Assembly (NCBI GenBank): GCA_050084515.1
Contig: CM114271.1
Span: forward strand, 1,116,001 to 1,180,000
Length of the DNA: 64,000 bases
From: Blasia pusilla
Lineage: Eukaryota
Reading direction: 5' to 3'
Shown here: one piece after another, positions 1-64,000 of the stretch
Layout: every line of letters begins with the position of its first letter
How positions within the stretch are numbered: position 1 is the first letter of the stretch
The notes under the pieces: model-generated
The model's input: the letters and a program-made list of their open reading frames with translations, nothing else
Database searches by the model: none
What the model was told of the DNA's origin: nothing
Program-made: the position numbers and the translations under genes

Positions 1-1044
1 TTCCTTTCATTCCATTTATACGAACTCCTCTTTGTTTTTTATTCTTCATATGTCGACTCTCGATCATATGTTGGTGGACATGGATAGACGACCGCTCGCT
101 CTTATCACAAATATACCAATCCCTTCTTAGAGAACTGGAGGACAAGCCATCATATTGAATATTGATGGCCTTTACTTATTCCCCTTGGCGCTCGCATCTT
201 TTGAGGGGGTGCTATGTAGGTTTGAAGTAACCTCACTTTCTTTGGAGCTTCTCCAAACCCGAAAGGTCTGCACCTCTCTCCTATGTGAACATAATTCATT
301 TGTGCCATTTGTTAGTAGTGTTCAAATTTGGTATTTTTGGAGAAGCCTACTTTTTTTAGCGCCTTCCCTAACATTTATCGTGCACATTTCCACATTTTCT
401 ATGTTGAATCCCTCTTCCATTAATTCCTACAAATCTACATAATTTTCACAAATTGGCACGTGTGGAGGCTCAAAAAAGAAGTTGTGTGTTTCGTGCATAG
501 AAACTAACGCCCCAAGTGTAAATACGCCCTGTTCTATTGATTGAATCGTCTCCAACGTAAGTTCATTCCATCCACGATCATTTCTCATGCCAATATATTT
601 TTGACCTTTATCTAAAGACTCTTATTTATAATTCTTATGTTTATTCAGACTCCCAATTTCCTCAAATCCCATAGACATACGTGATTTTTGAATGGTATTT
701 TGTGGCAAAGTTCAGGAAAGGAAACGAGCCAATCGTGATGATAAATTGGCAATTCAACGACAAAAAAAGAGGACCTACCAACAAGAGTATAAGGGTTTCA
801 CGTTCATTCCTCTTCTATTTTGGTAGTAGAGGTCATTTCAAGTCTTCAAAATATCCAACCACCAACTAATGGAAGTCCATCCATAAGGTCTTATATTCGA
901 ACTTGTGTTTCCTTCTTTTTGTGCATCTTTGCTCTTAACCCTTCCACATTCATATCCAACTTTGTGTTCTTTCTAATCTTTGTAAACTTTCTCTCTTTTT
1001 GCAAGCCTCTCAATGATTGATGTAATGGTTTGGTAGATAGAATT

Positions 1045-2148
1045 ATGGAGGTGGAGAAGATGAGTTCATTCAAAAATATTCTACAATTCAGGTACAAGAA
1101 GTTGCCACTTATGGATCGCCAAGAGTTCAATTACCTAGCATCTCACTCTATGAAGTTTCCGAGATTCCTACGACTAGGCAACAGTACAGACAACACCAAG
1201 AGATGAGTTAACTACCAATACCCTTATTCAAGATGGACTATTGGAGACTCAACATGAAGTCATCAATAATGCCTCAACTCTTCGCAATATTTGGAGTGAA
1301 GTAGTCTTAAGAGTGGATATTTTTCCATTTGCGCTTGATGAAAGCATGTTACCAATACAACGTGCCACTAACCCAAATGCCTGCACAATTTTCCCTTTGC
1401 CTAATATTGATAGAGTCGTAAGGGTTAACAAATTTTCTCAATATTGCAAGGAGACCAAACTTCCAAGAAAGTGATATTATGAAGTTGCGATTACAAAAGA
1501 GTTTCAATCCTACAAGTGGTCGTCATACAATGGGTCATATGATGGAAATATATCCATCATGCCGTGCTCTAGATTGGAAATATGAAATGGTGAGAGGTCC
1601 AAGTCTCATGACTCATCATATGGTATATGTTTTGACCATGGGAAGATATCTTTGCCCCTTTTGAAGGCATCTCCTCCATTCTTGAAATCATTGATTTTAG
1701 GTGTTGTTCCTATAGCTAGGAGTTTTTTTTTTCCTCATCCAAGAGTTTACAATTTTGCACTTCAACTAGCATATACTTGACACTTCAGGGTTCAAGGTAG
1801 GATCTATCATTCTATTGGACCCTTACATCTTGAGATGGGGACTAATCCCCAATTTTTTGTATTTTACATTCATGATACTATAAATGAATTGGAGAATGGT
1901 GAAAGAGTTATGTGTAGGTTTATTCATTTTAATTATAAGATCTTGAAAGGGATACAAGAGATATTCTATGAATGCAATCTATATGTCAATATTTTTTGTT
2001 GTATGGGCAACGAGGCAAGTGACCTTAATATGACGATCATCCAAAACTCAAGTAAGAGAGGTATCAATGCAAAGTGTTATAACTTGCCAATTACTTCTAA
2101 GGTGGTCGCTATTTTACCAGGTGATGGAAGTGAACATGTTGACCATCG
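1045..2148 (+). pseudogene. Helitron H1 RepHel remnant, 5' part (cut at 2148 by retroelement A)
   Basis: 1500-2148 aligns with 49680-50355 of the fuller Helitron. ORF 1835-2176 (QFFVFYIHD..NELENGERVM..ECNLYV..VVAILPGDGSEHVDHR) parallels QFAQLYVHD..NELENRGRVM..ECNPYV..VVAILSGDDSEHVDYR. Many stops and frameshifts. The 5' end was not located. Confidence 0.88.
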
Positions 2149-2347
2149 TGTCATGACCATACGGACTATGTCGTAGAGTATAGTGTGCTAGTAGAGGCCG
2201 TACCTTATGTAGGGCCGTAGTGTCTAGGTAGAGATGCGGTTTCATACATAGGGTTGGGGGTTACTCAGTTGAGGGTGACTTTTCCAATAGGCTCGATTGT
2301 ATGTGATTCTATACGTGTTTTATGACAGAAGGTCTTTCACGGATTTC
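2149..2347 (+). repeat. Family A terminal repeat A1 (about 165 bp internally deleted)
   Basis: Matches the reverse complement of 8338-8701 and also 15073-15373. It ends GGATTTC and is not followed by the B segment. Confidence 0.9.
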
Positions 2348-2359
2348 ACTCAAAGAACT
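2348..2359 (+). promoter_or_regulatory. Putative self-priming primer-binding site of family A
   Basis: ACTCAAAGAACT directly after A1 is the exact complement of AGTTCTTTGAGT (15201-15212), which lies 30 nt downstream of a TATA at 15171 in repeat A. Confidence 0.7.
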
Positions 2360-3839
2360 CGAGTAGATCGATGGTAGCTTCGATCGTGGATCAGTAGGAT
2401 CTGGTTGGGGCTGATTGTGTACTCAACCGTGGATGTTCATGGCTTGTGGCCTATGTTGGAGGTATGAATCTGGTGCGTGGTTGGTTGGGAAATAACCGCC
2501 TTGCTAAGAGCTTTCCAACGGGCATTAGATCGCCGGATTTCGTTAAGGGAGTTGGAAGTTATCAAGGATTGAAGATTGTGGTTAGTGTTCGACTGTTTTT
2601 TGATATGGAGAGCTTTGAATGCGGAAGCTTTGTTGAAGTTCATCCAGATTGGGTGAGAGGTTCCTGTTGCTACCTGTATTTTGATCTCATGTGAAGCTAT
2701 CTGCTTGAGTGTGTGGAGCGTTGCGGATTTTTGTGTGCATGAATCTGGGCGGAAGCGTATGCGATTCTGGAGGTGTATGGACAGCAAGTTTGTCTGATTT
2801 TTAGCTCAGAGTACAGAGCTCGGTTGTAGTTGATTTTTGTGGAGAGATAGCTATGGTGGCCAATTGAATTTTGGTCAAAATAGATTAAATTTTGGTCAAG
2901 GATTCGTGGAGTTATTGCTGATCGAAATTTTATGGATAGTAGATCGGAGGGGTTGGTCGATTGGTGACTCGTCCATTGTTGGAGATGCCTATCCCGTTGA
3001 GGGCGCCCTGGTTGGGCCTCTCTCCATAGCGAAGCATGGAAAACGGGGTGATAGGGGCATGTCTCGAGCATTTCTCGGCGTTTCGAGGCTTCGAGGCAAC
3101 TCGTGGTAGCTCGGGGCGAATGGGCGTGAGAGGCGGAGTAAGGAGCAAGGAGCAAACAAGCTTGCTTGCATGGGCGTGAGACAGTTTTTGCAGGATTTGT
3201 GAGTTGGGTGTTGCATAACTAGTCCTCCATCTTTGGGCTATTCTGCCTGGAAGACGCTTAACTGTTGAGTAGTTGAGTAGCCATTGGTTTCACCTTCCGG
3301 GCCACTGTCTTGTATTTTGTGTACACTTGTGCATCCATGGGATGTTCGTCAGACTCAAACCCGTGCACATCCGCTTCCTTCTCCGTAGATTCATATTCAT
3401 TTTCTCCTTCCATGAACCTTGATATCTCTTCATGCAACTCACGCGAGTGAATTGTAATCACCCTTGTATCCAGCGAATCGGTGTTCATATGGGTAAACAC
3501 CTCTTCAAGACTATCTCCAAAACCCTCTTCTTCATACATCCCACTAATGAACTCTTCATCTAATAGAAAACCCTTACATTTTAACAAACCCTCCTTTTTT
3601 TTCATAAAACGTCTTTTCTTTTCATTCATTTCTTTCATCATTTGGAATCTACTAGACCACGAAGAAAAACATTGAGAAAACCCACACCTAAACATATACG
3701 ATTCTTCCCCCTCTACTAGCGGAAGACTCCTTCTTTTCTCAGCAGCCCCATATTCCCGCTCTATAGGAGTGCTAACTAAAAATCCGAAAACTCTTTCTCT
3801 ACCTTCATAGGACCATCTCTTAACTTCTCTCTATTCCTT

Positions 3840-6095
3840 TCATGACTTACTCAAAAAGAAGGAATTGGCGATCTTGTTCCATCCTCGACTTCTAATACGG
3901 GCATAATGAGACCCATCATCCATGACTTTGGTCTCCATTCTAGATGTTGTGATGTAAGGTTGCCCAAGAATCATAGGATAAGCAGCTCCATTCTGAACAA
4001 AGAAATTTTGCTCAATCAACACATCTCCGATACGAGTTTTGACGGATGGACAAGCATCATAGAGTTCATCTTTTTGGTTGTTAGCCGCTCCTAGTACCCA
4101 TCCATGCCCTGTATCAATTGGCCATATCCCTTTGTCGTACACACTTCGCGACATGATGTTGATCTCCGAACCATGATCAACGAGAGCCAAAACTGACTCT
4201 TGAAGAGAGCCAAGTCGAACTCTAGCCTCCGTCGTTGCACGCGCCCAATATGATCGAGAATAGTGTCCACCATTATGCCTTTCTTCACCTTGTTCTATCA
4301 AGGCTTCTCCTACTCTCGCCTCTTTTCCCTGTAAGTTAAGCTTTTGTCCAAACACTTGGCAAAGCTCTTCATCTTCTTCTTCTGTGATGTAAGTATCCAA
4401 AGCTCTCACCATCACCATATCTGCAGTCATCTGCCTCTTCCTTTTGATCACATCTATGATCAACTCATGAAAGTCACGTTTGGCTATGCCCAAGACTTCC
4501 CTCAAAGAAAACTCTATTTTCGCATCCAAAATCCTCTCCTCAAGAATCTCCTTTAAATTCGTGCTTGTCTCGATATCAGACTGCAGCTTGTATGTAGGAG
4601 TCTTACCCTTGGTCTTCTGAGGAGACCTCAATTCGTTCTTCTTGGTCCTTGATGCTTTGACATGAGAATCCCTCATAGATTCAGATGTGGAAGGTCCTTC
4701 TTCTCTTGATGGCTGCGCCTCCGGTTGTCCTTTTCTTCTTAAGGTCCTTGCTCTTCTTGCGGCTTCCTCAGCATCAACACCATCATTTTCGCGTCTCCTC
4801 TTCTCCTCCACACTAGCATCTTGCCAACTCACATGTTTCTCTTGTGTTAGGTATGCTTTAACAGACCCAGCTTCCACTGGATCATCCCATCCAGTCAGAT
4901 GACGGATAGTCTCTGCCTCTCGTATCATAACTTCTCGAGGAAATTCTAATGATTCACTTTTAGCTACAAATACAATAGACACTTCAATTTTTACTGCAAA
5001 GGTATCAGAATCTAATGTCGTAGTGGCAACTCCTACTTGACTTCTCACTAAGCCTTTCATACCTCCTCTACCAAAGTTGGTATTCAACGGCATACCAGTC
5101 TGCGTTGAATGAATCTTCCCATCTTTGAAGTTTATTATTCCATTTCTAAGAGCTTCTGAAAATTCCTCACATTCTCGACGTTGATGCTCAACACTATCAC
5201 ACCATATACATCTTCTCACAAAGTTCTTACTTGTTGAAGGAGCACCAACACTAGGATTCCTATCAAGTTTAAGCTCAGCCATTTCTACTCTCAACTCTCT
5301 CAAACCTTTCACCAACTCATCAATGGTAGAATCTTCAAGCTTTGCTGGCATGGGCTTAGGCAATGGATTTGAAATTGGTACCTCCGACTTGAATACTGTG
5401 GTTCTACCTCTACTTCGACTTTGCTTTGTGAGGATAGCAACAGCTTCTTCCACTTTCTTCCAATTAGTGCTGACACCTTCTTCTTCATTCTTGTCCGCCA
5501 ACATTATAAAAAGCTTGTCCTCCAAATTCTCATCTTCCGCCTCAAGGAATAACTCGGTTTTCCTCAAGTCTAGAGCTGCTCTTTCAGAAGGAGAAAGCTG
5601 AAAAAACCGCTTCTCAAACTCACGCAACAATTCATTTGGATTCATTCCCTTCCTTGGACGTTGCTCTATCCATTCTAGAAAACTCCTCTTAGTCACCCGA
5701 TCCACATCATCATCGAAGAATTCTCCTTTCAGCAACTGTTCGTACTCCTCCCATGAGGTTGGATTTTCTGCTCTCAACTTCTTTACTTGACTACGGATCT
5801 CTGGTATTACAGCTAACTCAAAACTTGACACCATATCACCTTTGGGTACACGGTTAACCTCCATCTCACAGACGTACTCTCGAACATACCTGGTGATGTT
5901 CCCGCCATCAAATCTTCCCAACTTCTTTACAATCGCTTGGAGAGCCCTTGTTGATCTTTGCTCTCCGATGTGAACTCCTCCTTGTTGGCTCAACAATGTT
6001 GTCAAAGTTCGGAGAAGATCTTCAGCTCCCTCACTTCCAATTGATGAAGTACTCCCAAAAGTAGTCATCTCGATAAGACTCCAACTTGCAAACAC
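3840..6095 (-). CDS. Gag-aspartic protease polyprotein of element C
   Basis: Gag-like N-terminus (RFDGGNITRYVREY), zinc knuckle CIWCDSVEHQRREC, protease ALVDHGSEINIM..MILGQPYI. The segment YKLQSDIE..ILDAKIEFSLREVLGIAKRDFH resembles DUF4100 from memory (unverified). Confidence 0.85.
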   Translation of the reverse strand: MFASWSLIEMTTFGSTSSIGSEGAEDLLRTLTTLLSQQGGVHIGEQRSTRALQAIVKKLGRFDGGNITRYVREYVCEMEVNRVPKGDMVSSFELAVIPEIRSQVKKLRAENPTSWEEYEQLLKGEFFDDDVDRVTKRSFLEWIEQRPRKGMNPNELLREFEKRFFQLSPSERAALDLRKTELFLEAEDENLEDKLFIMLADKNEEEGVSTNWKKVEEAVAILTKQSRSRGRTTVFKSEVPISNPLPKPMPAKLEDSTIDELVKGLRELRVEMAELKLDRNPSVGAPSTSKNFVRRCIWCDSVEHQRRECEEFSEALRNGIINFKDGKIHSTQTGMPLNTNFGRGGMKGLVRSQVGVATTTLDSDTFAVKIEVSIVFVAKSESLEFPREVMIREAETIRHLTGWDDPVEAGSVKAYLTQEKHVSWQDASVEEKRRRENDGVDAEEAARRARTLRRKGQPEAQPSREEGPSTSESMRDSHVKASRTKKNELRSPQKTKGKTPTYKLQSDIETSTNLKEILEERILDAKIEFSLREVLGIAKRDFHELIIDVIKRKRQMTADMVMVRALDTYITEEEDEELCQVFGQKLNLQGKEARVGEALIEQGEERHNGGHYSRSYWARATTEARVRLGSLQESVLALVDHGSEINIMSRSVYDKGIWPIDTGHGWVLGAANNQKDELYDACPSVKTRIGDVLIEQNFFVQNGAAYPMILGQPYITTSRMETKVMDDGSHYARIRSRGWNKIANSFFLSKS

Positions 6096-6112
6096 AAACT
6101 ACCGCCTCCAAG

Positions 6113-6132
6113 AGCTCTTAGTGGAAGCACCA
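6113..6132 (-). promoter_or_regulatory. PBS of element C, probably tRNA-Thr type
   Basis: The minus strand reads TGGTGCTTCCACTAAGAGCT 2 nt after the LTR's terminal CA. It complements a tRNA 3' end ..GGAAGCACCA, resembling plant tRNA-Thr (from memory). Confidence 0.6.
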
Positions 6133-6134
6133 TT

Positions 6135-7399
6135 TGTCGTGTCTAGAGTCTTTCTTCGAGCAAGGGCGGGCCTTCTAGCTGCGGTCGATGCAAGGTGAAC
6201 TCTCTAATAAGTTCTCCTTTTTCAATACAAAATTATGATGTACACTCTCCATTCTCTCACGACACGTATCACAAATGGAAGTGCCGAGGCGATCACTTTT
6301 TCGTAACATCGGAACCCAAAATTCCTAACTATAAAATCCCTATAAACTATTTTACGCTTGTACACGAGGAAGATAGCACAACTAGTGTTAAACCCTACTT
6401 GAGCACGCCTATTGACATCCATGGATCGCTATATAAGGACATACAAAGTACAATCCCATGTCCTTCCATATGTGACAATAGGAAGAATCACCGGAGTTTG
6501 AGATTGCATGACCTGGTTCATGAACGCCTCCCCAAAGTGATAAACTAAATAGCGAGTGAACCAGTGCCTATCAACAAAGAGTACCTTGACATGGTAAGGA
6601 TTGAGGAAAGGAAAGTCGGGCACAGCTCGTGATCCACCCCTATCCATGCTTGACACACATTCTCTACTCTCCTCAAGAATGGGTTTTGGTAGAGTTATTC
6701 TCCCAAGAGGGGTAATCCACTCTCATTGGGGAAGTAACAAGCCAAAACATCCACTATTTTAGTATGACTAAACTCCTCTCCGGTGACAAACCTCTCATCC
6801 CCACACACACACAACCACACTCTAGAAATCTCTCGAAGAATAGACCATGGTCAAGTTACTCTCCCAAGAGGGGTGATCCACTCTCATTGGAAGAGCAAGC
6901 AATCCCAAAGCCATACACTCAAGAGAGACACGAGAGACTCAAGATGTGGAATAGAAGGTGATGAACCCTTGAAGGTCCCTCCTCTTTATATACTCACAAG
7001 GGATCAACAAGAGTACGAAATAGAGCTTATTTTATCTTGTGCCACATGGCTTCCTCTCAAGGCTTAGCCAATCATATTTTGACACAAGTAGATTTCCTCT
7101 TATCTCTTCTAAAATATCCTCTTTTACCCACATGATATTTTCCAAATTACCCCAACTAACCTAGCCACCAACCAAGACTACTTTTGCTTTTCATTAAAGC
7201 AACTACTTTAGTTTTATAAAGTCATCTTTTATTTATTACCTCCTTTTCCTAAAATTGGGCCCGCATAAAAGAGGCACCATAAAGAGGTTTAAACATAAGA
7301 ATCTCTTTTTTATAAGCCAATTTACTTAATACTAATGAAACTCTATCTAACACTTAATGACGAAGGAGTTTACACACTGGTTGATTTTACTTTACGACA
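6135..7399 (-). repeat. 5' LTR of element C (~1265 bp)
   Basis: Inverted termini TGTCGT/ACGACA with adjacent PBS. Family A gag resumes at 7400. Internal ~40-bp direct repeat near 6692 and 6853. Confidence 0.75.
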
Positions 7400-8230
7400 C
7401 CGTGGTGCGGACAGTGGTAGTTTTACCACGAGTGGATTGAGGTATCGGCTACCTTTTCCACTTCCGACGGTTGATGAAGAGGAGGACGAGGGTGTTCCAA
7501 ACACCGATTCTTCTACGTTGTTATCGAGTGTTGCAGCTCCATTGATTTGGGACATGGACGGGATATATCGGGCCATGAAGGGCCCACGATGATACTCGGA
7601 TGCAGTGGGCACTATTGAGTTGAAGGACTTCATTCAGGAGTTTGATATGTGGTGTGATATGCAGATGTTGCGGAACACTACATTATTTACACCCTTCTTG
7701 GCTTGGAAGGGGTTGTTTCAGCACTTGGAGCGACCACCCATGGACGATTACCATGAGTTTAGGAAGGACCATGTTTCTGAGATTGAGGCCTGGAGACAAT
7801 ATTGGTCTCCAGGCTATGTATCTATCACCCATGGTGGTATTGGTAGTAGTGCTCCTACTATGCCCACCCCACGTTGAGTGTTATGAGTACGAGCCGGAGT
7901 GGGGTACCAATGGAGGTACCCATGGAGGTACTAGTGGAGGTAATAGTGCCCCACCATCATTCAGCCCAGTTGCAAAGTTCTTCAAGAGGTTGAAGAAGAA
8001 CTATTAGGGAGTGAAGACAAAGAAGTTGAGGAATCTTCAAGAATTTGATCGAAAGACTGGTGAGAGTCTTTATGAGGCATACTCTCCTATGCGAAACTTG
8101 ATTTCAGTTACCCAGGGTGTGATTGAGGCTCAGGCAGTCCAGTTTTGGTATGGGATCTTGGACAGAGAGTTGGGATAGGTGATGCTACTCTTATGACTGA
8201 TGATTCACCCACATTGACCAATGTGTTTGT
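7400..8230 (+). pseudogene. gag remnant of element A
   Basis: VGTIELKDFIQEFDMWCDMQ..PMDDYHEF..EIEAWRQYW is homologous to family B gag (VGTIELHDFIAEF..PMHDYHEF..EIEAWRLYY). Stops present. Confidence 0.8.
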
Positions 8231-8810
8231 TGTCGTGCGAATCCACATCGTCATACAACATACATCGCTGACAAACCATACTCACATACATACATAACAT
8301 AGACGAGAGCATCCACAAACACAAGTGTACCAAAATTGAAATCCGTGAAAGACCAACTTTCATAAAACACGTATAGAATCACATACAATCGAGCCAAACC
8401 TACTCCACGATGGGAGAATCTAGGTCGAAGCTTGGAAACACCATATCCAAGAGCTCTACTCACTACCAAGGCTAACTCCCAACGCAACAGGCTCAACTCA
8501 AAGAACTAACAGTTCTTTGAGTGCACTCCACCTTATATCCTCCAACCTAAGAGCGGGCCCTACTGGAAAAGTCACCCTCAATGGAGTAACCCCCAACCCT
8601 ATGTATGAAATTGCATCTCTACCTAGACACTACGGCCCTACATAAGGTATGGCCTCTACTAGCACACTATACTCTACGACATAATCCGTATGGTCATGAC
8701 AGCTGTCGTGTGAATCCACATCGTCATACAACATACATCGCTGACATACCATACTCACATACATACATAACATAGACGAGAGCATCCACAAACACAAGTG
8801 TACCACAACT
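8231..8810 (-). repeat. Family A 3' terminal block: B1 (8704-8810), 2-bp spacer GC, A2 (8338-8701), B2 (8231-8337)
   Basis: The 107-bp B segment occurs twice around the 364-bp A segment. The B1/A2 junction reads ACGACA-GC-TGTCATG. PPT TAGGGGGGCG lies at 8811-8820 on the minus strand. Confidence 0.92.
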
Positions 8811-8982
8811 CGCCCCCCTAACTAGCGGTTAGATCCCTCTAACTCCCAGGTAGCCCTATACATCTACTACATGCTATACACCTTCTTGGGTGCACGAATC
8901 AGAAGGCCGGGTGCAAGGTTGCCTCATCGTTAGTCGCACATCTATAATCCATATCATGCAAAGATCAAGTCATCTACCTCTC

Positions 8983-10575
8983 CTAAGTACATCGAGGACA
9001 AACCCACCTTCCAGTAGGAACAACATCCATACGTGGAGTCAAACACATCATGTGCCAACCCGTAGAACACCGATCACACACCAACATACGGGTTGCGTTA
9101 CCAGCAGACCCACACAACATGCACCTCAAGCTAGCACGTATCATGGCTAAGCTTGGATCAACAGTACCATCCACATTTGGAAGATGACATGGTGCACAAT
9201 TACGATCATGGTCCTTCCAAACAACTCCATCACGACCCTCCAACATGAGAACTCCAGAAGCTAACACCTCGCGCACTCGTAAAATAGTGCGGTCTGCCGT
9301 CACATCCAACGTTGTCGGTGCAATCTGCTGCAAATAGACATAGTCTCCAACATGGAACCTACGAATCGATGGTCGATAACCTCCACCCCGAATGGTTACA
9401 TACCGCAACGTATCACTGTGTTGTTAAGCAATGGCAAGATTCTCAAAGGCTGTTGGCATAACTCTCCGAAAGAGCTCTGCCCGCTGAGATCACACTCTCA
9501 TCCATATCTCTAGGTCATCAAGGTTCACCACCCCACTAGACTCCCGACAAATTGATGCTGGCAAGTCTGGATCTCGGCAGTATAACAGAAAATAAGGTGA
9601 GAAGGAAGCCAAGGATGCTTGGCAACTGAAGCTATACCCCATGGCTAACCATGGCAACTGAATATCCCTGTCTCCAAGATGCCCCTTGTGTAGGCCATAC
9701 TTGCGCAATGCCCTCTTCACCGTCTGAACCATACGCTCAGCCAAACCATCCGCCTTTGGATAATCTCGAGACGTGGTCCGATGATCAATCAACGCCTTGT
9801 CACACAAGACCTCAAACTCACCCTGAAACTCTGTATCCTGGTCGATCAACACCTCAACTGGTGCACCAAAATGACTAAGCACTCTATCAAGAAACGCATA
9901 CGCCGTTCCCTCACTTGCCTTGTCAGGTAATGCCACCAAATCAATCCACTTGGAGAAGTGCTCCACCATCACCAACACATATCGATGATGTCGTAAATTC
10001 AACGGTAACGGTCCTACAAAGTCCATACTCCAACGGTAACCCAACCCCACAATAGGAAAAGGGTGTAACTGTGGTGTAGGGGCATTGAATGATGCCCTCA
10101 CCCGGTCACAAACCATACAACGTGACACCAACTGCTGCACCAGAGTATGCATGCCACGCCACCAATATTGACCAAGGAGTAAGCTATACCTACGCTTTAT
10201 CCCAAAATGTCCCAACTCCTCATGGGCATGTCGCACAATGCGCTCTCTCTGAGCCAAATGCGGCACTACTCGTACTCTATCATCCTCCCACACAAGGAGA
10301 ATATGTGTTCCCTCCAATCGATACCTCTTAGCACGTCGAAGAACACCGTCTCGCTCCTTGGCACTCACTATGCCTAGCATCCTACTGGTCCGTAGGAACT
10401 CCAACACCAACGCATCATCATGAATATCAAGCTGATCCGTACCACCATCTCCAACCTTAGGATTTGAAAGTTGGCCATCTACCCTCTGACTAGAGTAAGA
10501 TGTCATGTGGTCCTCCATACTAGAGTCCACCCCTAACCAACATAAAAAGGCGGATGCATGCCAACCTGGCACCAT
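8983..10575 (-). pseudogene. Integrase (HHCC + DDE) with C-terminal PHD finger, family A
   Basis: HAHEELGHFG..CMVC, WSMDFVGPLP, VLIDQDTEF, DGLAERMV. PHD is CMLC..MLVCDRC..WHMMCLTP..VPTGRWVCPRC (C4HC3). In-frame stops lie between the two ORFs. Confidence 0.92.
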
Positions 10576-10599
10576 CTCCTCATCAACCTCGCCATGCCA

Positions 10600-12158
10600 T
10601 CTAGCCCCGGTTCTCTTCTTGGCTAGTACATGGGTTCCTACTCAACCCATCAGCATCAAGGTTGGCAACTCCATGTCTATGTACCACCTCGAAGTCATAC
10701 TCCTGTAAGACAAGAGCCCACCGTGCAAGCTTCCATGTAAGCTTGTCAGACTCCATCAACCACTTGAGGGGCTGGTGATCAGTAACAATGGTAAAATGTG
10801 TGTCAAACAAGTAACACCTAAAGTGTCCATCAACCACTTGAGGGGCCAGTGACGATAACAAGGGTAAAATGTGTGCCAAACAAGTAACACCTAAAGTGTG
10901 CCAAGCACTCTCCCTCATATGAACTATAGTGCGGCTCCGTTGCATTATTCGAACGACTTGCATAGGCCACCACAAACTCCATGTGCTCATCATCATGTTG
11001 TGTCAACACCGCTCCAAGTCCCAACCTACTCCAATCAGTGTGTAACTGAAATGGGCGCCCTCTGATAGGTCTTCTCAAGATAGGCGCCGCCACCAATTGG
11101 GCCTTGAGCTCCACAAAAGCTCTCTCCTGATCATCTCCCTAGTGCCACTCCTGATCTGATTTCAGCAATTGGTTCAAAGGCTTTGCCATAGCACTAAATC
11201 CCTTCACATACCTCCGATAGTAGTTCGCCAATCCCATGAATGCCCGAACTCTACTCACATCTACCGGACGCGGAATAAGTGCAATAGCCTCCACCTTTGC
11301 TTGCTGAACTCCCAAACCATGTGGATAGATCACATGACCCAAGTACTCTACATCCTCATGGAAGAACTTACACTTTCTTGGATGCAAACGTAGACCATGA
11401 GCTTGCAACCGCTCAAACACCATCTGAAAATATATCTGATGCTCCTCCACCGTGTTATTGAACACCAAGATATCATCAATATAACACCGAACAAAATCCA
11501 ACCCTGCTAGGATCTTGTCGATCACTCTCTGAAACTCGGCATGTGCATTCTTCAACCCAAAGGGTAGGAATTTCCACTGGTACAAATAATCCTTGGCATG
11601 AGAGTTGACACCCCAAAATGCTGTCTTGGCCTTGTCACTCTCCCGAATCGGCAATTGATGGTATCCTGCCCGGAGATCCAAAGTACTGAAAATCTTTGCA
11701 TGTCCCACCACATCAAAGATCTCCTCAGGTGTAGGCATGGCATACCTATCGGCCTTGGTCTACCGATTGATAGGACGGTAATCTCCACACATCCGCCTAT
11801 CCGTGTAGTTGCCATGCATATCCTTTTTAGCAGGCATGATAATGGCTGATGCATACTCTCCATGCGACAACTCCATTAATCCAGCCTCCAAAAGGTCCAA
11901 CGTCCTACTCTAAATCACATCCCTCTCCATATCACTATATCGGTAGGTACGACGGAAGATTGCCGTATCACTAGCCAAATCAATCCGTATACCGGGTCCA
12001 ACCAGAGCACCCAACTCCTTCATGCTAAAGGCAAAACAACTCTTATAAGCACGTAGGAACCGTATCAAGCGTCGTTTCTCACCTCCCGTAAGCTTGGGCC
12101 CAAGTAATGGCTCCCAAGTCTCCTCCACTAGCACACTAGAGGGAGAGGACGATGCCAT
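10600..12158 (-). pseudogene. Reverse transcriptase and RNase H, family A
   Basis: FSTLDLRAGYHQL, LPFGLKNA, CYIDDILVF, FQLHTDWS, VVAYASRS, TDHQPLKWL. Stops and frameshifts present. Confidence 0.95.
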
Positions 12159-12360
12159 TGGCTACTACGCAACCCCCTCACAAGATGGTACACCCTTAGC
12201 TACACCATCATCTGAGCAAATAGCTCCTCCACCAGCATGAGCAACCAACTCCACATGCCCATCCATTACATCCCATTTACTCCAAGGATGCAAAATATTA
12301 CTCTCCTCGCCCCCAGCCGATGCCTCTACCGTCCCGGTAGCCTTCGAGCTCATTACAAGG

Positions 12361-12722
12361 GGTCTCCAGGCTATATGTCTATCACCCATGGTGGTATTGG
12401 TAGTAGTGCTCCTACTATGCCAGCCAGCCCAACGTTGAGTGGTACGAGTATGAGCCGGAGTGGGGGTACCAGTGGGGGTACTAGTGGAGGTACTAGTGCC
12501 CCACCATCGTTTAGCCCGGTTGCAGAGTTCTTCAAGAGGTTGAAGAAGAACTATCAGGGAGTGAAGACAGGGAAGTTGAGGAGTCTTCAAGAATTTGAGC
12601 GAAAGACTGGTGAAAGTCTTCATGAGGCATACACTCGTATGCGACGCTTGATTTCAGTTACCCAGGGTGTGACTGAGGCTCACGCAGTCCAATTTTGGTA
12701 TGGGATCTTGGACAGAGAGTTG
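12361..12722 (+). pseudogene. Second copy of family A gag segment
   Basis: Roughly 93-95% identical direct repeat of 7804-8172. It joins by deletion to the pre-DNMT region. Confidence 0.85.
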
Positions 12723-12859
12723 CGCCGCAGGAGGCTTGGTGTGAGGCTCTTATACCTCACGAGGAAGAGGAGGCCCCACGGTGGACTCCTACTTCTGGTC
12801 CAGTTGGGTTATCCTCTTTGGTTACTACACCCATTGTATGGCAGTATCCGCCGGAGGGC

Positions 12860-13642
12860 ATTTGTGTGTTAGATCTCTTTGGTGGGATTAGCACTGGTTT
12901 GGCTGTAGTGTTGCAGGCCGGTATTCCTGTGCGGAGATACGTGTATATGGAGCGAGATGCGACGGCCCAGAGAGTCTCATCCCGACATATTGGTTAGTTG
13001 ATGCGGAGATATCCGGAGTTGGTACTGCCATCAGCTATTCGTGGGTACCAGCGTGCTTTGCCGTCACACATTGCATTGTTGGGAACGCATGACCTTGAGA
13101 GGGTTGGTCCTGTGGATTTGGTGATTGTTGGATGGCCATGTCAGGGTCATACACATGCTGGTCGTGGGGAGGGATTACAGGACCCTAGGTCTCAATTGTT
13201 CTGGGAGATCTTACAAGTGTTACGACATCTTCAGGTTCATCAGGCACGTGCTCCAATTTACATTCTGGAGAATGTTCCATTATTGGATGACACTGGGACC
13301 CGGATGATGGAGAGTGTTCATGAGGTGCGGTCTTGGATTAGACCAGCGGTGTTGTTGGATGCAGCGCGAGTTAGCTCGCGTGCACATCGTCCACGCTTGT
13401 GGTGGACAAACTTGTTGCTAAGGGAGGTTCTACGTCGAGCATATGATGGAGTGCAGCGGGATCCTTGCCTTACAGTGGATAGTATCTTGGATAGTGGGCG
13501 ACTTTCTCAGGTGGTGAGGGTTATTGATCGGTCATCCATGGCAGTGGTGAACTGTGTGGGCCAGTCTAGGATGGCACTACCCACATTTGTGAGTTTTCCC
13601 TCGTCACATACCTACAGGGAAGGTGGTCTCGGGCTTGTATGG
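12860..13642 (+). pseudogene. DNMT3-like C5-cytosine DNA methyltransferase domain in element A pol (C-terminal motifs deleted, one stop)
   Basis: Motif I VLDLFGGISTG, II YVYMERD, IV DLVIVGWPCQG, VI YILENV, VIII AHRPRLWWTNL (ORFs 12695-12997 and 12998-14104). Confidence 0.93.
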
Positions 13643-15047
13643 GCTTGCACGGTGGCTCTTGTCTTACAGGAGTATGACTTCGAGGTGGTACATAGACATG
13701 GAGTTGCCAACCTTGATGCTGATGGGTTGAGTAGGAACCCATGTACTAGCCAAGAGGATACAACTGGGGCTAGATGGCATGGCGAGGTTGATGAGGAGAT
13801 GGTGCCAGGTTGGCATGCATCCGCCTTTTTATGTTGGTTAGGGGTGGACTCTAGTATGGAGGACCACATGACATCTTACTCTAGTAAGAGGGTAGATGGC
13901 CTGCTTTCAAATCCTAAGGTTGGAGATGGTGGTAAGGATCAGCTTGATATTCATGATGATGCGTTGGTGTTGGAGTTCCTACGGACCAGTAGGATGCTAG
14001 GCATAGTGAGTGCCAAGGAGCGAGACGGTGTTCTTCGACGTGCTAAGAGGTATCGATTGGAGGGAACACATATTCTCCTTGTGTGGGAGGATGATAGAGT
14101 ATGAGTAGTGCCGCATTTGGCTCAGAGAGAGCGCATTGTGCGACATGCCCATGAGGAGTTGGGACATTTTGGGATAAAGCGTAGGTATAGCTTACTCCTT
14201 GGTCAATATTGGTGGCATGGCATGCATACTCTGGTGCAGCAGTTGGTGTCACGTTGTATGGTTTGTGACCGGGTGAGGGCATCATTCAATGCCCCTACAC
14301 CACAGTTACACCCTTTTCCTATTGTGGGGTTGGATTACCGTTGGAGTATGGACTTTGTAGGACCGTTACCGTTGAATTTACGACATCATCGATATGTGTT
14401 GGTGATGGTGGAGCACTTCTCCAAGTGGATTGATTTGGTGGCATTACCTGACAAGGCAAGTGAGGGAACGGCGTATGCGTTTCTTGATAGAGTGCTTAGT
14501 CATTTTGGTGCACCAGTTGAGGTGTTGATCGACCAGGATACAGAGTTTCAGGGTGAGTTTGAGGTCTTGTGTGACAAGGCGTTGATTGATCATCGGACCA
14601 CGTCTCGAGATTATCCAGAGGCGGATGGTTTGGCTGAGCGTATGGTTCAGACGGTGAAGAGGGCATTGCGCAAGTATGGCCTACACAAGGGGCATCTTGG
14701 AGACAGGGATATTCAGTTGCCATGGTTAGCCATGGGGTATAGGTTCAGTCGCCAAGCATCCTTGGCTTCCTTCTCACCTTATTTTTTGTTATACGACCGA
14801 GATCCAGACTTGCCAGCATCAATTCGTCAGGAGTCTAGTAACGTGGTGAACTTTAACGACCCAGAGATGTGGATGAGAGTGTGATCTCAGCGGGCAGAGC
14901 TCTTTCGTAGAGTTATGCCAAGAGCCTTTGAGAATCTTGCCATTGCTCAACACAGGGATACAATGCGGTATGCAACCATTCAAGGTGGAGGTTATCAACC
15001 ATCGATTCGTAGGTTCCATGTGGGGGACTATGTCTATTTGCAGCAGA
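13643..15047 (+). pseudogene. End of RNase H plus integrase, element A (RT deleted)
   Basis: ORFs 12998-14104 (3' part) and 14108-14884. Near-identical inverted copy of 9324-10730. Confidence 0.92.
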
Positions 15048-15072
15048 CAAATAGACATAGTCCGTAGATTTG

Positions 15073-15480
15073 CCGAAGTGTCTAGGTAGAGATTCGGTTT
15101 CATAGATAGGGTTGGGGGTTACTCCGTTGAGAGTGACTTTTCTAGTAGGGCCCTTTCTTAGGTTGGAGAATATAGTGTGGAGGGCACTCAAAGAACAGTT
15201 AGTTCTTTGAGTTGAGCCTGTTGCGTTGGGAGTTAGCCTTGGTAGTGAGTAGAGCTCTTGGCTATGGTGGTTCCCGCAACATTCGACCTCGATTCTCCCA
15301 TCGTGAAGTGGGTTTGGCTCGATTGTATTTGATTCTATACGTGTTTTATGACAATAGGTCTTTCACGGATTTCAGTTGTGATACACTTGTATTTGTGGAT
15401 GCTCTCGTCTACGTTATGCATGTAGGTGAGTATGGTATGTCAGCGATGGATGTTGTATGACGATGTGGATTTGCACGACA
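15073..15480 (+). repeat. Family A right terminus: partial A2 (to 15373) and B2 (15374-15480)
   Basis: Matches the reverse complement of 8231-8640. The 107-bp B2 ends ACGACA. PHD, PPT, B1 and the start of A2 are deleted. Confidence 0.9.
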
Positions 15481-15494
15481 ATCAAGATAGAATT

Positions 15495-16011
15495 TGTCAC
15501 GTCTCTTAGGATAGATCGGTGGGATCTAGTAGAGCGCCTTTGTGAGTAGCGGAGGACAGGCTCAATAGGTCAAGGATGACTTGCTCAGGCCACAGGAAAC
15601 TTGAGAGAGCAGGTTTCCACTTCGTTTCGGCTCATTTGGAGCCATATTGAGGAACTTATTATTTCAGGTACGTACCATTTTGAGTATGTGATCGACTTTC
15701 TATTTTTGGTAAGTGGACCTTGACCTCCTACATGAGGTCAAGAGCCAAGGAGGTGACTTGGGAGCATAGGTTACCATGTAGAGAGCTTGGGAGAGGGGAA
15801 GGGTATACTTCAAAGAGAGAGAAAGAGCTTGAGATCTCATTCTCTCTTTGTTGAACTTCTTGGCATAAAGCAGCGGAGCTATGATCCCTTGCCTTGTGAG
15901 TGTAATCCAAGCCTCTCATTAGGAGAGTGGGTTTGGTTTGACATGAGAAAGAGTGCACACCTTTGAGAGCTATGGTGTGAGATGGTGTAGAGAGAGATTG
16001 GATCTTACTTT
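15495..16011 (+). repeat. Family B terminal repeat A1
   Basis: About 90% match to 25464-25978. It is followed by internal sequence, not by segment B. Confidence 0.92.
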
Positions 16012-16013
16012 AA

Positions 16014-16027
16014 AAAGAGAGGATGAG
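16014..16027 (+). promoter_or_regulatory. Putative self-priming PBS of family B
   Basis: AAAGAGAGGATGAG pairs (one G-U) with CTCATTCTCTCTTT at 15836-15849, about 30 nt after TATA at 15804. Confidence 0.65.
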
Positions 16028-18039
16028 AGAGTGAGAGAGCTTCATGGAGAAGCTTGCTGGTCATTCACTTTTTTTGGAGGTTGGGGACCGTGTTCCCCAT
16101 TCAGCGGCTCATGGGAGTGCTCACCGGAGCAAGGGCTACTTTGATTGTTCTTTGCATTTGCCGATTTTTCATGTGGAAGAGTGGCACGCGAAAGCGCTGC
16201 CCAATTTTTGATAGGGATTGCTTATGGGGGCGAGTTGCCCCATGTTGGTACTCTCGGGAGCACCATGTAGCTTGTTGATTTGCATTTTTTAGGTTTTGAC
16301 ATTTTTGTTGGGAGAAATCAGCGCAGAAGCGCTGCCAGCTTTTTATAGGAGAAAGAGACATTGGGCTTTACGACAGTCCCTATCAGTTTTTACTGGAATG
16401 TTCAATTCTAAATATTTTTTGACGTTATTGTAGATCATGAACCTTTGTACCATGTGCAACAAAAAATGCATAATTTGGAGTTGCAAGCAAAAAGTTATGG
16501 TCAATCTTAAAAAATTGCCATTGCTAGGCGATTTTTTGGGTTAAATTGTTCAAACCCTAAACTAGCCGCCACGCCGGCGGTGGCCGTCTCCTTCATAGTC
16601 ACCGTCAACGGTCCGCCGTCGATGGGCAACCCTCACCGCCAACGGTCAACCGTCACTGATATAGGTCAACTGTCATCGTCATTGGTCGTCCGTCACCATC
16701 AACGGTCAACCATCATCGTCAACGATCCACTATCCGTGGTCCACCCTTTGACCCTAAATCATGGAGTTCATAATGGAGATAGAGCAGATGAGTTCATTCA
16801 AAAATATTCTACAATTTAGATACAAGAAGTTGCCACTTATGGATCGCCAAGAGTTCAATTACCCAGCATCTCACTCTATGAAGTTTCTGAGATTCCTACG
16901 ATCTGGCCAACAATACAGACAACACCAAGAGATGAGTTAACTACCAATACCCTTATTCAAGATGGATTATTGGACCCTCAACATGAAGTCATCAATAATG
17001 CCTCAACTCTTTGAAATATTTGGAGTAAAGTAATCTTAAGAGTGGATATTTTTCCATTTGCACTTGATGAAAGCATGTTATCGTCACCGTCATCGGTCGT
17101 CCGTCACCATCAACGGTCCATCGTGTGTTGTCCACCCTTTGGTTGCCATTGCCGCCGTTATGGAGTGGAGGTCTTCCACGACGTTCGTTGATTCTTTGAC
17201 TTGCGTCACCACCACGTACTTTGTTTTGGCCGCCACCTTCATCGCAACTTCGTCACAACCAGTGATAGCAGATGACCTCCGGTTATGGTGATTGAGTTTT
17301 AATTTCATGTTGTTATGTTGTGATTGGTAGTTGATCGACGATGATCAAGAACCGTGCGGTGACGCCCATAGCCGCCGATTGCTGCACCATGTCGCTCGTG
17401 GCCGCACCGCACCGTCTCGATTGCACAACCGCTTCTTCACTCAGGAGCAAAGCGTGTGAATTGCTCATTGAGGAGGGTATGCCCCCGAGTGCCACACCCC
17501 TTTCCTGAGTGCCGTGTTGTTTGTAGCCATTCCATGATGCAATTGCCGCACCGGACCGCTCCACCTGCACCACACATCGAGGAGGTTGAGCAACATTAGT
17601 ATGAGAGGAGTACGACTTGCTGATTGGAGGAGTTATCTTCGCGACCGAGTTGGGGTCGAGATTTGTAATTGTCGAGGAGCGACATCGCCATTATTGTCAG
17701 GTTGCCCATTCTGGTCTCTTACCCTGCATGTGTGAGGGATTTCAAAATATTGGGAAGTTATTTTTGATATAGGCTTTCGTGTTGATGCTAGGAGCATCAA
17801 TGATGTATGGGTTTAGGGGACATAGACCTGTGTGGGATGTCTAGAGTTGAGGATGGTTTGTCGATGAGACGATAGATCAGTTATTTGCCGCACCACGCTG
17901 CTTGTTGCCCATAACACACGTCTCAGTGAGAGAGTGTAGATTGAGAGCCGCATGTTTAGTTTGAGTGATTGAAGGATTACTCGTGAGATTGAGAGTGATT
18001 GTGTGAGAGGGGCACGAGGGCCATCACGGCATCTTTCAG

Positions 18040-19540
18040 GATTTTGAGAGGCGAGGTAGTGAACCTGAGAGTAGCTCTAGAGGGTTTCGGAGTGGTGCGA
18101 GGTTTCGAGGGCCTCCACCTGAGAGATCACCTCGATCTCCTTCTGTGACTTCTTCAGATGAGGGAGAGCGTATAGAGGAGTGTGTTATTGATCCACCATA
18201 CACATTGAGTGGTCCTACCAGTTGGGCGTACGATATGGACGACCGGGGTAGAGGATCGCGTAGGTTTTCGGGTGTTGTAGGCACTATAGAGCTACACGAC
18301 TTTATTGCGGAGTTTAGGAGTTAGTGTGACTCACAGCGGGGCTAGGAACTCTAGAGAGTTCAACCTATTTACAACATGGACCGGTATGTTGCAATATTTA
18401 GAGGGGGCGCCCATGCACGATTACCATGAGTTCTTCCACATATATGCCCAAGAGATTGAGGCATGGCGACTCTACTACGACCGACACTATGTGTCATGGA
18501 CGGAGCCGTTCCCAAATGAGGAGGAGGATTCAGGAGTGGTTACTTCCTCTTCTACTAGTGATGTTTTAGGAGGGATCACTCATAGTGGAGCAATTGCACC
18601 ATCCAGTCGGGTTCGTCCTAGGTTCAACCCCGTGATTGAGTTCTTCGCTGAGTTGAGGGCGAGCTACCAAGGGGTACGAACGGAGAAGTTACGGAGCATC
18701 CATGACTTCCAGAGGCGCCCGGGTGAGAGTTTGCGTGAGGCTTACACTTGCTTGCGCCGGTTGATCAATGTTACTTAGGGGGTGACAGAGGCTCAGGCTA
18801 TCCAATCATGGTACGCGATGTTGGACTAGACACTGCGGATACCGGTTCAAGAGGGGGTGCTCCTTATGAATACCTCCCCTACGTTGAGAGATGTTATTAG
18901 AATATTGAGAATGCTGAGAATATTGAGCGCAACATGGCGGAGGAGAGCGTAGCCACCATGGGTTCTGGGCGAGAGCAGTCACGATTGTCTGCAACACCAA
19001 TGCAGCAACGTGGATTCCGAGATAGGTCAACTGTGGAACCACGAGCTTAGGGAGGATACCGGGACGCAGTGCCATATATACCTGCACCTTCATATGCGGC
19101 TCAGCAGCAGCTGCCTATGATTACTTGTTGGTCATGTGGTAGAGCCCATCATCATCGCGATTGCACTCGTCTGGGTCACGGACGTGTGCCTCAGCATGGA
19201 GGAGGAGATGGTGCTACACCAAGAGGCTATCAATGTGACTATTATCAGAGGTATGGTCAAACATGCGCTAGGTGTTTCAGTTTACATCCTGAATTACGTC
19301 CGAACCAAGGGCCAGAGAGGGCACGAGAGCAAGTAGTTAGTCCGGGTGGGCCTGGAGATCGTGCACCAGGTGGTCCTCTTGGGGGACGAGGAGCTGGAGC
19401 TGCCCGACAGGGTGGTGGAGCTGCCCTTGGAGGAGGTAGAGTCCCACCACTTAGATACGTTGAGGGAGACGCCGGACGTGAGGTTGCGATGGCTGCTCAG
19501 ATACAACAGCTATAAGAGCAGATTGCCGCTATGGCATTGA
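18040..19540 (+). pseudogene. gag remnant of element B
   Basis: FQRRPGESLREAYTCLRRLI. Zinc-knuckle remnants CWSCGRAHHHRDC and CDYYQRYGQTCARC. Homologous to family A gag. Confidence 0.8.
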
Positions 19541-20154
19541 GGTTACCCAATGCCGGATCCGTGGCATCGACATCACATGGAGCAGCCAGGGATATAGAGG
19601 ATCCTGGTTGGATGTGCGGGATTGCCCAGATAGAGACCGTTGCGGTTGTGACGCGTGGAGCAAACGTAGAGTTGGATCCACAACGAGGGGAAGCCAAGAA
19701 ACACACTAGGCTTCCTCAATCTTTCACGTTGTCCGAGGCGATGAGGATCCCATCGATGGGTGCCGATCATAATTCTTGGAGAGTTGGTGATGTTGTTGGT
19801 GTGAAGGCACGGAGGGCGATGGGAGAAGCGAGTGTGACAAGTCCTATTGCTGATGCTCAGGAGGAGCATGTGTCGAGCATGTTGTTGGGGGCGGCCACTG
19901 TTGTGTACCGCACTTCTTTATTTCCTACTTCCGATGTTATGACGTTGGGGGGTACGCCCGCCGAGGCTTTTCGGCTGGCGGCTTCATTATGTGAGTGCGG
20001 AGTTGGAGTTCCTGCATCACGTTTAGAGGTGATTGTAGAGGAGGTGATGGACATGCCCTTGGATCGGATGCTCGGGCCGTCCACGTCATATTCATGGCTG
20101 GCTGCAGCTGCTAGGATGGCGGAGATGCCCGTTGACCCGCGATAGAGTGTGTGA

Positions 20155-20600
20155 TGGCTTCTCCTGGTGTTGTGTTGCTAGATAACCGAGGAGAGGTCTT
20201 CCAATTGGTGAGTTCCGAAGGTAGAGCTTTTAGTCCGCAACGGGTCTTGTTGGATTCAAGAGCACAACCCCTGATGTTGGGGAAAGCATGATTCATAGGA
20301 TTGGGCTTGACGAGAGCCGATGTAGAGCGTTATCCATTTCGGATACAGACATCCTTAGGTGGAGCAAGTACCACACATTATATCACCCGACAAGAGGTCG
20401 TGGTGAGGATTCGCGTGAGACATCCTATAGATGAGTCTATGGTGCGAGCCAAGGCAATAGTGACAAATATAGAGTCTACGACGTCTTGGTTGGTGGAGCA
20501 GTGTTATACCCGATGGGGTTTTCCCTTGATGAGTGGCAAGAGTTAGCATCCTACAGACCAGGATGGCAATCAGATGATGGGCGCCTTAACTCATTACTCA
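20155..20600 (+). pseudogene. Aspartic protease remnant of element B
   Basis: RVLLDSRAQPLMLG at about 20241-20283 (decayed LLDSGAQ), followed by PFRIQTSLGG. Confidence 0.7.
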
Positions 20601-20956
20601 TTTGATTCATAGGTGTAGTGATGGCCATGAGAGGTGGCGACCTTAGCAGCATTTAATAATGTCATCACTTGGCCTAATGATTTGATTGAGGGACATGTCC
20701 ATGCAGAGGATACTCTTGTTCTTGATATTTCTATGGAGAGGAGTGTTATGGTAGCCGCATCATTCCCTGGAGGAGAGGTATCGCTGTAGGGTATGCCGAT
20801 TGAGGAGCTTCGACGATTAGCCATTGAGCATATGCAAACCGCGTGGAGCGAGACGGTTGCACCAGAGTGTGACGGGTCAGAGGAACCCCAAGTAGGCAGG
20901 AGTCCTGCTTTGAGCCTTTGGACACCACCCCGATTATGTGGTGCATCCCAGAGAAG

Positions 20957-21900
20957 GGTATTTGGGTGTTGGATCTCTTTGGAGGGATCAGCATAGGGTT
21001 AGCTGCTCTTTTGCACGTTGGAGTGCGCGTGCAGCAGTACCTGTATGTGGAGATTGATGATGTTGCAAGGTGCGCTTCACTTCACCATGTGGCGTTGTTA
21101 CGCCTCCGTTTTCCCGACTTGTTGTGTGCGTCCGTCATTCAAGGTTACGAGAGTTCCCTACCGAGGGACATTTCATCATTGGGGAGGCAGGACTTGGAGC
21201 GGGTAGGGACTATAGACTTGGTCAATGTTGTTTGGCCGTGTCACGGCCAATCGAGTGTTGGACGTGGTAGCGGGTTAGCTGACACTCGATCGAGGTTATT
21301 TTGGGAGATGATGCGGATCTTGCGACATTTACAGGAGCATCAATCTCGTTCTCCAGCATATATTTTGGAGAATGTACCAATTTTGGGCAAGTCGAGATCC
21401 CGTGCGTGGTGACGAGTGCGCATCAGGTGCGCGCATGGATTGACCTGGCGGTGTTGTTAGATGCGGAGAGTGTGGGTTCACAAGCATATCGCCCGTGTCT
21501 TTGGTGGACCAACTTGGTACCACACGAGGTGTTACTGAGGGCATATGCGAGAGTGGAGCGCCCCTCCGATTTGTTTTTGGATTCTATATTGGATCCGGGC
21601 CGTCGATCACAGTGAGGCTAGATGATCGACCGTGGTTGACTGTTGTCAAGAGGATTGGCATGCCACGGGCAGCCTTTCCCACATTGGTGAGTTTTCCTGC
21701 TTCTTATGCATTCAAGGACGCCCGACCTAGGTGGGTTTGGGATGACCAAGTACAGAGGTTGGTGGACCCCATGTTGATGAGCGAGAGCGAGCGATGGGAT
21801 TCCCCATAGGAATGACGGCCATACCATCACTATCAGAGGCATCATGACGTCATGTCTTGGGTCAGGCGATGGACTTGAATTGCTTGACATGGATTTTCAG
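20957..21900 (+). pseudogene. Complete but degenerate DNMT3-like methyltransferase domain between protease and RT of element B
   Basis: VLDLFGGISIG, YLYVEIDD, WPCHGQS, YILENV, AYRPCLWWTNL, and motifs IX/X ERAMGFPIGMT..RHVLGQAMDLNCLTWIF (21787-21898). Compare DNMT3 ERVFGFP..RQRLLGRSW. Confidence 0.93.
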
Positions 21901-22209
21901 CTCAGGAGTAGCTGAGCAGCGTCGTTTGAGGATGTGGTAGATCACAGTTGTTGCATTGGTGAGCCCCATGCCTACCGAGATGATTAAGGCATCGATCGGG
22001 GGCAAGACTTGAGGAGATCAATACACCAGGGGTGATCGGAAGAGAAACCCTTGGACTTCTTGGGATATTTTGCAGGTACGCCAAGAGATGATGGGCACAT
22101 CATCGAGTGTGGTTCCGGGTACTACAAGTGGCGATGAGAGTTCTATTATCTAAGATGGGGTTGCACCATAGCAACCACCGACACCCGTGCCAGAGAGTCC
22201 TACCGTAGT

Positions 22210-23620
22210 CACGATGGAGACTTGGGAGCCAGATATGGGCCCTAAGTTGACAGGAGGAGAGCGGCGCCGAATAGACCAGTTCCTTAGGAGTTATAGGAGT
22301 TATTTTGCGTTTATCATGGAGGATTTGGGTACTTTGAAGGGACCAGGGATCCGCATTGAGTACTCGAGTGATACGCCGATCTTCGACGATCCTACAGGTA
22401 CATTGATATGGAAAGGGCTCTGATTCAAAGTAGGAGCCAAGACTTGGTTGGAGCAGGACTAGTGAAGATGTTGCATGGGGAGTATGCATCTGCCATTGAC
22501 ATGCCTGCCAAGAAGGATATGTATGGCAACTGGACGGATAGGCGGATGTGTGGGGATTACCGGCCTATCAATCGGCAGACAAAATCTGATAGGTATGCCA
22601 TGCCCACTCTTGAGGAGATATTTGATGCATTGGTCACGTAAAGGTCTTTAGTTCATTGGATTTGCGAACTAGATACCATCAGTTGCCTATCAGATTGGAG
22701 AACAGGAAAAAGATGGCATTTTGGGGTATCGATCCTCACGGGAAGGATTATTTGTACTAGTGGCAATTCTTACGATTTGGGTTAAAGAACACCCTCGCTG
22801 AGTTTCAGAGAGTCATGGATAGGATCTTGGCATGTATGGATTTTGCTAGGTGTTATATTGATGATATCGTAGTCTTTAGAGCCACGGTTGAAGAGCATGA
22901 GCGACATCTAGAGGAGGTGTTTCGACAATTACAGCTACATGGGATGAAGCTACATCTAGACAAGGGTAAGTTTTTCTACAACCAGATTGAGTACTTTGGC
23001 CATACGATATACCTAGGTGGCCTTGGTGTTCAGCAGACGAAGGTAGAGGTTATTTCACGCATTCCACGCCATGTGAGTCGCATTCGTGCATTCATGGGAT
23101 TGGCGAACTTCTATCGGCGGTACGTCAAGGGATTCAATTCGATTGCAAAGCCATTGACCTTTCTTACAAAGGTGGATCATGAGTGGCACAAGGGCGATGA
23201 GCATGAGCGAGCATTTTAGCTGCTCAAGGACATATTGACGTCCGTGCCCATCTTGAGGAGACCGATCAGGGGACGTCTTTTCCAGTTGTACACAGATTGA
23301 AGCATGTTGGGGCTTGGAGCGGTGCTCACGCAATATGATGATGAGGATAGAGAGTTCGTGGTGGCTTATGCTAGTCGTTCGAAAAATGTTGCAGAGGCAA
23401 AGTATAACTCATATGAGGGTGAGTGCTTGGCTGCGATGTGGGATGTCGCACATTTCAGGTGTTACTTATTCAGCAATCCCTTTACCATCATCACTAATCA
23501 TCAACCACTAAAGTGGTTGATGGAGTCCGACAAGCTTACAGGGAAGCTTGCGAGATGGGCTCGGTTGCTGCACAAGTATGATTTTCAAGTGGTACATAGA
23601 CTTGGGAAGCTCAACTAGGA
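22210..23620 (+). pseudogene. Reverse transcriptase and RNase H of element B
   Basis: RMCGDYRPIN, CYIDDIVVF, FMGLANFYRRYVKGF, VVAYASRS, TNHQPLKWL. Stops and frameshifts present. Confidence 0.95.
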
Positions 23621-24019
23621 TGCAAATGGACTCGAGTCGTAACGCATGCTTGAGTCAGCGAGATGCGACTGGAGCTCAATGGCATGGAGAGAGTGATGAG
23701 GAGTCAGTGCCAGAATGGCACGCATCAGCCTATTTAGGCTTGTTGGCTGTGGTGAGCCAAACTATGGAGACTTTGATAGCGAGGTCTGATGGAGAGTCCT
23801 TGGATCTCGAGGCCAGTGAGGAGACGACACGTGGCCGAGATATTCCCAATGATGGAGTAGTCTTGGAGTATCTGCATACAAGCAGCATTGCGAACACAGT
23901 GGGTGCTAGAGAGTGGGATCGAGTCCTACAATGGGCCAGACCGTTCCGTTGGGAGGGGACACATGTGCTGCGAGTGTGGGAGGATGGTAAAGTGCGTGTA
24001 GTGCCTCATCCTTATTAGA

Positions 24020-25150
24020 GAGCACGTTTAGTGCGTCATGCCCACGAGGAGTTGGGTCATTTTGGAGTGACCCAACTCCAACATTTTGAAGCGGACATAT
24101 AGCTTGCTTTAGATTCAGTATTATTGGCGAGGCATGCAGACTGACGTTTAGGAGTTTGTTGCCAAATGCATGGTGTGTGATCGAGTCTGAGCATCGTTTA
24201 GTGCTCCAACTCCACAGTTGCGTCCACTTCCAATCATGGGTTTAGGTTATAGATGGATTTTAGGTTTGGAGTTAGGACCTTTGCCTTTGATGGAGCACCA
24301 TAGTCGTTATGTGTTGGTGATGGTAAGCACTTCTTGAAATGGATAGAGTTGGTTACATTGCCTCACAAAGCAAGTGAGGGAGTAGCGTATGACTTCCTAG
24401 ATCAAGTGCTGAGTCATTACGATGCACCAGCTGAGGTGTTGACAGACGAGGGTACAGAGTTTCGCGGGGAGTTTCAGGCCTTGTGTGATCAGGCATTGAT
24501 CAACCACCGCACTACTTCGTGAGATCGTCCTGAGGCGGATGGACTAGCGGAGCGGGTTGTGCGAACGGTGAAGAGAGGACTACGCAAGTATGGCTTGCAG
24601 AGAGGTCACCTAGGAGATTGGGACCTTCACTTGCCGTGGTTGGTGATGGGATACAGATTCAGCAGGCAGGCATCCTTAGCGTCTTTCTCACCGTACTTTT
24701 TGCTTTATGGTTGTGAGCCAGATTTACCTACGGCCATTCGTCGAGATACTATTGAGGTGTTGAACCTTGATGACCCTGATGTATGGATGCGAGCATGTTC
24801 TGAGTGAGCAGACGGCACCCACGACGTTGGATGTGACTGTAGGGCGCACCATCTTGAGAGTGCGTGAGGTTTTGCCATACGGTATTCTCTTATTAGAGGG
24901 ACGCGATGGTATGGTTTGGAAGGACCATGTGCGTAACTATGCGCCATGTCATCTTCCAAACATTGACAATACAATTTATCCGAGCTTAGCAATAGTTCCT
25001 GTAGGCTTGCGGTGTATATTGTGTGGTTGCGCCCGTGGTGCATCCACTATGCTAATATGTGATGGGTGTTGGAGAGGATGGCATATGGCATGTTTGACGC
25101 CAACTCTCACTAGGGTTCCTCAGGGATGATGGATGTGTCCCATATGGACA
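24020..25150 (+). pseudogene. Integrase with C-terminal PHD finger, element B
   Basis: HAHEELGHFG, VLTDEGTEF, DGLAERVV. PHD is CILCGC..MLICDGC..WHMACLTP..VPQG*WMCP. About 140 bp are deleted at 24807 relative to family A. Confidence 0.92.
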
Positions 25151-25333
25151 TAGAGTAGGTAGTTCTACATTCCGACTTGTGTCTGTGATATGGATGACAA
25201 GAAGGCGACTAACGAAGTGGCCACATGAGCACCCGGCCTTCTTGCTCTTAGCGTCCGAGAGATTTATGTCATGGTAGGTAGGGATAGATGGCTATCTGGA
25301 GTTAGAGGGACCTAACCACCAGCTAGGGGGGCG

Positions 25334-26106
25334 ATTGGAGATATTTTGGTACTTCTTGTCTTGTTGTTTGGATGTCATAAGTTAGCATGGGATCGTGCAT
25401 GTTTGTGTGTGTGTTTGGTGACAGCGATGTATGTTGTGTAGCGATGTGTATGCGCATGACAGTTGTCATGTCTCTCAAGATAGATCGGTGAGATCTAGTA
25501 GAGCATCTTCGTGAGTAGCGGAGGACATGCTCAGTAGGTCGAGGATGACCTGTTGAGGCCCCATGAAACTTGAGAGAGTAGATTTCTCCTTTATTTCAGC
25601 TCATTTGGAGCCATATTGAAGAACTTACTATTTTAGCTAAGTACCATTTTTAGTATGTGATCGACTTTCTATTTTTGGTAAGTGGCCCTTGATCTCCTAC
25701 ATTAGGTCAAGAGCCAAGAAGGTGACTTGGGAGCATAGGTTACCATGGAGAGAGCTTTGGAAGAAGGGAGGGGTATACCTCAAGGAGAGAGAGCTTGAGA
25801 GCTCATTCTCTCTTTGTTGAACCTCTTGGCATAAGGCGGCGGAGTTATGGTCCCTTGCCTTGTGAATGTAACCCAAGCCTCTCATTAGGAGAGTGGGTTT
25901 GGTTTGACATGAGAGAGAGTGCACACCTTTGAGAGCTATGGTGTGAGATGGTCTAGAGAGAAATTGGATCTTACTTTTATTGGAGATATTTTGGTACTTC
26001 TTGTCTCGTTGTTTGGATGCCATGAGTTAGCATGGGATCGTGTGTGTTTGTATGTGTGTTCGGTAACAATGATGTATGTTATGTAGCGATGTGTATGCGC
26101 ACGATA
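25334..26106 (+). repeat. Family B 3' terminal block: B1 (25334-25461), spacer GT, A2 (25464-25978), B2 (25979-26106)
   Basis: The 128-bp B segment occurs twice. Junction CATGACA-GT-TGTCATG. PPT TAGGGGGGCG at 25324-25333. Confidence 0.93.
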
Positions 26107-27024
26107 AATTGTACAACTACATAGGGGAGGAGTAAGGCATATATCCAACGTGAATTAAGCCTATCTTCATATACACTTTGTTCTCTTATTTTTCAAAGGT
26201 GAAGTAGGTTGGCATCATAAAATATCCTTTGGGAGACTCTAAGGTAACTCAACATCACGACTTGTAAGAAGTTTTAGACATAGGGAGGAAGAGGATACTG
26301 AATTGTTAGATTATTGCAAAGAGGAAAGAAATGATGGGTATGTTATTGAGGAGACGAGGACATAGAGTACTAAGACATTGCAATTTGCAAGTTTTCTACT
26401 TCGAACACGGATAAGGGGAAGATGATAATCAACTACTTTGATTTGGTTGACTTACTCAAGAATATATGGTTGACATATATACCAGTGTGGAGATGCAAGG
26501 ATTACCATGGGAAAAGTTAAATCAAAAGGAGCTAAAAGATGATTTATATCAAGGTGTAAACAATGTCGTGTATGGATATGATGTTGATAGCACAAGATTT
26601 GGGAGATATGTTGTAAAACCCTCATCTTTTATTAGAGACTCACGTCATGTGCATAAATTTTATTAAGATGCAATGGTAATAAGATTGGAAAGTCACATGA
26701 GTATTCAACAACAAACTCTTTTTTATTGACTATTGGAGGTGGGAGAAGGTTATCCGTCTACCTTTGCATCCTCATTTGGGAGAAGACTTCATACGATTAC
26801 AACTTGAAATGGTTAATGGTAGTAACAATGTATGCAATCTTATTGATCTTATCTACAAAATAATCTTCTTTCCAATTTCATGACATTGACTTCTTGAGAG
26901 TAGGGTTGCACTGCAATGGACATGCCCAACATGTCCTCCCGCATGCACCCGACTTTTTTATATATATATATGACTATTCATAAGTCTCAAGGTTAAATTC
27001 TATATAAAGTAGGAATTTATTTAT
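26107..27024 (+). pseudogene. Helitron H1 RepHel remnant, middle part (internally deleted)
   Basis: 26107-26680 aligns with 50361-50940 (YMVDIYTSVEMQ..LNQKELK..LYQG). 26720-26900 aligns with 53710-53880, and 26980-27024 with 54420-54465. Confidence 0.88.
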
Positions 27025-28180
27025 TGTGATACCCACAATTTTGAACTTCGGAAGAAATTTATCTTTTTATTGAACAAAGACTCTTGTACATTATGGTTTT
27101 GATTATTATATACTATCATGGAGAAGAAAGAGTAAGATTCAAGTGAATCATGAAGCTCCTAGGACAAGGCAGAGAGTTGGAAGATCAAGGATTTGCCTTA
27201 GAGGAGAAGCAAATGCAGTAACGAAGTCTAAAAGACCAAAACAAAGCTTAACGAAGCTCAACGAGGCTCAGACACGAAGTATTTTGCTCTTAGCAAAGCA
27301 CGAAGAACGAAGAATGAAGAGCTTTGTCCTCAAGAAATTCAGAGCAGCGAAGCTCAGTGTGCTTGTGATTGGAACCGACACATAGTTAAAACAGTTAGCC
27401 TAGGAAGAGGCGCAACCATTTGTATCAGATAGACAGTTAGGACAATTTTGTTCTCCGGATTCCTAGGGATCATTGGAAAAGGAAAGCACACCATAGATCT
27501 AGGTAGTTACATATATTGAAGAGACACCAACTTCATCAAGAACGTTGCGGATCTTGGAAACGCTCCTACTCCCGAGAATATTTAAGAAATAGGACACAAG
27601 CTACAATTATCATTCGCTCATGAAGTCCTTATGCCGTAGGAATGGTCTGAGCAAGAGAGTAGTAACCTCTCGAAGCTTTATACGCTTTAAAGTCTTCCCA
27701 TTCTTTATGGAATAATAAACCACTCATTCATTCATTCTGATGTGCGAGGCTTACGTTGGGATAGTCTTTTTGGGTCTGCAGAGTGAAGAGTGAAATCAGA
27801 CAAACCTTTCTCATCAATGGAATAATCAACATGGAGTTGTATGAAATATGTTTGACATAGAGTAGCCTGCCAAGACGGATTGAGTTCCGAAAGTAGGAGA
27901 AGCCAACCTTATTGTTGAGATCTCTGTGAGGTTCCTAGATGTCAAGAGAACAATTTGCCTGAGCGTGCTTTAAATTCCATCGGAGAAAATTGAAGAAGAA
28001 AACATAGGTATTGAGAAGGATCGGAAGATGTTACTGGAATACTGCAATTGAATTACATAATCAACCATACTACTCTTACAACATAATAATCACTTTACCC
28101 TCTCTTTTCATCAAGCAATGATCCTCTTGGGGATCGAACTTACTAAATCGACTATAAAATAGAAACACTTGTACATTACA
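27025..28180 (+). repeat. 5' LTR of element D
   Basis: About 98% identical to 36511-37692. TGTGATAC..ATTACA. Confidence 0.95.
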
Positions 28181-28197
28181 TATAACAAGAAACTTTT

Positions 28198-28217
28198 TTG
28201 CGCCGCTGCCGGGGATC
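28198..28217 (+). promoter_or_regulatory. PBS of element D (tRNA-Asp type as in Athila-like elements)
   Basis: TTGCGCCGCTGCCGGGGATC resembles the Athila PBS TGGCGCCGTTGCCGGGGA. Confidence 0.7.
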
Positions 28218-28647
28218 ATATTCTTGGCTGAGAAGGGAGAGAGACCCATGGGGAATCCGGGAGCGGAGAAAGAAGCTTCGCCCCCTAGAAGACCCAAAAA
28301 TATAGTTCTTACTGAAGACCATCTGCTAGCTCTAGCGATCCCCTTAAAGACAATGGATGCTTGAAGACAACAATAGATTTGCTGCATTGGTGCTAGAGAA
28401 AATAGACCAACTAATTAGAATTGTCAAAGAACCAGTCGCCGAACGGTGCTTCGCCCATGAACGATAGTAGTACTTGGTGAAAACCCGGTACTTCTGTTTA
28501 TGGGAGGAAAACCTGGCAGGAAGATTAGGAGCACCAGGCATGCTCCTGTAGGTGTAGAAAGAAGAAGTAGTTAACCTCCCTCCATGGACCCTTACCCTGT
28601 CACCACCGTGGGGGTGAACGCAAGTTGCCAAATCCCACAAGAGACTT

Positions 28648-31161
28648 ATGGAAGGCTCTCGGCCCTCTTCGCGAGAGCAGCGAGCCGATCGGCGCAGTAA
28701 GCAGCAGGAAGAGCAACCGGCTTGGAGACCGCCTGGTTCGTCTCCAGGTCTTTGTCCTCGTCCGAAGCCAAAGAGCAAGAAGAAAGACAGGGACAAAGGC
28801 TCCACTACGTCCCCTGCCAGTTCACAGTCGGACGAAGAGTCGTATTGGGACCCCTTTGGGGAGTCAGGGAGCGAGGAGCCGATCAGACCACCTCGGGCGG
28901 AACCGTTACCTTCCCCCTCTCGAGCATCAAGCCCGGGAGCCAGCAGGAGAGCGGTGCCCATGGCCAATACTAGAAAAACTCTGCTAAGGTACCCCACCTT
29001 TGCTGGGGGACGACGAGACGATGTGGATAACTTTGTGCTTGAATTCACCCATGTCGCAAAAGCCAATGGGGAAGGTGCAGAGGAGGATTTGTTACAAGTC
29101 TTTCCTGGCCTGCTCAAGAAGCGAGCAAGCCAGTGGTACGAAGGTCTCGGAGCAGATGTCACGGAAACTTGGAAAAGGGTCTTGGAATCCTTCCTACATG
29201 AGTTCCGCGACTTGGAGTTCGAGGACAGGCTTCTTACGAAGCTTCGCGACCTGAAGCAAAGAAAGAAGGGGACCCTCAAGGAATATACCCAAAGGTTCCG
29301 GAGCCTAGTGAATAAGATGGAGCACACGACTACCTCCCAATTGGTAGATTGGTTCGAGTCCGGCTTGTCCAAAGAAATGGATCGGTATTTCCGGCGAGGC
29401 CAACGGGATTCCCTGGAGGCGGTCATAGCCTCCGCTGAGGCATACGAGGCCTCAGAGAAGTCCCGCAGAACACGAAGACGGCGTCACCAACGGAGAGGGG
29501 CGTCGCAGACTAGTGCTTCGTCTGAAGACAAAGCGTCCTCCACAGACACGGAATCCTCTACGGAGGATACGTCCGAGTCCTTGGACTCGGAGCAGGAGGT
29601 GAAAGCTAAAAGGAAAGGGAAGAGCAGGCATCATCGCTCCCCCAAGCACCAGAACAAAACCCGACCAAGCACCAAACATCGTCCCCAACGGTCGGAAAGT
29701 CCAGTGAGAGGGACGGCAAGGAAGTCCGGCAAGTCGGCCATGGAAGAACTCAGTAAACAAATGGCTGAGTTGAAGGTACATTTGGCGGCCGAGAAGGACC
29801 CCAGAAGACGACCCGGGCTGATGAGGCACAACATTTGGTGTAGTAGTTGCGGAACCCAAGGGCATACTGTACAGGAATGCCCTACGCAGAGGGATCTACG
29901 GTGGATCCAGGAAGAGGCCACTATTGAAGAAGGGTGGTATGAACCTGACCAGTGGGAAGGATGCTATGCCGTCCAAGCTGTGCCACCCCCAAACCCCGGG
30001 AGAAGCTGGATCACGCGGTATGTGCCTCCGGAATACGGGGAACAAAGACCCCTGAGACAGATTATGGGCGCGGAAGCCTTCACGCCACCCATCAAACAAA
30101 ATTGTTGTTATAACTGCGGCGCAGCGGACCATTGGGCCAACAATTGCCCAAACCCAAAGCGACCAGTGGGACTCAATCCCTTATGCGGGAACTGCAAGAA
30201 GGGCGGACACACTGCCGTAGAATGCCCGGAGCCCAAGGTCCCGCGGTTGTTGGTCAGATATGTCAACACTCCAGCGGCTCAACTGGAGCCCAAAAATGAC
30301 GTAAATGTACAACTTGTCCGAGTGGAAGAAGTAGTGTCCCCGAGACCAAAGCGAGTCACTATCAGTGAGGAAGACTCGACCGAAGGGGCCAAGGAGGAAT
30401 CATCGGACTGGCCCAAAGAGTTCCAAGAGACCGTTCAGGCTGTCACCACGAGCTCAAAGAGTCAGACCGCGGGGATCCCAAAGGTAAAGAAGGGTGCTTC
30501 GTCTTTGCGCAAAGCTAGGGAGCCCAAGACCAAAGCTGGGAACACCTTACGTGTTGGGAAGGCCATCCTCAAAGGCGATATGGACCCGGCCTTTGATCGA
30601 AGTCATCCGAGGTACTTCCATCAGGATGTAGAGGACCAGGTTCGTGCTCAAGTGCGTGAGGACCAGGAGCCAAAGGGGAGACAGACCCCTGAGAAGACAA
30701 AGACCAAACCAAGTCCGACAGTCCAAGCCATTGCGACATCACCGCTGGTCCTAGAAGCTTATGACTTACCGAGGGACTTGGCGTCAACCCCGGCCAACAT
30801 AACCCTGCTACAATTGCTAATGGATAACCCAATGTACGGAAAAATTTTGCAGCAGTGGAAAATAAGCCGAAAAAAGCCCAGGAAGTCGGCAAAGCATTTG
30901 CCAGTGGTGGATCTGTTCCGGATCAAAGTAGAAGACTTGGGAGCCCCAGAGGTGGAGGTGGAAATTGAGGGCCATACCATTAAGAAGGTCCCCATTGATT
31001 CCGGAAGCAAAATAAACATTATGACGGAGCAAACAGCTTGGGCACTAGGGTATACAGAGTACGAGCCCACAGACAAGTATCTGCGGTTTGCGGATCAATC
31101 CAGGAAGAGACCCCTAGGACAGCTCACTCAAATTCTGACCATGCTCATTTGGACTACTTAG
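28648..31161 (+). CDS. Gag-protease of element D
   Basis: Retrotrans-gag-like region (LKQRKKGTLKEYTQRF), three CCHC knuckles (CSSCGTQGHTVQEC, CYNCGAADHWANNC, CGNCKKGGHTAVEC), protease PIDSGSKINIM. Frameshift near 31150. Confidence 0.92.
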   Translation: MEGSRPSSREQRADRRSKQQEEQPAWRPPGSSPGLCPRPKPKSKKKDRDKGSTTSPASSQSDEESYWDPFGESGSEEPIRPPRAEPLPSPSRASSPGASRRAVPMANTRKTLLRYPTFAGGRRDDVDNFVLEFTHVAKANGEGAEEDLLQVFPGLLKKRASQWYEGLGADVTETWKRVLESFLHEFRDLEFEDRLLTKLRDLKQRKKGTLKEYTQRFRSLVNKMEHTTTSQLVDWFESGLSKEMDRYFRRGQRDSLEAVIASAEAYEASEKSRRTRRRRHQRRGASQTSASSEDKASSTDTESSTEDTSESLDSEQEVKAKRKGKSRHHRSPKHQNKTRPSTKHRPQRSESPVRGTARKSGKSAMEELSKQMAELKVHLAAEKDPRRRPGLMRHNIWCSSCGTQGHTVQECPTQRDLRWIQEEATIEEGWYEPDQWEGCYAVQAVPPPNPGRSWITRYVPPEYGEQRPLRQIMGAEAFTPPIKQNCCYNCGAADHWANNCPNPKRPVGLNPLCGNCKKGGHTAVECPEPKVPRLLVRYVNTPAAQLEPKNDVNVQLVRVEEVVSPRPKRVTISEEDSTEGAKEESSDWPKEFQETVQAVTTSSKSQTAGIPKVKKGASSLRKAREPKTKAGNTLRVGKAILKGDMDPAFDRSHPRYFHQDVEDQVRAQVREDQEPKGRQTPEKTKTKPSPTVQAIATSPLVLEAYDLPRDLASTPANITLLQLLMDNPMYGKILQQWKISRKKPRKSAKHLPVVDLFRIKVEDLGAPEVEVEIEGHTIKKVPIDSGSKINIMTEQTAWALGYTEYEPTDKYLRFADQSRKRPLGQLTQILTMLIWTT

Positions 31162-34100
31162 TCTTGCAGCCCCTGACCACCACGGGCTATCCTTTGCTCA
31201 TCGGAAGACCCTGGCTGTATGGCGTGAGGGTGACTACGGATTGGAAAAGGCGACGTTTCACATTCCAGGCACCGAATCAGGTCTCGAAGCGGCTCATCAA
31301 GCTGGCGTGGAAATCACGACCACCCCAAGGAGAGACGCCACCGACTGACGACGGCTATACGTCAGATCAAGACCCCACAACAACTACGGAGTCCTCGTCC
31401 CAGGTGTATTATTTAGAATGTTACGAAATAGACGAGGAGTTGGTACCCTCCAAGCCGAGGTCGACCCGAGAGGAAGAGAAGCTAGGTCATAGCACCTTCC
31501 AATTTACAGAGAACATGGTTCAGGAGCAGGACTACGTCCAGGTCGTTATTGCAGATCAAAAGTCTCTCCGCCTTTCGGCAGATTTGTCTCCCACCACACT
31601 TATGAAGTATAAAAGACTACTGTTTGAGTATTTGGATGTCTTTGCATACTCCATGGATGAAATGACAAGCATTCCCGCTCGGTATGGTGAACACCGGATT
31701 GATCTTAAAGAAGGGGCGGTCCCGGTGCGAATGCGACAATATCGACTGAATCCAAAGTACTCATTGTTAGTCAAGGACGAGATCGACCAGCGTCTCGAGG
31801 CAGGAATAATTTATCCTGTGTTAAGCAGCGAGTGGGTATCGCCCATCGGAATTGTACCAAAAAAAAAAACGGGGAAAATCCGAGTGTGCCAGGATTATCG
31901 GAGATTAAATGCTGCCACCTTAAAAGACCACCATCCTTTACCTTTCACTGAAAGTTTTTTGGATAAAGTTGCCGAGCACGAGCGTTATACTTTCTTGGAC
32001 GGATACTCGGGTTATAACCAGTTATCCATACGAGAAAAGGATCGTCCCCTCACCACGTTCACCACAGACTGGGGAACTTTCGCATATCACGTAATGCCTT
32101 TTGGGTTATGCAATGCCCCAACTACTTTCCAACGAATGATGATCTCCATCTTCCAGGAGTATCTGAGGAATTTCGGGGAAATCTTTTTGGACGAGTTTTG
32201 TATCTTCAGTACAGAGGCCAAACATCTGGAAAAGTTAGAGTTAACACTCGCGCGTTGTCGTGAAGTGCATTTGTCCCTTCATCCGGACAAATCGTATATT
32301 GCTATGAAACAAGGAATTCTGTTGGGACACATAGTTTCGGCTCAAGGAATTGAGGTCGACAAGGCCAAGATGGATATTATCGTCGCATTGGAACCACCTA
32401 CTAATCTCCCGGAAGTGAGAGGATTCTTGGGACACGTCGGGTATTATCGACGGTTTATTAAATATTATGCGGTAAAAGAGGGAGCTCTTACTGCATTACG
32501 TAAAAAGACCACCGAAGGGGAGTGGACACCAGCGTGCCAAGCGGCATTTGACACCTTAAAAGACGCATTGCAAAAAGCTCCTGTACTCCGGTCCCCCGAT
32601 TGGACCAAACCCTTCCACGTATATGTGGACACATCCTCATTTGCCATTGGAGTAGTGCTCAGCCAATTGGATGAGAACAAACATGACTTTCCGATTTACT
32701 ACGCCGGCCGACAACTATCGGCAGCGGAGCAGAAATATACAACTACCGAACGAGAGGCGTTAGGCATGGTCTTCTCGTGTAAAAAGTTCCGACACTATTT
32801 ATTAGGGTACGAATTTGTCTTCCATGTTGATCATTTTGCACTCAGACCCTTAAAGGTGAAAGCAGACTTGTCAGGGCGCATTGCACGGTGGATCTTGTTG
32901 CTACAAGAATTCACATTTGATGTTGCTACCCGTGCCGGCAAGGTGCATACCGATGCAGATTTTCTTTCCCGGTTGAGGATGACAAACGCGGACCTCACCC
33001 AATCCGTCGATGATACCTTTCCCGATGAAGACGTGTTCCAGATAACAGAGGATCGGTTGAGCCAGTCTTTTTATGAGGATATTTTGCGTTTTCTAATGAC
33101 TCTGCGACTTCCGGCCCCGATGACAGCGGAAGAACGCGCAGTTTTCTTACATCAGATAGGACCATATGAGATTTTTCAAGGGGTCCTATTCAAATTAGGT
33201 GCTGATGAAGAGTATCGACGATGCTTGGAAGCATAAGAAGTCCCCCAGGTCATCAGAGCCCTGCATATGGCTGATTCTGGTGGACACTATGCGGTAAAAA
33301 ATACCGTTAAGAAAATTTTGGCCGCACGTTATTGGTGGCCAACTATGTACAAAGACGTAGGTAATTTTATCCGGAGTTGTGATGCCTGTCAAAGAGCAGG
33401 TCGACCCACGGCAACTACGCGGTGGCCTTTGGTCCCCATCATGCCCCTAGCTCCTTTTGAAAAATGGGGCATTGACTTCATGGGCCCTATCTCCCCGGCC
33501 ACTCGCCAAACCCGACGGAAGTATATTCTTATCTCCACTGACTATTGTACTAAGATGGTTGAAGCAGTAGCCACGCGAAAAGATGACAGTGAAGCAATGG
33601 CCAAGTTTTTATACGAGATGGTTATCACGCGGTATGGCTGTCCGTTGGAACTAGTTAGTGACCGTGGCACGCACTTCTTAAACCAGACTGTTGAGTCTCT
33701 CACTTCCCACTTTCTCATTAAGCATCGGAAAACCACCCCCAACAACCCTAAAGCCAACGGGTCGACGGAAAAAATCTAACGGCCTTATTTGCCGAATATT
33801 GAATCGATTGACGGTAACATATTCCTATGATTGGGGCACACAAATTGCCGCAGCATTATGGGCGTACCGAACAACTGAGAAGGTTACTAATAAATACACC
33901 CCGTTCTTCTTGACGTATGGCATCCATCCCTTAACACCTATTCAATGGGCTTTGCCCACTTATCGGGTATTGGAGGGAACAAGAACGGAAGCCGTGGGCA
34001 AAGTTCTCGAACATAGGAATGAGACCTTGGTTGCGTTGGAAGAGGCACGCATGCTTGCGTTACGCCGAACAGCCCAAGTGCAAAATGAACGTAAGACACG

Positions 34101-34341
34101 TTACGATCGACATCTCCGGCCACAATCTATCAGTGTTGGAGACTTAGTGCTATTGTATGATAACCGGCAGCTCAAGTTCCCCGGAAAATTAAAATGAAAT
34201 TGGATGGGACCCTACCGGGTATTGGCCATCTATGATAATGGATCCCTACAATTAGAAACCTTACAAGGAGACTCCCTGCCAAATTGAGTCAATGGCATGC
34301 ATGTGCGCCGTTATTATGAGCCCGAACCTGGTGCGGACTAA
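31150..34341 (+). pseudogene. Pol (RT-RNaseH-integrase) of element D
   Basis: FLDGYSGYNQ, MPFGLCNAP, IFLDEF (altered DD motif), VYVDTS, GHY..CDAC, WGIDFMGP, VSDRGTHF. Stop at 33234, frameshift near 33775. Confidence 0.93.
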
Positions 34342-34620
34342 AATAGGAGGAAGGGGGTAGGCGAATGCTTAGAGGCCAGCAAAGAAAGCAAAGAAGAAAT
34401 CGAGGGCCGCAGCGTGAAGCACACAAAGTTGTTGGAGCGCGGCAAAGACGCGAAGTGCCAACCTTCTTGTTATAGCCCCGGCGCCACGACCAAGAACTGA
34501 GAGCGGGAGCAGACTATAAAAGCGTTGCGTCGTATTCAAATGGGTATTTTCATGGACAGGATCACCACAAAAATGCGTAGCAAACCAAAGCGGGGCGTCC
34601 ATCGAGATCGACCTAGCAAC

Positions 34621-36471
34621 ATGCCTCGCAAAGACTCCACGCCCATTTTGCGAAGCGCGGCAATGCCGATGGTCAAGCTGTCACCGGAGCTGGTCGAAGC
34701 GTTGGAGGAGCGATCGTTGGCAACTTTCTTTCAAGCCAACTAGACCTTGACATCCAGAGAACTCCTCGGCGAGCTTCGCTCTTCGACTGTCGTAGCCAAG
34801 TTTCGAAGGAAGGGTCTTCGCTATCGAGCTCAGCCCCAACAATGGACGGTCGATGACTGGAGAGCAACTTATCTGCTCCCGGCTGCGCCAGAGTACGAGT
34901 ATGACACGGAGTTGCTAGTAAAGCATGAAGATCTCTTAGCACTCGGTCAGATCACGTCTCGAGCGCTGGCGAGAATGGCTACAAGGCTACTTCACTCTTC
35001 CTGCCAGTCTTTAGTCAGTTTTGCAAACATTTGATGACTCTATTTTATCCCGCTCGTTCTTACTATCTGACGAACAAGCTCGTGAAGATGTGCTACATCA
35101 TTTGGAATCAGCACCTGGAACCCGAAGCCCCCGGAGTCGTCTTCGCTTCTTTTGTGGACGGGCATGTACGAGCAATGGTGGAATTGCTTCATCCAAGCAC
35201 GAAGTCCTTCCTATCCCCTTTCTTGATCCATCTTTATATTCACAAGCAGGAATTGACAGCAGATGAGGCGCTAGATTGGTGGCAAGTTACCCCCGTCCGA
35301 CTACCACGGAAAGGAGGAACTGGTACCATGGGCAGCAGTGAAGTCACACCGCCCTCTGAAGCACCCAAGTACCATCCTCATACTTCGGCTTTAAAGAAAG
35401 ACAAAGACACCACCGAAATGCCACGACCAAAGCGTGGCCGAGTCAATTTTGAAACACCCTCGGCCCCAGAACCCGTCAATCAGGAGGACTCCGACGAGAC
35501 ACCGCGGGCAAGTGATTACCAACCTGCACTTCGTCTCATGTCCCAGACGGCAAACGATATGATGTGGTTCTTGCAAGTAGCGGTTCCAGTCATGAATCAA
35601 CTCAACATGTTCTTCACCTAGAGGATACAACGTCGGTGGACGATTATTTACAAGCCCGTGGACGATCACAAGTGTAGGGCACAAGCTTCGTCAGACAACG
35701 AAGCACAGCGATCGAGTAGCAGAAACGAATCTTCACTTACGGGATCAAGAACTCGAAGACATGAAGACCGCGCTTCGCAAAGCTCAAAGCGACTTGGTCC
35801 AGTGTCAGTACGAAGCACGGAACGCACGTCAATGGGAGATTTTGTCGATTAACCTCGAATGTGGGGCGGATCAATTAGCTTCACAAATCAAGGAAGCTTT
35901 GAACCTCATTGGCTAGTATCGGCATCAAATACGGCGTGTTCACACCGAATTCAAGAAGTTGGCCATCCAGCATGCTGAATCTTCGAAGCTACTTCAAGAA
36001 CATCAAGAAACGAACAAAGACTTAATGGCGCAGTGGTCGGAGGCTACAGGTAGAATCGCAGTGTTGGAAGCAGAGTAGAAGCTACTCCACGAAGCCCAGA
36101 TGGACCCGCAAGATGTTAAGGAGCTAGTCAACGAAGCAAGCAAGAATTTCGAAGAACAGATGAGCGAGGAAATCGACTATATCAACAAACATTGGAAGCG
36201 CCAATTCGACAATCATACCAAGTCTCTTCCAGAAGCTGTTCCCACTCTTTCACTTACTCTTGAAGAGTTACCATCATTTACTCCATCTGATGTCTTAGTC
36301 CAGAATGAAGTCCTAGGGAGTAACTTAATTGTTAACAAGTCGAGAGAGAGAATGCACAATCATACCCCTAACATTCTCAACAAACCTTCTACGATTCACG
36401 GTCGTTTTGCACCTACACCAGAGTTTGATAGCTTAGAGGATACATTTATGGACATAGGAGAGACATCATGA
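34621..36471 (+). pseudogene. Accessory ORF between integrase and 3' LTR of element D, function unknown
   Basis: Chain of ORFs (34525-34743, 34747-35034, 35031-35621, 36100-36471) joined by single stops or frameshifts. Coiled-coil-like C-terminal part. Confidence 0.65.
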
Positions 36472-36510
36472 AGTGTTCGCCGGGGCGGCTCACATTTGAG
36501 GGAGGGGGTA

Positions 36511-37692
36511 TGTGATACCCACAATTTTGTACTTCGGAAGAAATTTATCTTTTTATTGAACAAAGACTCTTGTACATTATGGTTTTGATTATTATATACT
36601 ATCATGCAGAAGAAAGAGTAAGATTCAAGTGAATCACGAAGCTCCTAGGACAAGGCAGAGAGATGGAAGATCAAGGATTTGCCTTAGAGGAGAAGCAAAT
36701 GCAGTAACGAAGTCTAAAAGACCAAAAAAAAGCTTAACGAAGCTTAACGAAGCTCAACGAAGCTCTGTACACGAAGTATTTTGCTCTTAGCAAAGCACGA
36801 AGAGCGAAGAACGAAGAACGAAGAATGAAGAGCTTTGTCCTCAAGAAATTCAGAGCAGCAAAGCTCAGTGTGCTTGTGATTCGAACCGACACATAGTTAA
36901 AACAGTTAGCCTAGGAAGAGGCGCAACCATTTGTATCAGATAGACAGTTAGGACAATTTTGTTCTCCGGATTCCTAGGGATCATTGGAAAAGGAAAGCAC
37001 ACCATAGATCTAGGTAGTTACATATATTGAAGAGACACCAACTTCATCAAGAACGTTGCGGATCTTGGAAACGCTCCTACTCCCGAGAATATTTAAGAAA
37101 TAGGACACAAGCTACAATTATCATTCGCTCATGAAGTCCTTATGCCGTAGGAATGGTCCGAGCAAGAGAGTAGTACCCTCTCGAAGCTTGTATACACTTT
37201 AAAGTCTTCCCATTCTTGATGGAATAATAAACCACTCATTCATTCATTCTGATGTGCGAGGCTTACGTTGGGATAGTCTTTTTGGGTCTGCAGAGTGAAG
37301 AGTGAAATCAGACAAACCTTTCTCATCAATGGAATAATCAACATGGAGTTGTATGAAATCTGTTTGACATAGAGTAGCCTGCCAAGAGGGATTGAGTTCC
37401 GAAAGTAGGAGAAGCCAACCTTATTGTTGAGATCTCTGTGAGGTTCCTAGATGTCAAGAGAACAATTTGCCTGAGCGTGCTTTAAATTCCATCGGAGAAA
37501 ATTGAAGAAGAAAACATAGGTACTGAGAAGGATCGGAAGATGTTACTGGAATACTGCAATTGAATTACATAATCAACCATACTACTCTTACAACATAATA
37601 ATCACTTTACCCTCTCTTTTCATCAAGCAATGATCCTCTTGGGGATCGAACTTACTAAATCGACTATAAAATAGAAACACTTGTACATTACA
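36511..37692 (+). repeat. 3' LTR of element D
   Basis: Preceded by PPT GAGGGAGGGGGTA (36498-36510). Matches the 5' LTR apart from short tandem indels. Confidence 0.95.
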
Positions 37693-37930
37693 TATATCTA
37701 CTCTTCTATTCTCACATGGTCAATTGTACATAGAATTGTCTAGAGAAGGAAAGAAAATTTCCATTTACATTACAATCAAAAGCGACACACATTCAAATAA
37801 TGATGGTAATTACACACAAAATGTAGTATATAAGGAAATTATTGAATGAAATAAATTTCATATATTTTGAAAAAACATATTTATATGACATTCACTATGG
37901 CACCCATGCATTGCACGAGCACCTTACATG
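37693..37930 (+). mobile_element. Helitron H1 3' end
   Basis: FSHGQLYIELSREG helicase tail aligns with 54470-54620. Decayed hairpin CCATGCATTGCACGAG and terminal CTTACATG|T correspond to CTTACTAG|T at 54693. Confidence 0.85.
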
Positions 37931-38069
37931 TGGTTGTTCGACATATTGTGAGCGCTATATCATAGACAAAATCTTTGCACCAAGAATGAAACTTACTATG
38001 GACAAAGAATTTGGCACATTTTTCATAACTAGTATAAGTAATAATCTTATGATATTATGCTAGGCTACA

Positions 38070-41000
38070 TCTTAGAGAAAAACTAGCAAAATGAGACGTT
38101 GGAGCATAAGTCTCTGAAAAGTGGATGTGAGAAGAGGAGCAAACGTAGGACAAGAAAGGGCTTGTAGAACAATTAGCATGTTGCGTGCAAGAGAGAAAGA
38201 CACACAGAGATTGAAGAAAAGAGGAGCATGATGGTGGGGCTACCAGTATGATCCGGGTGGAAATGTCGAAGTTGCAGGTTCATCTTGACCACAGACCTCG
38301 ATTTCTAGTGAAGAGTACTGGCAGTGCATGGTATGGGCTAATCCAATTTGCATTTGCATAGATCTCCTCTGAATTGTTTAGATGGTGAATTATTTTGGCA
38401 AATTGCGCATGTCATCCCACATGGCCACGCTTCTGAAGACCCGCTCGGCATGCAGAAATTATAATTTTGTTGGTTTTTCGAACCAGGTGTCGTACATGTG
38501 CCTACTTCCGCTCAATGTGCAGATTTCGGATTGTGGAGCCAAAAGCCGGTTACATGAAGATGATAAAAAATGGTCTCACCCTTGCTCATTTTTTACACTT
38601 CGTGTAAAAAGAAAGCTTGCAGAGATGTTATTTTCTTCTAGGTGCATATCTCTTATGAGGGCACATGGAAAAGGTTGTCGTGTCAAGGATGATCATTACT
38701 ATTTTTGTCTTCCTCAAGGAGGTCCCAAAGGGAGTCCATATTTGGGAGAGCGGAACGAATGGGGCATTTGCGAGCCAGTGATCGGATGATTCAGAGCTTT
38801 GTCTTCATACGCATTAGATTAGTCAACAGAAATGTACGATGCAAGGCAGGCACGCCATGAGGAAGGAACCAAGTGAGAAGCCAAGCAAGGCATATGGGCA
38901 GACAGGCAAGTACGCAAAACTTGACCAATGTTGGCTCCGACGCATGTTGAGGACGGGCATAATCATCGTCTTACGTCCCATTTGCAAAATGTTGTTCGTT
39001 CATTGATCTTCCATCTTCCTTTGTCGCCTTTTCTTATCTTGTACAAGGATATTGAGCCAACATGTACATGACGTTCCATTGTTGCAAGCTCTACATAGAC
39101 TTCTTGAGATGGAGGTGCGCAAAATTTCTACTGGCAGAGGTTTCGCGCTGTCGTGAATGCAAGACCCAAATGTCCCTTAGACTTTCGAGTACGTATATGA
39201 GGTTGGGTGTCTATACATGACCAATCCGATGCACACGGAAGATAAATATGTTTTCCTGCAAGATAAATATTGCACAAAACTAGGCAGATTGCAGGAAAAA
39301 TTCAACATAGTGGTCAAGATCGGGTACGAGGAACTCGTGTAGCCCTTGCAATTGAGCATTACAAACAAAATAAGGAGGAAGGAAGTTCCTCACCTCAACT
39401 GATGTGAAAAAAGATTGCAGCCGCCGCGGAGTAAGTCTCTTCAGTATGCGAACACAAGGCAGCAAAACAAGTAGAAAGAAGCGGGGCTACTCAGTCTAGT
39501 GGCCACATAAACCCACGCTGCGCCCCTAAACGGAAATATGATGAGGAAAAGTATAAGGCAAACAAACGATGCAGCTCACGCGAAGATAAGGAGGCAAGGA
39601 AACCGTATGAACAATTGAAGGAAGACAAGGAGACGAGAACACTAGAAATTCGGGAGTAAAAGAGCAGGTGGGAGTGAAAGGAGAAGGAAAAGAAAGAAAG
39701 CGGCATGGGCGTAACAACTTCGGGCACAGGACCTGAACTATAATTGAATGTGCTACAACTCTACCATGCTCGCATGAGTTTTTTGATGGTTTTGCGTCCC
39801 GCAACAAGTCCTGGTCATCCTCCTTACACAATGTTGTGAGGAGTATCAAGTACAAGCCAGAGAAAAATGACAATTGTCGTATTCTTTCGCACACGATGCA
39901 TTAAAAACCAACCACGGCCCTTCCTAAGATGCTCGACAGTGCGAAGCTGCCAGCATGAACAATCTTAGGGTTTATCCACCCTTAACATGACACGTAGGAA
40001 TAGTGTTGCACTTGATGGATCCTCTATCCAAAGCGAAACAAATAACGACGTGGAGCCACCAATGGCTAGTATTAATAATAGGCGGCGCTTGTAGAGGCCA
40101 TAATAAATCTTCTTCAATTTCTTGGAGAGTGATAAATCATTTCATGAAGAATTTAAATTATTGACTATTCTTGCAAAATTTTGATTGATAATATAATGAA
40201 TCTCCAAAAAAATTACCTGATTTTTAAATTCAATTGATAATAATCCGATTGGACGAAATTTTTGATTGAAAGATCAAACGATCCTATTGGTTGAGAGGGC
40301 CAAATGCTAATGGGAGACAAGTTTGAAAATCAAAATGGCATTCTCCAATAATAATATGGAAGAATGAAGACTTAGGAATGAGTGTCACATGTGAAAATTG
40401 TCCATGAAACCTATGTATGATGAAGGAGGTTTTCATAATTATATTAATTTATTTTCAAATATTTTATTTCTTAATTTATTTTCCATCTTTTAATTTGATT
40501 AAAATATTTAATTATCATAAATAATTTTTAAATATTTTAATTCAAAAATTTCCCCACGGGTATCTTCCAAAGTCTTCTTCATGTTTGTTTGTTTTTCCTT
40601 TTAAAACTTACAAATTTCTTTAAAATTTATGCCAAATTTTTTTAAATAATTTTCAAGTTTAGTCGGGAGGAAAAATTAATTTCTATTTAGGGAAATATTG
40701 AATTTTGATATTTAGAGAGTGTAGGGACAACAATTATGCTTCAAATTAAGGAAGGACATATTCTTTTATATTAATTTAATTTTCAAGTTGAATTAGGAGG
40801 AAATTTTAAACTCTACTATGGAAAATAAAAATTGATCAAAAGGAATGATTTTCTTTTCTTTAGTGAGAGATGGGGATTGGAAAAGGAAATCATAACTTAT
40901 TGTTTCTAAATTAAGAAAGGAAAAGACTTGAAAACAAAAATCAAAGCTAGAGATGCATCATTAAGGAAATCTATCTTCACTATGTTTTGTCCTTATTTTC

Positions 41001-41123
41001 AATTTTTAATTCTATAAATTCAACAAGTGTATAGTAACTTCAAATTACCATTTTTCAAATGTTGAGTCTTTTTCATTTCCAATCGTCTCATCCGCCACAT
41101 CACACACGCAAAAAAAATACTAG
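38070..41123 (+). mobile_element. Probable non-autonomous Helitron carrying unidentified GC-richer cargo
   Basis: Ends CATCCGCCACATCACACACGCA..TACTAG|T, a decayed form of the family 3' end. The AT-rich 40100-41100 region resembles 55300-56350 in composition. The 5' boundary is a guess. Confidence 0.45.
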
Positions 41124-43075
41124 TAAATATTTTTGATCATTTCCCATCTCTTTTAAAATTCAAATGTAACCTATTTTCTTCTTGAAAACTTTACATCCAC
41201 CAAGGAACACTTCAAGAACATAAAAGTGTTACGACTTTGCTTTATTATGTCCTATTATGTTGGATTGTGCACATAGTGTTTACAATAATAGTATAGATGT
41301 CAACAATTCTGGAATTGCAAGTACATTGTTATGCACATACCTATGTTAATCAAAGGTACAGTGTTAGTGGAGGTTGAGTATGGACTTCGTGGAGAAAGCA
41401 TGCCATGAACATTCAACCACTTAATAAATGGTTCAGGCACCTTAACATCATAATCAACGTTTATAGTTAGCGAGGTGGATTTGTAGGAAATTTTTTGGCT
41501 CCTTGGATGCTCACACAAGGGGAGAGACAGGTCTTATGATGTGCATGACTGTCTTTGCTATGGAATTACAATATACATAGGCTACTTACATAGTGTGTTT
41601 GCCAATAAAAATTTATCAAGTTTGGGGAAGGGTCTCATGATCTATAACCTCAACCAATTGATTTAGGATCTCATTCCAATTGCTATGCTCGGGTTGGGCT
41701 TGACATGTTTAAGGAAGGGAATATACACTTTATTGGCATATTGAGGCATGTCAATTTTGCACACACGCCTCACAAATCATTGAATTTTCTCTTGCATTTT
41801 CCCCAAGTTCTACTCAGAACCCAATCAATTATGTAGATATATATGTTGATATAATCAAGAGATAGGCAATGATAATTGTGGAGTGATGTAACTTTGGTGG
41901 TAACACAATTAGAAAGGATTATGTCACCATGTTCTATGACAAGGCAATGCCATTGGTTACTCCATTCGGCGAGGCAGGAATACATCTCAAGTCCCATACA
42001 CTTAAGATGGACGTATTTTTTACGATATTACATGCATAGATTTCAAGGTTTGGTTTGTAAAAAAGCATGAGAGAAAGATAGTATGGCGAAGGGATATCTG
42101 CTTTGTAGAGCAATATTCTATACAAAAGGGATATATAACTTCCATCTTTAAAGGGATGGAAGTTGGTAGCTATCCATATTCCTCGTAGTCGATAGGCCCT
42201 CCAAAGGAAGTGCAAAGTGTGATGTGAAAGGGACCCAGGGATAGTAGAGTAACATAAATTATTTACTTGGATGAGTCATAACATGCTTCAATATAATTAT
42301 TTCTTACAAAAAATATGTGTCCAAATAGCTTAATAGCCTCATAACCTATTCTCTCATCCTACTCTTTATCCCTTTCCTTTCATTTATACCCAATTGGCAT
42401 AACTTTTTCCATTTATAAGCTTGGGCTGGCACGAAGAGTGATGTCAATTCTCCGAAGCCATCAATTTGAAGTTGTTGGCAAGAGTCCTTATGGTTTATGT
42501 TTCTTTTGTATCATGCACATATTTTCTTTGTTTCAAACCCTTCATGTTGATATACTCTCTATCAATAAACAATTCTATATCAAGATTATCCCACGATTGG
42601 ATATCATATTCCTCAATACAACTTTACGCATTTTATGCATCATTCGCTTCAAGCTTATCATCATAGCTACCGACACCTTATGTCAACCCCAATATCAAAT
42701 AAGAGGACACAAAATATGCATACATATGATAAATAGCTATACTCCCTCTTAATATCTTTTCTCGCTCTATTTTTTATCCCTTTACTATTGTCAATATTAG
42801 GGTCAAACAATACCTTAAATCGTAGTTTCTTTCCTTCATATGTGTGAAGAGAAGCAACTAAGTTGATCCATGAAATCTCTCTAATCCAACTTCACAAAAT
42901 ATTCCTTAAGATAGGACACGCTAAGGAATCCCTACTTAAAGTCACTATATTTTCCGCCCATTATCTTACATCATAGACAAAGTAACAAAAGATTCAAACA
43001 TGATAGTTGGATGGCCTCATACTTTGAGGTAAAGCAAATATATGTTATTATAAGAAAGTGGATGACTTAGATCTT

Positions 43076-45340
43076 TTTCGTGCACATACACATCGCTACA
43101 CAACATGCATCGTTATTTCCAAATACAAACACAAACACACAAGATACCATACTCATTAATGGCATGTGAATATCAAGACAATCATATACCAAAACATCTC
43201 CAATACACTGCATGATCCCTTAGAAAAATAATTTTCATCCAAGTAGCCCCTAATTTTGTCCTTAGTGTTACACACAAGGTCCTCAAAGTAATTTTTACCA
43301 CCATATTTTGAATTTGCTCTCCTATTTTGAATTCAGAAACTACGGCAGCCCATCAAGAGTGACCAAAACTTTGAGCTCCCACTTTGGAAGTGCACATAAT
43401 TTCTTTGACAACGTGCATGACTTTCCTAATCTACGATGTCCTCAAATCAACTCTATCATCCAAACTTCTATTTGAAACTAATATTGACTATCGTGCAGTC
43501 CGTGACCTTAACTCTTACAAAAAAATGGTAGTGCTTCTGTGCTAATTTCTTCCAAAGAAAAGTTCAAATATGTACAAATGAAATCTAGCAAGCTAATAAT
43601 GCTCTTAAGAGCATCAATATGGAGAACTTTGCCTCCATACTCAATTTCTATCCAAAATTAGGCAATAGTTTCGCGTGCTATTCTCCAATACAAAATATTG
43701 GATCATAAATGAAAGAAAAAAATGGCTATTATTCCTATAAGCACTCCCGTGAGTCGTTGAATAAGGAATACAATCCCGACATATATATCCAATTAGATAC
43801 GAATGAGCTCTATATTGCAGAGCTCTCAATCTTTCATTCTCTCTTTATAAATCCCAAACATTCAAATCTCTCTAACCAACTCAATCGCTCTCATTTCAAA
43901 CCAAACCCACTCTCTTAATTAGAGGCTTGGTTTAATCACAAAGCAAAAATGACCATAGCTTTGCCGCCTCGTACTAAGAGGTTCAAAAAGAGAATGAGCT
44001 TTAAAGTTCTCGCTCTTTGGGTATAACCCTAACCTCTCCAAAACTGTCGCGACCCTCATGACCAAACAAGTGCCAAGCGGAACATCGGAACATTAGCGGG
44101 CTCACGCTAAGATGGTTTGAGTGTTGGAGTTGTCTCAAAGAGGAGACAAGATACGAGACGCGAACGAGGAGTCGCGTTTCAGGTGTTATGGTCGCGATTG
44201 AGAAACCTGGACCAAACGCGGAATGAGACTTGAAAGAAGTCGAGTCTAGGAAGTGGGTTGCCAAAAGGAAGATCCGGATTAGGAACGCCACTAGCGTTTG
44301 ATAGTTTCCGACTGTATTTATGGCCATAACTTTTAGCGCCAAGATGCGTTTGGAGCAAATAAGGGTGCGTTGGAAAGCTTATGGAGAGTCGGTCCAAACG
44401 CACCAAAGATCATTGCAAACGCATCAGCAGCGGCCGAGATACGACCCGAAAATGACTGTAAGTGGAGTCGGGTTGAGGGCCACAATGAAGGGCCCGACCC
44501 TCTTTTCCCAAAGGGGAGGGGTTATTGGAGAACCCCAGAAGTACTAGTAAGGGGGAAGGTCTCCGAGAGTGCTTGGAACCCAAACCCCACTTTGGGCGCC
44601 GCGGGGCGGCTCAAGGGCATGGAACGGAACGCGAGTTTGGGCGTTGGGTTGGAAAACCTGCACCAAGTCCATTGAGGCGATTTTAGACATCCCTCTTGGA
44701 TTTCACGCCACGACTCAATTACTTGGGTCTCGGTTTGGAACTCACACGAGGACCGTTGAACAGTTGGGATCGCTAGGCGTGCAAGTGCCGTTTCAGATCC
44801 CTGGACTAACCAGGAAGTCTGTTCCAAGTCTTGAAGGACTTGCCATGTTTTGGAAGCTAGGAACCGAGGAAGGTTGAGCTTGATGAGACGCCGAGTTGAG
44901 GACTCGGTGGGTTGGAACGCCGGTTGGCCCAGACCCGACTAACGAGAGTGCGTGTTTGGGTGCATATCGGCGATGAGTTCATGACCTACTGAACGCACGC
45001 TTCCGCTGCGCTAAAGATTGACGTTCAACGAGAGTAGGGGCACGACAAAAACTCTCTCCATGATAACATATGCTCGTAGGTCATCCCCTTGGCATTTGAT
45101 ATGCTATAGGGGGTCAAAGGCCAAATCTTCAAATAGAAATTCAATTATATCCTCAATATAAAATTACTAGAAATAGTAAGTTTCTCTAGAAAGCTCCAAA
45201 TTAGCCAAACCGAAGGGGAAACTTGTTCTCTCAGGTTACTCAAGGCCTCACTAGGTCATCCTTGACCTTTTGAGGCTATCCTCGAATCTCGTCAAAGGCA
45301 CTATACTAAAACTCGTCAATCTATCCTAAAATATGTGACA
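43076..45340 (-). mobile_element. Old, internally deleted derivative of family B (A + 5' internal + B), interrupted by a solo LTR
   Basis: The minus strand starts TGTCACAT at 45340 and follows repeat A. 43350-43850 matches the family B 5' UTR (16010-16510) and 43076-43204 matches segment B. Flanks TCTT/TCCT are a possible 4-bp TSD. Confidence 0.75.
44045..45047. repeat. Solo LTR (1003 bp) of an unrelated family
   Basis: TGTCG..CGACA termini, perfect 5-bp TSD AAAAC (44040-44044 and 45048-45052), and a sharp GC shift. Confidence 0.88.
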
Positions 45341-47436
45341 TCCTTCATTGGGTATTCTAATTTAAAATATTAATCCAAGATCTAAATATATTTTGGATAT
45401 TTGATTCCAAGCCAATAAATAAATAATGTGTCCTAAGAAGTAGCATGCAAATTCCTCCCCTCCCCCCACCAATCTTCATGAGATTGCCACTCCCTCTCCC
45501 CCATGACCACATATGCTGACGCTAACTTTCATGATTTTGAAGTAAGCATACTTGAAGTAAAGTGGAAGTGTAAGGCATAAGTGGAAACCTCATCTAGTTT
45601 ATATGTGATTCATCTTGACATAGAGCTATTGGATTGGCCAAAAACATTGTATCTTAAAAAGATTTGAGTGGCTCCGATCTTAGATTGCAAAGCGTTCCAA
45701 AGACATTAGGCTTACGTGATCAGGTTTTGCAATCTTGATTAGATCTTACAACACCTTTCGATTATGAAATAAATTGAGAATGTTCAAAATGCAAAAAAAT
45801 TTGTCCTAAAAAAGTCTAATATGTTTCTAAGTTATTATATGTATATAGATTTAGATATATTTATTACTTACTCTGTAGGATAATCATTTTTGTATTCTTC
45901 TAATTTATATTTTTATTAAGCGCATATTTAAAAAAATCCATAACCCTTGCTTTCTCAACTTAATTTTGGATTTTCTTCCCCTGCTTACATTCCATACAGA
46001 AAATGTATGAAACTCCTAAAGGTCGAACCTTATTGGGGATGGAAATTTTTATCCAGAAGACAGCTTCAAGATTGTATACTTAGTAAAATATACAATATTT
46101 GAAGGCACCTTTAAAATCAGTCCTATTTGCACACAAGGTTGCATACATATGTTGATCCCAATTTTGTCCATACTAGTTTCCAATCTTTCACACTATTGTG
46201 CACTAAATTCCATTACATTTCTTTGTATGGCCATTTGCACGTGAATAACAAAGAGCATATATATTGTCAAAGCTTAATGAAATATAAGCAAGGGACATGA
46301 TCAACCTCATAGCCTATGAATTAATATTCTTTGGCACTCATGAAGTTCCTTTGGTTCTGCATGAATTATGCATGATAAAATATTTTTTACTCAATTGGTT
46401 TTCTTGAATGTTGTTGGTACTTACCTATCGTATTTTGGAGAGAAATCACTTTTTGAAGTTTTTGAATAAAACTTTGTAATTATAATGCAATCTCACAAAT
46501 GATCTCCAAAAATGTAATGTAAAAGGATTGCATTACATTTATGTACATTCGTACTCCATGACAATAAGATAGAACACAACCAAAAAATAAGCAATTCATT
46601 TTTTATACTCTTCGCATATAGTGGGTCTCTAAAGGTTTGCTAGTAGGTATTTATATTTTATTGCAAGAATTTAGGAAAAGATAGGAAACTTTTAAAAGTA
46701 TAAGTTTACAAGGCTTTTTCCTTATATAATATTTCATATTTGCTATAAATTACGTGATGTTTGGTGGGTTTGAAGGTTGCAAATAAGGTTAAAGAATACT
46801 TAATATAAATAAACTTCTAACACTAAGTAGTCCCTCTTTTAAAAGCATAGGATAGTCTTCAAGTTGGATAATTAATATATAATTTTATGTTAGCAAACTC
46901 TTAGAGAAAATCCAACATATCCTTCCCCATGTCCATGCATGTTGAAAGTTATCGAAAGATTTTAAGATAATACGTAGGAAACAAAAATGATATGCTAGGA
47001 ATGTTCAAAAGATGTATACTATTTAATGTCTTTGGATGATATCCAAACTTTCTTATTCTTATGGGGGTTGGATGTGAATACGTATCATTAAGAAGAATAT
47101 ATGATTTTTTAAAGAATATTTGATTTCATTAAAAGGACCTTAAAAAGTAGAGAAGGTTAGAAATTCCACCTTGTTCTATTATAGCGAGACCCTTTTAAAG
47201 AAATTTTTCCATAAACATCATGAAATCTCTCTTATTTGAATTATTTTATAGATGAAATTATGAAATATTGCATTCATACATAACGACAAGTAACCTAGTG
47301 ACTCATTTTATTCTCTTTCCACACTCCATGTAATATAATCATCACTTTCCATATTTCATTTTTTGAAAATCAATTCACTTGTTTCGAAAGAAAAGAAATC
47401 TTACATAGTAAACTCCCCTTTCCTAACATAAGAGCA

Positions 47437-50400
47437 TCTATACTATTATGGCCGAATACATTCTCGTTGTGCAAACGCTTATGCTCTTGATACGTGGCCT
47501 TTTGCGCCTATGAGGGTATACTCTAATCGCATTTTTGCACGTGTGGATGAGGGTCGGGCTGCTTCCCCACGTCTTAGGGTTTTCATGGATCCGCCGCATT
47601 TTTCTAATAGTTTTCTTTTGAATGCTTTCAAACTCTGTACTTAGACAATTACTGTCTGACAAGCGGCATCCATCGATGAGGTTACCCTCTGATTCCTCAA
47701 AGGGTTGTCATTGTCTGCTCTTAGGGTTTAGAAGCTTAGGCAACAAGGTATTTATTGCTTCCATCAAAATTTACAAAGTCCTTTCATTGTGCACACTCCA
47801 ACCTCTGCTTAGGTCACGTTTGCTTTTAGGCTGCATAGAATTGGGCATTGCATAATTAAAAATCTAGACATGCATCATCGTGTAAATGGAAATACCGCAC
47901 AAAACAAAGGTGCTTATATTAGAGATGTGTTCTTTGATCCTACAATTTGGATTCCCGCGATTGGTTGCGAAATTGGTATATTTGTGATAACACCTAGTGG
48001 CCATCTCTCTATGTTCGGTAATAATCGGCCAACACTCCCCATCAACATCACACACGGCAAAACTATGAATTAAACTTGAGAAGAGAAATGAAGTGAAATA
48101 AATTGTTAGAAATTGTATGAAGTGAAATAACATATTAAAAATTAAATTTTAGAAATTGAAGGTGAAAGGTCTAGATTGAATGCAAAGGAATAATGAAAAA
48201 GAGATATTTGTATGCCGCCTTTTTTTTTGAAATTATTTATTTTAGAATAAATAAATAAAAACCTAAATAATTCAAACAAAATTTGGAAGAGTGAAGGAGG
48301 ATGGTCCCCAAGAAAATTGGAAAATTTGAGGGGGAAAAATTAGAGAAGAATTTACATGGGAAGGGGGAAAAAGGGAGAGAAAATTTTCTTGCCTAGGTTT
48401 GGGCAACCGGGGTTCGGTAGCCCGAACCTGGGCCTAACCTAGCCTTCCTCCCCAACCCTAAGGTTTGTAGCCGCCGCAAGTCTTTCATGGGCTCACGTTG
48501 CTCTGTACAATGGCGGCCAAAAACCTGACTACCACCGCTACACGCGCGACCTTCTCATCCTATGTTCCTCGGGTTTTTCCTCGCCATTGTAGTGTGCAAC
48601 CAAGGATCAACTTTCGCTCAGGTTTTGTAGCCGCCGCATGCATGTTTAGCCTGTGAGATCTGCCGCCGTTAGATCTCAGATCTAATGGCCCATGAAAGCC
48701 GCCGCGGCCCCCTAACCCCCTTCCCCCTACCCCACTACCCCTGCCCACCGCGCCAAGGCAAACCGTAGGATCTGAAATCCTACGACGCCTCCCACTTAAA
48801 CCCTAAAGGGCGGCTTTGATCTAAATCCTTAACGACTCTGATCTGAGCCGCCGTCGAGCAACAATTCCCCCCTTCGGCCTTCCCCCTATCATGCACCTTC
48901 GACGTCATTTTGAAGGTTGTATCTCGCCTCTTAGCAGCCTGTCTCTCGTGTTCGTATGCTTCCCGTGCACTCATTTCTGGCCGCTCTTGCTTGTGCTCTG
49001 ATTTCCATCTGCCCTTGCTCGTGCTCTCATTTTTGTGCGCCCGAAAGCGCTTCATGGTGAAGTTTAGCCTGCGATGGTGGTTCAAAGTATTCCAACTAAT
49101 TCAAATGAAGAGCTTATGGCTATTGGTAGTTGATTCTTGAGGTACATATCTAAATTTTTACATCCTCGTTCAAAGTCTCATTTTTAATTTGTATATATAT
49201 TATGTAATATATTGATGTTTTCTTGGGCCTTTCAATAAGGATGGAGGAATGGTAAGAGAAAATCAAGAAGCTCATATTCCATCCACAGATCGAATACATG
49301 TATCACCAAGACGGGAATTATGTGATAGTGCCCTCCATGAAGTTATTGAGACTATATCTACGACAAGGCCAAGTACTTATGTGATACCAGAAGTTGAGTT
49401 ACCTATCAATCTTCCGATTCTAATTCAACATGAAGTTGTTGAGAATTCTTTGACTCTACCCCATCCCGGGGATGAAGTAAGGTCAAGAGTAGATCTTATA
49501 TCTTCTACCATTAATGGAGTTGTGTTATCTCCACAAAATGCCACTATACCAAATGCTTCTAGGATTGCTACGTTGTCTGTTGTTCAGAGGGTTGTAAGAT
49601 TAAATACATTAGTAAATCTTGCAATAAGACCCAATTTCCAAGAAAGTGATATTAAGAAGTTGAGATTACAAGGGAGTTTGAATCGTATCAGCGGTCGTCA
49701 TACCTTGGGTTCCATAAGAGAGATATGCCCATCATGTCATACGTTACATTGGAGATATGAAAGAGTGAAAGGTATCAAGTTTAGTGACTCACCATATGAC
49801 ATGTGTTGTGGCCATGGGAGAATATATTTACCACTTTTGAAATCATCTCCTCCTTTTGTGAAATCCTTGATATCAGGTGTTGGTCCTATAAGTCTTCATT
49901 TTCTTGCAAATGCAAGAGCTTATAATTATGCGCTTCAACTTGCATCCACTGGAGTGCATGTAAATGAACCAATAGGTGGCACTGGACACTTTAGGGTCCA
50001 GGGTGGCATCTATCATTCTATTCAACCCTTACATCATGATATAGGAGGTCATCCCCAATTTGCTCAACTCTATGTCCATGATATTGCAAATGAATTGGAG
50101 AATCGTGGAAGAGTTATGTCTAGATCTTCTGATCTTAATATAGATATTTTGAGAGAGCTACAAGACATGTTACATGAATGCAACCCATATGTCAAGATCT
50201 TTCGTCATATGGCATATGAAGAAATTAACCTTAATATGAGCATCATCCTCAAGGCAAGTAAGAGAGGTCTCGATGCTAAGCATTATAACTCACCAATTGC
50301 ATCTGAGGTTGTGGCTATTTTGTCGGGTGATGATAGTGAACATGTTGACTATCGTGATATAATTGTACAACTACATGGAGGAGGAGTGAAGCGTATATCA

Positions 50401-53400
50401 AGCCTCAATGAAGCATATATTCCACTATATTTTTTTATACTATTTATCTATCGTGACGCAAGTTGGCATCATGGAATACCCTTTGGGAGGATTGAAGGCC
50501 ATAGAGAATCTGATCGATTAGACAGGATTATTCATGAGGAGGGACACCTGCAACCTTAAGAAGATTGGATGGATGGGAAAGAGTTGATGGTGACATTGTT
50601 GAGGAAATGAAAACAAAGAGTGTTACAACCTTGCAATTTGCATGTTTTCGACTTCAAACACGTATTGGAGGTGAAGATGACAATCGCTTATTGTGGTTTG
50701 GCCAACTTACTCAAGAATATATGGTTGACCTCTATGCTACTGTAGAGATGCAACGATTATCGTGGGTTTGCTTGAATCAAAAGGAGTTAAGGTCTGAATT
50801 ATATCAAGGTGTAAAAGATGCCATGCATCGACATGATGTGGATAGTCGGAGGTTTGGGAAGCGTATTATATTACCTTCTTCTTTTACTGGAGAGCCACGT
50901 CACATGCATCAATTATATCAAGATGCAATGGCAATTGTAAGACATTTGGGGAAGCCATACTACTTTTTTACTATGACATGCAATCCATAGTAAAAAATAT
51001 TACTGTGGATTACATTAGCCTTATTACTTGGTCAATCAGTTGCGGACCGACCAGATATGGTCGTAAGGGTTTTTGAGAAAAAAAAAAAAGGAGTTGTTAA
51101 GGCTTATTATCAGGAAGCAAATATTGGGATGAGTTGTAGGATACATCCATGTGGTGGAATTCCAAAAAAGAGGTTTGCAGCATGTACACATTCTTATTAT
51201 ATTAGGGCGGGAGGATATACCACGTACCACACATGATTATGATCATATTATTTTAGAAAAAATCCCTGATCAATCTATCCATCCAAGGTTGTATTCTACC
51301 CTTGCGAATTGTATGTTTCATGGGCCATGTGGACCATTAAATCCAAATGCACCATGTATGGATAAGGAAACAAAAAAGTAACAAAGGCTATCCTAAGGAT
51401 TTTGCGGCCAAGACTATAGAGACGGAAGATGGTTGCTCGATCTATCGTAGGTAAGAATTCTTTAATTTTGGTTTATCTTTATTATTGTAAGGCGTATGAT
51501 GCCCACGTAGTATTGGAAAGCATATTCATGTTTTGTTACCGTGTTTTTGTAGATTGGAGAATGGGAGGGCGATGATTAAGAGCCAACATTCATTGGATAA
51601 TCCTATAATCCTATGTTATGCAACCACTTCGATTGTCACATTAATCTTGAAATCACAAGTAGTATTTCTGCCGTCAAGTACTTATACAAATACGTTTGTA
51701 AGGGGTCAGATGCGGTGTCATTTAAGTTGTCACAGGACATTGATACATCTAATGCAATTGAGGTTGTTGACGAGATAACATCATATCTTGATGTACGGTA
51801 TGATTTCGCTACTTCATTGATGTGATGCATTATATTCTATTACTTATCTATCATGTTCATTCTCCTCACTTGAATTTTTGGAATTGTTTTTTTTCCAGAT
51901 ATATATCTTCTTCATAAGCATGTTGGCGTCTCTTCAAGTTTTCTGTACATGTTGAACTTCCAAGTATTATGAGATTAGCAATTCATCTTCCGGAGCAACA
52001 AATAGTCTACTTCAATGATGTTGACCTTCCTCAAGATATTTTGCAACTAAGCAGAGAGACAACTCTGACGCAATGGTTTGCAACCAATCTATTTGATTCC
52101 ACTGCTCGACAATATCTATATATAGAGTTTCCTTCATATTATCATTGGAGTAACAAGAGATGGATTTGTCGGGTAAAATAATTTAATGATTGTGGCCATC
52201 TCATTGGCCGCTTATACCTTACTCATCCAGGTAAATACTTAAAAGTTGGTTATATACACGTGCTTTTATTTATATATTTACTAGCCTCACCCATTTTCTT
52301 TTATATATAGATAGTTAAGCTAAATTTTCTCACTTTGTCATAGGCAAAGGAGAACGATATTGGTTGAGATTACTCCTCCATCATGTTTGAGGAGCAACTA
52401 CATATGAAAGCTTGAGAATTATTCATGGGATATTATGTCCAACATTCAAGGAGATTACTATCCAATTGGGACTTCTCAAGGATGATAGGGAGATGTTTAC
52501 TTGCTTTGAAGAAGCTTCCATAATCCGTACGGGTTCTTCACTACGCCGTCTCTTTGCAATTATTCTAGCTTACAACACACCTTCCTAACTTGCAATATTA
52601 TGGAGTCAGTTCTTGGTTCCATTGGTAGAAAATCTCTTATATGAATGACGTCAGGTAAGAATCCAATACTAACACTCCTTACATAAATTTTTTCTTCCTA
52701 ATAGTATAAATATTTTCCATCTTACTTATGTTGAGAACTCTTCCATTACAGAAAATAGGAATTCCCAATCTTCCTACTGATGATGCTATCATTAATATCG
52801 CATTATTGGAAGTCCATTATTATTTACAAGATCAAGGAGAGAGACTATCTGACTTCCTAGATATGCCCCAAGCTAATTTGGAAAGCCTTCATTCACACTC
52901 ATATTTGGAGGAACAAGAGCTATCATATGACATGGAAGAAATATTTGAGCAAGTGCAATTGGGAGAAGCATGTCTAAACGAAGGACAACGCATAATATGG
53001 GACGATATACATGATGAGTTTGATCAAATATGCGTGAATGCTCCACCATCTCCCAAAAAAATTTGCATCGATGGTCCGGGTGGAACTTGAAAAACATTTT
53101 TTTATAATCTTCTTCTTGCAAGTGTAAGGAGCACTAGAGGTATAACTTTGGATGTAGCATCATCTAGTATAGTTGCCCTATTGTTAGACGGAGGACGTAC
53201 TCCTCATTTGCGCTTCAAAATCCCCATTAATCTTCATGAAAGCTCTACTTGTAAGTAAGTGCCATAAGTTGTTCTAATTAGGTTCAATTACGTTAATACA
53301 TCAAATATAATTTAATTACTCAAATTATTTCAGCTTCTAATTTTCTTCCCTTTTTTCTGATAGTTTATCGTTCAATACTGATGGAGCCCACTAAATTCGT

Positions 53401-54693
53401 GAGGCGATGCTCATTATATGGGATGAGGCACCTATGGCTCATCGTCATGCCTTTGAGGCCGTGAATCAAACCTTACATGATATCATGAGAGTTGTTTCGG
53501 ATGATTTACGGTAATTACCATTCGGTGAAAAACTTACGGCATTTGGTGGAGATTTTTGTCAAGTGTTGCCCGTTGTTTGTCATGGGGATCGGCAACAAAT
53601 CATCCAAGCCAACATAAAGAGATCTAAAGTAAGGGTCATGAAGTTGAAAACAAACATGAGAGTTCAAAGGTTGGATGGTCATTTCCGTGATGAACAACAA
53701 ACTTTTGCTGATTGGTTATTGGGAGTGGGAGAGGGTCGTGTACCTTTACATCCTCATTTGGGAGAAGACTTCATACGATTACCATCTGAAATTATTACTA
53801 ATAGTAACAAGATATGTGATCTTATTGATTTGATCTATGGAAATTTTCCTAGCCGATTCCATGACATTGATTTCATAAGAGATACGGCTATTTTGACTCT
53901 AAGAAATAAAGATGTTTATGACATAAATGTAGACGTTATGTCTTGGTTCCTTGGAGAGTTAATCCTTTAGACTTATCTCCTTTGTACTTCTATCAATATG
54001 TGGACTATAAGTTTGGATTCTAATATTACCTTTTTCACTAATTCATCACATATTGTGTACAAGAGCATATTTACGAGAGCGTCGATTCTATTCGAATGAG
54101 GGGATGAGTCATATCTACACAACTTAATTCTTGAACACATGCTTGCCTTCTAGACTTTTTCCGCACCGTTTGTGTTTGAATATTGGTGCACCAATTATGC
54201 TCTTATGAAACATTAATGGGTCATATAGATAAGCAAACGAGACAAGATTGGTGTTTCGTGGATTTATGAGACATTGCATCGATGCTCTAATTATCACTGG
54301 GAAGAATATTGGAGAGCACATTTTTATTCCACGTATTCCATTGATTGCATCAGATTCCGGTTTGCTATTTGATTTACGTAGATTTCAATTCCCTATTAGG
54401 ACGGTTTTTGCTATGACTACTAATAAGTCTCAAGATCAAACTTTGCAAAATTTTGGCATTTACTTGCCTAGTCTTGTATTTTCTCATGGTCAATTATATG
54501 TAGCATTATCTAGAGTAGGAAAGAAAAGTTCCATCCACATTACCATTGGAAGGGATGAACATTCAAATAAAGAAGGTAACTACACGCGAAATATAGTGTA
54601 AAAATAAATATTGAGATGAAATAAATTTTATAAAACGTATCTTGCCTTTATACTACCTTACTTCATCCATGCATCGCACGGGCATCTTACTAG
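47437..54693 (+). mobile_element. Full-length Helitron H2 (degenerate)
   Basis: 5' A|TCTATACTA, 3' hairpin CCATGC-ATC-GCACGG followed by CTAG|T, A|T insertion site, RepHel gene inside. Confidence 0.9.
49249..54601 (+). pseudogene. Helitron RepHel (HUH Rep + PIF1-like helicase), intron-containing, with stops
   Basis: CPSC..CCGHG zinc motif, FTMTCNP, EFQKRGLQHVHIL, KYLYKYVCKG, IDGPGGT*KTF, IIWDEAPM, FGGDFCQVLPV, FAMTTNKSQDQTL, FSHGQLYVALSRV. GT-AG introns start near 51451, 51799, 52231, 52655, 53251 and 53958. Confidence 0.95.
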
Positions 54694-54823
54694 TAAATAG
54701 ATATTAACCATTTCATAAAAGAGGTCCCAGAAACTTCTGAAGATTATTACACTTAGTATTTGCATATCACAATAAAAAAAACGCACGAATGAAAGATTGG
54801 ATAACCAAGAGTAATTTTATTCA

Positions 54824-56396
54824 TCTATCTATATTATAATAGGAGACCCTACAAGTACAATAACACAAAATAATGAGTGAATAAGACAAAAGAGCAACTT
54901 GTATGCATTTTGTTCTTGAGTAGCATTAGATGGTTAGAGAGAACAAATTTGAGTGGATTATGCAAAATATTTGTATTAATCAACCAAATTGCGGCCCGGT
55001 TTCAGGTTTTGGGGTTGGAGATACAAGGAGTAAAGAGAGAAAGGAGGAGCACGGGAAGAGAATACGACATTCACAAAGGGAGTAACACGCCAGAGAAATT
55101 AACTAACACGGAAGAGTGAGTTTGTTTTTATTAGATCCACATCCACGGTTAAAGGATAACCCATCCACGATTGAAAATCATTTGCAGAGGCAGGAGAACT
55201 TTTGTTCTCTTGCCATTGCACTCCAAATCCATTCCCCCATACCTGCATTAAAAGTATATGTGGTTTCAAGAGAAAGAAAAGAAGTTAATACTGCCTAGTA
55301 GTAGGGGCCGTAATTAATAGTTGATAATTTATTAATGTATAATACTGTGGATTATCCTAATTGAAAATAAGATGGGATAATTTTATTTTTTCTTAATGCA
55401 TGTTTGATGGGAAGGGAAAACGAATTTCATTGGAGAAGGAGTATATTTTGTTTAAATTTTATTGAAGGAAGGAATTATTTAGGGGATTGGGATATCATCT
55501 AAATTTTAATTGAGGAGTGGAATTATTGGAAAGAGTAGAATGTTATTACTCTTAAGAGAATAGAAATTCTATTTCAATTTTGAATTGAAAAATCTGATTA
55601 TTTTTGAAAATAAAAAGTTAACTCACATGTGACATTTTTGGAAAGGAAAATTAATTTGAATGGAAAAAGGAAATGATTTTATTAATTAAAATTAGGTGAG
55701 AATTTAGTTAGTGAATGTTATTTTGGTGGGACAAGTTGAAGGGGAAGGGTAGGTACTCTTATAACTTTTACGCAGGAGTCAAATTATTTAGAGGAGTTGG
55801 GTATTATTTAAAAGTGAGAATTTATTACTCTTTTAATGTTTTAAAAATTGGAAATTATACTTAAATTTTTAAATGAAAAATATTAAAAAATTGAAAAATT
55901 AGTTTTTTGGGCAAGCATGGGCATGTTAACTACTACTTTCTATAGTTATTCTTACTTCCCTATGTTGACTCCCCTGCTTCATTTTAAATTTGATTTTTAA
56001 TCTTTCCTATTGAAAATTGAACACACACTTTAATATATTTCTTATGAAACGTTCCCTTTGTAAAAATATCATATTTTTTTCTCTTCCTCTCTCCTATTGA
56101 AATCAATCATTAAGAAAAGAATTGCAAAGTGCTCCCTCGATGAAAAAAATTATCCTTTTATCTCTTTCCAATTTCTATTAGAAATTTATTCATTATTTCT
56201 CCTCCCCACTCATCTTTATTATCATTGGAAAGTGCCTCTTAATTTTGAGATCACCTCTTATTTTGGCACATGTCCTTTCTAGTTAATAGAATTGCTAGTT
56301 GTCTAAGCCAATAGGATCGTTAGAATTCAATTCTTCACTCATAATGGATAATTCAAAATTATACATCCGCGCATCGCACGGGCATTCTGCGTGTAG
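54824..56396 (+). mobile_element. Probable non-autonomous Helitron
   Basis: 5' A|TCTATCTATATTATAAT (the start could be 54828). 3' hairpin CCGCGC-ATC-GCACGG (56367-56381) followed by GTAG|T. No coding capacity. Confidence 0.65.
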
Positions 56397-57371
56397 TAAA
56401 TGGTATTAAAATTTGATTTATTCTCTAATCCAAACAGATCGTATGATTAAGGGATCTTGACCTCGGGTTGACTAACCCGAAAGTGAATATACGTGAGGTA
56501 TTTGCGTACAAGTGTGTTTTCTTATGCATAAGTAGATGTGGCTTTATGTAAAGTAGGTATTAGGGGTGTAATTCATACTAGTAGGTACCTATGCTATGAA
56601 TTAGAGGAGGTAATGGTGGATAATTTGAATTACCTATCACTAAATCCCATAACGGAACCCAAATCTACTTTGATTCCCCTAATCAATCCAAAATCTACTC
56701 AAAAGACTAAAAAATTGGACCCTAATTTAACTAACCAAAGAATTGATTCTAAATTATCAAGGACACATATTATGATGTGAGTGGCTAAAAATGCCATATA
56801 TCAACTAGGGAGGAGTTTGAAATTTGAAGTGGCACTCTGCAATAATTATATAGATAGTAGTGGAAGATGTTGATACATCCAATAGAGAACGTGTGTTTAT
56901 GGGAAATATTGTCTCTAGGGAAATTCTTACGTATAAAATTCATTTTGTATTGTAGCCATATGAACCAATATTTCCTACTAGTTTAACAAATTAGAGCTTG
57001 TTAGAAATAAAGTAACCTCATTTACAATGCAGATAACTACCTACCATTTTATTCCTTCTCACACTCTTTTTTCAATGTGTTGGGGCAGCAACATTACGTA
57101 AGGTTACACGAATATTTGTCCTAATAAATTTTTGTGCTTACACATACTATATTTACTAGTGTAGACCTGTGGGACATAGGGGATTAATAATGGTTAATTT
57201 GACTTATCCATCACTATCTTTATCTCACCCCAATTCAACAACCCCTCACTAACCACCAAGGACACACGTCAAAACTTGATTGAAAAAAATGACAATTGTT
57301 TGAAAATCAAGAGGGCCCTCTCCAATATAATCTCTTAGTATATAAGAGTATGGTCCAATAATCCATAATAA

Positions 57372-60300
57372 TCTATACTATAATGCGAGGAAGGGGGGGT
57401 TACCTCTTTTGGAAAAAAAATTTTCCCAAAGAAGTGAAGTCCTCCATAAATAATCATCTATAATGGTAGCTTAGCAGAAAAAGTTCAAAAAAAATCAAAA
57501 TCAAATCTACGAGAAATCTTCCGTGGACTTCTATGTGAAAATTTTCCACCGGCTTATTTATGAATGAGTCAAGTTTTTTTGGGATTTTAATGGGACATTT
57601 GTCAGTTCAGAAATAAAAGAGGAAACTCTTTGAACGTTTCTTAAAATTTAGCTATTTTATGGGGACTCTATCCCATACGGTTTATTTTCTGACTTGTGCC
57701 CCGGTTCCATTGGTTGAATGTTTGTGGTCGATTTGATTTGATTTGATACCTTTATGTGCTAAATCGCATCTTCCAGAGGAAGCCATACACCTGGTAGTCT
57801 TTGATCATTCTTTAGAGTCGATAAAAGGCTTAAGAGTCAAGAATGGAGAGACGGGTCTGTATCGGCTACTATTTTGACAGTGGAGCAAGTGGAGTGGAGC
57901 GTGTGGAGGCGCTGCAATCGAGCTAAGTTTGGAGCATGAGGGAGCTGCTGCAGAGAAAATTGCCGCCAGCTGAAGTGAGGAAATATCTAGAACCACCATT
58001 CCTACGAGCTATGTGCTACTCAGATCAAATGTGTGCCATCTGTGATTGAGCAAAAAATTGAGTGAACCGCTTTTACTGGCGTGAAATAAGTACTCTAATA
58101 TTCTGGCTATGTGCGCTTTGCACCAGGTTAGCACGAGTCGATCACGCATAGCATTCGGAACGAGTCAGGTTTGGAATCGAGAGATCCGCACGCTGGATTC
58201 TTGACCCTGGTTGTATTCTGTATGTGTTGTGTGCATGCTTCCTGCAATTGCAATACAGTGAATCAACATAATGAGAAAATCGTTGCACGTTCTCTCAATC
58301 CCGGACGTGAAACATGAGGATTACAATGTGGGGCTCCCAGTAACTTTTCAAATTCAGCTTCGAAAAGTTAGTTTCTTCTCTGCCACAGCCCAAATATATC
58401 GTCGTTCTCCATTTCATCTCCTCTTTCTTTCTCCCTAAACGCCCTGTGACTGCCCAAGAGCTCATCGCCTCATCAAAGAAGACCTTGCAGTCCCGCACAT
58501 GGTAATTCTTCGGTGTCCGATCCGATTTGGTCAATGTTGGAACCTAAGGTGAGCTTGCTTCGTCGCCGACCTTAGCTGGTCCGAGGCATCGCATTTGAGA
58601 ATGCGTTCATGAGCTTCGGACGGCAGGGGTGCGTAAGAGATTTTCGACACGGCTACACCACCAATCCCACCCTTTTACCAATTGGAATGATGTCTCGGAT
58701 CCGATCGCCACGATCGATTCAAAGCAGCCCCACTACGCATATGTTCATATTCCTTTAAGCCATAGGCGCTGTTTCTATTACGACTTTACAATTCTTGCCA
58801 TCGGAGAGACAACAGACCGAGGCAGTTGTTGACAAATTGCTTGGACGGGAGCGGTCCGATTCGAAACGAGATTTCTCCGCCTGTAGACGCTTTCCCCGTC
58901 GGTCGAAATGAGTCATCATTCGCGCAGGTAAGAGAGGTACTAGAGTAATGACAGCTTCTGTCAGTTATTAGCACGGTTTGCTCTACGTTGTAGCCAGATG
59001 GACGGAAGGGCCGAATCATCACGATGGATGGAGGAAGAAGTAATCCTTCTGGAACGCATCTATCTCAGAAGCTGAGCCGAAAGTTGGCAGATTGGGCACA
59101 CGAGAAAATGATGCGAACCATTAAGGACCATAAACAGCCAAATGGGGATTTATTTCAACTGGAAGAGCTTCCTCCACTTCTTCTCTCCGTCGTAGAAGAA
59201 GGACACAGCGCCATACACATCCAGAGCTTTACATGAATCTGAAAAATTGCATCCATGGGAAGCTCAATTATACAATTCAGCTATCCCAACAACCAACGTC
59301 CCCGGACTATCCATGAACGGCACGCGGAACCAGGTAGCACTCTAGCTTGACAAAACAGAAAGAGTCAGATCTGCCAGCTACTTCGAATCTATCACGCCTT
59401 CAAGCTACCCTTTGGACCGTTGTCATTGGACGATCTAGAAAGACTGGGACTCCTCGTGAACTTGGATATCAAATCTCAGCCTATAAGTGTTCCTCTCGAG
59501 CCTCTCATATCTCACGACTCATGGCGCCGGCGAGTCCCCGGGTTCCACCGACCACGGCGAGCTCTTGGTTCTGTCTTCTTCATCGCGACGTCATTTCAAC
59601 ACACCCCTCGGTGGATCTGGCGTTGGCAAATCGCCTCTCGCCTTCGATTTCGGCATTTCGTGGAAGTTGATGGTGGCAGATCTCGACCCTAAACCCTTTC
59701 CACCTGATGGTTTTGATGTAGAAGTCTGGACCTCTAACATCGCCGATGTGCTTGGAGTCCTTATCCTCGTAAATGCCGTTCTTTGCCCCTGGAGTTGGAA
59801 TCCTTGTTGGTCACCCTGTTCGAGAACACGATTCCCCCGCCTCTGTTCTAGTCCCCGCCGGAGCTCAGGCAATCTCGGACTCGGGTCCGAACACGCCCAA
59901 GTTGTTCTTGCTAGACTCGTGTTTCGAAGATATCGAACCGAAGGTTCTGGTTTTGTCGGCGGCCTGCACCAGGCATACGCCGCCAAGAAAGACGTTGACG
60001 GAAAGAGCTAACAGTATGTTACTGCGGGCCATGGTGACAGATTCCTCGAGCATAAATTCAGATCCTGCATGAATCCACTCAGCTTTATAAGGATCACGGT
60101 AAAATTACCTGAAACTAAGATCTCAACATAGACTTCGTAAACTCACAAGCACATAGCATGAGCCGGAAGGACGAAGCCCGCACACATTGTTCTATCGATC
60201 AAACGTGGCCAAGACGCCATGCGATGCTGCATTTCAATTGGACAAAATCGCCGCCGAAGCCCCGATTTCGCGACGAAATCTCAGGGCGTCGTACGAGCGC

Positions 60301-63300
60301 CAACGTTGCGCGCCTTCCCTTCTCTGCCGGGTCCTAACTTTAGCTCCGCTCCAACGAGAGCAGCCACCCCTACGCTCTTGCTCCGTCCGCGAGAACTGGC
60401 ACTTATTAGCACGGTTCGCTCTACGTTGTAGCCAGATGGACGGAAGGGCCGAATCATCACGATGGATGGAGGAAGAAGTAATCCTTTTGGAACGCATCTA
60501 TCTCAAAAGCTGAGCCGAATGTTGGCAGATTGTGCACCGCTAGAGAGAGAGGGAGTGGGGCGCGATTTCTGGCTGGACATGTGATTCTGCCAGGGAGGGG
60601 GGAGGAGGAGGAGGTGGTACTCCGCCACGCCGGGCTACGGAGATCCTTGGACACCGATGCAACTGGCGGCTTCCGCACAGGAGTAGTGTGCCCTTCTTTA
60701 CTAGAATCGCTACTTTAAGTGAGGAGCATGGCAATATAACGTAATGGTACGTTAATAGCATAAACGTACCATGGACCATGGCCTGCCCGAGGCAGCCGAC
60801 TGGGAGTGCTTGCGTTTCTTTTGCCTGTCCCGCCTCTAGCGTCGACAGCAAGATTCGATCCCCGCCCACTTGAACGCAGCCAATGACCCGACCTTACTGA
60901 CGTAGGCCTGCTAGATGTTTGGGGACAGGGGGCTTTCAAATTTTATTTATGAAATTTGTTTTTTCCGTGCCCAGATTTTTTTCTTACAAATCTCATAACT
61001 TTTTTTTTAGGTGAGCGTTATGAAATTACAGTTACATTTTTCTTACTTGAAATCTGCTCCTGGTGGTCCTTCTCTTTTTTTTTGGAATTATCTAATTATA
61101 TTGAAATTTTAATATGCTCTTTCTCTTACTTGCAGTGAATAATATTGTATATGCGGAGTGAGGCTAACTAGCTTACGCCATGTCAACTGTCTCATCAAGA
61201 TGCAAGAGGCGTATAATTGTGGAAGAAATTGTAATAAATAGGAGTCCCGAATATTTGGTAGAGAGAGATGAACATAGATTTTCATTATCTCGCTCTGAAC
61301 GCAAACGAAAATTATTTGATGTGGACCCTACATTTTTTGCTCCTATTTCAAATGGTTTCAATGAGACTGAGGAGGTTAGAGAAGTCTCAATAGGCGAGGA
61401 AATTGTGATTACTCTCAATAGTAATGAGAGATACTCTGTAGATATTTGTCCCGGTCTTGAAGATCTTGAGGATGGAGAATATTCCTCCACTTCCCTCTAT
61501 GATTCTGAGGGATGGTATGTTGGTGATGAGTTCGACCTCGAATATAGGTGTATGGATTATGGGGATTTAGACATAAGTCCAGATAGTCGAGATATTGGAG
61601 ATAAGTAGCCTATAGAGTACTATCTATCGTGTATATCCAATTATTCATCAAATCCATGTTGGTTTTGTTTTCAGAAGTCTGTTTGAGATTGTTGAGTTGA
61701 GCAAACGATCAAGTTTCATTTCTTTGGGAGTGGTGTTACCCAAAAAAGTAAGTCTTCTCTACTTGTGTTCTAATATTCAGGTGTGGAGATTTAGTATCCT
61801 TTTATATTGGGTATTTCTTTCATTATTTTGATATATTTCTTTTATTTTAATAATTGTGTGGATAATGCACGATACTTTATAAATGAGTGGTGACGAATTA
61901 CGCTATAGCGATGGTGAGTTCTACGTTCCTCTTGATGAACAAGAAAGGGATTATACACCTATAGATGTTGACGTCATAGAGGTGATACAAATAGCAAGTC
62001 CGGAGTATGTCCCCTCGCCGATCGTTGAAAATAGGAATTATGCTTCAAGTCCTGGCTATGTTCCATCGCCGATTTTTGAAAATATGGATAAGGCTTTAAG
62101 TCCTAGCTATGTACCATTTCCTATTTTAAAATGGGATTAATGGTCCTAATGTTAGCATAAGCCCTTTGAGAAATGGTCAGAGTTGTAGTTATGATGAGAG
62201 TGCATCTAGGATTTTAACCACACCTGGGGTGAATCATCATTCTATTTCACAAGAAGTAGTTGGAGGGCAGGAGGGAGAAGGAGATACAGATTCCACACAT
62301 GATTGCATCCCTTCATCAGACCCTATAGCATCTAGCCATTCTTTTGTACGTGATTGTTACGGGTCGGGGTCATGGGAAATTAGTGATTGTCATTCAATTT
62401 TCTATGAGGACTCAAGTGAGATGAGTACGGCGGAGTCTCATTGCCCGTTAGAATGATTTTCCTATTTCAGATTTTTATAAAAACTTCAGTTATGTGTAAA
62501 TTTATTTTTTAATATAGATTATAATATTCACAGACCAAATCTTGAGTATAAGTTTTTTGTACAAATTTTCTCCTTTTTTCTATTATTTTTTTATATATTG
62601 ACAATATATATTTTGGTTGGATGGTTGATATTATCACAAGATGCATGAATCTCAAGAGGATCCATCGAGGCGAAATGAAAAAAGATTATTCGCAGACATC
62701 ACCAATGTAGTCTCTTTATCTAATGTGGAACATGATCACCACATTTCATGTAGTGCTCCATCTTCTATACGGATTTCGGAGGAAACAGAGAAGATTGCAT
62801 ATAAAAAGGTTAGAAGGGTTGCTTCTCAAAGAAACAGAAGGGCGCTTCATGATATGCGATTTGTTACTCCTTCAACGATTTTGTCATCTCCAATGTAAGG
62901 ATACTTAGCATTATGATTATAGAATGATATCATAACCTTATGTGCACACTCTAGATTTTTTTGTGACTTTAATATCTTTCATGTTTGTGATGTAGACTTC
63001 CAAATCCATCGAACCCGAAACGATTACGTGATATACATCAAATTGTGAGAGCCCAAGGACAAAAGCGAAGACATGCTAAATTAGTTGAATTGAGATCTAT
63101 TGAAGCTGTTGTGAATATTCCATTGATGGAAGAATTACAACCACCCATCATAGATGGCCCACTAGACGCAAATACTATAAGGTATTTATTTATGTATAAC
63201 ATTTCTACTTTTTATTATAATAATATTTATAAATTTTTTTCGTATTATGACTTTTTTTATTCTTTGTTCAGGTTGGTAGCAACACCTTCCAATCAAAATC

Positions 63301-64000
63301 TTCATGCTTTAATAGACTCTACATCGTCTCCAATGTACGTTTCATCCACTCATTAATTTCTTTCTTTTTATTGGTTTTTTTAATTTAATTATTTTGACTT
63401 ACTTTTTTTTAATATTGTTTTTCTCAGTCTTCCACTTCCGTCCAACCCTCGGGGATTACATGCTATGCTTCAAGTTGCACGAGCACAAGGCCAGAGAAGA
63501 AGGCACCATAATTTGGCCCAAGCGAATGTTCATCAATTGTCTGTGAATCTTCTTCCTAGAGAGGAAGTTGAGGCTATGACTACTAATGACTTTCATACTC
63601 AAGCTAATACAAGGTATGCTTTACATATTTTTATTATTGATGCTTCTTACTTGGTCTTAAATTTTTATGAATGATTTCTAATAACAATTTTTTTGCAGGC
63701 CAATTATGGTACATCATGAAGTTGAAGCTATTCCAAACTCTGGGATTGTGGTCTTTCCATCTCCAATGTATATTTCTAAACTATATATTCAAATTTAATA
63801 GAGTTATGTTTGTATGTATATTTATTCTTATTATAATCATATATATTAATTTCTTAACCTCTGCTTGCAGTCTTCCAATTCCTACCAATCCTCTACGATT
63901 ATCTCACATGCTTCAAGTTGCTCGAGCTGAGGGCCAAAGAAGAAGACATGCTCATTTGGATGAAGTACATGAGGTTGCACATGTTGGCGATTCGTTGATA
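57372..64000 (+). mobile_element. Probable Helitron H4, 5' part with captured GC-rich cargo; runs off the window
   Basis: 5' A|TCTATACTATAAT matches the H2 5' end. The downstream spliced ORF shares a PI(L/M)xxHEV motif with the H2 RepHel N-terminus. No Rep domain is reached within the window. Confidence 0.55.
62641..64000 (+). CDS. Spliced ORF built of tandem two-exon repeats; possibly the N-terminal extension of a Helitron RepHel
   Basis: Predicted exons 62641-62894, 62996-63181, 63272-63334, 63428-63613, 63699-63767 and 63871-end. All introns are GT-AG, phase 2, and the frame stays open. Confidence 0.6.

Follow-up and report, generated by a model that had tools for sequence, protein, structure and literature searches.

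How reverse transcription is primed in a retrotransposon whose left repeat is not followed by a tRNA-type primer-binding site is the question raised by a 12-nt sequence, ACTCAAAGAACT, located at 2348-2359 (plus strand) of the window, that is, the whole stretch of 64,000 nucleotides of Blasia pusilla DNA analysed here (GC content 33-51%). This sequence adjoins the last base of the left repeat of a DNMT-carrying element, family A: the repeat ends in ...GGATTTC and the letters that follow are ACTC. Judged from the letters of the DNA, the 12-15 nt that follow the left repeat probably constitute a primer-binding site for the element's own RNA, by self-priming of the kind seen in Tf1. The adjacency of the site to U5, its complementarity to the repeat, the spacing from TATA, the recurrence of the arrangement in three families and the sense transcription of the leader are established here.

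The window holds two families of these elements, A and B, both of which encode a C5-DNMT, a reverse transcriptase (RT), an RNase H (RH) and an integrase (IN) with H2C2 and rve domains (Pfam PF00145, PF00078, PF17917/PF17919, PF17921 and PF00665), followed downstream of the integrase by a PHD finger (PF00628) that is also present in relatives. Pfam detects no chromodomain after the integrase in A or B, and no match to a tyrosine recombinase (PF00589) in the 66 reading frames scanned. By tblastx, A and B align colinearly over DNMT-RT-RH-IN-PHD, in this order, with about 50-70% amino-acid identity, and both are Ty3/gypsy-type elements with the DNMT placed before the RT. The top DNMT matches are proteins of Marchantia polymorpha and Calypogeia fissa (62-70%), and the relatives of the RT-RH-IN portion include Riccia, Klebsormidium (K. 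nitens proteins, 44-46% identity), Closterium and many PHD-bearing polyproteins; by these matches, the host resembles a liverwort. Apart from a single frog protein, the named ones among the best 120 of these relatives listed all belong to the green lineage (liverworts, Klebsormidium, Closterium and Tetrabaena), and fungi are not represented. The target duplications have a length of 4 bp, both in the window (AATT in B, ATCG/ATCA in A) and in two metagenome loci (AAGG in L025, AATC in L046). The preliminary description had compared the priming with that of the Tf1/sushi-type chromoviruses; the presence of a PHD finger instead of a chromodomain and target duplications of 4 bp rather than 5 bp, along with the absence of fungal proteins among the best 120 relatives listed, leave membership of the Tf1/sushi/Tcn1 clade unsupported.

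The family A insertion (2149-15480, plus strand) lies between a left target-site copy, ATCG (2145-2148), and its partner ATCA (15481-15484), which agree at three of the four bases. Its left repeat body, A1 (2149-2347), starts with TGTCATG and aligns with 8701-8338 (minus strand) and with 15072-15373; according to the alignment to the other A repeats, a 176-nt internal deletion has removed its TATA, hairpin and R. Next come the predicted self-primer binding site (2348-2359), whose 12-mer is also found after the repeat end in related loci, and the leader/internal region (2360-3176), which is interrupted by a nested minus-strand element (3177-7398). At the right end, the repeat body A2 (15072-15373) carries TATA at 15171 and two hairpin arms, arm 1 at 15186-15197 (with one mismatch) and arm 2 at 15201-15212, and is followed by B2 (15374-15480), the right terminus of the insertion, which ends in ...GCACGACA; B1 has been lost from this end. 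A partial A copy in inverted orientation lies inside the element (8230-12360, minus strand). Read along its own strand, it presents a polypurine tract, TAGGGGGGCG (8811-8820), B1 or 'X1' (107 nt, 8704-8810, ending ...CACGACA), a GC spacer (8702-8703) that separates the CA end of B1 from the TG start of A2 in an att-like junction, CACGACA-GC-TGTCATG, a complete A repeat body (8338-8701) and B2 or 'X2' (8231-8337), which begins directly after U5 and also ends in ...CACGACA. The repeat body contains TATAAG (8537-8532), a hairpin made of arm 1 (8522-8511), a loop (8510-8508) and arm 2 (8507-8496, the predicted RNA 5' end), and its U5 end at 8338. This inverted copy is flanked by direct copies of a 369-nt internal stretch (7804-8172 and 12361-12722), which are 88% alike.

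Family B is complete at 15495-26106 (plus strand) as A-internal-B-A-B, between two copies of the target site AATT (15491-15494 and 26107-26110). Its left repeat, A1 (15495-16012), carries TATACT at 15804 and arm 2, the predicted RNA 5' end, at 15835-15849; the predicted self-primer binding site, AAAGAGAGGATGAGA, follows at 16014-16028. On the right side, the polypurine tract (25324-25333, the same TAGGGGGGCG) is followed by B1 or X1 (25334-25461), ending CATGACA, a GT spacer (25462-25463), the repeat body A2 (25464-25978), with its arm 2 at 25802-25815, and B2 or X2 (25979-26106), the right terminus. Families A and B are inserted 10 bp apart in one Helitron-like sequence (1440-2150 plus 26103-26900) and are independent insertions. 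An unbroken relative of this target, with a Helitron_like_N domain, is present at 49216-50990 and is uninterrupted at about 50356.

The exact complement of ACTCAAAGAACT, AGTTCTTTGAGT, is found in the A repeat, at 15201-15212 on the plus strand and at 8507-8496 in the minus-strand copy, and the presence of the 12-mer and of its complement at these coordinates is confirmed. As the preliminary description had claimed, this target starts 30 nt past the first T of TATA (15171). It is also one arm of a hairpin with 12-bp arms and a 3-nt loop (12 of 12 positions paired in the minus copy, 11 of 12 in the plus copy), in which arm 2 is the target and arm 1 repeats the letters of the site at 2348. The hairpin had likewise been recognised, with 12 bp and the target as one arm; its coordinates are 8496-8507 and 8511-8522, and not 8497-8523. 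In family B, the corresponding sequences are AAAGAGAGGATGAG at 16014-16027 and CTCATTCTCTCTTT at 15836-15849, with a right-hand copy of the latter at 25802-25815. The pairing reaches 15 nt, between AAAGAGAGGATGAGA (16014-16028) and TCTCATTCTCTCTTT (15835-15849), with one G·U position, and the target lies 31 nt past the first T of TATA (15804). The complement about 30 nt after TATA that had been proposed for this family is thus real, with one G·U pair and with coordinates correct to within one base. The B site starts 1-2 nt beyond the repeat end. That the letters differ between A and B with the pairing kept stands as described: the geometry is the same, with 170-180 nt from target to site, and a conserved TATA stands 26-31 nt ahead of the target in all three families, namely A, B and the related one from metagenomes. 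Equally sound is the statement that no TGG-type primer-binding site follows A1, since the nearest TGG past the repeat end is 25 nt away in A and about 30 nt away in B. No copy of TGGTATCAGAGC, a primer motif of the tRNA-Met type, is present in the window even when one mismatch is allowed; tRNA genes were found neither in the window nor in 45 loci, and Rfam gave no match in the window.

From these features, a cycle of self-priming can be proposed. Transcription would start about 30 nt past TATA in the left repeat, and the first 12-17 nt of the RNA (arm 2) would fold back across the R-U5 stretch of about 170-180 nt to pair with the site. The RNase H of the element would then cut the RNA at the end of the duplex, and the freed 3' end would prime minus-strand DNA, with the last base of U5 being copied first. 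Later, plus-strand strong-stop DNA would copy the primer and so regenerate the site, which would keep the site and the RNA start complementary within each family in spite of the drift of their letters. As for arm 1, which has the letters of the site and lies in U3, just upstream of the start, it may mask the internal arm 2 located towards the 3' end of the RNA and, as a proposal, leave only the 5'-terminal copy of arm 2 free to prime. Four points of this scheme are what we infer: where the RNA starts, the cut by RNase H, the act of priming and the masking by arm 1. The end of an LTR is set by the starting point of minus-strand synthesis, and the primer site must therefore abut U5. In the three families, the stretch whose complement abuts U5 starts at the distance from TATA at which an RNA is expected to begin. 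Those sequence-level predictions of Tf1-type self-priming that could be compared with the DNA all agree with it, the transcription start being a predicted one, and this claim of the preliminary description is retained as rather likely. Folding calculations are available for two RNAs: in the minimum-energy fold of the B RNA (15836-16040), nucleotides 1-14 are paired with the site, and a terminal duplex of 17 bp is present in the fold of the predicted L025 RNA (z = -2.4), a result equalled by 3 of 200 shuffles.

The complementarity was compared with random expectation and with other repeats. Allowing up to one mismatch, the A 12-mer occurs five times in the window, always at the sites named above, and none of 100 shuffles reached five occurrences. 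When the 20 nt after the A repeat were compared with shuffled repeats, the 12 Watson-Crick pairs of A were obtained in 2 of 2000 and in 0 of 2000 trials. In family B, when G·U counts as a pair, the 15 pairs with its own repeat were reached in none of 2000 shuffles and the 14 pairs with the right-hand copy in 7 of 2000; the pairing of B is purine-rich, and with Watson-Crick pairs alone its longest run has 8, a length that was also reached by 71 of 2000 shuffles. Eight other direct-repeat pairs from the window and the loci served as controls and, taken in both orientations (16 tests), gave 5-9 Watson-Crick pairs or 6-11 pairs with G·U allowed. The corresponding values were 12 for A, 15 for B with G·U and 17-24 for the related metagenome family. 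A general scan for combinations of TATA with complement pairs returned, outside the DNMT elements, mostly A/T-rich chance pairs. The window also contains a canonical Ty3/gypsy element (27025-37696), with gag, zinc knuckle, RT, RNase H and integrase and with LTRs of 1.16-1.19 kb (96.5% alike); past its left LTR, there is no TGG-type sequence and no self-complementarity beyond 7 bp.

Further copies extend the pattern. A diverged B-like copy lies on the minus strand (whole copy 45340 to 43074, with the span from arm 2 to the site at 43833-43998), and its arm 2, CTCATTCTCTTTTT (43998-43985), pairs with the site AAAGAGAGAATGAA (43846-43833) at 13 of 14 positions, 12 of them Watson-Crick and one G·U. 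This copy consists of a body, the site, about 370 nt of leader and a single B, with no second body, and its repeat carries a 1-kb insertion; it may be the product of recombination between B1 and B2 or of the cutting of both junctions. A metagenome scan with the DNMT alignment yielded 80 loci, 13 of which have an A-like left repeat with the downstream junction, with L024/L025, L036/L037 and L048/L049 being near-identical and some of these pairs probably representing one locus assembled twice. In 12 of the 13 junctions, ...TTTTC is followed by ACTCAAAGAACT (eight loci), by ACTCAAAGAATT (three), which gives a G·U pair, or by AGTCAAAGAACT (one), which loses one pair; L005 has a different sequence at this position. 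Over the 12 junctions, the number of pairs formed with the locus's own arm 2 is 12 in six (three of them with one G·U), 11 in one and 10 in three, and the repeats of L003 and L018 have lost arm 2 and the hairpin and retain the site. The U5 end and the leader of this metagenome family differ from those of A in the window, with an identical 12-mer. Within the metagenome family, the 12 junctions contain no change in the site that compensates for one in arm 2, or the reverse. Two of its loci, L025 and L046, hold the full A-internal-B-A-B structure between the 4-bp duplications given above. The distant DNMT loci (L052-L081) and a third family in L020 have right ends, and no left repeats were found in them; L055 is too rearranged for comparison. 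L001, which lacks a left repeat, has only the polypurine tract, B and the CA-GC-TG junction to show. It is a GC-rich eukaryotic gypsy-PHD element (1-10362) with a 2152-aa pol, filed under a bacterial MAG of Minisyncoccia, which is likely to be bin contamination, and it ends with the polypurine tract and B, followed by ...GCACGACA-GC-TG.

In the metagenome family, the complement is longer than in A, with 17 nt paired perfectly and up to 22-24 nt when one mismatch or G·U pairs are admitted, and it also covers arm 1, only 20-22 nt after TATA. Either transcription starts further upstream in this family, or the post-repeat sequence is a second copy of a palindrome. The letters of the loop, ATA within the repeat, are TAT in the sequence that follows the repeat, from which it follows that the post-repeat sequence is a true reverse complement and not a direct copy. 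These data bear on an alternative that we regard as unlikely, in which the post-repeat sequence and the TATA-proximal hairpin would be two copies of a palindromic signal, with a role in RNA packaging or dimerisation, protein binding or promoter control, and priming would depend on something further downstream. The mirroring of the whole hairpin over 17-24 nt by the post-repeat sequence of the metagenome family is what such a signal would produce; moreover, arm 1 has no role in the classical Tf1 scheme, and two repeats without arm 2 still keep the site. However, in the window the A repeat is followed by just the 12-mer, without a palindrome, the site of B is no palindrome either, and the sole feature common to the three families is the complementarity to a stretch about 30 nt after TATA. 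The position required of a primer site, abutting U5, is moreover the one occupied by the 12-15 nt site, and no TGG-type site is adjacent.

Still less probable is that the site binds a host primer different from tRNA 3' ends, for instance half of a tRNA, a segment from within a tRNA or some other small RNA, with the match to the element itself being secondary. Half-tRNA primers are known from some plant Ty1/copia lineages, according to the accessible text of PMC6317226. Yet the A and B sites are unrelated to each other, and the match of each to its own repeat lies equally far from TATA, so that two different host RNAs would each need to resemble the respective repeat, and the failure of Rfam to match anything in the window also speaks against this reading. 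The possibility of chance complementarity, or of a rearrangement artefact created by the deleted left repeat (2149-2347), which is the sole A-type left junction in the window and is damaged, is very remote in view of the shuffles and controls, of the same junction in 12 of 13 related loci with intact repeats and of the independent B pair and diverged B copy with the same pattern.

Expression was examined in three stranded RNA runs and one DNA run with the same species label, with reads placed on 2100-9400 at 88% likeness. Plus-sense RNA covers 2344-3319 (depth 12-29) and 7468-8199, so that the family A leader (2344-3176) is transcribed in the sense direction. A joint between 3176 and 7399 is present in 14 RNA reads, which confirms 3177-7398 as a nested insertion. 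That insertion (minus strand) has a 752-aa reading frame with a weak DUF4100 match and is expressed at a high level (depth 40-190); loose ends of RNA reads at 6729 reveal that expressed relatives of it carry TGGTATCAGAGC, which is missing in the window copy. Over the inverted A copy, sense RNA has a depth of 110-210 across 8444-9400 and of about 20 in the 8200-8443 bin, which suggests that most transcripts end within R-U5, ahead of B2. Among the positions listed, no pile-up of molecule starts was seen at 8496-8510, the library being one of ordinary RNA-seq, and no variant letter at 2200-2407. A joint of U5 (8383) to U3 (8668), omitting the U5 end, B and the start of the body, is found in 11 RNA reads; its origin could be a copy with a deletion, or else a tandem or circular form.

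The site also bears on the split repeats of these elements. The polypurine tract stands directly before B1 in A, B, L025, L046, L006, L001 and the third family of L020, and the first base of B2 comes directly after U5, in the position occupied by the start of the site at the left end. Given the tract before B1 and the site after A1, the repeat in terms of reverse transcription is B-nn-A, with the integrase ends inside it. The body starts with TGTCATG and B ends with CATGACA or CACGACA, and the inserted unit thus runs from the first base of A1 to the last base of B2; where B1 meets A2, these ends face each other in a CA-nn-TG junction. CA-GC-TG is also present in L001, L006, L014, L025, L054, L057 and L073, and the junction in its longer form, ...ACGACA-GC-TGTCATG or CATGACA-GT-TGTCATG, in L054 (9311), L057 (5420), L073 (7085) and L020 (16550). 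The junction is kept in relatives whose DNMT is just 33-35% identical and is a strongly conserved att-like site.

In every copy, the A/B joint at the right end connects the final U5 base to the base that directly follows the polypurine tract, and it is therefore equal to a blunt joining of both cDNA ends, such as a 2-LTR circle contains. These sequence features admit a tentative model, somewhat more doubtful than not, in which the split repeats are not DIRS-like in origin and derive from an ordinary LTR that is circularly permuted with respect to the integrase ends, the integrase opening one CA-nn-TG junction. By opening one junction of a circular or tandem-LTR intermediate, the integrase would generate the arrangement A-internal-B-nn-A-B with a 4-bp duplication. 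The argument made earlier that the site fixes the U5 end and agrees with permuted LTRs is upheld to this extent: the site after A1 and the polypurine tract before B1 bound the repeat. If the permuted-LTR reading is true, the circle would be the obligatory integration substrate, self-priming would set one of its boundaries, and the U5/B joint in circles or tandems would read GGATTTC followed directly by AGTTGTGG. L030 and L031 carry U5-ACTCAAAGAA-ATGCT-B, which looks like a joint of cDNA ends with a copy of the primer retained. The right end of these loci (L031 12410-13294, L030 4935-5819) is rearranged, being made of an inverted R fragment and an internal fragment plus R-U5, after which come 10 nt of the primer site, ATGCT and B.

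With respect to known systems, the Tf1 primer is 11 nt long, similar to the 12-17 nt proposed here. Tf1 and Tf2 of Schizosaccharomyces pombe and Tj1 of S. japonicus have the same self-complementary site after the LTR; in the elements described here, the start of the RNA is a predicted one. In the accessible text of PMC4600332, the site directly after the left LTR of Tf1 and Tj1 complements the 5' end of their own mRNA and no tRNA is used, self-priming being demonstrated by experiment for Tf1 and proposed for Tj1. In contrast to Tf1 and Tj1, the elements of the window have a PHD finger in place of the chromodomain, a DNMT before the RT, split repeats (A-int-B-A-B) and, in U3, an additional copy of the site (arm 1) that makes a hairpin with the primer sequence. 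Among plants, the available part of PMC6317226 (Neumann et al. 2019) reports predicted self-primers in Tcn1, a group of moss and club-moss chromoviruses (83%), and in the Ty1/copia lineage TAR (89%), and states that no other group of plant chromoviruses self-primes; Tcn1 has a chromodomain in 100% and 5-bp target duplications in 100%, and the available text of the supplement makes no mention of Marchantia. Tcn1 and TAR are likewise plant LTR retrotransposons with a predicted self-primer and without a tRNA site. Unlike Tcn1, which has no DNMT, the elements described here carry a DNMT, a PHD finger and 4-bp duplications.

In coding content and repeat structure, the closest description is that of KnitGypsy-Dnmt3 from Klebsormidium nitens, reported as having a DNMT in a Gypsy Pol and DIRS-like A-coding-B-A-B repeats in the accessible text of de Mendoza et al. 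2018 (PMC5890265), in whose main text the term 'primer binding' is absent. It shares with the elements of the window the DNMT in a Pol with RT, RNase H and DDE integrase, as well as the A-internal-B-A-B repeats; its host is Klebsormidium, whereas the best DNMT matches here are from Marchantia and Calypogeia. The split direct repeats, A1-internal-B1-A2-B2, are the same as in DIRS, Ngaro and PAT elements. An identity with that group was considered and rejected: the reading frames scanned contain no tyrosine recombinase, and the elements have a DDE integrase (H2C2 + rve), TG...CA termini and 4-bp duplications. A literature search at the level of titles and abstracts returned no paper on priming in such DNMT-gypsy elements with split repeats. 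On this comparison, it is reasonably likely that the mechanism is of the known Tf1 kind and that what is unusual is its setting, a type of element only briefly described.

To our knowledge, self-priming has been established by experiment solely for fission-yeast elements, and we know of just two plant lineages for which it has been predicted. The presence of its signature in DNMT-carrying, PHD-bearing elements of liverwort type, related to those of Klebsormidium, suggests that, within the green lineage, the mechanism had a broader origin or a broader spread. Together with the polypurine tract, the site gives these elements defined U3-R-U5 limits, which turn the puzzle of Gypsy proteins combined with DIRS-like repeats into a testable model for a split-repeat element that encodes an integrase. 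As the family is transcribed in the organism from which the DNA comes, such testing is practical.

Follow-up and report, generated by a model that had tools for sequence, protein, structure and literature searches.

A decayed Gypsy retrotransposon of Blasia pusilla with a DNA methyltransferase domain and LTRs in the shifted order A...B-A-B

Introduction

Can a junction-type site inside an element be the normal substrate of a retroelement integrase? Linear cDNA of LTR retrotransposons and retroviruses integrates by its outer ends. Circles are regarded as waste, and the 2-LTR-type joint of retroviruses is a dead end. In the copy-out-paste-in circles of IS3, IS30 and IS256, two inverted ends meet across a short spacer, where both could be cut at once by a DDE enzyme. 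The question is raised by a retrotransposon, Element II, in a stretch of 64,000 nucleotides from Blasia pusilla (contig CM114271.1, positions 1,116,001 to 1,180,000; hereafter the window).

We found that Element II is a decayed bryophyte-type plant Gypsy retrotransposon with a DNA methyltransferase, and that its LTRs were integrated in the shifted order A...B-A-B. It is best explained as an old copy, decayed through methylation, from a green-lineage clade of Ty3/Gypsy elements. We are confident of its anatomy and of its two distinct sets of ends, one defined by reverse transcriptase (RT) and one by integrase.

Results

Layout, ends and target site of Element II

Element II occupies positions 15495-26106 (+ strand) in the order A1-internal-PPT-B1-GT-A2-B2, as determined by repeat comparison and a letter-by-letter check of the junctions. 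Its ends and repeats are as follows.

15491-15494, no strand: left copy of the target duplication, AATT (junction letters and empty-site alignment)
15495-16012, + strand: A1, the sole repeat at the 5' end, begins TGTCACG (repeat comparison)
25325-25334, + strand: PPT, AGGGGGGCGA, directly before B1 (junction letters; position kept in 13 relatives)
25334-25461, + strand: B1, ends CATGACA (repeat comparison and junction letters)
25462-25463, + strand: 2-nt spacer, GT, between abutted inverted 7-mers (junction letters)
25464-25979, + strand: A2, begins TGTCATG (repeat comparison)
25979-26106, + strand: B2, ends CACGATA (26100-26106; CACGACA with one C>T) (repeat comparison and junction letters)
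26107-26110, no strand: right copy of the target duplication, AATT (junction letters and empty-site alignment)
50318-50392, + strand: host repeat Y, an uninterrupted paralogue in which the empty target reads ...ATCG TGATAT AATT... (alignment with three flank pieces)

A1 and A2 were 86-92% identical (86% over 598 nt in a second comparison), and B1 and B2 were 90% identical over 126 nt (E=2.9e-44). The first A of B2, at position 25979, doubles as the end of A2. The abutted repeats, CATGACA-GT-TGTCATG, are at 25455-25470.

Both ends of Element II were confirmed independently, because the paralogous empty site aligns with the flanks. An earlier note, made from the letters of the window, had described A only at the 5' end, PPT-B1-GT-A2-B2 at the 3' end and an AATT duplication, and the junction letters and empty site bear this layout out. 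Its coordinates needed small changes: A2 starts at 25464 rather than 25465, and 26106 is the last position of the element proper. The att-like ends that it had placed inside a B+A unit are indeed there: the duplication flanks the inverted 7-mers that open A and close B. The statement that the 5' end has only A holds for Element II, with the correction that a diverged B (15376-15480) lies 14 nt upstream of A1. This block is the 3' end of a separate element, Element I, which was inserted 10 bp from Element II in the same copy of Y. The Y paralogue, aligned with the three flank pieces, identifies the 14 nt as target DNA from Y.

The window also contains related copies:

2149-15480, + strand: Element I, a related subfamily with Z replacing A; begins TGTCATGACC, has Z alone at its 5' end and Z-B at its 3' end
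8231-12290, - strand: Element III, a 5'-truncated inverted copy (repeat and domain comparison)
43078-45340, - strand: Element IV, a copy of the form A-5'UTR-...-B that has a single A, a single B and an internal deletion (repeat comparison)

Element I is flanked by ATCG (2145-2148) and ATCA (15481-15484), alike at three of four bases; it is rearranged and contains nested DNA. The 3' end of Element III reads PPT (8819-8809), B' (8808-8704), GC, Z (8701-8336) and B'' (8335-8231). Element IV carries a foreign insert of ~1 kb at 44050-45048. A conventional Ty3/Gypsy LTR retrotransposon lies next door at 27025-37696, and the window as a whole is a dense nest of rearranged elements.

Coding domains

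The gene order of Element II is gag-(PR)-DNMT3-like methylase-RT-RNaseH-DDE integrase-PHD, and the following domains were located.

19126-19164, + strand: gag zinc knuckle, CWSCGRAHHHRDC (recognized in the translated sequence; no Pfam call)
20975-21403, + strand: C5 cytosine DNA methylase domain, DNMT3-like, with motif I LFGGISIG and motif VI ENV (Pfam DNA_methylase)
22632-23009, + strand: reverse transcriptase, RVT_1, with YIDD at 22854-22865 (Pfam)
23196-23579, + strand: RNase H, RT_RNaseH (Pfam)
24089-24817, + strand: integrase, an H2C2 zinc domain followed by the DDE core (core by homology to rve-positive ORFs of Elements I and III)
25013-25141, + strand: C-terminal PHD finger of pol (Pfam)

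The methylase and PHD domains had been missed in the earlier account. The pol order, RT, RNase H and then DDE integrase, is that of Ty3/Gypsy elements, and a Dnmt3-type C5 methylase domain inside a Gypsy pol is what was described for the KnitGypsy-Dnmt3 kind. The best solved relatives of the methylase are DNMT3A and DNMT3B, a weak match (E=4e-4). The closest proteins are liverwort and moss entries (73-76% identity), and relatives with the same set of Pfam domains are widespread. A search for a tyrosine recombinase or Phage_integrase gave no Pfam matches in the six frames of Element II and the three forward frames of a relative, L076, as the earlier note had anticipated.

The layout recurs among relatives

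We drew copies from the window, from 80 metagenome loci and from raw reads. Identical loci (L017 = L018, L025 = L026, L021 = L022) were counted once per pair. Window Elements II and III have B-nn-A-B 3' ends, as do 12 independent metagenome loci (L005, L007, L009, L018, L020, L024, L026, L029, L030, L031, L060 and L076). Neither B-A nor A-B-A was found at any of 15 5' ends. We therefore rejected a conventional A+B LTR, since B never followed the 5' A. The prediction that copies of the form BA..BA would never occur held at the same 15 ends. So did part of a broader prediction of copy forms: A..BAB and A..B both exist, but ABA..B was not seen.

Perfect 4-bp duplications were present in 5-6 of 12 elements checked (window Element II, AATT; L009, AAGG; L076, CCAA; L003, TACA; L014, TTTT). 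In five of the 12 (window Elements I and IV, L018, L026 and L030) the duplications were alike at three of four bases, and in L042 and L070 there was no match. A short duplication flanking TG...CA ends is what Ty3/Gypsy elements make (4-6 bp). In contrast to such elements, there are not two identical LTRs bounded by PBS and PPT, one per end; the 5' end is A and the 3' end is B-A-B.

All copies seen were old, with A1/A2 identities of 86-94%. In 33 of 47 eligible loci the B..B pair was absent, and a later homology census found a single B in the majority of these. The copy number in the B. pusilla genome, estimated roughly from reads, is hundreds to thousands. B also serves as a terminus: 1486 DNA reads pass from the end of B into unrelated sequence (agreement 0.33).

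The LTR defined by reverse transcription is B+A

The PPT was directly before B in 13 of 13 relatives examined, and the spacer between B and A was 2 nt in all 13. Immediately downstream of A, 10 of 15 elements carry a sequence complementary to a stretch inside A, 130-175 nt ahead of its end. This complementarity covaries: there are three different sequences in three subfamilies, and only 0-4 of 200-300 shuffles attained the pairing. In Element II the partners are:

15835-15849, + strand: self-primer site, TCTCATTCTCTCTTT, inside A1 at the predicted transcript start, complementary to the sequence just after A (pairing search)
16014-16028, + strand: PBS-like sequence, AAAGAGAGGATGAGA, 2 nt beyond the end of A1 (pairing search)

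TCTCATTCTCTCTTT and AAAGAGAGGATGAGA pair over 15 bp with one G-U pair, which none of 300 shuffles matched. The pairing was absent in five of the 15 elements (window Element I, L003, L014, L050 and L070). The relevant part of A is deleted in window Element I, and the other four are presumably decayed. No subfamily has a tRNA-type (TGG-type) PBS after A, and we dropped that possibility in favor of self-priming. Based on the complementarity, minus-strand priming is probably Tf1-like self-priming.

Because the PPT precedes B and a PBS-like site follows A, RT defines the LTR as B+A, with the integrase palindrome inside it, in agreement with the earlier reading of the unit. The B|A spacer might be taken for "hypervariable" and hence for newly formed in each copy, a reading that we rejected. 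The spacer variants GC, AC, GT and AT differ by transitions only; they sit around a palindromic CAGCTG, and the pattern is in keeping with deamination at CHG sites that are methylated.

Few RNA reads carry the A|B joint

We examined three stranded RNA runs, chosen by species label, and all contained sense transcripts. Counting split reads only, as a class apart from reads lying contiguously on B1|A2 or A2|B2, the joint from the end of B to the start of A had 86 reads in DNA and 16+38+20 in RNA, and the joint from the end of A to the start of B had 110 in DNA and 0+2+2 in RNA. Scaled to DNA, A|B was ~24-fold under-represented in RNA relative to B|A. Reads running past a Z-type B end entered A with an agreement of 0.96-0.98 in RNA and 0.61 in DNA; in the window's own species about half of the reads past such an end continue into A, a rough estimate. 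Thousands of raw DNA reads back the joints. RNA read-start and read-end signals came from 5-8 molecules and were too weak to place the transcript ends.

The length of the A|B joint deviated in 5 of 10 copies. The variation is exactly at the U5/PBS boundary, with 0, 1, 2, 3 or 4 nt retained, and falls in an AT-rich stretch. Since copies differ in the length of A|B and agree in that of the B|A spacer, A|B looks re-made in each cycle by end joining, an origin that we consider fairly probable. The earlier proposal that A2|B2 fuses the two cDNA ends fits this behavior. Short reads do not separate circles from integrated copies, because all joint types of circles also occur in integrated copies.

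Single-B copies are mostly older

Among independent metagenome 3' ends, 21 had a single B and 12 were BAB. We compared end branches, leaving out L064 because its branch is aberrantly long. The median was 0.11 for single-B copies vs 0.06 for BAB copies (Mann-Whitney p=0.011), and the single-B fraction was 7/16 in young copies vs 12/14 in old copies (Fisher p=0.026). Some single-B copies are as young as BAB copies, and two (L003 and L014) have perfect duplications. The growth of the single-B fraction with age fits decay from a B-A-B start. A-internal-B copies thus look mostly like products of later B/B recombination, rather than of the 1-LTR circles that the earlier note had named as their possible source.

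Discussion

How the shifted order might arise

The explanation that we favor as a whole, by a modest margin over even, is permuted integration through an end-joined A|B with integrase cutting an internal palindrome. Reverse transcription sets the LTR as B + 2 nt + A. Plus-strand priming starts at the G-rich PPT directly before B, and for minus-strand priming the site directly after A probably pairs with the predicted transcript start inside A. Integrase passes over the outer LTR ends and uses the 7-bp inverted repeats that abut inside, ...CA(C/T)GACA nn TGTCATG.... The integrated copy is therefore a circular permutation of the cDNA, A-internal-B.A.B, with a flanking 4-bp duplication. This is also the shortest linear order that allows a terminally redundant genomic RNA, R-U5...B-A(U3)-R. 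The A|B joint would not come from RNA; the U5 end of the cDNA would be joined anew to the U3 start in each cycle, either in a joint of the 2-LTR-circle type or by host end joining around integration. Integrase would then cut the palindrome in the upstream LTR copy.

The abutted inverted ends with a 2-nt spacer have the layout of a circle-junction (IS3/IS30-like) substrate, and a covalent circle is a tentative candidate for what integrase acts on. A 2-LTR circle has two identical palindromes, so A-B-A..B should be as frequent as A..B-A-B, and there was no A-B-A in 15 5' ends. The simple circle model leaves this asymmetry unaccounted for.

Alternatives

It is possible that RT itself builds a linear A-internal-B-A-B cDNA through extra template switches, with no circle; for example, the growing plus strand could jump from the U5 end to a U3 start, on its own molecule or on another, and integrase would act conventionally on TG...CA ends or trim overhanging tails. 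In favor of this, the inverted repeats in use are of the ordinary TG...CA type and come with a 4-bp duplication. Switching between ends that lack homology would likewise produce a variable A|B and keep it out of RNA, and a one-sided extension could account for the lack of A-B-A. However, no homology that might guide such a jump links the end of A to what precedes B. In addition, the whole B (110-180 bp) at the left end must still be removed by an internal cut; therefore integrase would act internally even here. We consider this route unlikely, though the most serious competitor. Alternatively, A-internal-B could be the primary product, either through cuts in a linear cDNA at its two internal palindromes or by way of a 1-LTR circle, with B-A-B the rarer and sole replicating form. 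The excess of single-B ends, the perfect duplications of L003 and L014 and the presence of single-B among young copies would agree with this. The increase of single-B copies with age does not, nor does the rough estimate that about half of the reads past a Z-type B end enter A, as expected if most copies are B-A-B. We think it improbable.

Replication like that of DIRS, PAT or Ngaro elements is a little less probable still. In such a scheme the RNA would begin within A1 and extend into B2, with the B1-A2 block in its interior as the template for rebuilding and joining the ends. The A-B-A..B form is not known from DIRS-type elements, the same asymmetry as here. The order A1..B1-A2-B2 is also as drawn for them (PMC5890265, legends of Fig 1e and Fig 4c). 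But no tyrosine recombinase was found in the searched frames of Element II and L076, the integrase is of the DDE type and leaves 4-bp duplications, a PPT precedes B and a PBS-like site follows A, and the A|B joint is depleted in RNA and copied unfaithfully. Finally, the window is densely nested with rearranged elements and a B-like block lies just upstream of A1, so the layout might be a local accident (nested or tandem insertions, or recombination) or an assembly artefact in a family with ordinary LTRs. However, a second subfamily in the window shows the layout with other sequences, as do 12 independent metagenome loci whose flanks differ. The 14 nt belong to the host target, and thousands of raw DNA reads back the joints. 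Together with the empty-site alignment, these results refute a local origin, to which we assign almost no weight.

Relation to known elements

Element II shares with conventional Ty3/Gypsy elements the RT-RNaseH-integrase order, the gag zinc knuckle, the PPT, the TG...CA ends and the 4-bp duplication. Unlike theirs, its integrase ends lie inside the RT-defined LTR, and therefore the terminal repeats of the integrated copy differ (A vs B-A-B). With DIRS, PAT and Ngaro it shares the split direct repeats, A1-internal-B1-A2-B2. Those elements have a tyrosine recombinase and integrate without target duplication, whereas Element II encodes a DDE integrase, is flanked by a 4-bp duplication and possesses both a PPT and a PBS-like site. 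In the Tf1/sushi/Tcn1 elements (Neumann 2019, PMC6317226) there is likewise no tRNA-type PBS and the sequence after U5 is complementary to an upstream site in the LTR; the likeness would be one of priming, and these elements have ordinary LTRs, unlike Element II. Retroviral integrases are reported to cleave palindromic LTR-LTR junctions (PMC1905944, PMC1180852). In retroviral 2-LTR junctions and IS3/IS30/IS256 circles the abutment is transient; in Element II it is permanent, inside the LTR. We dropped DGLT-A of Dictyostelium as a precedent; a term search of the text of PMC5911963 and PMC5006619 that was covered found no mention of split LTRs.

The layout has already been noted once in print, without explanation. 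The legend of Fig 4c in de Mendoza et al. 2018 (PMC5890265) describes KnitGypsy-Dnmt3, from the related alga Klebsormidium nitens, as having a DIRS-like repeat arrangement with Gypsy domains. It has in common with Element II the Gypsy domains, a Dnmt3-type methylase inside Pol and the order A-coding-B-A-B, a likeness that comes from the published description and not from a sequence comparison. Thus, the earlier note was wrong that there was no description for Gypsy elements; of its interpretation, the two sets of ends and the lack of a tyrosine recombinase stand, and the novelty and the predicted ABA..B form do not. The parts of the 2018 account that we cite do not give the target duplication, the placement of PPT and PBS, the palindromic joint or a mechanism. 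A literature search for a description of the mechanism returned only that paper and a 2026 preprint with a passing citation of "Gypsy-DNMT3".

Implications

A transcribed and widespread clade keeps a DDE integrase and yet always integrates as a circular permutation of its cDNA, and the use of an internal junction-type site thereby becomes testable. We put forward, at somewhat less than even confidence, that a green plant and algal clade of DDE-integrase LTR retrotransposons integrates through end-joined (circular or equivalent) cDNA by a cut at an internal palindrome. If so, its integrase would cut this palindrome much like IS3 and IS30 transposases cut circle junctions, a 2-LTR-type joint would be an obligatory step in this clade, and DIRS-like split repeats would have an origin independent of tyrosine recombinases. 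LTR finders built around a pair of identical LTRs would overlook these elements or place their ends wrongly. Such errors may explain why the clade does not turn up in the searched text of a plant LTR survey (PMC6317226), where neither "PHD" nor "methyltransferase" occurs. The methylase and PHD domains provide a link between transposition and chromatin.

Split repeats and target site of Element II

We found that Element II, the Gypsy element on the plus strand (15495-26106), has the layout described in the earlier note: repeats A1 and A2, repeats B1 and B2, a purine tract (PPT), a GT joint, and AATT at both ends. Its domains were read through its stop codons.

Features of Element II (plus strand) and of neighbouring elements
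15491-15494 and 26107-26110: target duplication AATT, at both ends
15495-16012: A1, 86-92% identity to A2
19126-19164: gag zinc knuckle
20975-21403: C5 cytosine methylase domain, between gag and RT
22632-23009: RT
23196-23579: RNase H
from 24089: integrase, H2C2 domain and DDE core
25013-25141: PHD finger, after integrase
25325-25334: PPT, AGGGGGGCGA, immediately 5' of B1
25334-25461: B1, ends CATGACA; 90% identity to B2 over 126 nt, E=2.9e-44
25455-25470: CATGACA-GT-TGTCATG, B1 end and A2 start, GT between the two 7-mers
25464-25979: A2, starts TGTCATG
25979-26106: B2, ends CACGATA (26100-26106)
2149-15480: Element I, a related copy; duplication ATCG/ATCA (left copy 2145-2148)
8231-12290, minus strand: Element III, a related copy, 5'-truncated, inverted, inside Element I
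27025-37696: conventional Gypsy element with gag, RT and RNase H ORFs

An uninterrupted paralogue of Y, the host repeat at the insertion site, lies at 50318-50392 and served as an in-window control for the element ends. Aligning it with the three flank pieces gives ...GAC(C/T)ATCG, then ATCA AGATAG AATT, then AATT GTACAAC.... A single copy of Y therefore holds two related elements, 10 bp from each other. Elements I and II belong to one clade and have matching orientation (pieces of Y at 2145-2148, 15481-15494 and 26107-26110); their 10-bp separation could reflect chance or target preference. A B-like block (15376-15480), 14 nt 5' of A1, could be mistaken for part of Element II, but Element I ends with it on the 3' side, and the intervening 14 nt belong to the Y target.

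Element III shares 96.7% identity with the 3' part of Element I itself, and a 370-bp direct duplication (88%; 7804-8172 and 12361-12722) lies on either side of it. Element I also contains a 752-aa open frame (3843-6098, minus strand), probably another nested element, for which only DUF4100 scores (E=3e-7). Element IV, on the minus strand, is an internally deleted A...B copy whose A is split by a foreign insert of ~1 kb with inverted ends (44050-45048). The 5' untranslated region of Element II lies close to 20-bp tandem repeats (16612-16727), and 310 bp of it (16770-17080) recur at 93.6% identity at 1042-1351, outside any recognised element. In contrast to Element II next door, the conventional Gypsy element has ordinary 1.16-kb LTRs (27025-28184 and 36511-37696; 96.4% identity).

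Coding content

The domain order of Element II is repeated in a better-preserved relative (L076), whose methylase has DNMT3A and DNMT3B as its best solved relatives, a weak match. Tyrosine recombinase families, for which the earlier note proposed a search, had no score in six frames of Element II or three plus-strand frames of L076. The nearest proteins, at 73-76% identity, are from liverwort and moss, and proteins sharing the Pfam set RT, RNase H, methylase, integrase and PHD are common in public data. The DNMT3-like methylase and the PHD finger were both absent from the earlier note; Element I also has a DNMT3-like C5 cytosine methylase stretch (12998-13300).

Layout across the family

The 3' end of Element III reads PPT-B'-GC-Z-B''. 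Because Z stands in place of A, we assign it to a second subfamily with the same plan. Element I has Z alone at its 5' end. A homology census and direct reading covered 80 metagenome loci, which had been retrieved with a pol alignment. PPT-B-nn-A-B was present at 12 independent 3' ends, two more read B-A up to the contig end, and 21 had a single B. Target duplications were perfect in 6 of 12 elements checked (AATT, AAGG, CCAA, TACA, TTTT) and matched at three of four bases in five; two rearranged loci had none. In raw DNA reads from the species of the window (85% likeness, about 1% of one run), element depth was 600-2700-fold and 1486 reads ran from a B end into unrelated sequence, indicating that B truly ends the element at a great many sites. 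Locus L054 has a second, larger repeat set around a pol element (113-1027, 10667-11764), in the order A'...B'-A'-B', with A' of about 915 bp, B' of 96 bp and end sequences different from the main set. It may be another family sharing the plan.

A tree built from B and the final 1.2 kb of pol gave median end branches of 0.11 for single-B copies versus 0.06 for B-A-B copies (Mann-Whitney p=0.011). Young copies comprised 9 B-A-B and 7 single-B, and old copies 2 and 12 (Fisher p=0.026). This fits the loss of A2-B over time by B/B recombination; some single-B copies may instead come from direct integration of A-internal-B.

Two sets of ends

The ends set by reverse transcription differ from those used by integrase. 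The PPT abuts B on its 5' side in 13 of 13 relatives. No tRNA-type PBS was found after A. In 10 of 15 elements, the 11-15 nt just 3' of A show complementarity to a site lying 130-175 nt upstream of the A end. Three subfamilies have three different sequence pairs, and the observed pairing was reached by 0-4 of 200-300 shuffles. In Tf1-type self-priming, the transcript start folds back on the PBS, and the pairing here has the pattern expected of it. Self-priming in plant elements is treated in PMC6317226. With the PPT before B and a predicted self-priming site after A, the LTR defined by reverse transcription would be B + 2 nt + A. Target duplications, in contrast, border the A start and the B end. 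These two ends are 7-bp inverted repeats, placed back to back within that LTR and separated by 2 nt. This anatomy makes the integrated copy a circularly permuted form of the cDNA and requires integrase to act at an internal palindrome.

Joints in DNA and RNA

Stranded RNA (three runs) contained sense transcripts of the family. Split reads across the joint from B end to A start (B/A) numbered 86 in DNA and 16, 38 and 20 in RNA; those from A end to B start (A/B) numbered 110 in DNA but 0, 2 and 2 in RNA, a deficit of about 24-fold when scaled to DNA. Past a Z-type B end, RNA reads nearly always go on into A (agreement 0.96-0.98), whereas DNA is mixed (0.61). These results point to a conventional RNA, R-U5...PPT-B-A(U3)-R, without A/B.

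Of 10 related copies, 5 had an A/B joint of differing length; the variation falls precisely at the U5/PBS boundary (0 to 4 nt kept) and in two copies at the B start, whereas the B/A spacer was 2 nt in 13 of 13. We read B/A as inherited via RNA and A/B as probably re-made every cycle by joining the two cDNA ends. The B/A spacer variants GC, AC, GT and AT are transitions around CAGCTG, and deamination of methylated cytosines explains them better than de novo formation. Reads differ from the window (15300-26300) mostly by A>G and T>C, so in the window copy G and C have decayed to A and T, which is what age and methylation would be expected to produce.

Circle route and alternatives

The earlier note had proposed that a 2-LTR circle is cut at the internal CA-nn-TG site. 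This route agrees with the RNA data and with the heterogeneous joints, but the A-B-A..B products that it predicted did not appear: none of 15 5' ends (three from the window, 12 from metagenome loci) had B-A or A-B-A. Integrase may prefer the upstream palindrome; alternatively, addition of the right-hand B may be one-sided, for example by a template switch of RT or by host end joining after split-donor integration. There is precedent for the circle route: cleavage of palindromic LTR-LTR junctions by retroviral integrases is described in PMC1905944 and PMC1180852. A covalent circle might be the integrase substrate, a reading we hold tentatively; all joint types of a circle also occur in integrated copies, and short reads do not separate them. 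The observation in the earlier note stands, and its interpretation is supported in part.

The earlier note knew of no description of such repeats for Gypsy elements. According to the Fig. 4c legend of de Mendoza et al. 2018, however, KnitGypsy-Dnmt3 has DIRS repeat structure and Gypsy domain composition; going by that legend, the core anatomy is already in print. A literature search that took in text and figure legends of that paper turned up no report, for elements of this type, of target duplications, PPT/PBS placement, self-priming, the palindromic joint, heterogeneity of the joints or bryophyte occurrence. Element II belongs to a known, as yet unexplained kind of element whose integration mechanism is now sharply testable.
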